This document shows, piece by piece, positions 1-64,000 of a stretch of 64,000 nucleotides of DNA. The DNA is from Bacilli bacterium (GTDB lineage Bacteria > Bacillota_I > Bacilli_A > RF39 > UBA660), in assembly GCA_900769695.1 (NCBI GenBank), contig CAAGHO010000055.1, positions 2,900 through 66,899 of the forward strand, in the 5' to 3' direction. A model generated the notes under the pieces. The model worked only from the letters and a program-made list of their open reading frames with translations. It ran no database searches and was not told where the DNA came from. The translations under genes were made by a program, and so were the position numbers. Each line of letters begins with the position of its first letter. Position 1 is the first letter of the stretch.

Positions 1-227
1 CATTTCTCTTCCCAATCAAGTGTACTATTAGAAAAAAATTTATCAATATCATTGTTTTTATAAATATCTATTAAAAATTCACTATTTTCAAATAAATCAT
101 GATACTTTTCAATGAAATGAAGTGATACTTTATAATCAAACACTCTACTTTTTCCTTCAGTTTGAATATCAACTAATGGTAAATAATAGTCAGATCTATT
201 TTCTAATTCTTTATAGTATTTAATCAT
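1..227 (-). CDS. hypothetical protein, N-terminal part only (runs off left edge)
   Basis: ATG at 227-225 sits 8 nt after a GGGGG Shine-Dalgarno (240-236). 75 stop-free codons reach the window edge (MIKYYKELENRSDYYLPLVDIQTEGK...). Absent from the ORF track because there is no stop in the window. Confidence 0.5.
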   Translation of the reverse strand, partial: MIKYYKELENRSDYYLPLVDIQTEGKSRVFDYKVSLHFIEKYHDLFENSEFLIDIYKNNDIDKFFSNSTLDWEEK

Positions 228-575
228 ATAACATACCCCCTTCCAAAGTATAATTCTAGTATCATATTTTTTAGTTTATATTTCTACATTTAAGTTTTAA
301 TGAATTGTATTTTATTCTAACATCTATCATTTAAAAAATGCAATATAAAAAGAGGAAATATTTAATGAAGTTTTTATTAAATATTAAAATATTTTCTATG
401 TAGGAGTAATACTACCTTTTAATAACTTAATCGTATAAACCTACATAATATATAAAAGAAAGGAGAATTCATATGAATAGTCATAACTTTGATGATAACT
501 GTGACATAATTACTATATATTGTCTTTCCACTTTCACAAATTAATTCTGAGCGACTTTGTAAAATAAAATAATTA

Positions 576-971
576 TCAGTCTTTCTTTTTAACAGAAAAC
601 GTAAAAGTAGAGTTTGATGAGGGTGTTACATCATCTAGGTTAACTGTTAATGTATGTGTTGCCTCATTATAATTATATTGATCTTGGGTAGCAATAACAC
701 CATTTATTTCTACACTTCCATCGATAAAATCAACTAAAGTTGTATCAATAACATCAGTAATTATAGGTTTTACATAGATTTTATCTGTTTGATTATCAAT
801 AGTAATTGTATATTCTAAATTTCCACCACCCCAATTAATCTTATCTGCTTCCTTATGAAGGCTCAATCCTTCAATAATATTAACTACGAAAGTATTTGAA
901 GTAAGAGTTGTTAGAATGTTATTATAATTACCAACTGCTGTTACTATATTATTTAATTCGTTCATAGTCAC
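576..971 (-). CDS. small DUF11-like (conserved repeat domain) beta-sandwich protein, no signal peptide
   Basis: 131 aa. The pattern GGNLEYTITIDNQTD...ITDVIDTTLVDFIDGSVEING...LTVNLDDV...STFTFSVK matches the DUF11 repeat layout. No N-terminal hydrophobic leader. Confidence 0.5.
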   Translation of the reverse strand: MTMNELNNIVTAVGNYNNILTTLTSNTFVVNIIEGLSLHKEADKINWGGGNLEYTITIDNQTDKIYVKPIITDVIDTTLVDFIDGSVEINGVIATQDQYNYNEATHTLTVNLDDVTPSSNSTFTFSVKKKD

Positions 972-1020
972 CTTCCTACAATAATTCTATGAGTTTAATA
1001 TACAAATATTAATTTGAAAG

Positions 1021-1059
1021 AAAAAAAGTTATCATTTCTAATAAATGGTAACTTTTTTA
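1021..1059. terminator. hairpin flanked by A-run and T-run (bidirectional intrinsic terminator after the HAD gene)
   Basis: Arms agttatcattt (1027-1037) and aaatggtaact (1043-1053) pair 10/11. A7 lies upstream and T6 downstream. Confidence 0.55.
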
Positions 1060-1065
1060 AATAGA

Positions 1066-1611
1066 CTATTTTTTAACTAAATATGTCTTTTTAGAAATTT
1101 CCATTAATGGTTTATCATTATAAGAATCAGTATAAAATTCTTCAACTACAGCATTAGGATATCTTTCTTTAAAGGCTTTAACTTTATTTTCTCTAAAACA
1201 TAAAAATTCTAGCTTTCCAGTTTCTATACACATTTCACTACAAATAATATTTTTCGTATTTAATTTGTCTTTTATGCCATCAATAAGTATACTTGGAGAT
1301 GCAGTTATAATAACATCGTCTTCTCTTAATTGTTCTAAATAATCTAACTTTAAGTTTTTAGCATGTGTTTTCCAAAATCTTTCTATTAAACTTTCCGCAT
1401 TATCTTTGTTATCTATAATTACTTTTGACATTCTACTAGCAAGCTCACATAACTTATCAATTGATAAAAATCCTAATTCATACATAAGTGTTGTATATAC
1501 AACTATAGGTGCATATTTAACTAGTGATTTCTTTTCTTTAACACAAAAAAGAAAAAAGTCAAAAACACTTTCTCCATCATAAATTGTATTATCAAAATCG
1601 AAAATGCGCAT
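1066..1611 (-). CDS. HAD-IB family hydrolase (phosphoserine-phosphatase-like)
   Basis: MRIFDFDNTIYDG contains the DxDxT motif I. The start at 1611 was chosen for the GGGTGG RBS; the ORF track extends to 1623. Confidence 0.7.
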   Translation of the reverse strand: MRIFDFDNTIYDGESVFDFFLFCVKEKKSLVKYAPIVVYTTLMYELGFLSIDKLCELASRMSKVIIDNKDNAESLIERFWKTHAKNLKLDYLEQLREDDVIITASPSILIDGIKDKLNTKNIICSEMCIETGKLEFLCFRENKVKAFKERYPNAVVEEFYTDSYNDKPLMEISKKTYLVKK

Positions 1612-1660
1612 ATTACCACCCATAACTTTTCATTTACTATATCAGATATATAGAAATAAA

Positions 1661-2098
1661 TCAAATATATTCTTTTAAATGGTTTATCGTTTTTTCTTGA
1701 AATTTTAAGAATTTTTTAGCAATACTTTTTTCATCTTTATCTAATTCTTTATCATACTCTTTTAATTTTTTCTCTATTTCTAAACTTCCCATTGAAACAC
1801 CTTGAATTAACATATTTGCAATAGATGAATCACTATTATCATCTTTTACCTCTTTATTTATTCCCATAGATGAACCCATTTTAGCCATAAGAGATGGATC
1901 TGATGGTTCTTTATTATTTTCTTTTAATAAGACTTTTGCCTCTTCTTCAAATTGTTGATATTCTTTTAAAATTTCTTCAGCATAAGCCTTTATCTTATTA
2001 TCTTTATCTTTTAATTTATCAAGTAGTTTTTCTATAGTATATGCAGCCATAGCTGAATCATGATGAACTTGTTCTAATAGTTCTAATTTTTCTTCCAT
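1661..2098 (-). CDS. hypothetical helical protein
   Basis: 145-aa ORF, Lys/Glu-rich and predicted all-helical. No family recognised. Confidence 0.5.
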   Translation of the reverse strand: MEEKLELLEQVHHDSAMAAYTIEKLLDKLKDKDNKIKAYAEEILKEYQQFEEEAKVLLKENNKEPSDPSLMAKMGSSMGINKEVKDDNSDSSIANMLIQGVSMGSLEIEKKLKEYDKELDKDEKSIAKKFLKFQEKTINHLKEYI

Positions 2099-2172
2099 AA
2101 TATTTCCTCCTAATAATATTATTGACTAAAAAATTATTTTCATACAAAAAGATAATTCAAAAGAATTACCTT

Positions 2173-3399
2173 TTATCTATTAGACCAACGTGATGGTAAT
2201 GTTACAATGCTACTTGGTGAAATAATATTTCTTTGGTAACCTGCCCAAGTACAACCACCACCACTTCTCCAGTGACAACTTGATATTTCTAAATGTAGGT
2301 GAATTGATCTTCCACCAGGATCACTACCAGAAGTACATCCGGTATCTCCCATTTGTCCTATTGGTGTATTTACTGAGACAAATCCACTTGATGGAGCACT
2401 AACTGATGACATATGAGCATAAGTTGCATATACTGTTCCTACTCCAGCTATATTATGTTTAATGACAACAATATTAGCATTACCATTACATTGAAAACTA
2501 CAGGTCCTACTATTACAATTATCATGTCCTACATAGAAAATTGTTCCATCAGCTATAGGATAAATAGTTTCGTTTCTCTTATTACTACTACCAATATCTT
2601 GACCAATATGTCCAGGATATCCTCCTACTCCAGCATTTCTTATACCTGTTGTTGTAGGTCTTTTAACATTTCCTGTACTAGGAAGTGACCCTGAGGATGA
2701 ACTTGTTACTCTGTTAATACATCTTTGAACATCTTCGTTTGAACCACAACCTATTTTCTTAAGATAAGAAACGTTTTCCTTAGCAGATTTAATTTGCTCT
2801 TCAACGGTTGGCATTGTTTCTTTTATTGCCGCTGTGTCTGCATTAATTCTTTCTTTTTCTGATTGAAGAGAAGATTTTAACTTATCTAATTCTGCTTGTT
2901 TATTTTTTAATTGTTGCTTCTTTTCATTGTTGTCTTTAATTAGTTGATTTAATTCATTAACAACTTTTTGATTATACTCAGTTAATTGTTCAACAACAGA
3001 TATTCTATAAATCATATCTGTAACACTTTCTGCTTCAAATATGTATTCTAAATATGTATTACCACTTCGCATTATTTGGAAATACTTCATAATCTTTTTA
3101 CTTTGTTCTTTTTTATTTTCTATTTCTTTATTGCTTTTATCTATTTCATCTTCTAATCTTTTAATTTCATTTTCAGCTTCTGTTATTTGAGATTCGATAT
3201 TTGCAATTTTCTTTTTAATTTCTGCTACCTCAGCATCATTCTTAGCTACTTTATCTTGTTTTGCTTGTAGTTCTGCTGTATATTTAGCAACCTCATTTTC
3301 AAAATCTTTTAATGTCTGAGCAGAAGCATTATATGGTAGTGCTACTAAAGAAATTACTAAAGTCAAAAGAAGATATTTTTTAAAATTTTTCTTCATCAT
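2173..3399 (-). CDS. secreted coiled-coil M23 (LytM) peptidoglycan hydrolase, FtsEX-associated (EnvC/PcsB-like architecture)
   Basis: Signal peptide MMKKNFKKYLLLTLVISLVALPYNASA. About 200 aa of heptad-rich coiled coil. C-terminal M23 motifs HIGQD (HxxxD) and HLHLE (HxH). 4-nt overlap (ATGA) with ftsX. Confidence 0.8.
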   Translation of the reverse strand: MMKKNFKKYLLLTLVISLVALPYNASAQTLKDFENEVAKYTAELQAKQDKVAKNDAEVAEIKKKIANIESQITEAENEIKRLEDEIDKSNKEIENKKEQSKKIMKYFQIMRSGNTYLEYIFEAESVTDMIYRISVVEQLTEYNQKVVNELNQLIKDNNEKKQQLKNKQAELDKLKSSLQSEKERINADTAAIKETMPTVEEQIKSAKENVSYLKKIGCGSNEDVQRCINRVTSSSSGSLPSTGNVKRPTTTGIRNAGVGGYPGHIGQDIGSSNKRNETIYPIADGTIFYVGHDNCNSRTCSFQCNGNANIVVIKHNIAGVGTVYATYAHMSSVSAPSSGFVSVNTPIGQMGDTGCTSGSDPGGRSIHLHLEISSCHWRSGGGCTWAGYQRNIISPSSIVTLPSRWSNR

Positions 3400-4298
3400 A
3401 TTTTTAGATATTTCCTTACAGCACTTGCACTACCTACCATACCAACTATAATACCTATTATTACAACAAGGCCTGATGCTTGATAAATAAATGGTTCTGG
3501 TTCTATTAATCTAATTAATTTACTAAATAAATAACCATCGAAATGTTTGTAGAAAGCTAAGTAACCAAATGTAGTTAAAATTACTGGTATTATGGAACCA
3601 ATTAATCCTAAGAACATACCTTCTACAATGAATGGAGTTTTTATAGAAAAGTTACTAGCTCCAACTAATCTCATAATTGATATTTCTCTTTTTCTTGAGA
3701 ATATAGTTAACTTAATTGTATTAATAATTAAGAATACTGTAACTACCACTAAAGCAATAACTACACCGTAAGCAACTTTTTCAATTGAAGAAAAGGCATT
3801 TACTAATTTATCAACCATACCTTCTCCATATCTTACTAAAGATACTTGTTCCATATTTTTTAACTTTTTCGCTGTATGAGAAATTTCAGTAGCGTCTTTT
3901 ACTTTGATTTTAAAGGTATCTTTTAAGGGGTTATCTTCCTTGCTCCATTCAGACATAACAGAATTAAAAGCATCTGATTCCTTAGACATTTCTTCTTTGA
4001 TTGATTCTCTTCCTTGAAATTCAACTGACTCAACATTCGCCATATTTTTTATTTCTGTAGTTAAATCTTCAATATCTTTTTCTTCTACATCTGATTTAAG
4101 AAACGCTACTATTGTTAAATCGCTTTCTATTTCTTTAGCAAAATTTTCTACATTGAAAGAGGCAATTATTGATACTGCTACTATAACTAAGGTAATTGTA
4201 ATACAAGAAATAGAAGCAAGCGACAAACTAAAGTTTCTAAATACACTTTTGAAAGCATCTCTAATACTTCTTCCAAGCATTCTAAATATCTTCATCAT
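3396..4298 (-). CDS. ftsX: cell division permease-like protein FtsX
   Basis: 300 aa. One N-terminal TM, an extracellular loop domain, then three C-terminal TMs. Overlaps ftsE by 17 nt. Confidence 0.9.
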   Translation of the reverse strand: MMKIFRMLGRSIRDAFKSVFRNFSLSLASISCITITLVIVAVSIIASFNVENFAKEIESDLTIVAFLKSDVEEKDIEDLTTEIKNMANVESVEFQGRESIKEEMSKESDAFNSVMSEWSKEDNPLKDTFKIKVKDATEISHTAKKLKNMEQVSLVRYGEGMVDKLVNAFSSIEKVAYGVVIALVVVTVFLIINTIKLTIFSRKREISIMRLVGASNFSIKTPFIVEGMFLGLIGSIIPVILTTFGYLAFYKHFDGYLFSKLIRLIEPEPFIYQASGLVVIIGIIVGMVGSASAVRKYLKI

Positions 4299-4977
4299 AA
4301 GTTCCCCTTTCTTTTATACTTGTAATTCTACCATCTTTTAGGGTAATAACATCTTTTTTCATTTTATTAACAATATCTTTATCATGAGTAACCATTAGAA
4401 TAGTAGTTCCCTTTTTCTCATTGATATTTTCCAAAACTTTCATAATTTCCATACTCATATCAGGATCTAAGTTTCCTGTAGGTTCATCACATAAAAGTAA
4501 TTTTGGATTGTTGACAATCGCACGAGCAATTGAAACTCTTTGTTGTTCTCCACCTGATAGTTGGTCTGGATAGTTATGTACCTTATTTTTTAAACCAACA
4601 AGTTCAATAGCTTTTAATGTCTTTTGTCTTGTTTCTTGTTTAGTAGCACCAATAACTTCCATAGCAAAGGCTACATTTTCATATACTGTTAATTTAGGTA
4701 ATAACCTATAATCTTGGAATACAATTCCTAGCTTTCTTCTTAGTTTATATACTTTTTTATCTCTAAGTTTTGCTACATTAACTCCACCTACTACAATTTG
4801 TCCCTTAGTAGGTTTTTCTTCACGGTAAAGCATCTTTATAAAAGTACTTTTACCTGAACCAGATCCACCAATTACAAAGGTAAACGAACCCTTTTTTAAA
4901 GAAAGAGTCATATCATATATAGCTGTAACACCATTTTTATATTTTTTATTGACATTCTTAAGTCTAATTAAGTCCAT
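4282..4977 (-). CDS. ftsE: cell division ATP-binding protein FtsE
   Basis: Walker A GGSGSGKST, ABC signature LSGGEQQR, Walker B LLLCDEPTGNLD. Confidence 0.93.
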   Translation of the reverse strand: MDLIRLKNVNKKYKNGVTAIYDMTLSLKKGSFTFVIGGSGSGKSTFIKMLYREEKPTKGQIVVGGVNVAKLRDKKVYKLRRKLGIVFQDYRLLPKLTVYENVAFAMEVIGATKQETRQKTLKAIELVGLKNKVHNYPDQLSGGEQQRVSIARAIVNNPKLLLCDEPTGNLDPDMSMEIMKVLENINEKKGTTILMVTHDKDIVNKMKKDVITLKDGRITSIKERGTYDEDI

Positions 4978-5023
4978 ATCTTTAACCTCCTTAGTATGAC
5001 AATTATATCACAATTTTCGACAT

Positions 5024-5054
5024 AACAAAAGAAGAAAGCATTAATTCTTTCTTC
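5024..5054 (-). terminator. intrinsic terminator after the YitT gene pair
   Basis: Arms gaagaaag (5031-5038) and ctttcttc (5047-5054) are followed on the minus strand by TTTTGTT. Confidence 0.55.
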
Positions 5055-5056
5055 CT

Positions 5057-5974
5057 TTATCTTCCTCCTTCTACTTGATATGCATCACAAGCTAAGAAGA
5101 AGGCTTTACTATCTATTTCTTTGATACCTTCTGTTACTGCAAAATATTCTTTTGAGGGAACTACTGTTAATAAAACCATTCTTTTCTTTTCTAAAAATCC
5201 ACCTTTAACATTGAACATTGTAACATTATGATGAAGATTATCAATAATATATTTTCTTATTTCTTCATATTCTTCTGTTATTATATAAAAGGCTTTATTC
5301 TTAGATACTCCTAAAATTACTCTATCTAACATAAAACTATTTATATAAAGAATTATTAAGGCATACATTACCATTGTAAATCCAAAGAAAAATCCACCTA
5401 TTAAAACTATAATTCCATTAATTACAAAGTTGCTTTTTGATATTGGAATTTTAAACTCTTTATAAAGTATTTGACTTATTATTGGAAGACCACAATTACT
5501 AAAACCTGTTTTATACATTAAACCATTACTAAAACCACCAACTACTCCAATAAAAATTGAAATAAGAAGCAAATCATCTGGTTTAAAGTCTAGATGCAAT
5601 GATATATTAGAAGTTAATTGAACAAATAACGGATATAGGAAGGCAGCAACGATAGTTCCTGCTGCATGAGCTTTTCCTAAATACATATAACTAAATAATA
5701 ATAGAATTAATGATATAACAAACATTACTATTGATGGAGAAAATCCATAGATGTTTTTTAAAATAATCGAAATACCATTTATTCCACCAGTTACAATATT
5801 AGTTGGAACAATTAATAAATTGAAAACACAAGCTGAAATAAACATAGATATAAGTAACATCATATATCTTTTTAAAAGATGATTTCTATTAACTTTTTTT
5901 AGGATATCTTCAGGTAAAAGACTTAACTCTTCTTTATTAAAAAGATGCAAATTACTCACCTCCAAATACTTCAT
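5057..5974 (-). CDS. YitT family membrane protein (DUF2179 C-terminal domain)
   Basis: 305 aa with multi-TM N-terminal half. The C-terminal FYIIT...HNVTMFNVKGGF...LLTVV..KE... matches the YitT/DUF2179 layout. Confidence 0.8.
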   Translation of the reverse strand: MKYLEVSNLHLFNKEELSLLPEDILKKVNRNHLLKRYMMLLISMFISACVFNLLIVPTNIVTGGINGISIILKNIYGFSPSIVMFVISLILLLFSYMYLGKAHAAGTIVAAFLYPLFVQLTSNISLHLDFKPDDLLLISIFIGVVGGFSNGLMYKTGFSNCGLPIISQILYKEFKIPISKSNFVINGIIVLIGGFFFGFTMVMYALIILYINSFMLDRVILGVSKNKAFYIITEEYEEIRKYIIDNLHHNVTMFNVKGGFLEKKRMVLLTVVPSKEYFAVTEGIKEIDSKAFFLACDAYQVEGGR

Positions 5975-6833
5975 AGGAATCAGTTACAACAAAGAAAGCA
6001 TCTTTATCTATTTCATGAATTCCTTCTTTTAGACGAAAGTAATCTTTTGTAGGTAGAACACACATTAAGACATGTTGTCTTTCCTTTTTATAGCCACCTT
6101 TTGCTTGGAAAATAGTAACTCCATGATTTAAGTATTTTATAATATATTCTTTTACTTTTTCTTCTTCATCAGTTATTATATAAAAAGCTTTACTATCTGA
6201 TACTCCTAGAATAACTCGATCAGACATATAACTTATTAAGTAAAGAATTACTATAGAATACATTAAATTATTAATACCAAAAACAACTCCTGATAATATA
6301 ACTATAGTTCCATCACAGATTAACATACTTTTTCCCATACTTATCTTAAAATACTTAGATATTATTTGATTTAAGATATCGGTACCACCTGTCGTAAAAC
6401 CTGCTTTAAAGTTTATTCCTGCTCCAAAACCATAAACAACTCCAGCAAAAAGAGCTGAAAGTAAGACTTGTGAATTATCTATTTTTAAATATAAATTTAT
6501 GTCTGATGTTAAACTAACTAATATTGGAAATAAAAAACTACCTAAAATTGAAGCTTTAGTCTTCTCTTTTCCGAGTAGGAAATAACTAAGGATTAATAAA
6601 ATAATATTTACAATTAATATGAACAAAGATTTATCTATTCCAAAAAGATGATTCAAAATAATAGCTGCTCCTGAAACACCACCTGGTACTAAATCATTTG
6701 GTGATAAAAAAAGGTTAAAGCAAATAGCTAGGATACTACATCCTACAAAGAATTCCAAATATCTTTTTAATTTTGACTTGCTTTTTATTCTTTTTTCAAT
6801 AGAATCAAGCTTTTTATTTTGAAAAAATTTCAT
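5952..6833 (-). CDS. YitT family membrane protein (tandem paralog)
   Basis: 293 aa with the same architecture (FYIITDEEE...HGVTIFQAKGGY). Overlaps the downstream paralog by 23 nt. Confidence 0.8.
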   Translation of the reverse strand: MKFFQNKKLDSIEKRIKSKSKLKRYLEFFVGCSILAICFNLFLSPNDLVPGGVSGAAIILNHLFGIDKSLFILIVNIILLILSYFLLGKEKTKASILGSFLFPILVSLTSDINLYLKIDNSQVLLSALFAGVVYGFGAGINFKAGFTTGGTDILNQIISKYFKISMGKSMLICDGTIVILSGVVFGINNLMYSIVILYLISYMSDRVILGVSDSKAFYIITDEEEKVKEYIIKYLNHGVTIFQAKGGYKKERQHVLMCVLPTKDYFRLKEGIHEIDKDAFFVVTDSYEVFGGE

Positions 6834-7932
6834 TTAAACACCTCTTTCTAAATTACTTTGTATAAATAGATCAATATCTCCATCTAATACCTTGGAAACA
6901 TTACTTGTTTCTACATTAGTTCTATGATCTTTTACCATTGAATAGGGATGCATAACATAACTTCTAATTTGAGAACCAAATTCAATATTTTGTTGTCCTC
7001 CTTTAATTGTAGCTAACTCTTGCTGTTGTTTTTCTTCTTCTAATAATAATAATTTTGTTTTTAGTACTTGTAGAGCATGCTCTTTATTTTGAATTTGACT
7101 TCTTTCATTTTGACAAGTAACTACTATTTTGGAAGGAAGATGGGTAATTCTTACTGCTGAATCTGTTGTATTTACTCCCTGTCCTCCTGCTCCTGTTGAT
7201 CTATAAACATCTATCTTTAAATCTTTTTCATCTATAGTAACATCAATATCTTTCTTTATATCTGGTGTTACTTCGACTGAAGCGAAAGATGTATGTCTTC
7301 TATTATTAGAATCAAATGGTGATAATCTGACTAAACGATGAACACCTTTTTCATTTTTTAAATATCCATAGGCATTTGTTCCCTTTATTAACATAGAAAC
7401 ACTTTTAATACCTGCTTCTTCTCCATCTTGGTAATCAAGAACTTCTACTTTATAGTCTTTCCTTTCTGCATATCTTCTATACATACGATATAACATCATT
7501 GCCCAATCACAAGATTCTGTTCCTCCTGCTCCTGGATGAATCTCTAAAATGCAATTTTCTCCATCATACTTTCCACTTAGTAATAAATTTAAGCTAATTT
7601 CTGATATTTTTTTTTCAATTAGAGGAATTTCTTTTTCGATTGCTGATAAAACCTCATTGTCTTCTTCTATTTCTAATAACTCAAGTAGTTCTAAGTTTGA
7701 ATTTATTTTTGATTTTAATTCTTCTAGAGGTTCTACTATCTGTTTTAATTTATTAATTTCATCTATTATTTCAGAAGATGCATCTTTATTATTCCAAAAA
7801 CCATCTTCCATAGTTTTTTCTTCTAATTGTTTTATTTGTTTTATTTTTTTGCAGCAGTCAAAGTGACCTCCATAAATCATTTACTTTTTTTAAACTATTT
7901 GTTAGTATTTTTTCTATTTTCTCATTTGTCAT
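6834..7932 (-). CDS. prfB: peptide chain release factor 2, requires programmed +1 frameshift
   Basis: The large ORF has SPF and GGQ motifs (RSTGAGGQGVNTTDSAVRITH). A 24-codon frame-0 ORF (MTNEKIEKILTNSLKKVNDLWRSL) starts at 7932 and ends at an in-frame TGA within CTT TGA C. The track ORF start at 7880 is an artefact. Confidence 0.93.
7857..7871 (-). promoter_or_regulatory. RF2 autoregulatory +1 frameshift site
   Basis: Minus strand reads GGAGG TCA CTT TGA C. The internal SD-like GGAGG is at 7871-7867, the slippery CTT at 7863-7861 and the TGA at 7860-7858. The +1 frame continues GAC TGC TGC (DCC...). Confidence 0.9.
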
Positions 7933-8043
7933 ATTATCCCGTCCTTTTAATTATTATAAGTATTATACCTAAAATATCTTAATCAATAAATAAAATAAAT
8001 TACTTTTTTGTATATTTGGCATTTTCTTACATATTATATTAGT

Positions 8044-8118
8044 GGGGAGGGTTCACGAAGTTATGTGAAGATCCCCTGTATATAGATTGGTACTTAGAAC
8101 TATCTAGGTACCTTTTTT
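8044..8118 (+). ncRNA. candidate ~75-nt structured small RNA with its own promoter and terminator
   Basis: Promoter: -35 TTGTAT (8008-8013), 18-nt spacer, -10 TATTAT (8032-8037). Nested helix GGGGA(8044-8048)/TCCCC(8072-8076) around TTCAC(8052-8056)/GTGAA(8065-8069). Terminator hairpin ggtacttag(8089-8097)/ctaggtacc(8104-8112) plus T6. No plus-strand ORF is present. Confidence 0.35.
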
Positions 8119-8758
8119 AATTTTTAATTTTAACTCCAAACATTCCAACAATACTTGACGCTTGAAAAGTATTTATAATAATTCCATTTAAAGATTTAGA
8201 ATCAAACATAATTCCATTAACGTCACAATTAGAAAAATCTATACCTTTCAAATCTGTCATTATAAATTCAGCATTCATAAATTTTACTTTATCAAAATCT
8301 ATGTTTTTTAATTTTGATTCTGAAAATGATGATTCACTAAAATCACAATCTATTATTTTTAAATTTTCTATTTTACTAGCTGCCAAATTAATATATTTAC
8401 AACTACACTCACAAAACTCAATATTATTTAGACTACTGTCAATAAAACTTGTACCTAGTAGTTTACAATTATTAAAAGTAACTCTACTTATAAATTGCTT
8501 ATCAAAGTTTTGATTTGATAAATCACAATTTCTAAAAACAACATCAATTAAATCTACATTTTCTAGTTTTATATTACTAAAATCAATATTTTCAAATATA
8601 CAACTATCAAAGGTAGTGGAATTTACTATAATATTTTTATTTATATTATTAGCATAAATACCATCATTAAATTCATTTGTAGAAAAACTTTCTAAGATTT
8701 CTTTAGGAACGCATTTTTCTACTTTTGGAGAGCTAAATTTCATAATATTATCACCCAT
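8117..8758 (-). CDS. pentapeptide-repeat protein, Qnr/EfsQnr-like size and C-terminus
   Basis: 213 aa of tandem A(D/N)LxX pentapeptides (NIDFSNIKLENVDLIDVVFRNCDLSNQNF...). Length and C-terminal LNGIIINTFQASSIVGMFGV resemble Gram-positive chromosomal Qnr-like proteins. Confidence 0.7.
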   Translation of the reverse strand: MGDNIMKFSSPKVEKCVPKEILESFSTNEFNDGIYANNINKNIIVNSTTFDSCIFENIDFSNIKLENVDLIDVVFRNCDLSNQNFDKQFISRVTFNNCKLLGTSFIDSSLNNIEFCECSCKYINLAASKIENLKIIDCDFSESSFSESKLKNIDFDKVKFMNAEFIMTDLKGIDFSNCDVNGIMFDSKSLNGIIINTFQASSIVGMFGVKIKN

Positions 8759-8860
8759 AATTATTATATTTCTTTAATATTATAGCATATTAAGATAAAA
8801 TATTTTTAGTTTATGTCATTAATCTTAATTTTGTATGATAAAATTAAAGAAGGTGATACT

Positions 8861-9559
8861 ATGTATTTTTTAATTGGAGTAATAATCTTTATTTTATTTA
8901 TAATATTTTGTTACTTATATATTAAATTCAAAATTAAAAATATTCTTGGAAAACATGGATTTAATGGAATGAGTCTAAAAGATATAATTGAGGAAGCTAG
9001 AATTGAAGATCAAGAAGTCCCTAAATCACTTTCTAGTATGGATAGTATTTATTTAGAACAAATAAAGAAAGATTTTATTGATATAAATATAAATGAACTA
9101 AAAAGAGAAGCTGAAAAAGTAATACTTGATAGTTATAAAGCAATTGAGACAAAGGATTCTAGCAAGTTTAGTGGAAAAATAAAAAGTTTTATAGATAAAA
9201 TGATTAGTGATTATAAAGATGAAGAAGTTAGATTCAAAAACTTTAAAATTCACAATACTGTTGTAGCTAGATACAAAAAAGAAGGTGGTGTTGCGACTAT
9301 ATACTTTTCTTCTAGTTATGAATATTTTCTTGAAAGAAATGGTAAAAGTATCAAAACTCAAGATCGTGCACGAACTGAATTTATCTATATTTATGATGAG
9401 AAAAAGCTTAGTAAAGATATTAAGGCTATTGGTTTACATTGTCCAAATTGCGGAAGTCCTATAACTAGCTTAGGTGAAAAAAGTTGTTCATACTGTGGTA
9501 CTGCAGTAAAAGAACTTATTAAAAAAATATTTGTTTGCAATGACATTGTTAGATATTAA
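8861..9559 (+). CDS. membrane-anchored protein with C-terminal zinc-ribbon
   Basis: N-terminal TM MYFLIGVIIFILFIIFCYLYI. C-terminal CPNCGSPITSLGEKSCSYCG. The start at 8861 was chosen for the GAAGGTGA RBS; the track ORF starts at 8813. Confidence 0.6.
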   Translation: MYFLIGVIIFILFIIFCYLYIKFKIKNILGKHGFNGMSLKDIIEEARIEDQEVPKSLSSMDSIYLEQIKKDFIDININELKREAEKVILDSYKAIETKDSSKFSGKIKSFIDKMISDYKDEEVRFKNFKIHNTVVARYKKEGGVATIYFSSSYEYFLERNGKSIKTQDRARTEFIYIYDEKKLSKDIKAIGLHCPNCGSPITSLGEKSCSYCGTAVKELIKKIFVCNDIVRY

Positions 9560-9615
9560 AAATATAAAATAATAGCATAAATATTGTTTGTTTTGAAAGA
9601 TTATTAATAAAGCAT

Positions 9616-9641
9616 TCGAACCATTTTGGTTTGTTTTTTTT
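9616..9641 (+). terminator. intrinsic terminator
   Basis: Arms tcgaacc and ggtttg (with G-U pairs) are followed by T8. Confidence 0.5.
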
Positions 9642-9748
9642 ATTTAAAAGATGACTAAAAATTAGTATTTTTATCAAATAGTATTAATTTAATAATTTAC
9701 ATAATATTCAATGTATGCTATAATTTAAAACTTGAAAGGAATGGTTTT

Positions 9749-10081
9749 ATGACACATGAATTACCAGAATATAGCAATAACAAAAAAAACATAGAATGTA
9801 CCTTTGATAAAAACCTTATAATAAAATTAGTATCAATGATATTGACTAATACTCCTGAGTATATAACTAACAAGTTTTCTAATAAAAAACAATCACAAAA
9901 AATATTGTGTATAACTGAAGAAATTATTCAGATACAAAGCAATAATCCTATAATGATTTCAAGAAATAAACAAACAAAAAGAATTGAACAAGCAAAAGCT
10001 TTTGCTTCATATTACGAACAAGCAAAAATTAATATTAATAAAAAAGCAAAAAAAAGTCCAGTTCAAAGGGTAAAAAAGTAA
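9749..10081 (+). CDS. hypothetical basic protein
   Basis: 110-aa ORF preceded by the extended -10 TGCTATAAT and a GAAAGGAATGG RBS. No family recognised. Confidence 0.45.
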   Translation: MTHELPEYSNNKKNIECTFDKNLIIKLVSMILTNTPEYITNKFSNKKQSQKILCITEEIIQIQSNNPIMISRNKQTKRIEQAKAFASYYEQAKININKKAKKSPVQRVKK

Positions 10082-10202
10082 TATCATGTTACTTATGTAA
10101 TTGTTATCATTCTTAAATGAATTCAATAAATAGAATTCAAACTATATATAAAAGAATAGATAATTCGTTTACTTTATTCAGCAAGTTTTATTTATAATTA
10201 TT

Positions 10203-10236
10203 ATAAAAAGAAGCAGTTTTTTAAATCTGCTTCTTT
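10203..10236 (-). terminator. intrinsic terminator closing the fibre gene cluster
   Basis: Arms aagaagcag (10208-10216) and ctgcttctt (10227-10235) are followed on the minus strand by TTTTTAT. The hairpin overlaps the stop codon. Confidence 0.6.
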
Positions 10237-10783
10237 ATTGATTTTCTTCAAGTATTATTTGACCATCTATAATAGGTATATTAGGGAAACTTGCATCCAT
10301 TAACGTGAAGTTTCTAACTGGTGCTGGTGGATTTGTTATTTGAACTGTTTCAGATGATTGAGTCATAACAATTGATTTAACAGTATCATCAAACGTATGA
10401 CCTCCATCACCTGATATTTGTTTATAATATATTGCTGTACTATTAGATTCTGCAAATGGGACATTATTAAATACGGCATTTCCATCATCATTTGTTGTTA
10501 TTTCATTTCCAACGATTGTTCCTGTACTATCTGTTCTTATAAACTTAGCACCAATAATTTGTACCCCAGTATCAGGATTTCCCGTATCTGTAACATGAAG
10601 TGTTAAAGTCCCTGTTGCACTTATTGTAAATGCATATGTAGTTGTTCCATCAATAATATTTACACTTTTAGGATCAAGAGTTGATGCATCATATCCACCG
10701 GCTACAGCTTGAGCTTTATATGTTCCTGTAACAAGTTCAATACTTCCTTTACCATTTGTTATTGGGATTGTATGTCTTGCCAT
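10235..10783 (-). CDS. small beta-sandwich (prealbumin/CnaB-like) protein, no signal peptide
   Basis: 182 aa. TLTLHVTDTGNPDTGVQIIGAKFIRTDSTGTIVGNEITTNDDGNAVFNNVPF fits the carboxypeptidase-regulatory/CnaB-like strand pattern. The C-terminal tail FTLMDASFPNIPIIDGQIIL is shared with the upstream ORF. Confidence 0.55.
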   Translation of the reverse strand: MARHTIPITNGKGSIELVTGTYKAQAVAGGYDASTLDPKSVNIIDGTTTYAFTISATGTLTLHVTDTGNPDTGVQIIGAKFIRTDSTGTIVGNEITTNDDGNAVFNNVPFAESNSTAIYYKQISGDGGHTFDDTVKSIVMTQSSETVQITNPPAPVRNFTLMDASFPNIPIIDGQIILEENQ

Positions 10784-11109
10784 AATATCATCTTTCCTCC
10801 TTCTATTTTTATATTTGGATAATATTTATCCGTCAATAAAACTGTAACAAGATGGTCCTTTCTTTTATAATTTCCAACGTTTATAAAATAAAACTTATTC
10901 TTTCTTGCAATTAAAGGTATTTTCATAATTGATAAACTGGAATATACAATTAATTTATATACTTCATTATTACATATTGGTATCTTAACTCTTCCAAAAT
11001 TATCCGTAACACCTTCAAAAACGTTCTTATTACATTTATCTTTTAGCTTTACTCTTAAATTACTGTTTTCATTACTACAAATTTTAATATAAATATAATC
11101 ACTTGTCAT
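10759..11109 (-). CDS. small beta-sandwich protein, no signal peptide
   Basis: 116 aa. RVKLKDKCNKNVFEGVTDNFGRVKIPICNNEVYKLIVYS shows a prealbumin-like pattern. The C-terminal tail VLLTDKYYPNIKIEGGKMILW matches the downstream ORF, which it overlaps by 25 nt. Confidence 0.5.
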   Translation of the reverse strand: MTSDYIYIKICSNENSNLRVKLKDKCNKNVFEGVTDNFGRVKIPICNNEVYKLIVYSSLSIMKIPLIARKNKFYFINVGNYKRKDHLVTVLLTDKYYPNIKIEGGKMILWQDIQSQ

Positions 11110-11163
11110 AATTCACCTCATTACAATATATTGTATGAATCAAATTTCTTTTTTGTAAAGGCA

Positions 11164-13020
11164 TTATGCCTCAATACTCCAAACTATTAATGTGGAATAA
11201 TCTTCATCTTCCAATAAATTCTTACTAGGTTTTAAAAACAATCCTTTATCAGTAGAAAATGTAATATTACTAATATTTACACTTCCACCATTATCATTTG
11301 ATTCATATATTAACTTTTTTTGTGTCTTCAAAATAATTTTCTCATTATCAAATTTCTTAAAAAATAGTGAGTCTATTAAAACTTTACCAGTTGCTTCTAT
11401 CATTGGATTTATAAAATTTATATACAATCTCCAATTAGTACTATTTACTCTACTATCAACAACAGTTACCACTGTTTCATTTTTTTTAGATAAAATAGTT
11501 GGATTAGTAGAAGATGGAATCATACTAAACGGAATATTTTCTGTTACTTTTAAAAGAGTTAACTCTCCCATAAATGGAGTAGTTACTTTTCTTTCACTAA
11601 AACAGCAGTTTAAACAAGAAATAATTTTAATTCTTGTATCATCTGTAATAATAGAGTCAATATTTACTTCGAAAAGACCATTTTCATCTGCTGTTGCTGT
11701 TAAACTTTTATTATTGTATTCTATTTTGACATTTGCGTAAGGTATAGTATGTCCTGAAATTGCATTTATAGAATCTATAATTGGATGAACGTTTATCTTA
11801 AGCATTCCAATAGTTAATATTTTTATATTTTGTAGTGTAAAATTATTTATATCAGGCAGTGAAGCTAATTCGGTATCTGTAAAATTATGTGATGTAACTG
11901 TAGTACTATCTTTATTTAAGATACCTGTTATTTTAACTGGTGTATCTTCTTTATACCAGCAAAATGCTGGCGTATCATCAATATTACAAGCTGAGGTATA
12001 ATCAAGGGCATATAACCACAAATTAATTCTACTAAAATTAAACATAAAATCAACTGGATTATTAGTATAGACTACATTAGCATTTTTAGTGTAAATATTC
12101 ATATATTTTGGATTATCCAGTATAAACTTTTGATTTGTACCCTTAAAATAAATATTATAATTATCAGTAGGTGTTTTCATATACGTATTTATTACTGATA
12201 TACTTGCTCCTTCTTTAACCGTAAAATCTCCAAATACATTCCACATAGGAACTCTTTGGTGACTTTTTTCTATAAATGTAAATTTAGCCATTTCTTCTAT
12301 TAAAACATTTCTAGCACCATGTGTTGTTGTTATTGCAAAACCATTTCCTGTCGTTAAAAGAAATTCTGATCCATGCCCTACTATTAAGTCTAACCTATTA
12401 GTTCCATTCATAAGTTCTTTATTAGTTGTAATACTTACATTACTATTAGGAACTATTTTAATATAAGATGGTATAACATCATTAAAAAAGAAAACTGTGT
12501 TTGTATTGGAACTGCTTGTGATTGTTGTATTTCCTCCAATTATAATCCTATTAGAGTCACAAACTCTTTGAGTAGAAACATTATTTGTGTCTTTTGCCTC
12601 TATAAGAGAATCAACGATTTTAGTTGTTCCATAATAATTACATGATAGTTCTACTCCACTAAAATTTATATTATTATATTCTACTACCACATTAGAATAA
12701 TTGGGATGAGAAGGAACATAAATAACTCCATGACCATGTGAAGATATTATATTCATATTTTTTAATATAATTTTTTTATTAGTTGTACTTACCTTTATAA
12801 CATTTGCTTCTGAACTCAAGTTATTTGTATAAGTATGTTTAGTATTGTTGTAAGTTCCATCAATAATAACTTTACTTTTATTACTATTTATAACAAAACC
12901 ACTTGTCATTGTAATGTCATTTCCTAAATAAATATAACTATAATTATTTTCTTCGCTCAATATTTGTTCTAATTCCTCACTATTATTTATTACAATAGTA
13001 TTATCATTTATTATTTGCAT
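11164..13020 (-). CDS. large beta-helix (pectate-lyase-like adhesive) / Ig-like / WxL-domain protein lacking a signal peptide
   Basis: 618 aa. The N-terminal ~400 aa are N/I/V/T-rich short beta-rungs beginning VINNSEELEQIL...IYLGNDITM. An Ig-like segment follows (GHTIPYANVKIEYNNKSLTATADENGLFEVNI). The C-terminal ~140 aa have the WxL layout (LTLLKVTENIPF...VVDSRVNSTNWRLYI...YSTLIVWSIEA). No upstream start or leader. Confidence 0.6.
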   Translation of the reverse strand: MQIINDNTIVINNSEELEQILSEENNYSYIYLGNDITMTSGFVINSNKSKVIIDGTYNNTKHTYTNNLSSEANVIKVSTTNKKIILKNMNIISSHGHGVIYVPSHPNYSNVVVEYNNINFSGVELSCNYYGTTKIVDSLIEAKDTNNVSTQRVCDSNRIIIGGNTTITSSSNTNTVFFFNDVIPSYIKIVPNSNVSITTNKELMNGTNRLDLIVGHGSEFLLTTGNGFAITTTHGARNVLIEEMAKFTFIEKSHQRVPMWNVFGDFTVKEGASISVINTYMKTPTDNYNIYFKGTNQKFILDNPKYMNIYTKNANVVYTNNPVDFMFNFSRINLWLYALDYTSACNIDDTPAFCWYKEDTPVKITGILNKDSTTVTSHNFTDTELASLPDINNFTLQNIKILTIGMLKINVHPIIDSINAISGHTIPYANVKIEYNNKSLTATADENGLFEVNIDSIITDDTRIKIISCLNCCFSERKVTTPFMGELTLLKVTENIPFSMIPSSTNPTILSKKNETVVTVVDSRVNSTNWRLYINFINPMIEATGKVLIDSLFFKKFDNEKIILKTQKKLIYESNDNGGSVNISNITFSTDKGLFLKPSKNLLEDEDYSTLIVWSIEA

Positions 13021-13083
13021 ATTATCACTTTCCTTTGTTATATCTTATGGCTTCAATCAATTTTGAAATAATTAATTCATAAC

Positions 13084-13109
13084 AAAAAAAGAGTGAGATT
13101 TCCACTCCT
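13084..13109 (-). terminator. weak intrinsic terminator after the collagen-like gene
   Basis: Minus strand reads GAGTG-gaaatct-CACTC followed by T7. Confidence 0.4.
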
Positions 13110-14252
13110 TTAATGTATTTTAGTTACACTTAGAACTGCATTAGTACTTCCATTAAATATTAGACTAACTGCCATAGATGCCTTTACATTTAATGTAACG
13201 AGATCATCTTTACTAAGAGATACAATAGTTGAACCACTTATGCAGTTAATTATTTGTGCTTGAAACTCACTAGTTGCATTCGTAGCTGGTTGTAGTATAT
13301 CATTTGCCCTTACAGACATAGTTAATGAACAATCTTCATTTGTTGCACCACATAATGAATATGATACTAGGTAAGTTCCATTTTCTTTTATTCTTATTGA
13401 ATTACCATCTGGATAATCTGTAAGAAAAGCTGTCCCTTTTTCAGGTAGTGGTATTATTGTATCAGTCCCTTGCGATAATGTTAGTTGTGTAGTAACCATT
13501 GAATATCTAATCCCATAAGCAGATACAAACTCTGTTCCTGGAGGACCTGCTGGTCCTTGTTGTCCTCTTTCTCCAACGTCGCCTTTTTCTCCTTTTGGAA
13601 TTAAAAACGCTAAATGATGTACCCAATTTTCAAATGTATCCATGACTTGAGCAGGCTCCCCTGGTTCTAAAGTTTCAGTTTCATCTATAGCAATGTGTTC
13701 TGTCCTTCCTATTTCTCCTGGTAATCCCCTTGGTCCAATATCTCCTTGGTCTCCTTTTTCGCCTTTTGGTATTTTAAAATCTAAAACTACATCTACTGGT
13801 GTACCAACATTTATAACTTCTGCTTCTTCATTAGATTCTATTGTTTCAATATTTCCAATTTGAATAGTTGATGGTCCTTGATCTCCTTTTTCACCTTTTA
13901 TTCCTTGTGGACCAATATCACCTTTTTCACCTTTAGGACCAGGAATACCTTGTGGACCAATTTTACCATCGATTCCTTGTTCTCCCCTTGGTATTTTGAA
14001 ATTCAAAATAACATCCTCTTTTGTTCCAACATTTTCTACTTTAGCATCTTCAGAAGATTCCACAGTTTCTGTAATTCCGACATCAATACTTGCAGGTCCA
14101 GGAATACCTCTATCTCCCTTTTCTCCTTGTGAACCAACATCTCCTTTTTCACCTTTTGGTCCCGTTGGACCTTTTACATAATAAAACTTACATTTTCTTC
14201 TATATTCTTCTTGTTTTTTTCTTATTTGTTCCCAATCATTACAATTATTCAT
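13110..14252 (-). CDS. collagen-like triple-helix repeat protein with C1q/TNF-like (BclA C-terminal-like) head
   Basis: 380 aa. Four GXY runs (GPTGPKGEKGDVGSQGEKGDRGIPGP etc.) alternate with three ~40-aa modules ending (F/L)xIPxGExG. The C-terminal ~140-aa beta-rich domain (ENGTYLVSYSL...VRANDIL...DLVTLNV...AVLSVTKIH) resembles the BclA/C1q jelly-roll. Strong RBS AGAGGAGGA. No signal peptide. Confidence 0.8.
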   Translation of the reverse strand: MNNCNDWEQIRKKQEEYRRKCKFYYVKGPTGPKGEKGDVGSQGEKGDRGIPGPASIDVGITETVESSEDAKVENVGTKEDVILNFKIPRGEQGIDGKIGPQGIPGPKGEKGDIGPQGIKGEKGDQGPSTIQIGNIETIESNEEAEVINVGTPVDVVLDFKIPKGEKGDQGDIGPRGLPGEIGRTEHIAIDETETLEPGEPAQVMDTFENWVHHLAFLIPKGEKGDVGERGQQGPAGPPGTEFVSAYGIRYSMVTTQLTLSQGTDTIIPLPEKGTAFLTDYPDGNSIRIKENGTYLVSYSLCGATNEDCSLTMSVRANDILQPATNATSEFQAQIINCISGSTIVSLSKDDLVTLNVKASMAVSLIFNGSTNAVLSVTKIH

Positions 14253-14307
14253 TATACATCCTCCTCTAATTTTTAGAATTAATTCTCATATTTCAATTCT
14301 TCTATGT

Positions 14308-14334
14308 TAATTTATGAAAATATTTTTGAAATGT
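14308..14334 (-). promoter_or_regulatory. sigma-K-type promoter match upstream of the collagen-like gene
   Basis: Minus strand reads AC (14334-14333), 16 nt, CATAAATTA (14316-14308). This equals the B. subtilis sigma-K consensus AC-N16/17-CATAnnnTA. It lies ~55 nt upstream of the ATG. Confidence 0.3.
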
Positions 14335-14462
14335 ATAATTAATATATAATAAGATATTTATACTAAAAAAGGTTATTATTCTTAAATCTATTTAAGATTA
14401 TTTCTATGGTGTATATATGACTTATATAGTTTTTTATTCGAATAATAATATTTTTGGAATTT

Positions 14463-14961
14463 CTAAAGAACTTGCTGAATTACTCTTAATAAATAGCATA
14501 TACATCTTTCTGCATTATAACAAAAGATATTTTGTCCTTGTGGACTTTTAATAGTCATTTTTCCTATTTCAAATATTTCATCATTTAATGCAAAACCTTG
14601 AACCATATAATCTTTAATTATTTTATTTGCCCAAGTTCTAAATTTAATTGCTTTTTTAGAGTTAACCCTAAAACCTATTGAAATGATCATATCAAGATTA
14701 TAATATTTTGTGTTATAAACTTGTTTGCCGTCATTACCCATATGTGCAATTTTTGCACACGTGCTATTTCCATCCAACTCTTCATCTTTATAAATGTTGT
14801 TAATATGTCTTACAATTCCACTTCTATCAATATTAAAAAGCGCTGCTAATGCTTCAGTATTTAACCAAACATCTTCATTTTCTAATAGCACTTCTACTTT
14901 TGTATTTCCTTCAGTATCATTATAAAATATTTTTCTCATTTCCAATTAATTTATTATCCAT
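14463..14961 (-). pseudogene. RhuM-family virulence protein remnant (frameshifted N-terminus, truncated C-terminus)
   Basis: NDTEGNTKVEVLLENEDVWLNTEALAALFNIDRSGIVRHINNIY...YNLDMIISIGFRVNSKKAIKFRTWANKIIKDYMVQGF matches RhuM N-terminal halves. A strong GGAGG RBS serves the ATG at 14961 (MDNKLIGNEK), which is out of frame by one nt at an A5 run. Similarity ends near aa 125 of an expected ~300 or more. Confidence 0.7.
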
Positions 14962-15104
14962 GTTCTATCCTCCTTTTCAAAATATTTTTAGTTAATTTAT
15001 AATAGACATTATACTATTTTTTATATTATATAACAATCAATTTGCTCGAATTCGACCAAATTAAATCTTATTAAAAAGGACACAATATTAATTGCCTCCT
15101 CTTA

Positions 15105-16373
15105 CTATTTTAATATATTTATTATGTTATCTATGTTAACAATTTCTTTTTTATTTGTTTTTGTATCTTCTACTTCATAATTAGTTCCATCAAATTTTGT
15201 ACCTAATATAATCATTTTTGGTGTTCCTAAAACATAAACATCATTTATTCTATTTCCAATATTTAAATTTTCTCTATCATCAATTATTGCATTAATATTA
15301 TTTTGTAGTAAATAATTATACAATTTTTCCACTTCTTCTTTATTATTTTCATTGTATATTATTTGTACTTTATAAGATGCTATATCATATGGTAAAGCAA
15401 AACCTTTGATTTTATTATTTTCTTTAATAACATTATTTTCTATTAAACAAGCAATTATTCTTCCTAAACCAATTCCATAACATCCCATATAATATGGTTT
15501 TTTCTCATTATTTTCATCCATATAGAAAAATCCCATACTATCAGAATATTTTGTTCCAAGTTGGAAATTATTTCCTAATTCAACAGTACTATATTCTTTT
15601 AAACCAGCAATATTACTTACTCCTAATTGTTTAAGATATTCATCCTTATTTTCAAATTCTAAAACTTCTTTATTAATACCGATATTTTTTTCTTCATCAT
15701 AAAGAGTTTTGTCTTCTCCTAAATTTGTAATTGCTTGAAATTCTTCTGCAACTTTTCCACCTATAACACCATTATCACTAACGGTTGGTATAATTTTGAT
15801 GCCTAATCTTTTAAATATATTTAAATATACCTGATGCATTAGTTCATATGTCTTTTGCATATCTTCTTCAGTTTTATCAAATGAATAAGCATCCATCATA
15901 ACAAAAGTTCTTGGTCTAAATAAATAACCTCTAGTTCTGATTTCTTTTCTAAATTTTTCACCTATTTGATAATAAATAGCTGGTAAATTTTTATATGAAG
16001 ATAATCTATTGGCACCAAATAAAGTAGCACATTCTTCTGCAGTTGGAGCAAGTCCATATTCACCTAAATTGTTTTTTATTGTAAACATTATATCTCCATC
16101 TTTTGTATAGGTATTCCATCTGCCTGATTGTTCCCATATTTTTCTTGGTTGAAGTTTTGGAAATTCTACTTGAATACATCCTGCCTTATCTAATTCCTCA
16201 ATGATGACATTTTCAACTTTTCTTTCTAATTTTGTCCATAAATTACCATAACCATAAATACCACTTTCAAATTGATATAATTCTCCTAATTTCATCAAAA
16301 TATCTTGGCCAAAGTAATCACTATCAATATCATTTAGATTAATCTTTTTAATATTTAATCTACTTAATCTCAT
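15105..16373 (-). CDS. proS: proline--tRNA ligase, bacterial-type but lacking the INS editing domain
   Basis: SGIYGYGNLW...LQPRKIWEQSGRWNTY, YQIGEKFRKEIRTRGYLFRPRTFVMMDAYSF (motif 2) and GCYGIGLGRIIA (motif 3). Only ~130 aa separate motifs 2 and 3, for 422 aa in total. The start at 16373 follows the T-box terminator; the track start at 16424 lies inside it. Confidence 0.85.
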   Translation of the reverse strand: MRLSRLNIKKINLNDIDSDYFGQDILMKLGELYQFESGIYGYGNLWTKLERKVENVIIEELDKAGCIQVEFPKLQPRKIWEQSGRWNTYTKDGDIMFTIKNNLGEYGLAPTAEECATLFGANRLSSYKNLPAIYYQIGEKFRKEIRTRGYLFRPRTFVMMDAYSFDKTEEDMQKTYELMHQVYLNIFKRLGIKIIPTVSDNGVIGGKVAEEFQAITNLGEDKTLYDEEKNIGINKEVLEFENKDEYLKQLGVSNIAGLKEYSTVELGNNFQLGTKYSDSMGFFYMDENNEKKPYYMGCYGIGLGRIIACLIENNVIKENNKIKGFALPYDIASYKVQIIYNENNKEEVEKLYNYLLQNNINAIIDDRENLNIGNRINDVYVLGTPKMIILGTKFDGTNYEVEDTKTNKKEIVNIDNIINILK

Positions 16374-16590
16374 TTTATTCACCCTTTCTTTAAAACAAAA
16401 AAAGGATAGCATATAAGGAGTCATTAAGACGGTGCCATCCTTTTATTTTACTTAATTTTGATAACGGCTATTTACCGGAAATGTTTTCATTTCACTCTGA
16501 AGATAGGAATTAAATAGTATCATAACTTGTTCACACTATACCAAGCCCACTTTTATGCTTAACTAATTAATATTTCTTCGTCACTGATTT
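16374..16590 (-). promoter_or_regulatory. T-box riboswitch leader, putative proline (CCU) specifier
   Basis: Stem I base GAAG/CTTC with AGUGA...AGAGUGA K-turn-like elements. Specifier-loop 3' side is UUCCUAU, with CCU (16507-16505) followed by a purine. T-box sequence AAAAGGAUGGCACCGUC (around 16440-16428). Terminator AAGGAUGGCA/UGCUAUCCUU plus U7 (16443-16395). Confidence 0.8.
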
Positions 16591-16597
16591 GCAACAT

Positions 16598-16626
16598 ATT
16601 ATATCATAAATTTTAATTGCCCGCAA
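16598..16626 (-). promoter_or_regulatory. sigma-A promoter of the proS T-box leader
   Basis: Minus strand reads TTGCGG (16626-16621), 17 nt, then the extended -10 TGATATAAT (TATAAT at 16603-16598). Confidence 0.6.
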
Positions 16627-16796
16627 ATTATTTTTGTTCACACCTTTATTTTACTACATATTTTTAATATTTTGTGGACAAGTTATAAAACTCGAACCAA
16701 TTTATCTTTTTAAAAATTTAAATCTTTCCCTTATTTTATGCTACTTTCCGCAACAATTCTTATATTTTTTTCCCGAACCACAAGTTCCGTTCAATC

Positions 16797-16888
16797 TAGT
16801 ATTTATGTTATTTATAGTATATATAGTATTTCCTTATTTTGTGGTACCAACCACATTAGTATTTATAGTATTTATGTTACTTATGGTA
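16797..16888 (+). repeat. AT-rich direct repeats (23-mer x2, AGTATTTAT 9-mer x3) with an embedded palindrome
   Basis: tagtatttatgttaYttatRgta occurs at 16797-16819 and 16866-16888 (21/23 identical). An extra tagtatttat is at 16857-16866. Palindrome TGTGGTaccaACCACA at 16840-16855. Confidence 0.7.
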
Positions 16889-16903
16889 CTATATATATTC
16901 TAT

Positions 16904-17430
16904 AAAATGAGGACAAAATGAGGTAATTTACCTCTTTTCCTTATTTTGAACTTCAAATAGCTTTTTAAACTACTCCTTCCTTTCAAACTTCATTATAATT
17001 ATACTATATTTTTAACAAATATTAGAAACAGTAGTAATAACTTTGCTATCTTTTTATGTTTCTTGCATATTGTAATCTTTTTAAACTTCTTTTAGATACT
17101 GGACTAGATTTTATAGAGTCATATTCCGCTTTTTCCGAGCATTTCATTCTGTATTCAATATCGTTATCATAATCTTGCATACATTTATTTAAAGTCATTA
17201 TAAAATCCATTAATTCCTTTTTTGATAAATCTGCAAAAGTTCTAGACCTATTATTTTGATTCATTTAAATCTTCTCTTTTCTTAACTAATCTTTTTTGAC
17301 CGTCATTTTTATTTAATAATAAAGAATGTTGACATTTACCTCATTTTGTCCGCATTCAAAAATCCTTGATTTTAAAGTCTTTGTGAAAGTTTTTACCTCA
17401 TTTCCAAAAAAATGAGGTAAAAATGAGGTA
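16904..17430. repeat. family of 11-bp AAAATGAGGTA motifs in helical phase plus a 21-bp inverted repeat pair
   Basis: Plus-orientation tandem copies at 16904-16914/16915-16925 and 17409-17419/17420-17430. Minus-orientation copies at 17337-17347 (plus degenerate 17348-17358) and 17394-17403. IR AATG(A/C)GGACAAAATGAGGTAA at 16906-16926 versus 17336-17356 (20/21). 13-bp perfect hairpin 17391-17403/17410-17422. Confidence 0.85.
17046..17264 (-). CDS. hypothetical small basic protein bracketed by the inverted repeats
   Basis: 72-aa ORF with a weak RBS and no recognised family. It is the only ORF in a 1.1-kb noncoding stretch. Confidence 0.3.
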   Translation of the reverse strand: MNQNNRSRTFADLSKKELMDFIMTLNKCMQDYDNDIEYRMKCSEKAEYDSIKSSPVSKRSLKRLQYARNIKR

Positions 17431-17511
17431 AAATTCTTATTTTTTTGTAATTTTTTCAATTTTAAAATTTTTTAGAATCTCACAGATCCTTAATTCATAA
17501 GGGTTTGCGAA

Positions 17512-20004
17512 TTATTTACCACAACATTGTTTATATTTCTTACCACTTCCACAAGGGCAAGGATCATTTCTACCAATTTTACTTACTCTTTTTGGCTTTT
17601 TCTTAGGAGCCTCAGATTCACTCTCATTTGTTATTTTTTTCTTTGAAACTTCTTTTCTTTCTATATTTTGTTTTACTTCTGCACGTAATAAGAAAGTTGA
17701 TATATCTTTATCTATTTTTTGAACCATGTCATCAAATAAATCAAATCCTTCCATGGTATAAGCACGTAATGGATCTTCTTGAGCATATCCTCTTAGATAG
17801 ATACCTTCTCTTAAATGAGACATTGTATTAATATGTTCCATCCAATAATGATCTATAACTTGTAAAGATATTGCTTTTTCAAATTCGTCTGTTACTTCAG
17901 CTGGGATATCTTTTAATTTTTCTTCATATTCTTTGATTACTAATTTTGATATCTTATCTATTACATCTTCAACTTCCATGTTTGTTATTTGAGACTTTTT
18001 CATATCCTTCTTTAATAAATTCTCATTACTAAAGTCAACAATATCATCTAAGTCTTGTTCTGTTAAATAACCTTCTGGTGCAATATGAGATTTTACTAAA
18101 TCTGAAATGTGATTTCTAAATGTTGTTAAAACTGTCTCATGAATAGATTCAGAATCAAGTATTTCATTTCTTTTATCATACATAATTTCTCTTTGATTAT
18201 TCATTACATCATCATATTGAAGTAATTGTTTACGAATATCAAAGTTATTTCCTTCTACTCTTTTTTGAGCTGTAGTTATGGATTTAGTAAATGTTTTACT
18301 TTTAATTGCTTGATCGCCCAATCCCATATTTTCCATCATAGTACCAATTCTATCTGAACCAAATCTGACCATTAAATCATCCTTCATTGAAACAAAGAAT
18401 TGTGTATAACCAGGATCTCCTTGACGACCAGAACGTCCTCTTAACTGATTATCAATACGACGTGATTCATGACGTTCTGTACCAACAACACATAAACCAC
18501 CTAATTGTTTAATTTCTTCTGACAATTTGATATCAGTTCCACGTCCTGCCATATTAGTTGCGATTGTTACTGATTTATGTTGACCTATTTTAGAAATTAT
18601 TTCAGCCTCGCGTGCATGATTCTTAGCATTTAATACTTCATGTGGAATATGAGCTTGTTTTAACAAACTACTAATTAATTCACTTGTTTCAATAGCAATA
18701 GTACCTATTAAAACAGGTTGACCTTTTTCATAACGTTCCTTAACAAATTCTATAATTGCTTTATATTTAGCTTCACGTGTTGCATAAACTAAATCTGGTT
18801 CATCATCTCTTATTACAGGTCTATTAGTAGGTATTTCAATAACATACATATTATAAATGTTTCTAAATTCTTCTTCTTCTGTTTTAGCAGTACCAGTCAT
18901 ACCTGATAGTTTTTTATACATTCTGAATAAATTTTGGAAAGTAATTGTCGCTAAAGTTTTTGTTTCTTGATTAATATTAACTCCTTCTTTTGCTTCAATT
19001 GCTTGATGTAAGCCATCAGAATAAGCTCTTCCTTTCATTAAACGTCCAGTAAATTGATCAACTATTACTATTTCACCATCTTGTACAACATAATCAACGT
19101 CATTTTTCATAGCATAGTTAGCACGTAATGCTTGATTTATATAGTGAACTAAAGTAGCATTTTCTACTTCATATAGATTAGAAATCTTAAATGTTTTTTC
19201 AGCTTTTTCTGTTCCTTCATCTGTTAATGTAACAGCCTTTGTCTTTTCATCATAAATATATTCTTTTTCTGCTTTTAAGCTTTTAGCAAATTTATCTGCA
19301 GAAATATAAAGATTTGCACTAGACATTTCTCCACCTGAAATAATAAGAGGAGTTCTTGCCTCATCAATTAATACTGAGTCAACTTCATCGATAATTGCAA
19401 AATTAAGTGGTCTTTGAACTCTATCTTCTTTTCGAACAACCATATTATCACGAAGATAATCAAATCCAATTTCATTATTTGTTGAATAAGTAATATCGCA
19501 ATTATAAGCTTCTTGTTTTTCTTTAGGTGATAAATCTCTAGTATTAACTCCAACAGTTAATCCTAAGAATCTATGGATTCCACCCATCCATTCAGCATCA
19601 CGTCCTGCTAGATACTCATTAACAGTAATAATATGAACGCCTTTTCCTTCTAAAGCATTTAAATATGCTGGAAGAACTGATGTCAAAGTTTTTCCTTCAC
19701 CTGTTTTCATTTCTGCTATATTACCATAATGAATAGCTAAAGCTCCTAGAATTTGAACATAGAAATGCTTTTCGCCAATAACTCTGTATGCTGCTTCTCT
19801 AGCAACAGCAAAAGCCTCAACCAAAATATCATCTAGAGTTTCTCCAGCTTTTAATCTTTCTTTAAATTCACTTGTTTTATTTTGTAATTCTGTATCAGTT
19901 AAATTAGACATTTCTTCATCTAATTCCATTACTTGATCAGCCAACTTTGTAAATCTTTTTAATTCTTTATATTCATGATCAAACATTTTTAAAATATTCA
20001 CCAT
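17512..20004 (-). CDS. secA: preprotein translocase ATPase SecA
   Basis: 830 aa. MKTGEGKTL Walker A, DEVDSVLIDEARTPLIIS, TNMAGRGTDI, and the C-terminal zinc motif CPCGSGKKYKQCCG. Confidence 0.97.
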   Translation of the reverse strand: MVNILKMFDHEYKELKRFTKLADQVMELDEEMSNLTDTELQNKTSEFKERLKAGETLDDILVEAFAVAREAAYRVIGEKHFYVQILGALAIHYGNIAEMKTGEGKTLTSVLPAYLNALEGKGVHIITVNEYLAGRDAEWMGGIHRFLGLTVGVNTRDLSPKEKQEAYNCDITYSTNNEIGFDYLRDNMVVRKEDRVQRPLNFAIIDEVDSVLIDEARTPLIISGGEMSSANLYISADKFAKSLKAEKEYIYDEKTKAVTLTDEGTEKAEKTFKISNLYEVENATLVHYINQALRANYAMKNDVDYVVQDGEIVIVDQFTGRLMKGRAYSDGLHQAIEAKEGVNINQETKTLATITFQNLFRMYKKLSGMTGTAKTEEEEFRNIYNMYVIEIPTNRPVIRDDEPDLVYATREAKYKAIIEFVKERYEKGQPVLIGTIAIETSELISSLLKQAHIPHEVLNAKNHAREAEIISKIGQHKSVTIATNMAGRGTDIKLSEEIKQLGGLCVVGTERHESRRIDNQLRGRSGRQGDPGYTQFFVSMKDDLMVRFGSDRIGTMMENMGLGDQAIKSKTFTKSITTAQKRVEGNNFDIRKQLLQYDDVMNNQREIMYDKRNEILDSESIHETVLTTFRNHISDLVKSHIAPEGYLTEQDLDDIVDFSNENLLKKDMKKSQITNMEVEDVIDKISKLVIKEYEEKLKDIPAEVTDEFEKAISLQVIDHYWMEHINTMSHLREGIYLRGYAQEDPLRAYTMEGFDLFDDMVQKIDKDISTFLLRAEVKQNIERKEVSKKKITNESESEAPKKKPKRVSKIGRNDPCPCGSGKKYKQCCGK

Positions 20005-20091
20005 ATCATCTCCCTTAATTAATTATTGTAACAAAAAAAAAGAAAGAATTAAAGCATATTGCTAAAAATTCTTTCAATTATATTATATTTT

Positions 20092-20619
20092 TTATTCAGA
20101 TTCAATTATTCCATACCCAGAATCTTTTCTTTTATAAACAACTGCAATTTTATTTGTTTCACTATCTTTGTACATATAAAATTGATGGTTTAAAAGTTCC
20201 ATTTGAATAATTGCTTCTTCTTCATTCATAGGTTTTACTTCTACTTTTTTTCTTTTAATTATATCTGAATTTTCATCTTCTTCAAGTGGTTCAAAACTTT
20301 CAAAAGAAAAATCAAATCCTTTAACTTGCTTAGACATAAGTCTAGTTTTATTTTTTCTGATTTGTCTTTCTAGTTTATCAACAGCTTTATCAACTGCTGC
20401 ATAAAAATCATCTTGTACCTCTTCAGATCTTAAAATAAATGATTTTAGTGGTATAGTTACCTCTAATATTTGAGAGTGGTTTTTAACCTTAACAACAACA
20501 GTTGCACGAACAGAACTATCATCTTCAATATACTTACTAAGTTTTCCTATTTTTTCTTCTATATAGTCTTTCATCGCATCCGTTACTTTAATTTTATCAC
20601 CACGGATAATAATTTCCAT
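20092..20619 (-). CDS. hpf: ribosome hibernation promoting factor (long HPF)
   Basis: MEIIIRGDKIKVTDAMKDYIEEKIGKLSKY plus a C-terminal dimerisation domain (KPMNEEEAIIQMELLNHQFYMY). The start at 20619 follows a GGAGG RBS; the track start at 20706 runs into csp. Confidence 0.9.
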   Translation of the reverse strand: MEIIIRGDKIKVTDAMKDYIEEKIGKLSKYIEDDSSVRATVVVKVKNHSQILEVTIPLKSFILRSEEVQDDFYAAVDKAVDKLERQIRKNKTRLMSKQVKGFDFSFESFEPLEEDENSDIIKRKKVEVKPMNEEEAIIQMELLNHQFYMYKDSETNKIAVVYKRKDSGYGIIESE

Positions 20620-20668
20620 ATCATCGCCTCCTATTTTTATTATAGCACCTTTATATGAAAAAAACCAC

Positions 20669-20887
20669 CTATTTTGACATAGCTGGTTCCTTAACAAGTT
20701 TAACATTTAATGCTTGATATCCTTTACTTGTTTCTACTAAATTAAATTCAACGTATTGTCCTTCTGATAAAGTCTTATATCCATCATTTTCAATTGCTGA
20801 ATAGTGAACAAAAATATCTTCATTTTCCTTATATTCAATAAATCCATAACCTTTTTCATTATTGAACCACTTAACTCTTCCTATCAT
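20669..20887 (-). CDS. cold-shock domain protein
   Basis: [15 protein letters not shown] (RNP1) and DIFVHYSAI (RNP2). Confidence 0.92.
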
Positions 20888-21125
20888 TTTGCACCTCTTT
20901 TCTTAAAATACTATTCTTGACTATTGGCCAAGTGATACCAGTTTATCAATCTAGATTAAATCTGTAACTTTTTTCTTTTAAATGTATTTTTCAAGACTTT
21001 TTAAGTAATTTTTTCGACAAAATTTGATATTTTATGCAAAAAAGAAGTAATATTTTACTTTTAAAAAAATTACCAATTTTTGTAATTATTTTAGTGTTAT
21101 CCTCGTATCAGATAGGAGGTAAACT

Positions 21126-21716
21126 TTGAAAACAGCAGTAATTAATAAGACAGTTAATTTTCTTTCTAAATATCAAACCTATGAAGGAGAAGATTTAGAA
21201 AAGTTAAAATATGGATTAGAAGGTATATATTTAACAATAACTAAACTAATAGTGATTTTATTTCTTGCTATTGTATTAAATATTTTAAAAGAAGTAGTTT
21301 TAACTCTATTATTCTTTAATATAATTAGATACTTTGGATTTGGAATACACGCTAAAAAAAGTTGGCAATGTTTAATATCATCTACTATATGTTTTATAAT
21401 TCTACCATATATAATGTTAAATATTAACATTTCAAAGTTTAGTATCTTAATTATAGGTTGTATTTGTTTAATAGATTTACTTATATTTGCACCTGCTGAT
21501 ACTGTTAAAAGACCTCTTAAAAATAAAAAGAAAAGATTAATAAGAAAAATAGCAACTGTAAGTGTTGCCATTATATATATAATTTTATCATTGGTTATAA
21601 ACAATCATGAACTTTCAACTATCTTTATACTAAGTGTGATTATAGAATCACTAATGGTTAATCCCTTAATTTATATGTTATTAAATCAACCTTTTAATAA
21701 CTACAAGCATGAATAA
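21126..21716 (+). CDS. agrB: accessory gene regulator B (AgrD-processing membrane peptidase)
   Basis: 196 aa, multi-TM. The N-terminal region (LEKLKYGLEGIYLTITKLIVILFLAI...RYFGFGIHAKKSWQC) is typical of AgrB. TTG start after a GGAGG RBS. Followed by agrD. Confidence 0.85.
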   Translation: MKTAVINKTVNFLSKYQTYEGEDLEKLKYGLEGIYLTITKLIVILFLAIVLNILKEVVLTLLFFNIIRYFGFGIHAKKSWQCLISSTICFIILPYIMLNINISKFSILIIGCICLIDLLIFAPADTVKRPLKNKKKRLIRKIATVSVAIIYIILSLVINNHELSTIFILSVIIESLMVNPLIYMLLNQPFNNYKHE

Positions 21717-21768
21717 ATATCAATTTATTTGATGTTTATAATATAGGAAATTAAGAAAGGAGATTATT

Positions 21769-21891
21769 ATGAAGAAAAGAGTTGCAGCATTCATTAGTGC
21801 TATCGCTTTACTTGCTACAGGAGCAGCTAGCATGGGATGTCTTTGGTTATTAGCTGATGAACCTAATAGCTTAAAAAGCTTCAATGATTAG
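21769..21891 (+). CDS. agrD: autoinducing peptide precursor AgrD (not in ORF track)
   Basis: MKKRVAAFISAIALLATGAASMGCLWLLADEPNSLKSFND. It has an amphipathic leader, a Cys-containing core CLWLL, and an acidic DEP tail. RBS AAGAAAGGAG. The layout parallels clostridial AgrD (C. perfringens core CLWFT). Confidence 0.8.
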   Translation: MKKRVAAFISAIALLATGAASMGCLWLLADEPNSLKSFND

Positions 21892-21910
21892 TTTTTAAAT
21901 ATTATAAATT

Positions 21911-21942
21911 CCATTTTGATCTATACGCAAAATGGTTTTTTT
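21911..21942 (+). terminator. intrinsic terminator of agrBD
   Basis: Arms ccattttg (21911-21918) and caaaatgg (21928-21935) form a perfect 8-bp stem, followed by T7. Confidence 0.75.
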
Positions 21943-22006
21943 ATATTTATACTTATTAACACTATATTTTAATACATCTACATTAGATTGAAAATCAAAC
22001 AATGAC

Positions 22007-23344
22007 TCAATATTTTCTTAATATATTTTTATCTGATGTATCTTTTGCTGTTTTGATAATTATTTTTTCTATATAAAAGTCTTTTGATATTGTTTGAGTT
22101 TCATCTATCCAATTATTTTTTTGTAGCAACTTAGTTGCAAAATATAATCCATTACCTCTTCCTGGACCTTTTGATGAGGATCCCTTTTGATTTCTATTAT
22201 GAACAATGTTATTTGGATTAAAGGTATTGCTAATTATAAATACTATATCATTATTACTAACATATATTTCTAGCGATATTAGTTTCTTTTTTGATGTACT
22301 GGATGCCTCAATGGCGTTGTCTAAGTAAACACCTAAAATTTTGGATAATACTTCTATTTTACTCTGACTTAGTTTTTTAAATTGTTTGTTAACTTTATTA
22401 CTTACATCAACTTCTAAGTTTAATTTATTATTATTGGCAACTATTATTTTATAATACAAAAGACCTTTTAGGCCTCCATTTGGAAGCATTCTTAATTCAT
22501 TAATCATTTCGTCATCAACATTTATGTAATCTGTTATAATGCTGTCAATCTTATCTTTTACTTTCTTTTCTTTAGTCATGCACCTTAAAACAGCAAGTTG
22601 ATTTTTATACTCATGCCTTGTAAATTGTTCTTTTTCTATCCACTCTTCAAATATCTTTACATATTCAAATAAACCATCGTATTGCTGATATAATTTTTCA
22701 TATTTGTTTCTTTCTTCTATTAAAATGATAGATAATAGAAAAACTATTATTAGTATTAGAAAATTAGTACTAAATATATTGTTTAATTTGCAATTTAAAC
22801 TTATAGTATATAATATTGTTGATATTGCTATTATAACAAGAACAAAGAAGATAATAAATTTTGGAAATCTTTTGGTTTCAATTGAGTTTACAAAATTATT
22901 GATCCAAATTTTAACACTCGGTATTGAAAATACTATAAATACAAACAACGAACTAATAGTGCTACTGATCACATTCAAATACCAAACAGTTCTAATTTCC
23001 TGTAAACTTACAAATATAATTAATATACCTACAGTAATCAAATCAAAAACAGACATAAACAACAATAAAATTGCACACAATATAATAGACTTTATAAAAC
23101 TAATATTCAGTATATATTTATAAGTAACCATCATCATTATATAGACTATTATTGTGTACATATAATTGTATTCTATATTATAGATTACAACGGGCAAAAT
23201 AATTAGAAAACCAATTAAAATAGTATTCTTTATATTTAATAACTTTGCAGTACTTTTAATTATTCTGTTAATAGAAAATAGTCCCATTATTGATAAAATT
23301 ATGGATGATATTGTTCTAGCTATGATAATTGTAGACATTCTCAA
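22007..23344 (-). CDS. AgrC-like (HPK10) sensor histidine kinase
   Basis: 445 aa with ~6-7 N-terminal TMs. H-box FTRHEYKNQLAVL. GHKL ATPase motifs (DNAIEAS, GRGNGLYF). Confidence 0.8.
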   Translation of the reverse strand: MRMSTIIIARTISSIILSIMGLFSINRIIKSTAKLLNIKNTILIGFLIILPVVIYNIEYNYMYTIIVYIMMMVTYKYILNISFIKSIILCAILLLFMSVFDLITVGILIIFVSLQEIRTVWYLNVISSTISSLFVFIVFSIPSVKIWINNFVNSIETKRFPKFIIFFVLVIIAISTILYTISLNCKLNNIFSTNFLILIIVFLLSIILIEERNKYEKLYQQYDGLFEYVKIFEEWIEKEQFTRHEYKNQLAVLRCMTKEKKVKDKIDSIITDYINVDDEMINELRMLPNGGLKGLLYYKIIVANNNKLNLEVDVSNKVNKQFKKLSQSKIEVLSKILGVYLDNAIEASSTSKKKLISLEIYVSNNDIVFIISNTFNPNNIVHNRNQKGSSSKGPGRGNGLYFATKLLQKNNWIDETQTISKDFYIEKIIIKTAKDTSDKNILRKY

Positions 23345-24050
23345 TCAACTCCTTTTTGTGATTTCTAGAAATTAGATGTGTATGTTCTCCATTTTTGAAT
23401 GTTAATTTATTTTTTTTGATTTCATATAGTGCTATCTCATCTAAATTAACAATTAGACTTTTATGAGTTTTAAAGAATCTTTTATCTAACTTTTTCTCTA
23501 CATCGTTTAAACTGCCTGGTATTAATTGTTTACCATCTTTAGTTCTAATAATACATCTTTTGCTATCTTGTTCTTTTTCAATATAAATTATTTGTCTATA
23601 TTCAATTCTATAATAAGTATGATTATATTCATAACTTAACATTTTATATCTAGTATCATAATGTTTCATAGCGACATTTAAATCATCTCTTAATTTCTTA
23701 TTACAATTATCAAGTTTATTAACAAAATCAAGCAAGAATAATCTACTGGATAATGCTTCGTACTTATATTCATTATGAGAAGTTATCATTATAATAACTG
23801 AAACCCAATCATCATATTTTTCTCTTATTATTCTAGCTGCATCAATACCAGTTCCATTTTTTGTGATAATATCTAATAAATATATTTTGAAACCTATATC
23901 TTTTTTCATAATTTGTTCAAATTTTTTATCATAGCTATCAAACTCATAAATTTTATAATCAATATCATGATTCATCATATAACTGACTATAATTTTCTTT
24001 GTTTCTTCTCTTAGTGGTTTCTCATCCTCACATATTATAAAATTAATCAT
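23316..24050 (-). CDS. LytTR-family response regulator (AgrA-like)
   Basis: Receiver domain (ICEDE...YLLDI...MITSH) plus a C-terminal LytTR DNA-binding domain (IIYIEKE...FFKTHKSLIVNL). Overlaps the kinase gene by 29 nt. Confidence 0.85.
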   Translation of the reverse strand: MINFIICEDEKPLREETKKIIVSYMMNHDIDYKIYEFDSYDKKFEQIMKKDIGFKIYLLDIITKNGTGIDAARIIREKYDDWVSVIIMITSHNEYKYEALSSRLFLLDFVNKLDNCNKKLRDDLNVAMKHYDTRYKMLSYEYNHTYYRIEYRQIIYIEKEQDSKRCIIRTKDGKQLIPGSLNDVEKKLDKRFFKTHKSLIVNLDEIALYEIKKNKLTFKNGEHTHLISRNHKKELIENVYNYHS

Positions 24051-24103
24051 ACTATCACCAATATAATTTTACCATATTTTTCCAATAATTACGAGTTATT
24101 AAC

Positions 24104-24131
24104 AAAAAAGCAACTTCTATTTAGAAGTTGT
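24104..24131 (-). terminator. intrinsic terminator overlapping the tagO stop
   Basis: Arms caacttc and gaagttg, followed on the minus strand by CTTTTTTG. Confidence 0.5.
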
Positions 24132-25253
24132 TTTTTTCTTTGTTTTCTGTTTATTTTTCTTTTTATTTTTGCTTGATGGTAATTTTAATTTTTGTTCTAT
24201 TTTTCTAGTTCGTTTTGGATTTTTTTCTGAAATAATACTCGTATGTAGTATGAACCATAAAAATATAATAAATAGAATTATATAAATAATAGTACCAGTA
24301 ACAGGATCTTTTAGTGTATAAAATATTGAAGCCATTGCGAATAAGATATTCATACCATAAATTATTAATACTGTTGTTCTTTGTGAAAAGTTCATTCCTA
24401 GTAACTGATGATGTAAATGTTCCTTATCAGCAGAGAATATTGGCTTTCCTTTTAAGGCTCTTCTTATTATTGCGAAAGCAGTATCTATAATAGGAATACC
24501 TAATAATAAAATTGGTACAAAGAATGAAGTTAAGGCTGGACCTTTAAATTCCAATAGAGTAATTATTGAGATAATAAATCCCATAAATGTAGCACAATCA
24601 CCTGCAAAAATCTTTGCTGGATAAAAGTTATGTAATAAGAAACCTAAGGTTGCACCCAACATAATAAATGTTAGAATCATTACTAGGCTTCCACCTCTTC
24701 CTTGATAAAAACCTATAATACCAATTGTTAGGAAAAAGATACTACATATACCACCACTCAAACCATCTAATCCATCTATTAAATTGATAATATTGCAACA
24801 AGCAACTATGAATAATATAGTTATTGGATAAGAAAATATCCCTAAATCAATTGCAAAACCAAAAGCTGTTATATTACTAAGTAAAATCTTTCCATAAAAA
24901 ACAATGATAGATGCAGCCACTATGTGACAAATAAGTTTTTGGTAAGCTCTAATTGATTTTAAATCATCAACAATACCTGTTAATATCATAATAAAACTAC
25001 CAATTAAAATTGAATTCATTTGAATACTTTCTTTTCCAAATAACATATATCCAAATAGAAAACTTAAATAAATTCCTACTGCTCCTAATTTTGGAATTGG
25101 TTTCTTATGGATATGTCTGTTTCCTTCTTCTTTTCTTGGCATATCCATAGCACCTACATGCACGGCAACTTTCTTCATTAAAGGCATGATTAATGCTGAA
25201 AATACAAATGTTACTAAAACTATAGTTAAAGTATTATAAATTTCACTTTCCAT
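24117..25253 (-). CDS. tagO: undecaprenyl-phosphate GlcNAc-1-phosphate transferase (MraY/WecA/TagO family)
   Basis: 378 aa, ~10 TMs. Motifs NLIDGLDGL and FAGDCATFMGF, with a Lys-rich tail. Confidence 0.8.
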   Translation of the reverse strand: MESEIYNTLTIVLVTFVFSALIMPLMKKVAVHVGAMDMPRKEEGNRHIHKKPIPKLGAVGIYLSFLFGYMLFGKESIQMNSILIGSFIMILTGIVDDLKSIRAYQKLICHIVAASIIVFYGKILLSNITAFGFAIDLGIFSYPITILFIVACCNIINLIDGLDGLSGGICSIFFLTIGIIGFYQGRGGSLVMILTFIMLGATLGFLLHNFYPAKIFAGDCATFMGFIISIITLLEFKGPALTSFFVPILLLGIPIIDTAFAIIRRALKGKPIFSADKEHLHHQLLGMNFSQRTTVLIIYGMNILFAMASIFYTLKDPVTGTIIYIILFIIFLWFILHTSIISEKNPKRTRKIEQKLKLPSSKNKKKNKQKTKKKTTSK

Positions 25254-25319
25254 AATTACTCCTCACTTTATATCAATTATAGCAAAATTTATTTATTTAG
25301 AAAAGAAAAAAGACTTATT

Positions 25320-26321
25320 TTAGTCTTCTTCTAATTCACTTGGTTTTTCTAATAAAATTCCAGTTCCTTCTACAACACATGTAAGTGGTGAATCTGCAAT
25401 TAAAACTGGAACTTCTAATTCTTTTGATAATAAATCTGTTAATCCCTTTAACATTGCTCCTCCACCAGTTAAAACAATACCCTTGTTAACAATATCAGCA
25501 GAAAGTTCAGGTGGTGTTTGCTCTAGAACGGTAGTGGCAGCCTTAACAATTTTATATACGCTTTCTTTTAAAGCTTCTTCTGTTTCTTCTTGATTAATTG
25601 TTATCATATGAGGAAGACCTGTTATTAAGTTTCTTCCTTTTACTTCTAAAGTTTGTTTTTTATCCGCATTGTAACAACAAGCAAAATCTATTTTAATTTT
25701 TTCTGCTGTTCTTTCACCAATTAACAATTTATATTTATCTCTAATATATTTTATAATATCATGATCAAAAACATTTCCAGCTATTCTAACAGAAGCACTA
25801 GTTACAATATCTCCTAAGGAAAGTACTGCTATATCTGTAGTTCCTCCACCAATATCAATAACAATATTAGCACTTGGTTTTGATATATCCATCCCAGCAC
25901 CTATCGCAGCTACTTTTGGTTCTTCTTCTATAAATACACGTCTTGCCCCTGTTCTTTCAGCAGCTTCTTTAATTGCATTTTTTTCTACTTGAGTTATATT
26001 TGAGGGACAACATATTAAGATTCTTGGTCTAGTTAAAAACGATTTTGCTTTTACTTTCTTTATAAATGAATTAAGCATGATTTCAGTAACTTCAAAATCT
26101 GCTATTACACCATCTTTCATAGGTTTTATTGCTTTTACTTTTCCTGGAGTTCTTCCTAACATTTCATTTGCTTCACTACCAACAGCAATAACTTTCTTTG
26201 TTTCTGTATCAATTGCTACTATGCTTGGTTCATTTAATACTATACCTTGACCTTTGATGTATATTAATACATTAGCTGTTCCTAAATCTATTCCTATATC
26301 TTTTGATAACACCAAAATCAC
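25320..26321 (-). CDS. mreB: rod shape-determining protein MreB/Mbl
   Basis: DIGIDLGTANVLIY, VIDIGGGTTD, GIVLTGGGAML. Confidence 0.93.
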   Translation of the reverse strand: MILVLSKDIGIDLGTANVLIYIKGQGIVLNEPSIVAIDTETKKVIAVGSEANEMLGRTPGKVKAIKPMKDGVIADFEVTEIMLNSFIKKVKAKSFLTRPRILICCPSNITQVEKNAIKEAAERTGARRVFIEEEPKVAAIGAGMDISKPSANIVIDIGGGTTDIAVLSLGDIVTSASVRIAGNVFDHDIIKYIRDKYKLLIGERTAEKIKIDFACCYNADKKQTLEVKGRNLITGLPHMITINQEETEEALKESVYKIVKAATTVLEQTPPELSADIVNKGIVLTGGGAMLKGLTDLLSKELEVPVLIADSPLTCVVEGTGILLEKPSELEED

Positions 26322-26457
26322 TTCCTTTTCTAATCATTATTTATTTTACCATAAAATCACGATTTTATAGTTATTTTTTCATATTTTTTTAGACTTTATT
26401 TATATCTATCTATAATATATGAATTTGGTTCAAAAAAAAAGAACTTTTTTAATAATT

Positions 26458-27105
26458 TTATTGTTCTTTCTTGATTTCTTTATCTACATAAAGACTTGGA
26501 TCTACTACTTGTCCATTAACATAAACTTCAAAATGTAAGTGATTTCCCATATCTTTGTCTAATTTGTTAGTTCCACTTTTTCCTATTATTTGTCCTTGTG
26601 TTACCATATCATCTTTTTTAATTGATACTTCACTTAAACTTTGATAAGTAGTTACGTAGTTATTATCATGTTTTATTTCAACAACGTTACCTAAAATATC
26701 ATCTTGTTTTACACTTACTACAGTTCCACTTAAAACTGCTACTACATCAAAAGTTTCATTTAAAGTATAATCAATTCCTGAATTTTGAATATAGCTACCA
26801 TCATAATAAGTTATTGAACCTTCTTGGGCTTTACTTTCAGCTTTATAGTCGTAATATGATTTTCCAACCTTTACATTTTCATTAGTATATGGTTTTAACA
26901 TTTTAGTAACTTCATTAATTACTGGAACATCTTCGCTTAAGATTGTATTGGATACATAGGTATAATCTGGTGTTGAATAATCCTTATTTTTACTTAATTC
27001 TTTAGTGATTAGTGCTCCTCCAACTATAATTGATGAAAATAGAACAACATATAAACATGGAATTACATAAGATTTTAATCTCAATCTCTTTTTCATTTTC
27101 TTCAC
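26458..27105 (-). CDS. membrane-anchored M23/LytM-domain protein with degenerate first metal ligand (SpoIIQ-like)
   Basis: N-terminal TM (VIPCLYVVLFSSIIVGGALI). LytM domain with NSGID in place of HxGxD but HLHFEV retained. Sits beside mbl, as spoIIQ does in some clostridia. Confidence 0.5.
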   Translation of the reverse strand: MKKMKKRLRLKSYVIPCLYVVLFSSIIVGGALITKELSKNKDYSTPDYTYVSNTILSEDVPVINEVTKMLKPYTNENVKVGKSYYDYKAESKAQEGSITYYDGSYIQNSGIDYTLNETFDVVAVLSGTVVSVKQDDILGNVVEIKHDNNYVTTYQSLSEVSIKKDDMVTQGQIIGKSGTNKLDKDMGNHLHFEVYVNGQVVDPSLYVDKEIKKEQ

Positions 27106-27147
27106 CTCATTTAAAGTTTGAGCAAAAAAAAAGAATTTATACTTCTT

Positions 27148-27345
27148 TTAAAAAAATTTTATAGAAGTATATAAATCCATAAAGAAATTTGTTACTAAGT
27201 ATATTAAAGAAATACCTAATAAAAAGTAAAATATTCGTGCTTGAAAAACTCTATTTTTTTTAAAAATTTGATTTATATTAACTGATTCCATTGACCATAT
27301 TACTAAGATTGTTGAAATTATATATATTAAGAATTTTCCCTTCAT
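27148..27345 (-). CDS. DUF1146 (YwzB-like) small membrane protein
   Basis: 65 aa, two TMs. KKNRVFQARIFYFLLGISLIYLVTNFFMD resembles B. subtilis YwzB. Confidence 0.65.
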   Translation of the reverse strand: MKGKFLIYIISTILVIWSMESVNINQIFKKNRVFQARIFYFLLGISLIYLVTNFFMDLYTSIKFF

Positions 27346-27347
27346 TA

Positions 27348-27785
27348 TTATTTTTCCTCGTATTCTTTTATTTTATTTATTCTTCTTAGATGTCTTTCTT
27401 CATTAGAAAAAGGTGTTTCAATAAAAGTTTTTACTATTTCTAATGCTTCTTCTTTAATTGTTTTTTCACTAAAAGCTACTATATTTGAATCATTATCATT
27501 TCTCGTATAATATGCTTCTTCTTTATTACTTACTTTAGCACAACGCACACCTTTTACTTTGTTACAAGCAATAGATATTCCTATACCAGAACCACAGATT
27601 GCTACTCCAAAATCAACATTTTTATTAACTACATTTTCACCTAAGATAAAAGCATAGTCTGGATAATCAACAGACTCTTCTGAATAAGTTCCATAATCTT
27701 CTATTTCATAATTTTTTTCTAACTCTTCTATTAAATATTTTTTTAATTGATAACCTCTATGATCACTAGCAAATCCTATTTTCAT
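27348..27785 (-). CDS. rpiB: ribose-5-phosphate isomerase B
   Basis: MKIGFASDHRGYQLK...GVAICGSGIGISIACNKVKGVRCA. Confidence 0.9.
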   Translation of the reverse strand: MKIGFASDHRGYQLKKYLIEELEKNYEIEDYGTYSEESVDYPDYAFILGENVVNKNVDFGVAICGSGIGISIACNKVKGVRCAKVSNKEEAYYTRNDNDSNIVAFSEKTIKEEALEIVKTFIETPFSNEERHLRRINKIKEYEEK

Positions 27786-27836
27786 AATCTCCTCCTTATA
27801 GTTATTATAACATAAATAAAAAAGAAAAACAGCTAA

Positions 27837-28055
27837 CTAAGCAGCTGTTTCATCTTGAGTAAATCCATACTTCTTATTAAATTTGTCAACACGTCCAGCA
27901 CGTGAAGCTCCTCTTTGTTTTCCAGTATAGAATGGATGACATTTTGAACAAACTTCAACAGTGATTGAATCTTTATTTGATTTTGTAGTAAATGTTTCTC
28001 CACATGCACAAGTTACTGTACATTCTTTATAATCTGGATGAATTCCTTTTTTCAT
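27837..28055 (-). CDS. rpmE: 50S ribosomal protein L31 (Cys-containing type A)
   Basis: [22 protein letters not shown]...[13 protein letters not shown]. The start at 28055 follows a GGAAGGAGAG RBS. Confidence 0.93.
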
Positions 28056-28151
28056 ATTTTTCTCTCCTTCCGCCATGATTACATAATAATCATAGTAATT
28101 AAATGCATAAGTAGTATATCAATTATTTCTTGTTTTTGCAAGCTTTTCTTA

Positions 28152-28871
28152 CTAAAAATCACCATTTTGAACTATATTATTAAAAATTTCTTTATATCCT
28201 TCTTTATTTGGATAAATTGTATTAGGATTTTCCAAATATTTATTAATATTTTTATTTATATTATTATTATCCACAAAAGTTATATTATTTTTTGAACAAA
28301 TCTGTTTATATTTTTCATTAAGTTTATCTAATAATTTTTTTTCAACAGAATTTTGGGGATAAAAGTTATAATAACCTATCAAGTAGACATCTCCTTGACA
28401 GTATTTTTTAATTTCTTTAATCACATCATCTAGTTTTTCCACAATTTCTGTTAATATTTTGTTTTTCTCATAATCTGTTAAATTATTTTTATTCTCAAAA
28501 TAGTATCTAAAATCATTAATTCCCACAGATATTGTTAATAAATCTGTTTCTCTTAAAACTTGTTTTAAATTATGATTATCTTTGTCCTTTATATTTATTA
28601 ATATATCATTTTTTAAATCTTTAATCATCATATTATCATCTGAAAACCCATTATAAAATTTTCTTAATTGATTCTTTTTCTTAAGATAGTCTGCCAAAAA
28701 GTCACTGTAGGCATAATCATTATTTAAATATGGATTTAGTCCACTAGCAAAACCATCACCTAAAGATGTATAAATAATTTTTTTGTTTCCCACTCCTATA
28801 TAAATTAAATAGATTGCTAAAAAGGTTAAGATAAATACAATTAATTTAAGATGTTTTTTTATAAATTTCAT
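28152..28871 (-). CDS. SGNH/GDSL-family hydrolase, membrane-anchored or secreted
   Basis: N-terminal TM, block I YTSLGDGFASG, block III SVGINDF. Confidence 0.65.
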   Translation of the reverse strand: MKFIKKHLKLIVFILTFLAIYLIYIGVGNKKIIYTSLGDGFASGLNPYLNNDYAYSDFLADYLKKKNQLRKFYNGFSDDNMMIKDLKNDILINIKDKDNHNLKQVLRETDLLTISVGINDFRYYFENKNNLTDYEKNKILTEIVEKLDDVIKEIKKYCQGDVYLIGYYNFYPQNSVEKKLLDKLNEKYKQICSKNNITFVDNNNINKNINKYLENPNTIYPNKEGYKEIFNNIVQNGDF

Positions 28872-28907
28872 TTTTCCTCCAAAAAAAAGAATAAAGCTAT
28901 ATATTAA

Positions 28908-30161
28908 TTATATTTCTTTACTCTCAATTTTAGCACCTACATCTTTTAATTTAGAAACTATATTTTCATACCCTCTTAAAATATGTTCAACATTTGTTAT
29001 TGTGGTTTTTCCTTCTGCGATTAGGGCTGCTGCTACCATCGCTGCTCCTGCACGTAAATCAGTTGCGACAACACTTGTTCCTTTTAGCTTTGTTGGACCT
29101 ATTATTGTTGCTGTTTGATTCTTTATTGTAATATCAGCTCCTAATTGATTTAAATATGCTATATGCATAAATCTATTTTCCCAGATTGTTTCTTCTACTT
29201 TACTTTTTCCACTACATTGTGTTAATAAAACTGTAAACGGTTGTTGTAAGTCTGTTGGAAATCCTGGATAAACGCTTGTTTTAATATTTGTTGGTTTGGT
29301 AATTTTTTCTTTGCTTACTATTACATAATCACTACCTATTTCCAAATCAACACCAATTTCTTGTAATTTTGATAATAATGAATCTACATGTTCTGGAATA
29401 ATGTTATCTATTTTTAAACGAGATCCACATAATGCTCCTATTATTATATAAGTTCCTGCTTCTATTCTATCTGGTATTACTTCATGAAAACATCCATGAA
29501 GTTTTTCTACTCCTTCTATTTTTATCGTTGAAGTTCCTGCTCCTGTTATCTTTGCTCCCATATTATTTAAGAATGTTGCTACATTTACTATCTCTGGTTC
29601 TTTTGCTGCATTATCTATTATTGTTTGTCCTTTTGCTTTTACTGCTGCTAACATAATATTAATAGTTGCTCCTACTGATGCAAAATCTAAATATATATTT
29701 GCTCCTTTTAATTCTTCTGCTTCTACTATATATTTATTGTTCTCATTAGTTACTTTTGCTCCTAAGGCTTCGAATCCTTTTAAATGTAAATTTATTGGTC
29801 TTGCTCCTATTGAGCATCCTCCTGGAAAATACATTACAGCTTTCTTATATTTTCCTAGTAATGCTCCCATAAAATAATAAGATGCTCTTAATTTTTTTGA
29901 GAATTCTTCCTTTATTTCTGTATTTTGCATCTTTTCTGCATTTATTAAAACACTTTCACTAGCTCTTTTTACATCTACATTTAATTCTTCTAATATTTCA
30001 CATAATGCATCTGTATCTGTTATTTCTGGAACATTACATATTGTTACTTCGTCATCTGAAAGAATTGCTGCCGGAATTAAAGCAACACATGAATTCTTTG
30101 CACCACTAATTCTAATAGTACCTGATAATTCTCTTTGTCCTTCTATCTCTAAAATTTTCAT
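28908..30161 (-). CDS. murA: UDP-N-acetylglucosamine 1-carboxyvinyltransferase
   Basis: ISGAKNS and the catalytic Cys in PGGCSIGARPINLH. The start at 30161 follows a GAGG RBS. Confidence 0.95.
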   Translation of the reverse strand: MKILEIEGQRELSGTIRISGAKNSCVALIPAAILSDDEVTICNVPEITDTDALCEILEELNVDVKRASESVLINAEKMQNTEIKEEFSKKLRASYYFMGALLGKYKKAVMYFPGGCSIGARPINLHLKGFEALGAKVTNENNKYIVEAEELKGANIYLDFASVGATINIMLAAVKAKGQTIIDNAAKEPEIVNVATFLNNMGAKITGAGTSTIKIEGVEKLHGCFHEVIPDRIEAGTYIIIGALCGSRLKIDNIIPEHVDSLLSKLQEIGVDLEIGSDYVIVSKEKITKPTNIKTSVYPGFPTDLQQPFTVLLTQCSGKSKVEETIWENRFMHIAYLNQLGADITIKNQTATIIGPTKLKGTSVVATDLRAGAAMVAAALIAEGKTTITNVEHILRGYENIVSKLKDVGAKIESKEI

Positions 30162-30287
30162 CTTATACCTCACTACTTGTTTATTATATTTTACTCTTTA
30201 TTGCTAAAGTAGTTACTTTTTATAACTATCTAAGATTAATTATAGAGAAAATACTTAACTTAGTCAACAACTAGGAAGTAAAGATTT

Positions 30288-30824
30288 TTATGTAAATAAG
30301 TATTTCAAAGCAAATATTAAAAGAATGATAATTCCAATAGCTTTACCTATCTTACCTGTTTTACTACTTAAATAGTTACCTAATAATAATCCTGATATAG
30401 TAAAAGTAAAACTGACTATAGAAAATATTAATCCTGCTTCTATTACATTATAGTTTTCAAAACTTAAAACCATTCCTAAAGTGAAACTATCTATGGAAAC
30501 AGCTATTGCAAAGAAAAACATTTCTAAATAATTGTTAATCGATTTGACCTCTTCTTTTTCATTAAAAGATAAAAGCATTTGAATTGCTAATACGAAGAAA
30601 ACAACAGCTGTTATAAAATTACCGTAGATTGTAAATCCTTGAAGAAACTTCCCACCTAATATGCTTCCTAAATTAGGCATAATAAAATGTAAAACCCCAA
30701 CCATCAAACTTAATATAAATGCATTTTTCTTGCTTATTTTATTGGTACCATAGACAATCGCTAGAGAAAAAGCATCCATACTTAAACTAACACCCATAAA
30801 AAAATATAATAGAATTAAAGACAT
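30288..30824 (-). CDS. mntP: manganese efflux pump MntP family
   Basis: 178 aa, 6 TMs, with duplicated SMDAFS/SIDSFT motifs. Confidence 0.8.
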   Translation of the reverse strand: MSLILLYFFMGVSLSMDAFSLAIVYGTNKISKKNAFILSLMVGVLHFIMPNLGSILGGKFLQGFTIYGNFITAVVFFVLAIQMLLSFNEKEEVKSINNYLEMFFFAIAVSIDSFTLGMVLSFENYNVIEAGLIFSIVSFTFTISGLLLGNYLSSKTGKIGKAIGIIILLIFALKYLFT

Positions 30825-30858
30825 ATTATCACCTTTTATATTCTATTATATTTATAAA

Positions 30859-31380
30859 TTAAAAATACTTATCTATGATTTCTTTAATAAAAGATTTATA
30901 TTCTACTTCATCCTTATCAGATTCCTCTGCTTCTAAAAGACATAATGGTGGAAATAAAACACACCAGAAATTTTCTCCTTTTCCTTCTCCTAACTTAACG
31001 ACTAAAGATTCATAATTTCCTTCTTTATAAGTTACTCCTTTATAATGTTTTTCTGGAAAATAGTTATTTCCATAATTAACGTCTACATCTATATCATAAT
31101 TTTCTTTTTTTGCTTCTTCACTTACTACTGCTTTAAAAGTTGGAATATTTTCTTTTAATTTGATTCTTGCATCATCTATAGAATTACTTGTTCTTAAAAC
31201 TGTTGAAATATTAGTAGATAGCTTTTTAGCTATTTTCTTTTTATTTGTTTGATCTAGATTACTATTACTGTTAGCAATTACTCTAAAGCGAATTGCTTCA
31301 TCTGGAATTATTACCTTTTCACTAGTTTTTGTAATTGTAATTATTAAAATTAATCCTAAAATTAGAAATGTTTTTTTCAT
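30859..31380 (-). CDS. spoIIR: stage II sporulation protein R
   Basis: Signal-anchor sequence, IRFRVIANSNSNLDQTNKKKI and FWCVLFPPLCL hallmark motifs. Positioned after prmC as in Bacillus. Confidence 0.85.
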   Translation of the reverse strand: MKKTFLILGLILIITITKTSEKVIIPDEAIRFRVIANSNSNLDQTNKKKIAKKLSTNISTVLRTSNSIDDARIKLKENIPTFKAVVSEEAKKENYDIDVDVNYGNNYFPEKHYKGVTYKEGNYESLVVKLGEGKGENFWCVLFPPLCLLEAEESDKDEVEYKSFIKEIIDKYF

Positions 31381-31426
31381 TTAAAAAACCACCTTTCATC
31401 ATAATAGTGGTTTCTTTTTAAGAATT

Positions 31427-32248
31427 TTATTCACTTTTTAAAATAAAAATCATTCTATCTTTTAAAGATAGGTCTTTTTTTGCTTCAATTACTACATTTT
31501 TAAGATTAGAATTTACAATATTTATTATATCGTCTTTTTGAAGATAACCTATTTCAAAGGCAATTAACCCTGGTATATTTAAATGTTTTTCTATATCTTT
31601 TAAAATTCTTCTGTAATAATCCAAACCGTCAAGACCTCCATATAAAGCTAGATGAGGTTCATTATTTTTAACGATATCTTCAATCTCTTCATCTTCTCTT
31701 ATATATGGTGGATTACTAATAATAATATCGTATTTAGAATTTATGTTTTCAAATAAATCACTTTCTATAATATTAACGTCTAAACCTAAACTTTCAGCAT
31801 TTTTTCTAGTTACTTCTAAAGCTTCTTTACTAATATCTAATAAGTCAACACTACTATCTGGTAGTTTTTGTTTTAAAGTCAAACCAATTACTCCACTACC
31901 GCAACCTATATCTAATATCTTTGCTTTTCCATTAAATATTTCTTTAGCATATCTAATTGTATTTTCAACTAATTCTTCAGTTTCAAATCTTGGTATTAAG
32001 ACATTTTCATTAACAAGAAAGGTATTTCCATAAAAATTAACATTACCAATTACATATTGTAGTGGTTTACCATCTTTTAAAGCTAAAATTTCTTTTTTAA
32101 ATAGTTCTTCTTTTTCAGAATCTACTATATCATTCAAATGATTTAATAATTCTAAGGGATTAAGATTTAGTAAATCTGCAAGTAAAAACTTAACATGATT
32201 TGAATGACAATAGCTTTTTCCATATATTAATAAATCTTCTACTCTCAT
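31427..32248 (-). CDS. prmC: release-factor glutamine N5-methyltransferase
   Basis: DIGCGSG SAM motif and the NPPY catalytic motif. Immediately downstream of prfA. Confidence 0.92.
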   Translation of the reverse strand: MRVEDLLIYGKSYCHSNHVKFLLADLLNLNPLELLNHLNDIVDSEKEELFKKEILALKDGKPLQYVIGNVNFYGNTFLVNENVLIPRFETEELVENTIRYAKEIFNGKAKILDIGCGSGVIGLTLKQKLPDSSVDLLDISKEALEVTRKNAESLGLDVNIIESDLFENINSKYDIIISNPPYIREDEEIEDIVKNNEPHLALYGGLDGLDYYRRILKDIEKHLNIPGLIAFEIGYLQKDDIINIVNSNLKNVVIEAKKDLSLKDRMIFILKSE

Positions 32249-32250
32249 AA

Positions 32251-33315
32251 TTATTCTTCAGGCTGTTCCATTTTTCTTTTTTGATCTTCTGAAATTAAAG
32301 CATTAATTATATCATCTAAATCTCCATCCATAACACGATCTAATTGTTTTGTTGTAAAACCAATTCTATGGTCTGTTACTCTGTTTTGTGGATAATTGTA
32401 TGTTCTTATCTTTTCAGCACGATCACCTGTACCTATTTTATTTCTTCTTTCGGCACCTTGCTCTTCTTCTTGTTTTTGTAATTGTTGTTCATAAAGTCTT
32501 GCTTTTAAAACTTTCATAGCTTGTTCTTTATTTTGAATTTGACTTCTTTCATTTTGACAAGTTACAACTGTATTTGTTGGTAAGTGAGTAATTCTTACTG
32601 CTGAATCTGTTGTATTTACACCTTGTCCTCCACAACCACTTGATCTATAAATATCTATTCTTAAATCACTTGGATTGATAACAATATCAACATCGTCATC
32701 TACTTCTGGCATTACAAGAACTGTGGCAGTTGATGTTTGAAGTCTACCATTAGATTCTGTTACAGGAACTCTTTGAACTCTGTGAGAACCACTTTCATAT
32801 TTTAATAGGGAATAAGCTCCTTCTCCTTTAATTAAAAATTCAATTTGACTGAATCCTCCAGCAGTTCCATCTACTGAGTTATATACTTTGTATGAAAATC
32901 CTTTTTTTTCAGCATAACGAGTATACATTCTAAATAAGTCGCCCGCAAAAATATTAGCTTCATCTCCACCTGCAGCTCCACGAATTTCAATAACAACATT
33001 TTTATCATCATTAGGGTCTTTTGGTATTAATAAAACTTCTAATTCACTATCTAGAGCTTCTTTTTCTGATGTTAGTCTTTTTAAATCATCTTTGGCAATT
33101 TCAGAAAGTTCTGGATCTTTTACCATTTCTTCTGTTTCCTCAATATCAGTTAAAACTTTCTTATACTTTTTATAACAAGTAACTAACTCCTCTAAGCTAG
33201 ACATTTCTTTTGATAATTCTCTAGTTTTCTTAATATCACTTAATACTTCTGGCTTAGTTAATTCTTCTTCTATTGATTCATATCTTGTTAAAGTTGCTTC
33301 TAATCTATCGATCAT
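32251..33315 (-). CDS. prfA: peptide chain release factor 1
   Basis: The PVT tripeptide motif (QRVPVTES) and GGQ (RSSGCGGQGVNTTDSAVRITH). Confidence 0.96.
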   Translation of the reverse strand: MIDRLEATLTRYESIEEELTKPEVLSDIKKTRELSKEMSSLEELVTCYKKYKKVLTDIEETEEMVKDPELSEIAKDDLKRLTSEKEALDSELEVLLIPKDPNDDKNVVIEIRGAAGGDEANIFAGDLFRMYTRYAEKKGFSYKVYNSVDGTAGGFSQIEFLIKGEGAYSLLKYESGSHRVQRVPVTESNGRLQTSTATVLVMPEVDDDVDIVINPSDLRIDIYRSSGCGGQGVNTTDSAVRITHLPTNTVVTCQNERSQIQNKEQAMKVLKARLYEQQLQKQEEEQGAERRNKIGTGDRAEKIRTYNYPQNRVTDHRIGFTTKQLDRVMDGDLDDIINALISEDQKRKMEQPEE

Positions 33316-33374
33316 AAAATCATCCTTTCATAAGTCAAACATATTATATCATATTCTAAATATAAAAACTAGAA

Positions 33375-33830
33375 TTATTGTTCTAATTCTAGTTCATCTT
33401 CGTCTATAACTACTAAATCTTTCAAATCATCATCGCTATCATCATAAATGTCATCGTCATCGTCTGTATCATCATAATTATCTTCTTCTATTTCATCATT
33501 TATATCATCCTTAGAATCTTCATCTTCTTCGGATTCATCTTCATCATCATCTGTATCCATTACTTTTACAACTTTATCTGATGTATGACGACTTCTTAAA
33601 TCCCAAGTACCATCTTCTAACATTATAAATCTTTTATCTGTCGCTAAAGAAGTATAATAATCTCCTATCTTAGCATCAAAGCTAGATTCAGGTAACTCAA
33701 GTAATTTGATGATTTTCTTGAATAAATCTGCTGTATTGATTGATTTATTAGCATCTTCCAATAAGTAATATGTAATATCTTTATTTGATAATAATTCTAA
33801 TTCATCTTTTGACATTTTATTTATATTCAT
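33375..33830 (-). CDS. rpoE: DNA-directed RNA polymerase delta subunit
   Basis: N-terminal HARE-HTH-like domain (FKKIIKLL...IGDYYTSLATDKRFIMLEDGTWDL) plus a poly-acidic C-terminal tail. Confidence 0.85.
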   Translation of the reverse strand: MNINKMSKDELELLSNKDITYYLLEDANKSINTADLFKKIIKLLELPESSFDAKIGDYYTSLATDKRFIMLEDGTWDLRSRHTSDKVVKVMDTDDDEDESEEDEDSKDDINDEIEEDNYDDTDDDDDIYDDSDDDLKDLVVIDEDELELEQ

Positions 33831-33938
33831 ATAAATCCTCCTAATTAAAGCATTATATGCAACTGCATTGCTTTTTGATAGTAATTAATTTTGTCAAATA
33901 AACTTATAACATATATTCTAACCAATTACAATATATTT

Positions 33939-35687
33939 TTACATTTTTTCTGGAACTTTTAATCCAAGTGTATCTAATAATAGTAAATTTGTCTTATAAA
34001 CTATATCTGTTAATACTAACCAAGATTCTTTTAATAGTGCATCTTCTTCTAATAAAATTTTATTATCAGCATAGAAAGTATTATATTTACTAGTCAATGT
34101 ATATAAATACTCTGCTATATCATTTAAAGATTTTGCTTCATATGCTTTTGTAAGTGTAATTGGTAGTTTTAAAAGAGTTAGTAATATTTCTCTATCTGTT
34201 TGATTTCCTATTTTACTATATGTTTCTTTTTTCTCTTCTTTTCCTTTTTCTAAAAGAGATTTCATTCTAATTGTTGAATATAAAATATATGGACCAGTTT
34301 TTCCTTCTACATCTGCAAATTTTGCAGGGTTAAAAATATAGTCTGTTCCTCTAAATGGTAAAAAGTCGGCATATTTTAAAGTTGCCATAGATATTATATT
34401 TATTGTTTCATCTAATTTTTCTTCTTTTACAATATCATAATTAATTCTCTTTTTAGTTTCTTCTTTTATTAAATCCATTAATGCTTTTAAAGACATAACT
34501 CCACCATCTCTAGTTTTAAATGGTTTTCCATCTAATCCATTCATTGTCCCAAAACCAATATACTCTAATTTTACGTTAGAATCTACTAATTCTGCTTTTC
34601 TACTAGCACGGAATACTTGTTCAAAGTGAAGTTGTTGTCTTAGGTCTGCACAATACCAAATTTCATCTGGATTAAATTTCTTTTTTCTTTCTAAAATTGT
34701 CGCTAAATCTGTTGTTTCATATGAAATAGAGCCATTTGATTTAACTAATAATAGTGGTGGCATTGGTGAAGTTTCATCCTCTTCTTTAACCTCTACTATC
34801 TTGGCATTATCACTTAATTTTACTAAGTTCTTAGAATTCATTATTTCTAGTAATTCTGGAACGTATTCAGCAGCATCGCTTTCGCCTTCCCATAAATCGT
34901 AACTTACATTTAAATTATCATATACTTGTTTTATTTCTTTTTTACTAATATCTACTACTTTTTTCCAAATATCATAATATCCTCTTTCATGATTTTGAAT
35001 TTTTGTAGTAATAATTCTTGCTTCTTCTAAGTATTCTTCATCTTCTTTTGCTTTAGTACTTGCTTCTGGATAGATTTTTTCTAAATCACTATTAGTAATT
35101 GGTAGGTCAACTAAAGTATAATCACCCTGATAAGCTTCGTCAAAAAAGGCAAGGTCAGGATATCTTTTCTTTAATTCTAGAACTACAAGTCCTAAAGGTC
35201 TACCATAATCACCTAAATGAGCATCACTAATTACTTCTTGTCCTAATAATTTAGCAAGTCGTTTTAATGCTTCTCCTAAATTAGCACTTCTTAAGTGTCC
35301 TACATGTAATGCTTTTGCAACATTTGCACCACCATAATCTAGCATAATTTTTTTATGTTCTTGCATATCAATATTATTTAAAATATCATCTTCCATACTA
35401 TTAACAAGATTAATTAAAAATTCATCCGAAAAACTTAGATTAATAAACCCAGGTCCAGCAATATTTATATTTGTAAATCTACTATCAGATTCTAAAACTT
35501 CCTTAATTTTACCTGCAATTACAATAGGACTTTCATGATAGATTTTAGCTAAAGACATCGCATCGTTTATTTGATAATCACCTAATTCTTTTAATTTTGA
35601 AGGTTGTAAAATAAATCTATCAATTTCATATCCAGCACTTTTTATAAGCTCTTTTATATCTTTTTCTACATTTTTAATAATACTCAT
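33939..35687 (-). CDS. argS: arginine--tRNA ligase
   Basis: 582 aa. HIGH-type HVGHLRS, a class I fold, and a DALR-type anticodon-binding C-terminus ending in M. Confidence 0.93.
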   Translation of the reverse strand: MSIIKNVEKDIKELIKSAGYEIDRFILQPSKLKELGDYQINDAMSLAKIYHESPIVIAGKIKEVLESDSRFTNINIAGPGFINLSFSDEFLINLVNSMEDDILNNIDMQEHKKIMLDYGGANVAKALHVGHLRSANLGEALKRLAKLLGQEVISDAHLGDYGRPLGLVVLELKKRYPDLAFFDEAYQGDYTLVDLPITNSDLEKIYPEASTKAKEDEEYLEEARIITTKIQNHERGYYDIWKKVVDISKKEIKQVYDNLNVSYDLWEGESDAAEYVPELLEIMNSKNLVKLSDNAKIVEVKEEDETSPMPPLLLVKSNGSISYETTDLATILERKKKFNPDEIWYCADLRQQLHFEQVFRASRKAELVDSNVKLEYIGFGTMNGLDGKPFKTRDGGVMSLKALMDLIKEETKKRINYDIVKEEKLDETINIISMATLKYADFLPFRGTDYIFNPAKFADVEGKTGPYILYSTIRMKSLLEKGKEEKKETYSKIGNQTDREILLTLLKLPITLTKAYEAKSLNDIAEYLYTLTSKYNTFYADNKILLEEDALLKESWLVLTDIVYKTNLLLLDTLGLKVPEKM

Positions 35688-35691
35688 ATTA

Positions 35692-36039
35692 TCACTCCAT
35701 CTCTATTAAATAGTTATAGCTATCATCATCTATTTGATACTCAATTTCTACTTTTTCATTTTCTACATTAAACTTATTAGTAATTAAATTAATATTAACA
35801 TTATTTTGTAACTCTTTGATAAAGACTACTCCTTGATTTTTAGAAAAATTATATTCTAAATAAATATCTTTATTATCTCTTATTAAAATTTTTTCATCTA
35901 GTGATAAAAAAACATTTGTATCAGAGTTTTTTTCAAAATAATTAATTTTATTATTTTTTATTGTTAGTAGTATATCATATTTAATGGTATTATCGTTTGT
36001 TTTTAAAGAAATTTTTGCATTTTTATTCATTTTCTGCAC
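35692..36039 (-). CDS. DUF1934 (YwiB-like) protein
   Basis: ~115-aa beta-rich protein directly upstream of argS, as ywiB is in Bacillus. Confidence 0.6.
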   Translation of the reverse strand: MQKMNKNAKISLKTNDNTIKYDILLTIKNNKINYFEKNSDTNVFLSLDEKILIRDNKDIYLEYNFSKNQGVVFIKELQNNVNINLITNKFNVENEKVEIEYQIDDDSYNYLIEME

Positions 36040-36129
36040 CTCTAAAATTTACATTTCAAATTATACCATAAAACTATCAATTTTAATACATATTTTGAAA
36101 GTTATTCTTTCATACTAAATTTAGGAGGA

Positions 36130-38103
36130 ATGAAGATGAGGAAATTTTTTAAACTACTTTGTAAATTATTTGTTATTATAATTGTTTTTATTTTAATCTT
36201 TAAGGGTGCGATTTTCCTCTATTTAAAGACTACTCCTAAACTTGAAATTGGTAGTGCGAATAATATTTTGATATATGATAAGGATAAAAAGCTTTTCTTT
36301 CAAGGAAATGAATCTAAAGAATGGACTAGTCTTAAAAATATCTCTAAATACGTAATTGATTCTACAATTTATACGGAAGATAAACATTTCTATTCCCATA
36401 ATGGTTTTGATTATAAAAGAATTTTGAAAGCTAGTATGATTAATATTTCTTCTAGGAGTACAAAGCAAGGTGCTTCTACTATTACGCAACAATATGCGAA
36501 AAATTTGTTTCTTGATTTTGATAAAACTTGGAAAAGAAAATGGGATGAAATGTGGTATACATTAAGAATTGAAAATGCTTATTCTAAAGATGAAATACTT
36601 GAAGGATACTTAAATACAATTAACTATGGTCATGGTATGTATGGAATTGAAAATGCATCTAAGTTTTACTTTAATAAAAGTGCTAAAGACTTGGATTTAG
36701 CAGAAGCAGCAATGATTACTGGTATTCCAAAGTCACCAGCAAATTACTCACCTGTAGTTGATTTTGATATGGCTAAGAAAAGGCAATTATTAGTTTTAAA
36801 TTCTTTAGTAGAAAATAATGTTATCACAGAAGAAGAAAAGAATAATGCCTATAATGAAAGTTTAGTTATCGTTGGAGAAAAAAAAGAAGAAAATTCTCAA
36901 AATTTAATGTATTTCCATGATGCTGTCTTAGATGAATTGGAAACTATCAGTAGTATACCTAAATCTTTAACAGAAACTAAGGGATTAAAAATATATACAA
37001 CACTTGATAATAGGGCACAAGAAAATTTGGATAAAAATATTTTAGAAGCTATTCCTATGAATTCAAAAATCCAAACTGCTGCGGTTATGATGAATCCAAA
37101 CAATGGAGAGATAATTGCTTTAGCAGGAGGTAAAAATTACAATGAATCATCATATAATAGGGCAACTGATTCTAAAAGACAAGTTGGTTCTACTATGAAA
37201 CCTTATTTATATTATGCTGCCCTAGAAAATGGATTCACCTCTTCTACTTCTTTTACTAGTCAAGCTACTACATTTAATTTATCTAATAATCAAACTTATT
37301 CTCCTAAAAATAATAATGATGTATATGGAAACAAGCCTATTTCTATGGCAACAGCAATCGCTTATTCAGAAAATATTTATGCTGTTAAAACTCATTTATT
37401 TTTAGGTCAAGATGCTTTAATTAATGTTGCTAAAAGAGTTGGAATAGAATCAAAATTACAAAAAGTACCTTCTCTTCCTTTAGGTACAAATGATATTAAT
37501 ATAATTGAAATGGCAAGGGGATATTCCGCTTTTGCAAATTTAGGATATAAAATTAAACCTCATTTTATTAGAAAAATCGAAGATAAAGATGGAAATGTTT
37601 TATATGAATATAAGGAAGTAAAAACAGCTGTTTTAAATAAAAGTCTTTGCTTTATTCTAAATAATATGCTTACTGCTACTTATGATAAAGACTATATTGA
37701 TTATAATTATCCTACAGCTGTTGGAATTGCTTCCAAAATGACACATACTTACTCTTTAAAGAGTGGAACAACTTCAACTGATAATTGGAACATTGGATTT
37801 AATCCCGATATCTTAACTGCTGTATGGGTTGGATATGATGATAACACTATTTTGAAATCAAGTGAATATAAATATTCGCAAAATATTTGGCTAAATTCTA
37901 TGGAAAATTATTTAAAAGATAAAGAAAATAAATGGTATGAAAAACCTAGTAATATTTCAGAAGTACTAGTAAATCCTATTACTGGTAAACCAGCAAATAA
38001 TACCGACCAGAAGAAAAAAATAATGTATTTTATAAAGGGTACAGAACCAACTGCAGCTGATCCTGTTTTTGATGAAAAATTTAATAATTCAGTAGCTTCT
38101 TAA
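36130..38103 (+). CDS. class A penicillin-binding protein (transglycosylase/transpeptidase)
   Basis: TM anchor, GT51 motifs EDKHFYSHNGFD and STITQQ, transpeptidase STMKP (SxxK), SEN and KSGTT. Confidence 0.92.
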   Translation: MKMRKFFKLLCKLFVIIIVFILIFKGAIFLYLKTTPKLEIGSANNILIYDKDKKLFFQGNESKEWTSLKNISKYVIDSTIYTEDKHFYSHNGFDYKRILKASMINISSRSTKQGASTITQQYAKNLFLDFDKTWKRKWDEMWYTLRIENAYSKDEILEGYLNTINYGHGMYGIENASKFYFNKSAKDLDLAEAAMITGIPKSPANYSPVVDFDMAKKRQLLVLNSLVENNVITEEEKNNAYNESLVIVGEKKEENSQNLMYFHDAVLDELETISSIPKSLTETKGLKIYTTLDNRAQENLDKNILEAIPMNSKIQTAAVMMNPNNGEIIALAGGKNYNESSYNRATDSKRQVGSTMKPYLYYAALENGFTSSTSFTSQATTFNLSNNQTYSPKNNNDVYGNKPISMATAIAYSENIYAVKTHLFLGQDALINVAKRVGIESKLQKVPSLPLGTNDINIIEMARGYSAFANLGYKIKPHFIRKIEDKDGNVLYEYKEVKTAVLNKSLCFILNNMLTATYDKDYIDYNYPTAVGIASKMTHTYSLKSGTTSTDNWNIGFNPDILTAVWVGYDDNTILKSSEYKYSQNIWLNSMENYLKDKENKWYEKPSNISEVLVNPITGKPANNTDQKKKIMYFIKGTEPTAADPVFDEKFNNSVAS

Positions 38104-38157
38104 AATAATAATTGTTTGTTTTCCTATAATTTGATATAATTAATTTATTAATAGGGG

Positions 38158-38727
38158 ATGATAAATATGTTTTATATCATTATAGGAAGTATTACTCTTA
38201 TAGCTTTAATTTTACTTATAATTGTTATTTATTATAATAGATTTCAATATAATATTATTAAAACAAAAGAAGCTGAAGCTAACATAGAAATTTATCTAGA
38301 TAAGAAATTAGAGCTTATAAAAAGATGTGTTCCTATTATTAAAGATGAGTTAAAAATGAAAGAATATCTACCTGAGGTTGATAATATTAATAAAGATGAT
38401 ATTAACCACTTTGAATTTAATAATCAACTAGCTGATATTTCTAAGAAATTATTTAAAACAATCGATGATAATGACAAGTTATATAAGAGTGAAGCTTTAA
38501 ATAAAGTTTTAGAAGAATATAATGATAACGAAGTTGAACTTATTGGAACAATTAAATTTTATAATAATACTGTTGTTAATTATAATCATTTAATTCTTGC
38601 TTTTCCATCTAATATAATTCGTTTATTATTTGGTTATAAGCAAAAAGAATTTTACTCACATGAAAAAAGAGAAATGTTTGAAATCTTAAAAGAAGAGAAA
38701 GATTCAAAAAAGAAAAATAAAAACTGA
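38158..38727 (+). CDS. LemA family protein
   Basis: N-terminal TM followed by YNRFQ...IKTKEAEANIE...YNNTVVNYN, the typical LemA pattern. Confidence 0.8.
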   Translation: MINMFYIIIGSITLIALILLIIVIYYNRFQYNIIKTKEAEANIEIYLDKKLELIKRCVPIIKDELKMKEYLPEVDNINKDDINHFEFNNQLADISKKLFKTIDDNDKLYKSEALNKVLEEYNDNEVELIGTIKFYNNTVVNYNHLILAFPSNIIRLLFGYKQKEFYSHEKREMFEILKEEKDSKKKNKN

Positions 38728-38747
38728 TATCAATTTATCAGTTTTTA
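38721..38747. terminator. bidirectional terminator between lemA and ung
   Basis: Arms aaactgata (38721-38729) and tatcagttt (38736-38744), flanked by an A-run and a T-run. Confidence 0.65.
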
Positions 38748-38753
38748 TTATGA

Positions 38754-39428
38754 TTATTTTTCAATACGCCAATCTATTTCTTTTAGACCTTTACTCTTTA
38801 AAAATGCATTAGTTTTGGAAAATGGTCTACTACCAAAGAAACCATTATATGCAGAAAATGGAGATGGATGAGCAGATTCTATAACATAATGGTTAGGATT
38901 TGTTATTAATTTCTTTTTGTTTCTAGCAAAATTACCCCATAATATAAATACAACTGGGGTTTCTTTTTCATTAAGTTTTTTTATTACTTCATCAGTAAAT
39001 TGTTCCCATCCTATATCTTTATGAGAAGCAGGATGAGATTCTTGAACTGTTAAGACTGTATTTAAAAGTAAAACTCCTTCTTCTGCCCAAGGAATTAAAG
39101 AATTTGATGTAGGAAAAGGGATACCTAAATCACTTTCCATTTCTTTGAAAATATTTTGAAGTGAAGGAGGTTTTCTTACACAATTTTTTACCGAAAAGGA
39201 AAGACCTTCAGCCTGATTTACTCCATGATATGGATCTTGTCCTAAAATTACTACTTTAGTATCTTTATAGCTTGTATGTCTAAAAGCATTAAAAATTTCA
39301 CATTTTTTTGGATAAATCGTTTTTTCACTATATTCCTTATCAATAAATTCTATTAATTTTTTAAAATAGTCCTTATTATATTCTTCTTCTAAATATAAAT
39401 CCCAATCATTACCTATCACGTATATCAC
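38754..39428 (-). CDS. ung: uracil-DNA glycosylase
   Basis: VVILGQDPYHG, GVLLLN, HPSPFS. Confidence 0.95.
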   Translation of the reverse strand: MIYVIGNDWDLYLEEEYNKDYFKKLIEFIDKEYSEKTIYPKKCEIFNAFRHTSYKDTKVVILGQDPYHGVNQAEGLSFSVKNCVRKPPSLQNIFKEMESDLGIPFPTSNSLIPWAEEGVLLLNTVLTVQESHPASHKDIGWEQFTDEVIKKLNEKETPVVFILWGNFARNKKKLITNPNHYVIESAHPSPFSAYNGFFGSRPFSKTNAFLKSKGLKEIDWRIEK

Positions 39429-39452
39429 CTCTTTAATTATAGCATTTATAAA

Positions 39453-40340
39453 TTATTTGTTCAAATTTAGATAATCAATGAATTTTGAACAATATGATGG
39501 CATAATATTATTTTTAAGTGTAATAATTCCATAATCAACATTTTCAGTATCCGGTGTTGTCTTAATTTCATATAAATGTTTTGTTTTTAACTCTTCTGAA
39601 GCATAAAGCTTTGTTACATAACCAATACCATAACCTATTTTAGTAAAATCTATTAAAAGATTAGAACTTCCGATATTCATAATAGGATCTACTTTTATAT
39701 TGTTTTCCTTAAAATATTTTTCTATGCTTCTTCTAGAATTAGATGGATTCTTCTGAAGTAATAGTGGATATTTAATGATTTCTTGGATATTTTGTCTTTT
39801 TGTATATAGTTCCTTATATTTGTTACTTGCTACAAAAATATATTTTGTTGTTCCAAGTTTACTATATTTCAAATCAAGTTCACGCTCTTCAGGAAATTTA
39901 CTAATAATAATATCTATTATTCCATTTCTTAATTTTTTGATTAATTTTTGGGTGGGGTCTGTATCTATATCAATATGAATATTTGGATATTTTTCATGAA
40001 ATATTTCTATATGTTTTAATAAATACTTTCTAGTCAAACTTGTACTGATACCTATCTTTATGGTTCCATAATTTATAGCTTTTACTTCATCAATCTTTCT
40101 TTCCGCTTCATCAAATAAGATTAAAGCTTGTTTTACATCCATATAAATTTTCTCACCATATTGATTTAAAACAACGCCCCTTTTTGTTCTCACAAAAAGA
40201 GGTTCACCTAATGATTGCTCTAAATTTTTAATATGCTTAGTTACAGCCGGTTGCGATATATTAAGTTGCTTACTTGCTTGGGTGATGTTTTTACAGTTTG
40301 CGACTGTATAGAATATTCTATATAATTCTAAATTAATCAT
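39453..40340 (-). CDS. LysR family transcriptional regulator
   Basis: N-terminal wHTH (ITQASKQLNISQPAVTKHIKNLE) plus a substrate-binding domain. Confidence 0.88.
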   Translation of the reverse strand: MINLELYRIFYTVANCKNITQASKQLNISQPAVTKHIKNLEQSLGEPLFVRTKRGVVLNQYGEKIYMDVKQALILFDEAERKIDEVKAINYGTIKIGISTSLTRKYLLKHIEIFHEKYPNIHIDIDTDPTQKLIKKLRNGIIDIIISKFPEERELDLKYSKLGTTKYIFVASNKYKELYTKRQNIQEIIKYPLLLQKNPSNSRRSIEKYFKENNIKVDPIMNIGSSNLLIDFTKIGYGIGYVTKLYASEELKTKHLYEIKTTPDTENVDYGIITLKNNIMPSYCSKFIDYLNLNK

Positions 40341-40429
40341 AATAACCTCCAGTTATAATAACTATATTTTTTATGTATTTTAATTATATTAAAATTTCTG
40401 TTACTATACAAGTAGAAAGAGGTGATTTT

Positions 40430-41326
40430 ATGAGTTATTTATCTAAAGAAGAAATTGAAAAAATTGTTAAAAATGGAGATAGTGGGAAATATTCACATGT
40501 TATGATTTGTTTAGATCATTTTGATTATAACTATTTTCCAATCTATATTAATCGAGATGACAAAATTATGAGTGTAATTGATAGTTTTAACGCTCAAAAT
40601 GTTGGAAATATGTTATCTATTGAAGAAATATATAATTATGATATGAATCTTGATGAGCAATTAAATGAAACAAGAGCCTATCATATAGATATTAATACTG
40701 ATAAAAATAACGATATTATCAACAAGGCATTGGAATTTGCTACTAAAAAGCATAAAGGACAGATGAGAAAATCAGAAGAAAAAAAGGAATACATTACCCA
40801 TCCAATCAATGTTGCTAATCTTGTAAAAAAGTACAAAGTTTCTCATCATATTGATTCATTAATTGCAGCAGCATATTTACATGATACTTTAGAAGATACA
40901 AATACTACTTATTATGAATTAGTGGAAAACTTTGGGGTAGAAGTGGCAAGTTTGGTCAGTGAACTAACAACTAACCGTGATATGAAAAAGGAAATAGGAA
41001 AAGAAAAATATTTAGCCTATAAATTGAAAGAAATGACAAACTGGGCCTTAGTAATAAAATTATGTGATAGGTTAGATAACGTTTCAGATCTCTATGGCGT
41101 AGATTCTAAATTTAGAACAAGATATATTAATGAAACTATATTTATCTTAACTTATGTTGTTAATAATAGGAATCTTACTCAAACTCATCTCAATATTATT
41201 AAAGATATTAATTCTATTGTAGGTATCATCGTTAATTCAACATTTGATGAAAAAAGTGAAGCAAAAACAAAAATCAAATCTATAAATGAAATTGTTTCAC
41301 AAAAAAAGAGCTATGAAAATTCATAG
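40430..41326 (+). CDS. HD-domain protein (RelA/SpoT-type (p)ppGpp hydrolase fold) with ~90-aa N-terminal extension
   Basis: ALEFATKKHKGQMRK...YITHPINVANL...AAYLHDTLEDT...KLCDRLDN. The start at 40430 follows an AGAGGTGA RBS. Confidence 0.75.
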   Translation: MSYLSKEEIEKIVKNGDSGKYSHVMICLDHFDYNYFPIYINRDDKIMSVIDSFNAQNVGNMLSIEEIYNYDMNLDEQLNETRAYHIDINTDKNNDIINKALEFATKKHKGQMRKSEEKKEYITHPINVANLVKKYKVSHHIDSLIAAAYLHDTLEDTNTTYYELVENFGVEVASLVSELTTNRDMKKEIGKEKYLAYKLKEMTNWALVIKLCDRLDNVSDLYGVDSKFRTRYINETIFILTYVVNNRNLTQTHLNIIKDINSIVGIIVNSTFDEKSEAKTKIKSINEIVSQKKSYENS

Positions 41327-41328
41327 CT

Positions 41329-41784
41329 TTATTTATGATAACTCTCATTATTATTTATTTTATAACTACGATATATTTGTTCTAGAAGTAATACTCTAAA
41401 TAATTGATGCGGGAAAGTTAATGTTGAAAATGAAAGATGATAATTAGCCTTATCTTTTATACTTTTATCTATACCATAACTACCACCTATTACAAAGGTA
41501 ATGTTACTGCTAATTGTTAAAGTTTCATCTAACTTTCTTGCTAACTGTTCTGATGATATTTGTTTTCCTTCTATTTCTAAGGTTATTAAATAATCTTTAG
41601 AATCAATATATTTTTCTATTTGTTCTTTTTCTGAATTTAAAACTTTATTAATATTATCATAATCATAGTCTTTTACTTCTATAAGGTTTAATTTAGTATA
41701 TTTTGATATTCTTTTTGTATACTCATCTATGGCATCTCTTAAATATTTTTCTTTAATTTTTCCAACACAAATTATCTTTATCAT
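41329..41784 (-). CDS. rlmH: 23S rRNA (pseudouridine1915-N3)-methyltransferase RlmH
   Basis: SPOUT fold. MIKIICVGKIKEKYL...FVIGGSYG...LSFSTLTFPHQL. Confidence 0.9.
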   Translation of the reverse strand: MIKIICVGKIKEKYLRDAIDEYTKRISKYTKLNLIEVKDYDYDNINKVLNSEKEQIEKYIDSKDYLITLEIEGKQISSEQLARKLDETLTISSNITFVIGGSYGIDKSIKDKANYHLSFSTLTFPHQLFRVLLLEQIYRSYKINNNESYHK

Positions 41785-41786
41785 AT

Positions 41787-42539
41787 TTACACCTCTAGAA
41801 CGTTTAATTCTTCATCTTTTTTAGCTACCATAACTTCTATTTTATCATCTATTAATTTTCTTGTTTCACTGTAGGCTAATTCTTCCGTATTATTTTTTTC
41901 ACTGATGTGGGCTAAAACTATATATTTTGTTTTATCACCAACAGCATCTTTTAAATATTTAGCTGTTGTTTTATTAGATAAATGGCCTTTGTCACTAATA
42001 ACTCTTTCTTTTAAAAATCTAGGATAAGGTCCGTCCATTAACATTGCTTCATCGTGATTACTTTCTATTATATAAATATTCTTATTAACCATTTTTTGAA
42101 GATATTTTCTATTAATATAACCAGTATCAGTTACGTAAACTAGACTTTTATCATTATAAGTAATAATATATCCTACTGAAAAGGTTGTATCATGTGAAGT
42201 ATGAATTAGCTCTATATTAACATCATTTATATTAAAATTATCTTCTATAAAATTACATCTATCTATTGGTACAATATTTTCTAAATCAACATACATTTTT
42301 TTAGGTATATATACTTGAAGTTTAGTATGATTAATTAAGGCTTTAAGTCCCTTTATATGGTCACTATGGGAATGGGTTATTAATATCCCAGCAAAATCTT
42401 CGAATGCTAGAGATTTTTCCTCTAGCATTCTTTTTACTGTTAGATAGGATAATCCTATATCTATTATTAGTCTTGTATTATCACAAAGAACTATACTTGA
42501 GTTTCCTTTGGAACCACTCGCTAAAACTTGAACTTTCAT
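41787..42539 (-). CDS. MBL-fold metallo-hydrolase (YycJ/WalJ-like)
   Basis: ITHSHSDH motif. Position directly upstream of rlmH, as yycJ is in Bacillus. Confidence 0.8.
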   Translation of the reverse strand: MKVQVLASGSKGNSSIVLCDNTRLIIDIGLSYLTVKRMLEEKSLAFEDFAGILITHSHSDHIKGLKALINHTKLQVYIPKKMYVDLENIVPIDRCNFIEDNFNINDVNIELIHTSHDTTFSVGYIITYNDKSLVYVTDTGYINRKYLQKMVNKNIYIIESNHDEAMLMDGPYPRFLKERVISDKGHLSNKTTAKYLKDAVGDKTKYIVLAHISEKNNTEELAYSETRKLIDDKIEVMVAKKDEELNVLEV

Positions 42540-42540
42540 T

Positions 42541-44037
42541 TTAATAAAAACTCATAGCGTTGTGAACTCTTCCACCATAATATGGATAACCACTCCATAT
42601 TGCAAAGTGTAAGTGAACACCTGTTGCAAATCCTGTTCTTCCCATTGTACCAATAACTTGACCTTTGGTTACAGTTTGACCTTCGCTTACGGAAAAACCT
42701 GCTAAGTGAGCATATAAACTATAGTAACCATTATTATGATTTATAATAATATATTTACCATTATCATATTTATAAGATACTTTTACAACTGTACCAGATT
42801 GTGCCGCAAAGATATTTGATCCATATCCACAACCAGCAATATCTGTTCCATCATGTAAAACTCCCCAACGATAACCAAATGGTGATGATACTGAGTTACA
42901 TGTAGCTGGCCATCCCCATTCTCCACGTGTTGCGACAACTCCACCATATCCTGGACCATCATATCCATAAGAATTTTGTCTGCCACCTTTGACAACGATT
43001 TCTTTTACTGGGGCTTTTAATTGTTCTGTATTAACTGTAACAATGTTGGTAGTTTCACCATTAACCTTCTGGATTTTTTGAGTAACTCTATTTTTACCTT
43101 TTACACCAGCTTGTTCTACATTAGAATAACTAGTACTTTTAGAATTATCATATTTTGTTTCTGTTTCATAATTAACATCAACATCAGATACAGTATGATC
43201 TTCTTCTACTACATCAAATTGCGGATGCATGATACCAAGTGTTACTACTTGACCTGGAAATAATAAACTATTTTTATCTTTAAATTGTGTATTTGCAATC
43301 AAAAATTCTTCTGTAGATATCTTATTATTGAAAGCAACATCTTCAATAGTATCTCCATCTTGAACAGTATATTTTTGTTGTTCATCAGTAGTTCCAAATA
43401 GTAAATATTTAGTTAATTCTTCACTTTCTTCATAGATTTTTTGATTAACTGGAATTCTATTTTTCTTAATACTTATTTTATTTTTGATATAAATATTTTC
43501 AATAATACTACCTGTTTCTTTAATCTCTTTTTGAGTTTCTTTCTTATAACTATCATATCGATCTTTAGTAATAAATGATTCTGCAGTTGAAGTTATTGCC
43601 TTAGTTGAAATATTTTTCTTTAAAGTATAGATAACTACATCTTTAGCTTTAATTTTTTTTCCTTCACTATTTGTTTTTGTTAGTCCTTTAATTGTTGTTG
43701 TATATCCATCAATAGTAAAAGGAGAAATATCCTTTATCTTTGTATATATTTGTTTTGTTGATAAAATTTTTTCATTATAAGTTAGCTCTTTTTCAATATC
43801 TAAATCCTCTGGAATATATACTTTATCTACTTTATATTTTTTCTTAATACTCGCTTGTTCTTTATCGATATATTGTTCTAATGATTTTTTTGATTCAATT
43901 AAACCTAGTGATTTTCCTTTTAAATAAACTCTATAAACCTCCTGAGGTTCTTTATTTGTATTAGCTGTTGTACACATTACTAAACCAAGACTTAGAAGTG
44001 TTGCGGCTATTACAAAGACTATTGATCTGTTATCCAT
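42541..44037 (-). CDS. secreted LysM + G5 + M23 peptidoglycan hydrolase
   Basis: Signal-anchor sequence. LysM (YTVQDGDTIEDVAFNNKIS...LFPGQVV). G5-like (EQAGVKGKNRVTQKIQKVNGE...VVKGG). M23 motifs HDGTD and HLHFAIW. The ATG at 44037 overlaps the dnaB stop (ATGGATAA). Confidence 0.85.
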   Translation of the reverse strand: MDNRSIVFVIAATLLSLGLVMCTTANTNKEPQEVYRVYLKGKSLGLIESKKSLEQYIDKEQASIKKKYKVDKVYIPEDLDIEKELTYNEKILSTKQIYTKIKDISPFTIDGYTTTIKGLTKTNSEGKKIKAKDVVIYTLKKNISTKAITSTAESFITKDRYDSYKKETQKEIKETGSIIENIYIKNKISIKKNRIPVNQKIYEESEELTKYLLFGTTDEQQKYTVQDGDTIEDVAFNNKISTEEFLIANTQFKDKNSLLFPGQVVTLGIMHPQFDVVEEDHTVSDVDVNYETETKYDNSKSTSYSNVEQAGVKGKNRVTQKIQKVNGETTNIVTVNTEQLKAPVKEIVVKGGRQNSYGYDGPGYGGVVATRGEWGWPATCNSVSSPFGYRWGVLHDGTDIAGCGYGSNIFAAQSGTVVKVSYKYDNGKYIIINHNNGYYSLYAHLAGFSVSEGQTVTKGQVIGTMGRTGFATGVHLHFAIWSGYPYYGGRVHNAMSFY

Positions 44038-45385
44038 TATTATTAGGCACCCCATCTTTCCTTAAACTTAAAAATGTTGAAGTATTCTTTTTAAATAGTA
44101 ATTCTATTGTAGCAGTAGGTCCATTACGATGTTTTGCGATTATTAACTCACTGATACTGTTATCATCTTCTCTTCTTGCTTCTTTATTGTAATAGTCATC
44201 ACGATATAAGAATGAAACAATATCAGCATCTTGTTCAATTGAACCTGATTCACGTAAATCACTCATAATTGGACGTTTGTCTTCACGAGCTTCAACACTA
44301 CGAGAAAGTTGTGCTAAAGCTATAACTGGTACATGTAGTTCCATAGCTAATGTTTTTAAACTTCTTGAAATATCAGAAACTTCTTGTTGACGGTTAGCTC
44401 CATAATTTTTACCTCCAGAAATCAACTGTAAGTAATCGATTATGACTAAGCCAAGTCCTTTATCACTACTAGCAAGTCTTCTACACTTAGCTCTAATTTC
44501 GCCTATGGTAATACCGGAGGTATCATCTATAAAAAGGTTAGTATCACTAAGTTGTGATGTTGCTTCATTTAATCTTTTCCAATCTTCATTAAGTAAATTT
44601 CCTGTCCTTAATTTGTAACCATCTACTTGACCTAGAGAAGATAAGATACGTAGTGCTAATTGTTCAGCACCCATTTCTAGGTTGAATAAAGCAACAGATT
44701 TTTTATTATTCATAGCAATATGAGTAGCCATATTTAAGGCAAAAGCTGTTTTTCCCATAGCAGGACGTGCCGCTATAATTATAAATTCATTTTCATGAAG
44801 ACCAGCTGTCAATTTATCAAAGTCATACCATCCTGTTGCAAGTCCAGTAATCTCTCCTTTTGTTTCAGCAAGACGCTCTAAATCAGATTCTGTTTTAATT
44901 AATACTTCTTTAATTGATTTAAATTCAGATGATTTTCTTGTCTTAACAATTCCAAGAATTCTTTTTTCAGCATTATCTAAAGTTTCATTAACATCTTCTT
45001 CTGTATCATAACCTTTGCTAGCAATATCTGTTGCTGTTTCAATTAGTCTTCTTAAAACAGCTGTATCTTCAACACTTTTTATATAGTAATCAATATTAGT
45101 AGCTGTTGGCACAAAGTTTAAGATTTCTGTTAGATACTCTACTCCACCAACTTCACTTAAGATTTTTTTATTTTTTAAATCTGTTGTTACAGTTGTTATA
45201 TCAATTGGTGTTTTTGCATCTAATAATGAAGCCATAGAAGCAAAGATTTTTGCATTCTTTTCATTATAAAAAGAATCTTCAGTTAAAGATTCACAAGCCT
45301 TTTCTAGAGCATATTTTGAAAGAAAACACGCTCCAAGTACTGACTCTTCTGCTTCTATATTATTAGGCATTGTCTTTAGTGCCAT
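44030..45385 (-). CDS. dnaB: replicative DNA helicase
   Basis: AARPAMGKTAFALN Walker A, IIDYLQL, RESGSIEQDAD. Confidence 0.96.
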   Translation of the reverse strand: MALKTMPNNIEAEESVLGACFLSKYALEKACESLTEDSFYNEKNAKIFASMASLLDAKTPIDITTVTTDLKNKKILSEVGGVEYLTEILNFVPTATNIDYYIKSVEDTAVLRRLIETATDIASKGYDTEEDVNETLDNAEKRILGIVKTRKSSEFKSIKEVLIKTESDLERLAETKGEITGLATGWYDFDKLTAGLHENEFIIIAARPAMGKTAFALNMATHIAMNNKKSVALFNLEMGAEQLALRILSSLGQVDGYKLRTGNLLNEDWKRLNEATSQLSDTNLFIDDTSGITIGEIRAKCRRLASSDKGLGLVIIDYLQLISGGKNYGANRQQEVSDISRSLKTLAMELHVPVIALAQLSRSVEAREDKRPIMSDLRESGSIEQDADIVSFLYRDDYYNKEARREDDNSISELIIAKHRNGPTATIELLFKKNTSTFLSLRKDGVPNNNG

Positions 45386-45395
45386 AATACCACCT

Positions 45396-45836
45396 CTACT
45401 TTACAACATGAATTTTTACTTTGGCAAATATTTGTCCATAAAGATTTATTTTTACATTATGAACTCCTAGACTAGAAATAGCTTCATCCATTTCTATTTG
45501 TTTTTTATCAATTTTGAATCCTTTTTCATCAATAGCTTCTTTAATTTGTTTTGGACTAATACTACCAAAAACTTTATCATTAGCTCCTGTTTTTACTTTA
45601 AATTCTATTTTTAAATTTTCTAACTTTTCTTTTAATTTTGTTGCTTCTTCCTTATTTTTTTTATCTTCTAATTCCTGTTTCTTATTTTGATTTTTTAACT
45701 CATTTAAATTATGATCATTTACAGGAATAGCATAACCGTTTTTAATTAGAAAATTTTGAGCATAACCATCTTTTACGTTTTTGATTTCACCCTTTTTACC
45801 TTGTTTTCTTAAGTCTTTTACAAATATAACTTGCAT
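45396..45836 (-). CDS. rplI: 50S ribosomal protein L9
   Basis: [30 protein letters not shown]. The start at 45836 follows a GAAGGTGA RBS. Confidence 0.93.
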
Positions 45837-45837
45837 C

Positions 45838-46827
45838 CTATTCACCTTCTTGTTTTTTTATTTGTTCTTTAACTAATTTTTCTACTTGGCTAATGCTTTT
45901 CTTTTTGAATACACAAGCACCATTGTATTCATCTCCGCCTCCGCCAAGTTTTTCTAATATTTTAGAAATATTATAATTACCTAAACTTCTAGCACTTACA
46001 CCTACTGTATCTTGATCAAGTTTACCAATTACAAATGATGATTCTATATTATTAAAGAATAATAAAGTATCAGCAATTTTTGCTAAATCTTCACGACGAT
46101 AAATTGTTGATGAAGTGGCTTTTGTAAAAGCAATTTTGTCATCAATAACTTCAAGTCTCGTTAATAATTTTTGTCTTTCTGTATATTCTAAGATATCTTG
46201 TTTTAGTAAATATTGAACTTTTTTTGCTGAAGCACCTAGACTTGATAGATAATATGCTGCATAGTAAGTTTCTGCAGTTGTTTTTAAAGTGAAATTGTTT
46301 GTATCTAAAACTATACCTGATAAAATTATAGTTGCAAAATAAGGATCCAATTCAATTTCATAGTTTTCTATTAAATTTGTTATCATTTCACATGTAGATG
46401 ATGTATTATCATCACGTATTAAAAATGCATCCTTAATAGTGTTTTTTCCTACTCCATGATGATCAATTATAACTTTATTGGGTATAAGTTTTAAAGCTGT
46501 TTCACTTTGGACTAAATCTTTCTTATTTGTATCTAAAATTAACAATAAATTTTTCTTCATATTTTTAGAAAGATTTGCTTCAATTTTGTCACTTGTAATA
46601 ACATCTAAGCAACCATCTAGTTCTTTTAGAATCTTTTCTACTCCTAATTCATGAATTTTATCATCTATGATTAAATAACAATCTTTTTTTCGTGCTTTTA
46701 AGATTTTATACATTCCAATGGAACTACCTAGGGCATCTAAATCTAAATTTTTGTGAGCCATTATAAATATTTTATTTGCATTTTTAATTTTTTTGTTTAA
46801 TATTCTTTTATTTTTTAATATTTCCAT
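45838..46827 (-). CDS. stand-alone DHH/DHHA1 phosphoesterase in the GdpP (yybT) position
   Basis: DLDALGS, IIDHH, and a GGGG DHHA1 motif. Only 329 aa, with no TM, PAS or GGDEF-like N-terminal half. Confidence 0.75.
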
Positions 46828-46932
46828 GACATCCTCCTACAGGAAATCCCCCAACATAATTATATAATAAATTAAATGATTTGTCTATAAAACGAAAAGT
46901 TCTAAATAACAAAAAAAAGCAATAATTTGCTT

Positions 46933-47148
46933 TTATCTTGTATATGGTAATAATGCTATTGCACGTGCTCTTTTAATTTGTTGAGCAATATGTCTTTGAT
47001 GACATGCACAATTTCCAGTTACACGTCTAGGTAAAATTTTTCCTTTTTCATTAATATATTTTCTTAATGTTTCAGGATCTTTGTAATCTACAGTTTTACC
47101 TGTACACATCATACATACTTTTTTTCTTTTACGATAAAATTCTGCCAT
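46933..47148 (-). CDS. rpsR: 30S ribosomal protein S18
   Basis: [25 protein letters not shown]...[13 protein letters not shown]. Confidence 0.95.
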
Positions 47149-47164
47149 AATTTATATCCTCCTT

Positions 47165-47650
47165 CTAGAATGGTAATTCATCATCACTTATTTCTATACT
47201 AGAGCCAAAATCTGCGAATGGATTGCTATCAACATTTGTACCAGTTGATTCTGGTGCTTTACCAAAATCGTATGGTGTTGGTTCTGTTGGTGTTGATACA
47301 TTTTGACTAGCCATTCCTTGATTATTATTTGAAGCCTTTGTTCCTAAAAATTCAACATTATCTGCAACTACTTCTGTTACATAACGTTTCTTTCCATCTT
47401 CACCATCATATGAACGAGTTTGAATTCTTCCATCGATAGCAACTTGACTTCCTTGAGTTAAATAATTTTTAACATTTTCAGCTTGTTTTCTCCAAACAAC
47501 TATATTAATAAAATCTGCTTCTCTTTCTCCAGCTTGATTAGTAAAATTTCTATTTACTGCTAAAGAAAATGATGCTACAGCAACATTGCTGCCTGTATAT
47601 CTTAATTCTGGATCCCTAGTTAATCTTCCTATTAAAAAAACTTTATTCAT
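47165..47650 (-). CDS. ssb: single-stranded DNA-binding protein
   Basis: MNKVFLIGRLTRDPELRYT OB fold and the C-terminal DDELPF tip. Confidence 0.96.
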   Translation of the reverse strand: MNKVFLIGRLTRDPELRYTGSNVAVASFSLAVNRNFTNQAGEREADFINIVVWRKQAENVKNYLTQGSQVAIDGRIQTRSYDGEDGKKRYVTEVVADNVEFLGTKASNNNQGMASQNVSTPTEPTPYDFGKAPESTGTNVDSNPFADFGSSIEISDDELPF

Positions 47651-47669
47651 GACAATTACCTCTTTCTTA

Positions 47670-47957
47670 TTAATCTTCTTTCTTTATTACTAAATGACGT
47701 AATACACATTCATTAATTCCAACAACACGATTGAATTCTTCAATAGCATCAGCTGAAGCTTCAACTACGAATAAGAAATAATATCCTGTCTTGAACTTGT
47801 TAATTTCATATGCTAAATCTCTTTGTCCCATTGCTTTTTCTTCTAAAACTTTAGCATTTTTAGAAGTTAAAACTGATTTTAATGATTCTGCAGTTTTCTT
47901 AATTTCTGCTTCTTCCATATCTGATTTAACAATGAACATAATTTCATATTTATTCAT
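47670..47957 (-). CDS. rpsF: 30S ribosomal protein S6
   Basis: YEIMFIV...LAYEINKFKTGYYFLF. Confidence 0.95.
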   Translation of the reverse strand: MNKYEIMFIVKSDMEEAEIKKTAESLKSVLTSKNAKVLEEKAMGQRDLAYEINKFKTGYYFLFVVEASADAIEEFNRVVGINECVLRHLVIKKED

Positions 47958-48072
47958 TTTTCTACACCTCCTTTTGGACTAATGACTCAAAATTTGAGTA
48001 AGGAGTATTTAAAATACTCGAGAGTATTATAACAAAATTTTGTTTGATTGTCTACTAATAATAATAAATATT

Positions 48073-49173
48073 TTAAACATTAAATCTAAAGTGACAAATG
48101 TCTCCATCTTGCATTAAATATTCTTTTCCTTCTAGTCTTGCTTTTCCTGCTTCTTTTACTTTTAATTCTGAGCCACAATCTATCAAATCAGTATATGATA
48201 TTACCTCTGCTCTTATGAAACCTTTTTCAAAATCTGTATGGATGATACCAGCACATTCTTTAGCATTCATTCCTTTTCTAAAGGTCCAAGCTCTTACTTC
48301 ATCTTTACCTACTGTGAAATAAGTTGCTAAACCTAAAATATCGTATGTTGCCTTAATTAAACCATCAAGTCCAGAATGTTCAAGTCCTAAAGCCTCTAAC
48401 ATTTCTTGTTTGTCATCTTTATCTAATTCACTTAAATCTTCTTCTGTTTTAGCACATAGGCTAACTACTTTGGCATTTTCTTTTTCAGCATAGTTTTTTA
48501 CTAATTTTACATATTCGTTATCTTCTTTACCTAGTTCTTCTTCATCAATATTAGCTAAATAAATAATAGGCTTAATTGTTAAGAAACTATATGATTTTAA
48601 TAGTTTTTTCTCATCATCACTAAAACCAACCTGTCTTAGTGGAATATTTTTCTCTAAAGCATCTTTTGCTTTTTCTAAAGCACTAACTTCTAATAGACTA
48701 TCTTTATCTTTTGTAGTTCTTGCTTTTTTTGATACTCTTTCTAAACGATTATTAATAATATCTAAATCTGATATAGATAGTTCCAAGTTTATAGTTTCTA
48801 TATCTCTTATTGGATCAACACTACCATCTACATGGATTATTTTAGAGTTATCAAAACATCTAACTACTTCTACAATAGCATCTACTTCTCTTATGTGTGA
48901 TAAGAACTTATTTCCTAGACCTTCTCCTTTACTTGCACCTTTTACAAGTCCTGCTATATCAGTAAATTCGTAAGCTGTTGGTATAAATCTATTTGGTTCA
49001 TACATTTCTTTTAATTTATCCATTCTTTCATCTGGTACTGTAACTACTCCAACATTTGGTTCAATTGTTGCGAATGGGTAGTTTTCAGCTAATATTTTTT
49101 GGTTTGTTATTGCATTAAATAATGTTGACTTTCCGACATTTGGAAGTCCTACTATTCCTGCTGTTAAAGCCAT
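48073..49173 (-). CDS. ychF: ribosome-binding ATPase YchF
   Basis: GIVGLPNVGKSTLFNA plus the TGS domain C-terminus (DGDICHFRFNV). Confidence 0.96.
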   Translation of the reverse strand: MALTAGIVGLPNVGKSTLFNAITNQKILAENYPFATIEPNVGVVTVPDERMDKLKEMYEPNRFIPTAYEFTDIAGLVKGASKGEGLGNKFLSHIREVDAIVEVVRCFDNSKIIHVDGSVDPIRDIETINLELSISDLDIINNRLERVSKKARTTKDKDSLLEVSALEKAKDALEKNIPLRQVGFSDDEKKLLKSYSFLTIKPIIYLANIDEEELGKEDNEYVKLVKNYAEKENAKVVSLCAKTEEDLSELDKDDKQEMLEALGLEHSGLDGLIKATYDILGLATYFTVGKDEVRAWTFRKGMNAKECAGIIHTDFEKGFIRAEVISYTDLIDCGSELKVKEAGKARLEGKEYLMQDGDICHFRFNV

Positions 49174-49292
49174 ATTATTACCTCTTTTCTTATATACTTT
49201 CTCTCTCGTCTTATTATATATTATTATTTATCCGATATCAAGTAAAGATAGTTTAATACACATAAAAACAAGACTAAAAAGCCTTGTTAAAT

Positions 49293-50888
49293 CTAAATTG
49301 TTGGATATACTCCAGGTCCTATTGGTAAACCTATTATATACCATCCTATTACTAGTAATAACCATGTAGCATAAATTATTCCTAAGTATGGTACTACCGT
49401 ACTTAAAGCTCTTCTAATAGTAATTGGTTTTGTTTTATCAAAATTATAAATATTTAAATATCCTATGTAGATTGCAAAACAACCAAGTAATGGAGTAATA
49501 CCATTTGTCATACAATCTCCTACTCTCATTACTATTTGAGCAAATTGAGCAGATATATTTGACTGCATAAACATAGGAACAATTACTGGAGAAAATATTT
49601 GCCATTTTGCTGCTGGCGTTGTTAAGAATAAATTTGATAAAGATATAAATACTAATGAAATTATAATTAATGGAATTCCACTAAACTTAGAATACTCAAT
49701 TAAATTTGCTAACCAAGCAGTGATAATTATACCAATATTAGTTCTTTTAAATATTGCAATAAACTGTGACACTACAAACATTAAGATAATTATATTTCCT
49801 ATTTTTGAAAAATAATTTGCTGTTTTTTCTAATAGTTCTTTATCATTTTTAATTGTTTTTGCACCTATTCCATAAGAAATACCCATAAATAGGAATAACA
49901 ATGACATCATATATGTAAATCCATCTTGGAAATAAGAATTTGGTCCAAATACTTGATTTAAGTATGTTACTTCTTTCATATCTAAAAGCATACCAGAATT
50001 AGGTAAATTAGGTATTACCATGTAGATGAATATTAAGATGACAACAATAAAACTAATTAAAGCAAAACGTAATCCTCTTTTTTGGCTTTTTTCTCTTTCT
50101 ATCTTATGTTGTTCCTCTTCTTCTAAGTCAATTATTCTTAATTCTTCTGTTTTTGATAAATCTTCTTTTATTTTATATTTTCCAAGTTTTGGACTAATAA
50201 ATTTTTCAATTATTATAGTTCCAATAATAGTTAATATAATTGTTGCAGCTATTATAAAGAATAAATTACAAGTTAAACTTATATGAGTTGTATCATCTAT
50301 TAATGCTGCAGCTATTTCAGTATAATCCATTAATGATACTTCCATAGAACCAACAAATATTGATACACCATAACCAAATGCTACTCCACAAAAGGCTGTT
50401 ACAATACCGGTAAGTGGATTTCTTCCATTTGTTGCGTAAATAAGAGCTACTAATGGTATTAGAATAGCATATCCTATTTCGTTTATTAATGAAGAAATTG
50501 TTGCGATAAATATAACAATAAATGTCATTTGAGCATGAGATAATTTTCTTACATATTTTCTTGAAAATGCTTCAATAAATCCAGTTGCCTCAGCTACTGC
50601 TAAACCTATAAGTGATATAAGTAATGTAACTAATGGAGTAAAACTAATAAAGTTAGTAGCTGCATTACTTATAATAAATTTCATTCCATCAAAACTAAGT
50701 AAATTTTCTACAGCTACAATAGTTGATTCTAATTCTTTAGTAGTTGCATTAACTGTATTATATGTAGCTTGCATTTCAAATAATGATAAAAATGCACTTA
50801 AAAGTACAACTATAAAACTTAATACTATAAATACAGTTATTGGATGAAAATAGAATTTTTTCAGTTTTAGTTTCTTCTTTTCTTTCAT
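49293..50888 (-). CDS. AbgT family (p-aminobenzoyl-glutamate-type) transporter
   Basis: 531-aa polytopic membrane protein. Its length and the KLKKFYFHPITVFI...N-terminal pattern are typical of AbgT/MtrF. Confidence 0.7.
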   Translation of the reverse strand: MKEKKKLKLKKFYFHPITVFIVLSFIVVLLSAFLSLFEMQATYNTVNATTKELESTIVAVENLLSFDGMKFIISNAATNFISFTPLVTLLISLIGLAVAEATGFIEAFSRKYVRKLSHAQMTFIVIFIATISSLINEIGYAILIPLVALIYATNGRNPLTGIVTAFCGVAFGYGVSIFVGSMEVSLMDYTEIAAALIDDTTHISLTCNLFFIIAATIILTIIGTIIIEKFISPKLGKYKIKEDLSKTEELRIIDLEEEEQHKIEREKSQKRGLRFALISFIVVILIFIYMVIPNLPNSGMLLDMKEVTYLNQVFGPNSYFQDGFTYMMSLLFLFMGISYGIGAKTIKNDKELLEKTANYFSKIGNIIILMFVVSQFIAIFKRTNIGIIITAWLANLIEYSKFSGIPLIIISLVFISLSNLFLTTPAAKWQIFSPVIVPMFMQSNISAQFAQIVMRVGDCMTNGITPLLGCFAIYIGYLNIYNFDKTKPITIRRALSTVVPYLGIIYATWLLLVIGWYIIGLPIGPGVYPTI

Positions 50889-50891
50889 AAA

Positions 50892-51086
50892 TTAACCTTC
50901 TTTTGCTATTACTTTTTTTATTTTTTTATTAAATTCAATTCTAGGAATAAAGATAGAACGATTACAATTAACACATTTTATCTTTATATCTGCTCCTAAT
51001 CTTGTTATTTCCCATTCATTACTACCACAAGGATGTTGTTTTTTCATAATAACATGAGAACCTAATTCGTATTCTTTATTTTCCAT
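50892..51086 (-). CDS. DUF951 family protein
   Basis: 64 aa (VIMKKQHPCGSNEWEITRLGADIKIKCVNCNRSI). The origin-proximal position is conserved in Firmicutes. Confidence 0.8.
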   Translation of the reverse strand: MENKEYELGSHVIMKKQHPCGSNEWEITRLGADIKIKCVNCNRSIFIPRIEFNKKIKKVIAKEG

Positions 51087-51894
51087 TGTGCACCTCTATT
51101 TGTGGATAAGGTATTTTTATATTTGCTTTATCAAAAGCTTGTTTTATTTCTTTTCTTAAAATTCTTTGAATATTGAAATACTCAGAAGTTGTTGTTTCTA
51201 AAGCTACTTTATAATTAACTGATGAAGCATCTAATTCATCTACACCAAGTACTACAAGATCTTTTTTTATCTTAGGATATTTTTTTCTTAATGTTGTGTT
51301 TAAATTATTAAGTGTTTTTTCTACTTTATCTAAATCTTCTTCATAAGCAACACAAATATCAACTACTGCTGTATTAGGTGCTAAATTATAATTAATAATT
51401 TCAGTTATTGTATGATTTGCTATTATTAAAGTTTGACCCTTAAAATTTTTAATTCTAGTTGTTCTTAAACCTAGTGCTACTACCTCTCCTGTAAAACCAT
51501 TAACTTCTATAGTATCTCCTATTTCATATTGATCTTCTAAAATTATTGATATTCCTGCAATTAAATCTTTTGCTAAATCTTGAAAAGCAAGTCCCACTAA
51601 AGCTGCTGTAATACCAAGTCCTGCTAGTATTGATTTCACATTAACTCCAAAATTTGCAAGTATAGCAACAAAAGTAACAACAATGATTGTATATTTAAAT
51701 ATGTTTAATACCAATCTTGAGATAGTTTTAGCTCGTTTTGCTTGATGACGCTTAGATGTGTTTTTCTTTTCAGCTCTATCAACTATATTTTTAATAATTT
51801 CATATATAATCATACCTATTAATATATATACAATAGGCCATACTAATTTCATTATTTCTTCGGCGTATTTATCTAAAATATTCAATGAATCCAC
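51076..51894 (-). CDS. small-conductance mechanosensitive channel (MscS family)
   Basis: 3 TMs plus the beta-domain motif GDTIEVNGFTGEVVALGLRTTRIK. Confidence 0.85.
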   Translation of the reverse strand: MDSLNILDKYAEEIMKLVWPIVYILIGMIIYEIIKNIVDRAEKKNTSKRHQAKRAKTISRLVLNIFKYTIIVVTFVAILANFGVNVKSILAGLGITAALVGLAFQDLAKDLIAGISIILEDQYEIGDTIEVNGFTGEVVALGLRTTRIKNFKGQTLIIANHTITEIINYNLAPNTAVVDICVAYEEDLDKVEKTLNNLNTTLRKKYPKIKKDLVVLGVDELDASSVNYKVALETTTSEYFNIQRILRKEIKQAFDKANIKIPYPQIEVHNGK

Positions 51895-51906
51895 CTCTTT
51901 TTATTT

Positions 51907-52827
51907 TTATTTATCTAAATTCATAATTTCTAATAATCTATTTAAATCATTGACATTAGTAAACTTAATTTCTAATTTGTTAGATTTAATCTTTACTTTT
52001 GTACCTAGTTTTTCACTTAATGATTCTTCTAGATATTGATATTCATTTTCTTTCTTTTCTTTATGTGGTTTAAATGTTTTATTTTTTCTTTCATAATTTT
52101 CATCACTTGATGTAATTTCTTCTAGTTCTCTAACACTTATTCCTTGAGATATAATTTTATCTGTTAATTCACTTATTTGATTTTCATCTTTTAATTTAGA
52201 AAGAACTCTAGCATGTCCCATACTTATTTCTTTTTGACTAATTAAATTTTGAGTTAGAGTTGGTAATGTAAGTAATCCTAGCATATTAGTAATGTGGCTT
52301 CTACTTTTACCAATTCTTTCTGCTAATTGTTCTTGTGTTAAATTAAGATTTGTTAGTAAATTTTTATAAGCATTAGCTTCTTCAATAGCATTTAAATTTT
52401 CTCTTTGTAAGTTTTCAAGTAATGCTATTTCCATCATTTCATTATCTGAAAAGTCACGAACTATAGCTGGAACTTCTTTTAATCCTGCAAGTTTTGATGC
52501 TTTAACTCTACGTTCACCTGCTATTATTTCATAACCTTTAATACTTTTTTTAATAATTATTGGTTGGAATACTCCATGCTCCTTAATTGATGAAGCTAAC
52601 TCTTTTAGTGCTTCTTCATCAAATACTTTTCTTGGCTGATATGGATTTGAACGTAATTCAGCTATTGGTACTTTAATTATTTCTTCTTTTGGAGTTTCTG
52701 TTATTATTTTTTCTTCTATTTTATTATAGTCTAATGGTTCATTATTAAATAATTCTTCTAGTCCTCTACCAAGAGCTCTTCTTTTTATACCATTATTATT
52801 ATTTGTATTAGTTTCCATTTCTCTCAA
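51907..52827 (-). CDS. parB: chromosome partitioning protein ParB/Spo0J
   Basis: NPYQPRK, EIIAGERRVKASKLAG, HTH, and a C-terminal dimerisation domain. Confidence 0.92.
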   Translation of the reverse strand: MREMETNTNNNNGIKRRALGRGLEELFNNEPLDYNKIEEKIITETPKEEIIKVPIAELRSNPYQPRKVFDEEALKELASSIKEHGVFQPIIIKKSIKGYEIIAGERRVKASKLAGLKEVPAIVRDFSDNEMMEIALLENLQRENLNAIEEANAYKNLLTNLNLTQEQLAERIGKSRSHITNMLGLLTLPTLTQNLISQKEISMGHARVLSKLKDENQISELTDKIISQGISVRELEEITSSDENYERKNKTFKPHKEKKENEYQYLEESLSEKLGTKVKIKSNKLEIKFTNVNDLNRLLEIMNLDK

Positions 52828-53593
52828 TCACTTCCTTAGCTAAGTTTAAGTAAGCCTCTGAACCTCTACTTTTTGGATCATATGCTATTATTGGTTCACC
52901 ATGAGATGGTGCTTCAGTTAGGCGAATCAATCTTGGAATTATTGTATTATAAACTCTTTCTTTAAAAAATTTACGAATATCTTCTACTACTTCAAATCCT
53001 AAGTTAGTTCTTGAATCTAACATTGTAAGTAAAACACCTTCAATATCTAACTCTGGATTTAATGACTTTTGAGCTAACATAATTGTATTTAAAAGTTGCA
53101 TAATTCCCTCTAATGCAAAGAATTCACATTGAACTGGAATGATTACCGAATTTGATGCTGTTAAAGCGTTAGTTGTAATTATTCCAAGTGATGGAGGGCA
53201 ATCAATTATTATAAAATCATAATTATCTCTTACGCTTTCTAAATGTTGTTTTAATTGTTCTCCTTTAGAGAATCCTGGTTCATTTTGACTTTTTTCTAAT
53301 AATTCAATATCTAATCCTGCTAAATTTATAGTTGCAGGAATAACTGATAAATTTTTATATTTTGTTTTAATTGTAGCTTGTTCTATACTACATTTTCCTA
53401 TTAAAACATCATAAATACTTGTTTCTATATCACCTTTGTTGATTCCAACCCCAGTTGTTGTATTTCCTTGAGGATCTAAATCAATTAATAATACTTTTTT
53501 ACCTAGTACTGCTAGTGATGCAGAAAGATTAATACTTGTTGTAGTTTTTCCGACTCCACCTTTTTGATTAACCAAAGAAATTATCTTTCCCAT
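52808..53593 (-). CDS. parA: chromosome partitioning ATPase ParA/Soj
   Basis: Deviant Walker A NQKGGVGKTT, IIIDCPP. Confidence 0.95.
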   Translation of the reverse strand: MGKIISLVNQKGGVGKTTTSINLSASLAVLGKKVLLIDLDPQGNTTTGVGINKGDIETSIYDVLIGKCSIEQATIKTKYKNLSVIPATINLAGLDIELLEKSQNEPGFSKGEQLKQHLESVRDNYDFIIIDCPPSLGIITTNALTASNSVIIPVQCEFFALEGIMQLLNTIMLAQKSLNPELDIEGVLLTMLDSRTNLGFEVVEDIRKFFKERVYNTIIPRLIRLTEAPSHGEPIIAYDPKSRGSEAYLNLAKEVIERNGN

Positions 53594-53684
53594 TCTATCA
53601 CCTTTCTTCTTTTACTTATTACATTGTATCAAAAAACACTTCTTTTTGAAATGTTTTTAGGAAAAAAAGTAGATTTATCTTTCT

Positions 53685-55058
53685 CTACTTTTCTAACTTT
53701 ATAACTATTTGATATGAATTTTCTAAACTCATTTCGTCTTTTTCAACTTTTATTCCCATATTTTCTATTTGAGATAAGCTGTTTCTAATTATTTCAATGG
53801 CACTATTCATTGGATTTTCTTCTATTATTCCATTCACTTTCTTTTTTAAATCTTCATCAGTAAAACTTACTCCATTAACATTATTAGTTTGAACAGAATC
53901 AGGTAGGTTAACCGCTACTAAATCTGGTGCTTTAAAATAATCTTCTGTTTTATTGCTTGTTATATTTTTTTCGCTTTCTTTGATTGCTTCTTGTGCTGGA
54001 GAAAAAAACTTAAATTCAGATGCATCTTTTTCATCAGAATTATTTAAAGCTATAGGATTATCTATCTTTAATAAACTATCTAATCCTTCATTTTCTGAAA
54101 TTGAATTAGAATTTATATCACTAGCTTCTTCTTTCAATTTATTAATATCAATAGAAGTATTACCATTTATTTCATCTTCATCAGTTTCATCTTCTTTTGA
54201 AATTTCTCCAAAATTTATAAATTTAGGTTGCCCACTTTCATCATCACCATCATCTTGATTTAGTTCTTTTGTATTACTTGGGATATTGGTTAAAATTGGA
54301 GTATTTAAATCATTATTTTCTCCATCAAAATTTGGCATAATCGGATTTATTGGAATATAATTAGATTCTGTTGGAACATCTTCATTTCTAGGTAAGTCTA
54401 AAACTTCTGAATTTGATTTATTTTCATTTAAATTTAACACTTCTTTTTCCTCTTCTTTTGAATCACCCTTTATTAAGTTTTCAACTTGTCTAACAGTTAA
54501 TCTTTCATCTATTATCTTTTTTAACATATTCTTTTGTTCTTGTGGTGTTTTTAAATTTAATAAAGTTCTAGCATGACGTTCTGAAATATTTTCTTTTAAT
54601 AGGGCATCTTGTACTTCTTCTGGTAAAGATAATAATCTTAATTTATTAGCTACAGCTGATTGACTTTTTCCCATGGTTTTAGCAAGTTCTTCTTGAGTCA
54701 TTTGATCAAGTTCTAATATTTTTTGATAAGTTTTTGCTTCTTCAATAGGATTTAAATTTTTTCTTTGTAAATTTTCAAGTAATGCTACTTTTGAAGTCTC
54801 TTTATCATCTAAATCTCTAATAATTGCTGGTATCTTTGTTAAACCTGCTAAGGCTGAGGCTTTATATCTTCTTTCTCCTGCTATTATTTCATATTTATCA
54901 TTAACTTTTCTAACAATAATTGGTTGAATTACTCCGTGTTCTTTAATTGATACAGCTAATTCTTTTAAAGGTCTTTCATCAAAAACTTCACGAGGTTGAA
55001 ATCTATTTGGAATAATGTCATCTAAGTATAAATATACTACTTCTTCATTTGATTGCAT
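53685..55058 (-). CDS. ParB-family protein in the Noc position with a long acidic low-complexity extension
   Basis: The N-terminal 200 aa form a ParB/Noc-like fold (NRFQPREVFDE, EIIAGERRYKASALAG, HTH, ISERHARTLL). About 200 aa of D/E/N/S-rich sequence and a short C-terminal domain follow. 457 aa in total. Confidence 0.75.
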   Translation of the reverse strand: MQSNEEVVYLYLDDIIPNRFQPREVFDERPLKELAVSIKEHGVIQPIIVRKVNDKYEIIAGERRYKASALAGLTKIPAIIRDLDDKETSKVALLENLQRKNLNPIEEAKTYQKILELDQMTQEELAKTMGKSQSAVANKLRLLSLPEEVQDALLKENISERHARTLLNLKTPQEQKNMLKKIIDERLTVRQVENLIKGDSKEEEKEVLNLNENKSNSEVLDLPRNEDVPTESNYIPINPIMPNFDGENNDLNTPILTNIPSNTKELNQDDGDDESGQPKFINFGEISKEDETDEDEINGNTSIDINKLKEEASDINSNSISENEGLDSLLKIDNPIALNNSDEKDASEFKFFSPAQEAIKESEKNITSNKTEDYFKAPDLVAVNLPDSVQTNNVNGVSFTDEDLKKKVNGIIEENPMNSAIEIIRNSLSQIENMGIKVEKDEMSLENSYQIVIKLEK

Positions 55059-55194
55059 ATTTGATACCTCCCTTTATTCTTTTATTCTATTATAGATTAT
55101 AACATGAAATAATTTTTTTGAAAAGTATTGTCAGTAAATAAAAAAGAAAAGTATACTATCTATTCATATATATTATAGATATTTTTTACTTTTC

Positions 55195-55830
55195 TTACTT
55201 TTTTCTTATTACAACAAGGGCTCTATTACTATTTTCTTTTGGCAAATTAAATTTTTCTATATTTTCTACTAGACAATTATTTTTAGTTAAAGTTTTATCA
55301 ATACCAACTAACTCATCATCTACATTAGCTTTCATAGCAACAAAAAGTTGATTTTTTCCTATTAAATGAGAACACCAGTTAATAAGTTTATCAAGTCTTG
55401 CGACTGCTCTTGCTACTACTAAATCAAATGTCTCTTTATAATCTTCACTTCTTGTATGAATAGCCTTAATATCTTCTAATCCTAAACTTTCAATAGTTCT
55501 ATTTAAATAATTAACACGTTTTTGCAAAGAGTCTATTAAAACTACTTTAAGATTTGGAAAAACTATTTTTAAAACTATTCCAGGAAAACCTGCTCCACTT
55601 CCTACATCACATAAGGTATTTATTTTTGAAAAATCAACTACTTTAACAATAGTCAAACTATCATAGAAATGTTTTAAATAAACATCTTCTTTTTCTGTAA
55701 TTCTAGTCAAATTGATTTTTTTGTTTTCTTCAATCAAAATTTTATAAAATTCTTCTAATTGAGATTTTTGTTTTTCTGTTAAAACTATTCCTAATTTTGA
55801 TAACTCTTTTTCAAATTCTTCTTTATTCAT
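55195..55830 (-). CDS. rsmG: 16S rRNA (guanine527-N7)-methyltransferase
   Basis: DVGSGAGFPGI SAM motif. Position between mnmG and noc. Confidence 0.93.
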   Translation of the reverse strand: MNKEEFEKELSKLGIVLTEKQKSQLEEFYKILIEENKKINLTRITEKEDVYLKHFYDSLTIVKVVDFSKINTLCDVGSGAGFPGIVLKIVFPNLKVVLIDSLQKRVNYLNRTIESLGLEDIKAIHTRSEDYKETFDLVVARAVARLDKLINWCSHLIGKNQLFVAMKANVDDELVGIDKTLTKNNCLVENIEKFNLPKENSNRALVVIRKK

Positions 55831-57703
55831 TGTTACCTCTTCTTTTTAAATAAACCATAAGAATTGAAATATCAGCAGGATTAACTCCACTAATTCTTAG
55901 AGCTTGGGCTATTGTTGTTGGTTTTATTTCATTTAATTTTTGTCTTGCTTCACTAGCAATATTTGGAATTTTATCATAATCAATATCATCAGGTATTATT
56001 TTCTTTTCTAAATCTAGCATTTTTTCAGCTTCTTTATTTGCTTTAGCAATATAACCTTGATATCTTGTATTTATTTCTACTTGTTCTAATACTTCATCAT
56101 CATAATCTAATTTGATAAAATGTTTTATATTTTCAATTGAAATTTCTGGTCTTTTTAATAAATCATATAAAGTAATACCATCTTTTAGTGTTGAACTATC
56201 AATTGATGATAGATATTCATTAACTTCTTTTTTAGGGGTAATTTTATTTTCTTTTAGAATTTTATAAACAGTTTCAATATCTTGTTTTTTCTTATTAAAT
56301 AGTTGATATTGTTCTTCATTTATTAAACCAACTTGATAACCATAATCTCTAAGTCTCATATCAGCATTATCATGTCTTAAAAGTAGACGATATTCAGCAC
56401 GTGATGTTAATAATCTATATGGATCTTTTACTCCTTTTGTTACTAAATCATCTATTAATACTCCAATATAAGATTCGTTTCTCTTTAGAATTAAAGGAGA
56501 TTTTCCTTCTAATTTTAAAGCAGCATTTATACCTGCTATTAATCCTTGGCCTGCGGCTTCTTCGTAGCCACTTGTACCATTTATTTGACCTGCAGTATAT
56601 AGTCCTTCTACTAATTTTGATTCTAGACTTTGCTTTAATTGTTTAGAATCAATTGCGTCATATTCTATGGCATAAGCATATTTTATAATCTTGGCATGTT
56701 CTAATCCTTGTAAGCTGTGAACCATTTCTTCTTGAATATTTTCAGGCATACTAGTAGAAAATCCTTGTACATAAATAGTGTTTCCATAATCAGGATCATC
56801 TTCTACATTACTTTCTGGTTCTAGGAATAATTGATGACGTTCCTTATCACTAAATCTTACTACTTTATCTTCTATTGATGGACAATATCTTGGACCAATA
56901 CCTTCTACATATCCACCATACATACTTGATTCTTTTAAATGATTTTTAATGATTTGATGTGTTTTATCATTTGTATAGATTAAATGACATGGAGTTTGAT
57001 CTTTATAGTCATAATATACTTTATTATCATATGAGAATGTTAAAACTCTATCGTCACCTGCTTCTAGAGATGTTTTTTCATAATCTATTGTTGATTTATC
57101 TACTCTTGGTGGTGTTCCAGTTTTAAGTCTTAAAATATTAAATCCTAATTCTTTTAGCTTTGTTGATAAGAATTTTGAATCTCTTTCACCATGTGGTCCT
57201 CCTGGTGTTTTATTTGCTCCTACTAGAATCATTCCACGTAAATATGTACCTGTTGTTAATACAACAACGTCAGCTTCTACTTTAGTACCATCTTCTAAGA
57301 TAACACCTTTAATTTTATTATCTTCTACCATTAAATCTTCAACTAATGATTCTTTTATATCTAAGTTTTTTTCTTGTTTTAAAGTTTTTAACATTTCTTT
57401 TGGATAAATATTTTTATCTTCTTGAGCACGCAATGCTTGAACAGCTGGACCTTTTTTTGTATTTAACATTTTCACTTGAATAGCTGCTTTATCTGCATTT
57501 TTACCCATTTCTCCACCTAAAGCGTCTATTTCACGAACAACAATTCCCTTAGCTGGACCTCCAATTGCTGGATTACATGGCATATCTGCAATATTTTCAA
57601 TACTACCTGTTATTAATAAAGTTTTATGATTTTTTCTTGCTATTGCTAAAGAGGCTTCACATCCTGCATGTCCTCCACCAACTACTATTGCTTCATATTT
57701 CAT
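55823..57703 (-). CDS. mnmG: tRNA uridine 5-carboxymethylaminomethyl modification enzyme MnmG
   Basis: MKYEAIVVGGGHAGCEA FAD motif and GYEEAAGQGLIAG. The start at 57703 is preferred over the track start at 57727. Confidence 0.95.
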   Translation of the reverse strand: MKYEAIVVGGGHAGCEASLAIARKNHKTLLITGSIENIADMPCNPAIGGPAKGIVVREIDALGGEMGKNADKAAIQVKMLNTKKGPAVQALRAQEDKNIYPKEMLKTLKQEKNLDIKESLVEDLMVEDNKIKGVILEDGTKVEADVVVLTTGTYLRGMILVGANKTPGGPHGERDSKFLSTKLKELGFNILRLKTGTPPRVDKSTIDYEKTSLEAGDDRVLTFSYDNKVYYDYKDQTPCHLIYTNDKTHQIIKNHLKESSMYGGYVEGIGPRYCPSIEDKVVRFSDKERHQLFLEPESNVEDDPDYGNTIYVQGFSTSMPENIQEEMVHSLQGLEHAKIIKYAYAIEYDAIDSKQLKQSLESKLVEGLYTAGQINGTSGYEEAAGQGLIAGINAALKLEGKSPLILKRNESYIGVLIDDLVTKGVKDPYRLLTSRAEYRLLLRHDNADMRLRDYGYQVGLINEEQYQLFNKKKQDIETVYKILKENKITPKKEVNEYLSSIDSSTLKDGITLYDLLKRPEISIENIKHFIKLDYDDEVLEQVEINTRYQGYIAKANKEAEKMLDLEKKIIPDDIDYDKIPNIASEARQKLNEIKPTTIAQALRISGVNPADISILMVYLKRRGNNE

Positions 57704-57711
57704 TTTTATCA

Positions 57712-59067
57712 CTACTTTCCTACACAAAATCTTTCAAAAAGATTATCTATTATTTCATCACTATATGTTTTACCAGTAATCTGTCCAAGAATGTCAAAAC
57801 AATCTCTTAAATCTATTTCAATCATATCTACAGGTAAATTATCTTTTAGGCCTGTTTCAACATCAATTAATTTTTGATAAGCATTTTTAGCAAGTGATAT
57901 CTGTCTAACATTAGTTAAATAATTATAATCTTTTGTAGATATTTGTTCTAAATTAAACATTTCTTTTATTTTATCTTTTAAGGTGTCAATTCCTTCTAAA
58001 TCATTAGTATTGGTACTAACTAAGGTGTAATTTTCTAACTTATCTAATTCTATATTTCTTTCTAAATCATTTTTATTAAGAACAACAATAGTGTTTTTAT
58101 TTTTAGTTTTTTCAAGTAATTCTTGATCTTCCAAAGTTAATTTTTCATTACTATTTAAAACTACTATTATTAAATCAGCTTTATCAATAAGAGAAAGACT
58201 CTTTTCTACACCTATTTTTTCTACTTTATCCTCTGTTTGTCTAATACCTGCTGTATCAATAATATTTAAAACTATATTATCAAGCATTACTTGTCCTTCT
58301 ACTACATCTCTTGTTGTTCCAGCAATATCTGTTACAATTGCTTTTTCTTCATCTAAAAATTTATTTAAAATACTACTTTTACCAACATTTGGTCTTCCTA
58401 TTATTAAAGTATCTATTCCATTTTTGATAATTTTGCTGTTTTCACTTTCTTTAATTATATTTTCTAATTCCTGTTTCATAATTGTTGTTTCTTCTTTAAT
58501 CTTTTCTAACGTTACAACTTCTATATCATAATATTCTGGATAATCTATATTAACTTCAATTGAAGATATTAATTGTTTAATTTTATTTCTAAAATCATCT
58601 ACTAATTTTGATGTTTGTCCTTGTAGAGAATTGATGGCTAACTTTCTAGCACTTTCTGTCTTGCTTTCTAATAAATCCATAACTGCTTCTGATTTTGTTA
58701 AATCTATTCTTCCATTTAAAAATGCACGTTTAGTAAATTCACCAGGTTCTGCTAATCTTGCTCCTTTATTTAATAATATTTCTAAAACCTTATTAGTTGT
58801 AGTTATTCCACCATGACAGTTAATTTCTACAATATCTTCCGTTGTATAAGTATGAGGAGACTTCATTACTGAAACTAATACTTCATCTATTACTTCTTTA
58901 TTATCTTTAATAAATCCATAATTAATTGTATGAGTTGCAACTTTTTCTAAATCTTTACCTGAAAAAATAGAATTTGCAATCGAAATAGAATCTTTGCCAC
59001 TCATTCTAACAATTGATATAGCCCCTACTCCTAAAGCAGTTGAAATTGCCGCTATTGTATCATTCAT
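57712..59067 (-). CDS. mnmE: tRNA modification GTPase MnmE
   Basis: DTIAAISTA, GRPNVGKSS, DTAGIR, and the C-terminal CVGK. Confidence 0.96.
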   Translation of the reverse strand: MNDTIAAISTALGVGAISIVRMSGKDSISIANSIFSGKDLEKVATHTINYGFIKDNKEVIDEVLVSVMKSPHTYTTEDIVEINCHGGITTTNKVLEILLNKGARLAEPGEFTKRAFLNGRIDLTKSEAVMDLLESKTESARKLAINSLQGQTSKLVDDFRNKIKQLISSIEVNIDYPEYYDIEVVTLEKIKEETTIMKQELENIIKESENSKIIKNGIDTLIIGRPNVGKSSILNKFLDEEKAIVTDIAGTTRDVVEGQVMLDNIVLNIIDTAGIRQTEDKVEKIGVEKSLSLIDKADLIIVVLNSNEKLTLEDQELLEKTKNKNTIVVLNKNDLERNIELDKLENYTLVSTNTNDLEGIDTLKDKIKEMFNLEQISTKDYNYLTNVRQISLAKNAYQKLIDVETGLKDNLPVDMIEIDLRDCFDILGQITGKTYSDEIIDNLFERFCVGK

Positions 59068-59136
59068 ATAAACTCCTCCTTTTTTTCTTTCTTATTATAG
59101 CACACTATTTTATTTTTATATAGAAAAAAGAAGAAC

Positions 59137-59742
59137 TTAATCTTCTTTTGGTTTGATAACTACTGCTCTGTTAGGTTCTTCCCCTACACTTTCAGTATAT
59201 ACATATTTATAATCTTTTAAAGTATTATGAATTATTCTTCTTTCATAGGAATTCATTGAATCTAGTTTTGCTTCTACTTTAGTTGCTTTTACTTCTCTTG
59301 CAACATTCTTAGCAAGTCTTTCTAAATTTCTTTCTCTTTTGAATTTATATTCTCCTACATCAATAATAAATTTAAGTGAATGATTAGTTTCTTTTAACAC
59401 CATTTGGCTTATTATTGTTGATAAAGCTTGTAAATTCTTACCATTCTTTCCTATTACTAAGGCATCTTGATCTGACACAATTGTATATTTTGCTATATTA
59501 TTATCAACTTTAGTTTCAATATTAGCATTAATTCCCATATCTTTTAATAATTCATGAATCTTACTTTTAATGAATTTTACTACTTCTCTTTTTTCAATTA
59601 CTTCAATTTCAGTTTTTTTAAATAAGCCTGTCTTTGAAGATATTTCATTAATAATTAAATTTTCTTCTACTTCTTGTAAATCAATTATTGCTTCTTTAAT
59701 TGCATCTTCTTTTGTTTTTCCTACATAACTATGCTTTTCCAT
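59137..59742 (-). CDS. jag: RNA-binding protein Jag/KhpB (KH + R3H)
   Basis: A Jag N-domain, a KH-like middle, and R3H (SYERRIIHNTL). Confidence 0.88.
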   Translation of the reverse strand: MEKHSYVGKTKEDAIKEAIIDLQEVEENLIINEISSKTGLFKKTEIEVIEKREVVKFIKSKIHELLKDMGINANIETKVDNNIAKYTIVSDQDALVIGKNGKNLQALSTIISQMVLKETNHSLKFIIDVGEYKFKRERNLERLAKNVAREVKATKVEAKLDSMNSYERRIIHNTLKDYKYVYTESVGEEPNRAVVIKPKED

Positions 59743-60658
59743 GTTCTACCTTACTCCTTTTAACTAACATATTTTGGAATATTGTAAATAAATTAGTTGT
59801 AATCCAATAAATTCCTAGTGCAGATGGCATAAATAAAGCCATAAATATTATCATAAATACCATCATAACTGGCATCATTGCCATACTTGGATCTAAGGTG
59901 TTTCCTGTTGCATTAAGTTTAAATGAGAAATATGTTGTTGCGCCTATCAAAAGCATTAATACTATATAACCTATGATACTAGCTGTTGTAAATCCAACCA
60001 TTGGTGTTGTTCCAAGTTGTAATCCTAAAAATTTTCCTTCAAAAATTGCTGGTGTTCTTTGAACTGCTTCAAAAAATGCGATAAATAAAGGAAGTTGAAT
60101 CATTGAAAATAAACATCCAGACATAGGACTTATATTATACTTTTTATAAACCATCATCATTTCTTGACTTTGTCTTGTTAATGATTCTTGATCTTGTTTG
60201 TCCTTATATTTATTTTGAATTTTAGTTAATTCAGGTTGTGCTTTTTTCATTAATTCTGATTGCATTGCTGTTTTCTTTGTAAATGGAAAGGCAATCAATC
60301 TAATTAGTAAACTAATGATAATTAATGATACTGCATAGTTTCCTACTAATTTTCCTAGTTTTAAAAGAACGAAGGCTAGAGGTTTTACAAATATAGATGT
60401 CCATAATCCTTCATATTTACCACTATTTACTTTAAAATTATCACAATCAGGTAATTTTTCAACTTTTACTTTATTCTTTTCATATATTTTTATTGTATTT
60501 TTATTTGTTGGTTTACACAAAATATTTTGAGTTAAACTTTGGCCTGTTACATTATCTTTAACAGGTTTATTCTTACTATCAGTCAATGTTTTAGTACATC
60601 CTGTTATTAATAATAGTATCAACAAAATTAAAATTATCTTTATTTTTTGCTTCTTCAT
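59729..60658 (-). CDS. yidC: membrane protein insertase YidC/SpoIIIJ (lipoprotein)
   Basis: Lipobox LLITGC plus the 5-TM YidC core (PMSGCLFSMIQLPLFIAFF). Confidence 0.9.
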   Translation of the reverse strand: MKKQKIKIILILLILLLITGCTKTLTDSKNKPVKDNVTGQSLTQNILCKPTNKNTIKIYEKNKVKVEKLPDCDNFKVNSGKYEGLWTSIFVKPLAFVLLKLGKLVGNYAVSLIIISLLIRLIAFPFTKKTAMQSELMKKAQPELTKIQNKYKDKQDQESLTRQSQEMMMVYKKYNISPMSGCLFSMIQLPLFIAFFEAVQRTPAIFEGKFLGLQLGTTPMVGFTTASIIGYIVLMLLIGATTYFSFKLNATGNTLDPSMAMMPVMMVFMIIFMALFMPSALGIYWITTNLFTIFQNMLVKRSKVEHGKA

Positions 60659-60994
60659 TTAATTCTCCTTAAGTTTATTTGCTAATTCAAGAAATTTCTT
60701 TTCTAATTTTTCATGAGTATAATTTACTCCTGCTTTTCGAAAAAGAACAATATAATCCTTGTTTTCTTTTTCTAAAATATTTTTATTAGTTGTAATAATC
60801 ATCCTAATTTTTCTTTTGTACTTATTTCTAAATACAGCATTACCAAGTTTTGTACCTACTGATATTCCATAACGACTATGATCTATGTTGTTATCCTTAT
60901 AATATATGACAAAACAATTATTAGATACTGATTTACCAGTTTTAATTATTTTATTAAAGTCAATTTTACTTTTTACTATATCTTTTTTCTTCAT
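60659..60994 (-). CDS. rnpA: ribonuclease P protein component
   Basis: 111-aa basic protein (GISVGTKLGNAVFRNKYKRKIR) between rpmH and yidC. Confidence 0.9.
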   Translation of the reverse strand: MKKKDIVKSKIDFNKIIKTGKSVSNNCFVIYYKDNNIDHSRYGISVGTKLGNAVFRNKYKRKIRMIITTNKNILEKENKDYIVLFRKAGVNYTHEKLEKKFLELANKLKEN

Positions 60995-61046
60995 GTTATA
61001 GCCCCTATTCTATCATGTAAAAAAAACCACCGTTAAAACAAGTGGA

Positions 61047-61169
61047 TTATTTACATAGACTTTTACGTCCTTTACGACGACGATTATTTAATACATTAGT
61101 AAGTTTACGTGCAAAAAAACCATGTTTCTTAGCTTTTTTACGATTATTTGGTTGATATGTTCTCTTCAC
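61047..61169 (-). CDS. rpmH: 50S ribosomal protein L34 (GTG start, 40 aa)
   Basis: (V/M)[21 protein letters not shown]...[12 protein letters not shown] at 61169 follows 4 nt after GGAGGTGGAG. The track ORF start (TTG 61229) is an over-extension. Confidence 0.9.
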
Positions 61170-61269
61170 TTTCTCCACCTCCAGACATAAATCTACATTA
61201 TTATAATAATAAAATCCTTGATTTGTCAATTAATTCTTTGATTTTTCTAAAGTTTCTAAATAATTCACA

Positions 61270-61401
61270 AATTCCACAGGACTGTGGATTCTACTTTTTA
61301 ACTTGTTTAAACAAAATCTGTGGAAAATGTGGAAAACTTAAAATTTTGTTATTATTCCTATATTTTAGTTGTTGATAATTTTGTGGAAATTCTGTGGATA
61401 T
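61270..61401. other. oriC part 1: DnaA-box cluster upstream of dnaA
   Basis: Boxes AATTCCACA 61270-78, TGTGGATTC 61283-91, TGTGGAAAA 61319-27 and 61328-36 (abutting), TGTGGAAAT 61382-90, TGTGGATAT 61393-401. An AT/T-rich tract follows at 61402-61440. Confidence 0.8.
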
Positions 61402-61485
61402 TAATTTTTTGATTTTTTTTATTTATTTTTTCAACAAATTAATGTACACTATTGGTAATTATTATGTTTTTGGGGAGATGGTTGT

Positions 61486-62877
61486 ATGAATGTCGATGTT
61501 TTATGGACAAATTTTTTAACGCAAGTTAAAGATGAACTATCCAGTCTAGCATATGATACTTGGTTTAAAGATACCAGTTTATATAAACTAGACAATGGAA
61601 AAGCAATCATTATTGTCCCTATGCAAATTCACAAAAAACATCTGGCAGATAAGTATTCCACATTAATTGTTGATAAATTAAATAACATAACGGGAACAAA
61701 CTTTGAACTAGACTTTATTTTAAGTGATGAAATAAAAGAACTTGAAGAAGAAAAAATAAAACAAAATACTATAAATGAAAGTGAAAATAGGGGAGTTCCA
61801 CCAAATTCTTTTCAATCTAATTTAAAAAGTAAATACACTTTCGATAACTTTATAGTAGGTAATAGTAATAAATTTGCTCATGCGGCAGCGTTATCTGTTG
61901 CTGAAAACCCTGGTAATATGTATAACCCATTATTTATATATGGAAATAGTGGACTTGGAAAAACCCATTTAATGCATGCAATAGGTAATTATATTACAAT
62001 GAATAGTAATCGCAAAGTATTATATGTTACTAGTGATCAATTTATTCAAGACTTTATTGGTATCAATAAACGTGATGAAAAAGGACAAAACTTTAATTAT
62101 GTGGACTTTTTTAAGAATAAATACCGTAATGTAGATGTTCTTATAATAGATGATATTCAATTTTTAGGTGGCGCTACTCAAACTCAACAAGAATTCTTTC
62201 ATACTTTCAATACTTTATACAATGATAGTAAACAAATAATAATATCATCTGATAGGTCACCTGATGACTTAAAATTATTAGAAGATCGTTTAAGAACAAG
62301 GTTTTGCTGGGGATTAACAGTTAATATTTTTCCTCCGGATTTTACACTTCGTACAGAAATTATTAGAAAAAAAATATCAGCAGGTAATTTTGAAAAAGAA
62401 ATACCTAATGATGTCATTGAATACATTGCTTCTAATATAGGAACAGATGTAAGGCAATTAGAAGGTTCTATTACAAGATTAATTGCTTATTCAACAATAA
62501 TGGGTGGGGTTGAAATTACTTTAGACCTTGCAATAGAGGCTTTAAAAGACTTTATAAATAAAGGAATTTCTGAAAAAAATGATATCCATAGAATCCAAAA
62601 AATAGTATCTGAATACTTTCAAATTACTGTTGAAGACATTAGGAGCAAAAAAAGAAGTTCTAATATATCTTTTCCAAGACAGATTGCAATGTATTTATGT
62701 AGAAACATGACTAGCGAATCCTTTCCTAAAATAGGAACAGAGTTTGGTGGAAAAGATCATTCAACTGTTATGCACTCAGTTGAAAAAATAGAACAAGAAA
62801 TAAAAGTTAATCCTGATTTAGCAAAGATAATAGATAAATTAAAAAATGATATTGGAAGTGGTATTGTTAATAAATAA
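61486..62877 (+). CDS. dnaA: chromosomal replication initiator protein DnaA
   Basis: GNSGLGKTHL Walker A, LIIDDIQFL, and domain IV (FPRQIAMYLCR...GGKDHSTVMH). Confidence 0.98.
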   Translation: MNVDVLWTNFLTQVKDELSSLAYDTWFKDTSLYKLDNGKAIIIVPMQIHKKHLADKYSTLIVDKLNNITGTNFELDFILSDEIKELEEEKIKQNTINESENRGVPPNSFQSNLKSKYTFDNFIVGNSNKFAHAAALSVAENPGNMYNPLFIYGNSGLGKTHLMHAIGNYITMNSNRKVLYVTSDQFIQDFIGINKRDEKGQNFNYVDFFKNKYRNVDVLIIDDIQFLGGATQTQQEFFHTFNTLYNDSKQIIISSDRSPDDLKLLEDRLRTRFCWGLTVNIFPPDFTLRTEIIRKKISAGNFEKEIPNDVIEYIASNIGTDVRQLEGSITRLIAYSTIMGGVEITLDLAIEALKDFINKGISEKNDIHRIQKIVSEYFQITVEDIRSKKRSSNISFPRQIAMYLCRNMTSESFPKIGTEFGGKDHSTVMHSVEKIEQEIKVNPDLAKIIDKLKNDIGSGIVNK

Positions 62878-62891
62878 AAATAGTAAACAAG

Positions 62892-62990
62892 TTTTCCACA
62901 TATAAAATTTTAGAAAAATTGTGATATAATAAAGAAAAAATTAAGTTATTAACTTTTTCCACAGTAATAATATAAAAAACATTTAAAAGA
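62892..62990. other. oriC part 2: DnaA boxes and AT-rich candidate unwinding region between dnaA and dnaN
   Basis: TTTTCCACA at 62892-62900 and 62955-62963. The second box is followed by G TAA TAA TAT AAA AAA (a DnaA-trio-like triplet run). Confidence 0.6.
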
Positions 62991-63004
62991 AAGAAGGAAT
63001 ATAT

Positions 63005-64000
63005 ATGAAATTAACAATTAAAAAGGACATTTTACTAGATGCTTTAAATAAAGTATCAAAAGCAATATCAACAAAAAATCTTATCCCTGTATTAGCAGGA
63101 ATTAAATTTGAATTAAAGAAAAAGAAATTAACTTTAACAGCAAGTGATAATGATATTACTATTCAAACTGTTATTAATATTAATAATGATGAAGATATCA
63201 AAGTAGAAAAAGAAGGATCTATTATTATTCAAGGAAAATATATTTTAGATATAGTTAGAAAACTACCTGATAAATATATTAATATTGAAGTAGTAGATGA
63301 ATTAAAAATATTAATTTACACAGAAAATAGTGAATTTAACTTAAATGGTATTAGTGAAGAAGAATATCCTAATATTAATTTAGATGAAAGTAAAACTCAA
63401 ACTTTAATTAAAAATAGTGTATTTAAAAGTATTGTTAATCAAACAGCATTTGCCTCATCTAATGAAGAAACAAAACCAGTTCTAACAGGAATTAACTTTA
63501 ATATAGTAGGGGATATTTTAGAATGTAATTCAACAGATTCTTATAGATTAGCAAGAAAAGTTGTTAAATTAGATAAAACAACTGATGAAAACTATAATAT
63601 AGTTATACCAAGTCATAATATAATAGAATTTTCTAGAATATTAGATGAAGACTTAGATGAAAATATTGAAATGCATATTTCAGGTAATAAAGTATTATTT
63701 ATATATAAGAATATCAAATTTCAATCTAGATTGATAAATGGAACTTATCCAAATACTTCTAATTTAATACCAAATGAAGAATTTTTAATAATATCAAGTA
63801 AATTAACTGATTTATATAATGTTATTGATAGAGCTAGTATCTTAACTAGTGATAAAGAAAAAAATACTGTTACATTGGAAACAAATGGTAATATTTTAAC
63901 ATTAAAATCTTCATCTCAAGAAATAGGTAGAGTAGAAGAAAAAATGGAAATCACTAAAAATAATGACGAAGATATTAGAATTTCATTTTCTGCTAAATAC
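63005..64000 (+). CDS. dnaN: DNA polymerase III beta sliding clamp (partial, runs off right edge)
   Basis: MKLTIKKDILLDALNKVSKAISTKNLIPVLAGIKFEL... is stop-free to the window end. RBS AAGAAGGAA. Canonical position after dnaA. Confidence 0.95.
   Translation, partial: MKLTIKKDILLDALNKVSKAISTKNLIPVLAGIKFELKKKKLTLTASDNDITIQTVININNDEDIKVEKEGSIIIQGKYILDIVRKLPDKYINIEVVDELKILIYTENSEFNLNGISEEEYPNINLDESKTQTLIKNSVFKSIVNQTAFASSNEETKPVLTGINFNIVGDILECNSTDSYRLARKVVKLDKTTDENYNIVIPSHNIIEFSRILDEDLDENIEMHISGNKVLFIYKNIKFQSRLINGTYPNTSNLIPNEEFLIISSKLTDLYNVIDRASILTSDKEKNTVTLETNGNILTLKSSSQEIGRVEEKMEITKNNDEDIRISFSAKY

Follow-up and report, generated by a model that had tools for sequence, protein, structure and literature searches.

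Described systems related to the cassette

Among described systems, the exosporium collagen-like glycoproteins of the BclA type (BclA of B. anthracis, BclA1-3 of C. difficile, and L-BclA and F-BclA, both tip fibrilla of endospore appendages) combine a leaderless stalk of GXY triplets with a BclA_C or C1q/TNF-like head. They have a sigma-K-type promoter and no signal peptide, as expected for proteins deposited by the mother cell. The first gene of the four-gene cassette analysed here (genes A to D) shares these traits. However, protein A lacks the Bacillus exosporium leader and has a charged, Cys-flanked N-terminus instead, its stalk is broken by three inserts of about 40 aa that resemble phage fibre stalks, and the linked gene encodes a WxL adhesin instead of ExsF/BxpB or ENA subunits. 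Collagen-like and DUF11 proteins with sigma-K consensus promoters are also encoded by the ribbon-appendage locus of Clostridium taeniosporum (P29a/b, GP85, CL2, CRD1/2), where assembly on the spore proceeds from the mother cell (PMC5749712). A collagen-like protein, a DUF11 protein and sigma-K-type elements are likewise encoded in our window (the whole stretch of 64,000 nucleotides that was analysed), but the clostridial locus has no beta-solenoid or WxL protein, and the DUF11 gene of the window lies 9 kb away from the cassette.

Endospore appendages are made of DUF3992 subunits (S-ENA and L-ENA) or of DUF4183 subunits with F-Anchor and F-BclA (F-ENA), and the clostridial F-Anchor-3 contains DUF11 domains (PMC12357932). 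The cassette can be likened to these leaderless spore-surface fibres, which have collagen-like anchor or tip proteins and subunits coupled through donated terminal peptides and disulfides. In contrast, Pfam-type profile searches matched none of A to D to DUF3992 or DUF4183. The original prediction of a leaderless spore-surface appendage system divides in two: deposition on the spore fits every comparative test that we ran, whereas the term 'appendage' finds no support among proteins lacking such pilus subunits.

The second group of relatives is formed by the WxL/Csc clusters of enterococci, lactobacilli and listeriae, which encode a small WxL protein, a large WxL protein and a WxLIP (DUF916, DUF3324 and a TM helix). 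WxL domains are known cell-wall-binding modules of vegetative cells. Distant relatives of B are located in such clusters, and small beta-rich partners are common to both kinds of loci insofar as the candidate folds of C and D hold. In the cassette, however, no component has a signal peptide, there is no small WxL, WxLIP or TM anchor, the promoter elements are of a sporulation type, and the partners of B are the collagen-like protein, C, D and a DUF11 protein. The N-terminal domain of B is a right-handed beta-solenoid of the same kind as that of L. reuteri SRRP-BR (PDB 5nxk/5ny0), which suggests that B binds polysaccharide or epithelium. Yet SRRPs are exported by accessory Sec, glycosylated and anchored by LPXTG, and B has none of these features.

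A conserved cassette of leaderless genes

The window comes from an uncultured human-gut bacterium. The four co-oriented ORFs, which had been proposed to form a module, are all present in the ORF list exactly at 14252..10235 of the minus strand. They encode a collagen-like protein of 380 aa (A, 13110..14252), an adhesin-like protein of 618 aa (B, 11164..13020) and two small proteins of 116 aa (C, 10759..11109) and 182 aa (D, 10235..10783), all leaderless. As first claimed, a sequence scan of A to D identified no signal peptide, lipobox or LPXTG motif, nor any hydrophobic segment (maximal Kyte-Doolittle score over 19 residues of 1.43). Longer N-termini are impossible because every ORF in the list already begins at the first start codon past the preceding stop. 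This lack of export and anchoring signals in all four proteins is conserved between species.

We checked the co-occurrence of the genes elsewhere. Of 63 species-representative genomes from an uncultured low-GC lineage of gut Bacilli, about 57 have the order A-B-C-D. These genomes carry the MAG names CAG:433, CAG:417 and CAG:302, which we take to be RF39, a probable order assignment. The flanking genes differ between genomes. Each of the four genes is intact and evolves under purifying selection, with dN/dS of 0.10-0.36 (0.10-0.17 for A, 0.14-0.19 for B, 0.21-0.36 for C and 0.11-0.27 for D). Between species, nucleotide homology does not extend beyond 14363..10187, and within the species its downstream end is at 10125. 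The block of 4.2 kb (approximately 14407..10125) is chromosomal and vertically maintained. It may also be exchanged between species: its dS is lower than that of secA, which hints at mobility.

Components of the cassette

Protein A is a BclA-type collagen-like protein, in agreement with the initial description of GXY repeats and a C1q/BclA-like head. It matches the Pfam Collagen profile (E=5e-16) and, slightly below the cut-off of 38 bits, BclA_C (35 bits, E=1.6e-8); relatives of its C-terminal BclA_C/C1q-TNF-like head at 70-84% identity carry PF18573. The inserts separate four GXY runs of 9, 13, 7 and 7 triplets, and the charged N-terminal segment lies between two conserved Cys (MNNCN..KxCY). 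The absence of the exosporium leader follows from a profile search in which A had no TIGR03720 match.

Protein B is one of the leaderless representatives of the large-WxL adhesins and consists of an adhesive SRRP/Pectate_lyase_5-type beta-solenoid (residues ~1-390), a Big_6 Ig-like spacer (~410-480) and a WxL domain (~485-618) with the motifs NWRL and VWSI. This is the architecture first described, and it is backed by a confident AF2 model (pLDDT 94.1, pTM 0.90), by matches of the family profile to the L. reuteri SRRP solenoid (5nxk, 6e-14), the Ig region of Bap (7dm0, 2e-13) and a solved WxL domain (9i25, 2.7e-13), and by Foldseek hits to SRRP (target-normalised TM 0.63-0.64). Its relatives match Pectate_lyase_5, Big_6 and WxL in Pfam. 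Among 97 full-length representatives of the family, 52 are leaderless and 40 have a signal peptide, and the two sets are largely apart in a neighbour-joining tree. Members with a signal peptide are found in canonical smallWxL-WxLIP-largeWxL clusters and lack the sigma-K-type motif. The cassette itself has no small WxL or WxLIP partner by Pfam matches or by hhalign (probability <1%), and in other lineages leaderless B homologues are not accompanied by A, C or D. That B belongs to a family with such signal-peptide members had escaped the first reading.

Genes C and D are translationally coupled: they share 25 nt, an overlap kept in 53 of 57 loci, and D is served by a separate GGAGG ribosome-binding site. 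C has three conserved Cys, and a C-terminal motif of 20 residues is common to both proteins (DKYYPNIKIEGGKMIL in C, DASFPNIPIIDGQIIL in D). The prealbumin-like beta-sandwich folds attributed to them were not borne out, since profile searches gave no family match for C, those of D were sub-threshold (SpaA, E=0.0014-0.006; CarboxypepD_reg, E=0.02-0.065), and the AF2 model of D has a pLDDT of 39. A permuted-sequence test gained just 1.5 bits and gave no sign that D or C polymerises.

Promoter-like elements and terminators

The element upstream of A, ACATTTCAAAAATATTTTCATAAATTA (14308..14334, minus strand), follows the sigma-K-type pattern AC-N16-CATAnnnTA and lies 56 nt upstream of the start codon. 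The sigma-K-type promoter match noted for A is present and conserved, but the pattern is not enriched by itself in the AT-rich window (11 matches against 8.3 expected). Its weight comes from being conserved and not from being matched. The -35 and -10 blocks stand out in the conservation footprint, and the 5'UTR downstream is variable. A second element, ACAAAAAAGAAATTTGATTCATACAATA (11129..11156, minus strand; AC-N17-CATAnnnTA), precedes C and D, 20 nt upstream of C. Here the blocks TTTACA and TTCATAAAATA are conserved around a variable spacer, and the region can alternatively be read as a sigma-A-like TTTACA-N18-TAAAAT. The full pattern is found upstream of A in 32 loci and upstream of C in 35, and 67 of the 82 promoter-positioned matches in 1.15 Mb of loci precede one of these genes. 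Before B, the cross-species footprint has no conserved AC at -35 and keeps only a -10-like part (13041..13049, minus strand), CATAAGATA in the window and CATAAATTA in most other species. A CATAAAtTA core is common to all three elements. Directly 3' of A, a hairpin with a T run that resembles an intrinsic terminator (13087..13111, minus strand) recurs in most loci and may act as a partial stop between A and B. Another such hairpin (GAAGCAG...CTGCTTC and a T run, 10205..10233, minus strand), read from the sequence, lies 3' of D and ends the conserved block.

The pattern also recurs in GC-richer loci (46-56% GC), where it is expected about 0.002 times per 60-nt region at 50% GC. In three of five loci (L064, L066, with its identical copy L067, and L068) the leaderless B homologue is preceded by the complete pattern. 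Because L064 and L068, both metagenome contigs, stem from adjacent runs and have clearly similar upstream regions, they were counted as one lineage, which gives two of four distinct lineages. The B homologues of L072, on a contig too short to include a neighbour, and of L073/L074 are not preceded by the full pattern, which in L073/L074 lies before the DUF11 partner instead. The DUF11 partner of L068 is also preceded by it. The signal-peptide controls L070 and L071 lack the full pattern.

Probable assembly on the spore surface and alternative explanations

The sporulation genes noted originally are in the window: SpoIIR (30859..31380, E=7e-40) and a SpoIIQ-like M23 protein (26458..27105, E=3e-51), both below the curated NCBIfam cut-offs. 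In a related genome (L063), the B homologue is about 0.8 kb away from a gene for a SigK/SigE-type sigma factor, and the homologue in L069 has a YlbD_coat gene beside it. RF39 are predicted to sporulate (PMC10868615). The late-sporulation-like promoters make assembly on the spore surface the most likely fate of the cassette, and we consider it reasonably probable that A to D form a spore-surface module expressed in the mother cell. Our analysis is computational, and we infer localisation and assembly from it. Transcription of the three units would depend on a sigma factor of the mother cell, either sigma-K or sigma-E, which closely resembles it. The proteins would accumulate in the mother-cell cytoplasm late in sporulation, where a signal peptide is not needed, and would then assemble on the outermost spore layer. 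A may trimerise through its stalk and head into a hair-like fibre cross-linked at its base by the Cys-flanked N-terminus. The solenoid of B would be displayed as an adhesin for a host or glycan, with the WxL domain docking the protein. In canonical WxL systems, the WxLIP partner donates a beta-hairpin to the WxL domain (PMC10599100), and the motif shared by C and D is a candidate for such a hairpin, with C and D as adaptors or anchors. If the cassette does act on the spore surface, this would be a new use for the WxL adhesin family.

The four proteins could instead form an adhesin complex on vegetative cells, exported by a non-classical route (lysis, holin-like or an unrecognised secretion system), with the WxL domain of B on the cell's own peptidoglycan, as in lactobacilli and enterococci, and A as a surface fibre. 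We find this unlikely. B is a bona fide large-WxL protein with signal-peptide relatives in canonical cell-surface clusters, the window encodes peptidoglycan genes (murA, mreB and a class A PBP), and the C promoter can be read as sigma-A-like; however, the signal peptide is consistently missing from all four proteins and from 52 clusters of the family, the small WxL and WxLIP partners are absent, and the cassette has no linked genes for secretion. Within the CATA block, the conserved C upstream of the -10 is characteristic of sigma-E/K promoters and not of sigma-A, and in GC-richer loci the full pattern recurs upstream of B homologues or DUF11 partners but is absent from the signal-peptide controls. 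It is more doubtful still that A to D are independent genes that are merely adjacent, their conservation reflecting local synteny and not a shared structure. Three promoter-like elements, a terminator after A and leaderless B homologues without the other genes would fit this, but order and spacing are kept although every flanking gene changes, C and D share their overlap and C-terminal motif, and the three upstream elements have a common core.

We give equally little credence to a domesticated or remnant fibre module of a phage or tailocin beside mobile-element debris, in which A would be a receptor-binding fibre, B a tailspike-like beta-helix, and C and D assembly or adaptor proteins. The stalk of A does match PHROGs of tail fibres as well as the tail fibre of an Eggerthella phage (E=2e-12, with 33.5% identity across 99% of the query). 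Several loci have RhuM/Bro-N remnants or integrase fragments close to the cassette, which forms a discrete block whose neighbours vary and whose dS is below that of secA, and the overlapping small genes recall phage assembly genes. But the collagen stalk is the only tested part with a phage homologue: in 50,697 phage genomes tblastn found nothing that matched B, D or the head of A, B and D have no close relatives in IMG/VR, the BFVD fold matches of B are generic beta-helices (TM <= 0.31), and its nearest relatives are cellular adhesins. The RhuM remnant reported next to the cassette does exist (14463..14945, covering profile positions 1-68 of 252). It belongs to a strain-variable segment outside the cassette, which ends about 155 nt upstream of the A start codon and upstream of the A promoter, and which two other genomes of this species lack. 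In the variable chromosomal contexts that we compared, no capsid, tail, baseplate, lysis or integrase gene is a conserved neighbour of the cassette. These results, with four intact genes under selection in about 57 species, favour the spore module over the decaying prophage fibre that had been named as its competitor.

A recurrent DUF11 partner

A leaderless protein of about 129 aa with a single DUF11 domain (CLIPPER / B_ant_repeat) is encoded at 576..965 of the minus strand. It is a candidate co-regulated partner of the cassette, and the leader of its gene, CATAGAATTATTGTAGGAAGGTGA, resembles those of B and C. DUF11 domains are found in the spore proteins CrdA/B/C of the Bacillus cereus group and in the clostridial F-ENA anchor (PMC5749712, PMC12357932), and the protein at 576..965 probably belongs to the same spore layer as A to D. 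Small DUF11 genes adjoin leaderless B homologues in L063, L064, L066/L067, L068, L069, L073/L074 and L075. The small DUF11/CLIPPER protein is a recurrent partner of the leaderless half of the B family, an association that the first reading had not noticed.

Gene content of the cassette

The four open reading frames, each read from the minus strand, lie exactly where the original prediction placed them. They are A (14252..13110, 380 aa), B (13020..11164, 618 aa), C (11109..10759, 116 aa), and D (10783..10235, 182 aa), the latter overlapping C by 25 nt. This overlap is retained in 53 of 57 loci, and terminator-like hairpins are found 3' of A and of D. The GC content of the window is ~26%, and the replication origin is near (dnaA at 61486). 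We scanned the four proteins for a hydrophobic N-terminus, a lipobox, an LPXTG-type motif, or a transmembrane segment, and found none in any of them, in line with the earlier claim that they lack signal peptides, lipoboxes, and sortase motifs. A hidden signal peptide is impossible because each frame was listed from the first start codon after the preceding stop and cannot be extended upstream. The leaderless start of B, MQIINDNT, is conserved across its relatives.

Protein A has four GXY runs, totalling 36 triplets, with three non-collagen inserts of ~40 residues between them, and it matches the Pfam Collagen profile at 58.6 bits (E = 5e-16, cut-off 27.2 bits). Its head matches nearly the full BclA_C profile (PF18573) over residues 263-379, with an E-value of 1.6e-8 and a score of 35 bits that is just below the 38-bit cut-off; in precomputed annotation, PF18573 is assigned to relatives that share 70-84% identity with the head. 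The head matched no solved structure when searched by sequence alone. The N-terminus, MNNCNDWEQIRKKQEEYRRKCKFYYVKGP, contains two cysteines and is conserved between species (MNNCN..ERIRKKIEEERKKYKFCY..GP). An NCBIfam scan at E<=1 gave no match in A to TIGR03720, the exosporium leader that docks onto ExsF/BxpB. Since this leader is Bacillus-specific, its absence is compatible with a location on the spore. A thus shares the collagen region and the BclA_C head with BclA-type proteins, without the Bacillus leader, and probably works like one of them.

The description of B as a beta-helix followed by Ig-like and WxL domains proved right, as judged from its AF2 model (pLDDT 94.1, pTM 0.90), profile and Foldseek comparisons, and the Pfam domains of its relatives. 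A profile of 53 relatives matched the beta-solenoid of the Lactobacillus reuteri SRRP (5nxk, 6e-14), the Ig-like region of Bap (7dm0, 2e-13), and, at profile positions 473-622, the WxL domain of a solved structure (9i25, E = 2.7e-13). Foldseek agrees with the profile, giving SRRP at a TM of 0.63-0.64 (normalised to the target). Among these relatives, Pectate_lyase_5 was found in 35 of 53, Big_6 in 23, and WxL in 6. The WxL motifs of B are NWRL and VWSI, and the relatives end in ...W.L.DAP. By domain content, B is a large-WxL protein; unlike the members of WxL (Csc) systems, it has neither the signal peptide nor the cluster partners.

The small proteins C and D had been described as prealbumin-like beta-sandwiches, and this part of the original prediction was not confirmed: D has only sub-threshold matches to SpaA and CarboxypepD_reg, C has no Pfam match, and the AF2 model of D is of low confidence (pLDDT 38.8, from an alignment of 25 sequences at 72-92% identity). 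We recognised instead a new C-terminal motif, D..[YF]PNI.I..G..IL, that is common to C and D (hhalign probability 87%, E = 3.8e-6). It is near-invariant between species, and a six-frame translation of the window contains no further copy.

We also considered whether C and D are homologues of small WxL proteins, of DUF11, or of WxLIP, the membrane-anchored partner (DUF916/PGBD plus DUF3324/HBD) of canonical WxL clusters, and found no such homology. Neither protein has a Pfam match to small WxL or WxLIP, and hhalign comparisons of their alignments with the WxLIP and small-WxL sequences of two loci with signal-peptide relatives of B (L070 and L071) gave probabilities <1%. More speculatively, the N-terminus of D might form the rear half of a CarboxypepD_reg-like sandwich whose first strands come from the C/D tail, which would amount to head-to-tail complementation or a circular permutation. 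In permuted D constructs, the CarboxypepD_reg match in Pfam extends from profile positions 36-74 to 13-76, with a gain of only 1.5 bits (E = 0.022), and hhalign comparisons of these constructs with internal domains gave probabilities <3%.

Conservation of the cassette and its possible phage origin

Relatives of B at 68-97% identity are encoded in 62 species-representative MAGs, labelled as uncultured Bacilli, Tenericutes, or Mollicutes, as Clostridium sp. CAG:433, CAG:417, and CAG:302, or as Acholeplasma sp. CAG:878, names that we take to correspond to order RF39 in GTDB. Co-occurrence of the four genes, proposed with the original prediction as a check on it, was found: the order A-B-C-D is retained in ~57 loci, with differing flanking genes. 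Within the species, nucleotide homology spans 14407..10125; between species it is restricted to 14363..10187, i.e., from promoter to terminator. All four genes have dN/dS values of 0.10-0.36, so none of them is decaying.

The synonymous divergence of the cassette was unexpected. The dS values of the cassette genes (0.36-0.95) are lower than those of secA in four of six genome pairs, those comparing 10187..14363 of the window with L003, L004, L012, and L013; in the pairs with L035 and L039, the dS of B (0.91-0.95) exceeds that of secA (0.80-0.81). In three pairs, A, B, and D are closer than SecA (81-90% vs 65-71% amino-acid identity). The low dS could mean that species exchange the cassette or that its codons are strongly constrained.

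The alternative that the cassette is a phage remnant was based on the RhuM/Bro-N remnant next to A (14463..14945), and we find it improbable. This remnant and a class-II aaRS-like paralogue (15105..16424) are both within a segment, 14408..17487, that two conspecific genomes (L001 and L002) lack, with other sequence in its place; they are therefore outside the cassette. The stalk of A does match phage fibres, including PHROG tail-fibre families and an Eggerthella phage fibre (E = 2e-12), but such resemblance is a general trait of collagen-like stalks, and the stalk is the only tested part of the cassette with a phage match: a nucleotide search of the cassette returned collagen repeats only, tblastn against 50,697 phage genomes gave no match for B, D, or the head of A, and IMG/VR gave no confirmed relative of these three. 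A fold search of BFVD with B retrieved only generic beta-helices (TM <= 0.31). Clustering of the flanking ORFs of 63 loci showed housekeeping and variable genes only, with no conserved phage gene and no embedding among tail, baseplate, or further structural genes of phages; the commonest neighbour is another collagen-like gene (15 loci). We found no tRNA gene that could mark an integration site in positions 1..24000 of the window.

The region around the cassette is variable between strains. The 14408..17487 segment marks an insertion hotspot just upstream of the promoter of A, where L001 and two other loci have an N-terminal fragment of an integrase. On the other side, a segment of ~510 nt just past the cassette terminator (9615..10124) is missing in L001; it includes an ORF of 110 aa (9749..10081) with no family match.

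Putative promoter elements of the cassette

We compared the upstream regions with the sigma-K consensus AC-N16/17-CATAnnnTA as quoted in PMC5749712. Both elements of this sigma-K-type pattern were found upstream of A (ACATTTCAAAAATATTTTCATAAATTA, i.e., AC-N16-CATAnnnTA) and upstream of C (AC-N17-CATACAATA). B has the -10 element alone, as a conserved CATAAATTA (CATAAGATA in the window), and its -35 is not conserved. The sigma-K-type match originally reported upstream of A is thus present, and it is conserved between species. In the alignments, the -35 and -10 blocks are conserved and the spacers between them are variable, as in a footprint. The bare pattern is not enriched in the AT-rich window (11 matches found vs 8.3 expected); what counts for the motif is its conservation. 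In 1.15 Mb of loci, 67 of the 82 promoter-positioned matches are upstream of A or C; no other promoter-positioned match recurs in this set, and no known sporulation-regulon gene is among them. The element of C has a second, sigma-A-like reading, TTTACA-N18-TAAAAT, and sigma-E and sigma-K promoters are not separable by sequence alone.

Leaderless relatives of B and their DUF11 partners

Word-indexed searches with B, D, and the head of A retrieved close relatives only; the distant ones came from an exhaustive search alone, which identified ~400 clusters of B relatives (clustered at 50% identity). Among 97 full-length representatives of the family, 52 are leaderless proteins of ~600-650 residues that start directly at the beta-solenoid, and 40 have a signal peptide and a low-complexity linker. 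A neighbour-joining tree places most of the leaderless proteins apart from those with a signal peptide. Both signal-peptide relatives whose loci we examined are encoded in canonical clusters of small WxL, WxLIP (PGBD+HBD), and large WxL, and neither has a sigma-K-type element.

We then analysed eight independent lineages with leaderless relatives (loci L063, L064, L066/L067, L068, L069, L072, L073/L074, and L075). The B homologue of seven lineages is adjoined by the gene of a small leaderless protein of ~125-150 residues with a single DUF11 (CLIPPER) domain, at L063 12042..12434, L064 7218..7601, L066 7429..7857, L068 136..528, L069 4211..4609, L073 2549..3004, and L075 2850..3230; the contig of L072 is too short to include a neighbour. 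These partners often have a CATAnnnTA element of their own. The window also has a DUF11 gene of this leaderless, single-domain kind (576..965, minus strand), 9 kb from the cassette, whose leader CATAGAATTATTGTAGGAAGGTGA resembles those of B and C.

The promoter pattern is more informative in the five loci of 46-56% GC (L064, L066/L067, L068, L072, and L073/L074), where a chance match of the full pattern is expected at ~0.002 per upstream region. Three of these five (L064, L066/L067, and L068) have the full AC-N17-CATAnnnTA upstream of their leaderless B homologue; L072 and L073/L074 lack it at this position. The metagenome contigs L064 and L068 come from adjacent runs and have similar upstream regions, so they count as one lineage, which makes two of four distinct lineages. 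In L068 and L073/L074, the DUF11 partner has the full pattern upstream as well. Sporulation genes are near the B homologue in two other loci: a SigK/SigE-type sporulation sigma factor (E = 4e-49) at ~0.8 kb in L063, from a related Bacilli MAG, and an adjoining YlbD_coat gene in L069. The window itself encodes SpoIIR and a SpoIIQ-like protein.

Two of the GC-richer lineages have the leaderless B-like gene in tandem duplicate, namely L064 (8001..11841, 636 and 636 aa) and L073/L074 (3106..6875, 630 and 624 aa). A full promoter-like element precedes the first copy in L064; in L073/L074 the element of the first copy deviates by one mismatch and the second copy has no element.

A putative spore-surface layer

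The cassette differs from ENA systems, whose major subunit carries DUF3992 or DUF4183, neither of which matched any of the four proteins at E<=1. Our literature search found no paper naming both WxL and exosporium. With its BclA-like A and a WxL protein B that departs from WxL systems, the cassette probably encodes a collagen or adhesin layer of the spore surface, built from a family that had been known on the walls of vegetative cells only.

In the mechanism we infer from the sequence comparisons, a mother-cell sigma factor would transcribe A, B, and C-D late in sporulation, and the leaderless products would assemble on the outer spore layer. A would form a trimeric, hair-like fibre held by its Cys-flanked N-terminus. 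B would present its SRRP-like adhesive beta-solenoid on an Ig spacer, with the WxL domain as the docking part. For canonical systems, it has been predicted that WxLIP inserts a beta-hairpin into the WxL domain (PMC10599100); C and D may have a functional analogue of this hairpin in their common C-terminal motif. The appendages of C. taeniosporum are built from DUF11 and collagen-like proteins under sigma-K promoters (PMC5749712), and DUF11 domains are also part of a clostridial F-ENA anchor (PMC12357932). The DUF11/CLIPPER domain has a CnaA-like fold that is often isopeptide-stabilised and resistant to heat and proteases (PMC12617251), a stability that would suit a spore layer.

A broader scenario, to which we give somewhat less than an even chance, is that about half of the large-WxL/Pectate_lyase_5 family (at least 52 clusters at 50% identity, in low-GC and 46-56% GC Firmicutes) moved from Sec-dependent display on the vegetative wall to the spore surface, being made in the mother cell under sigma-K with a single-domain DUF11/CLIPPER partner. 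In the RF39-like gut lineage, the system would have grown to four genes, with C and D docking the adhesin through donation of their common C-terminal beta-hairpin to the WxL domain, and perhaps docking the collagen fibre too. If true, these proteins are an unrecognised and widespread class of spore adhesins, and the leaderless large-WxL and small DUF11 proteins a new spore-coat or exosporium family of many uncultured Firmicutes, one that is invisible to present sporulation gene lists. The role of the WxL fold would then extend from vegetative cell-wall anchor to spore-surface anchor. RF39-like Bacilli are common in the human gut and have reduced genomes; to our knowledge, they have never been cultured. 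The cassette would provide molecular candidates for the attachment, clumping, and host recognition of their spores, and antigens for finding and sorting them.

Other genes near the cassette

In about 15 of the 63 loci, L046 and L057 among them, extra collagen-like genes on one or the other strand lie no more than 7 kb from the cassette. Some of these differ in their N-termini and contain GPT-rich repeats, and an AC-N17-CATAnnnTA element of its own accompanies at least one of them (L057 2334). In the window, the gene of a pentapeptide-repeat protein (8117..8758, 213 aa) has AC-N17-CATAAACTA 49 nt upstream, retained in same-species loci only. An agr-like quorum-sensing set (21126..24050) lies ~7 kb from the cassette and encodes AgrB (21126..21716, plus strand), a GHKL histidine kinase (22007..23344), and a LytTR response regulator (23316..24050).
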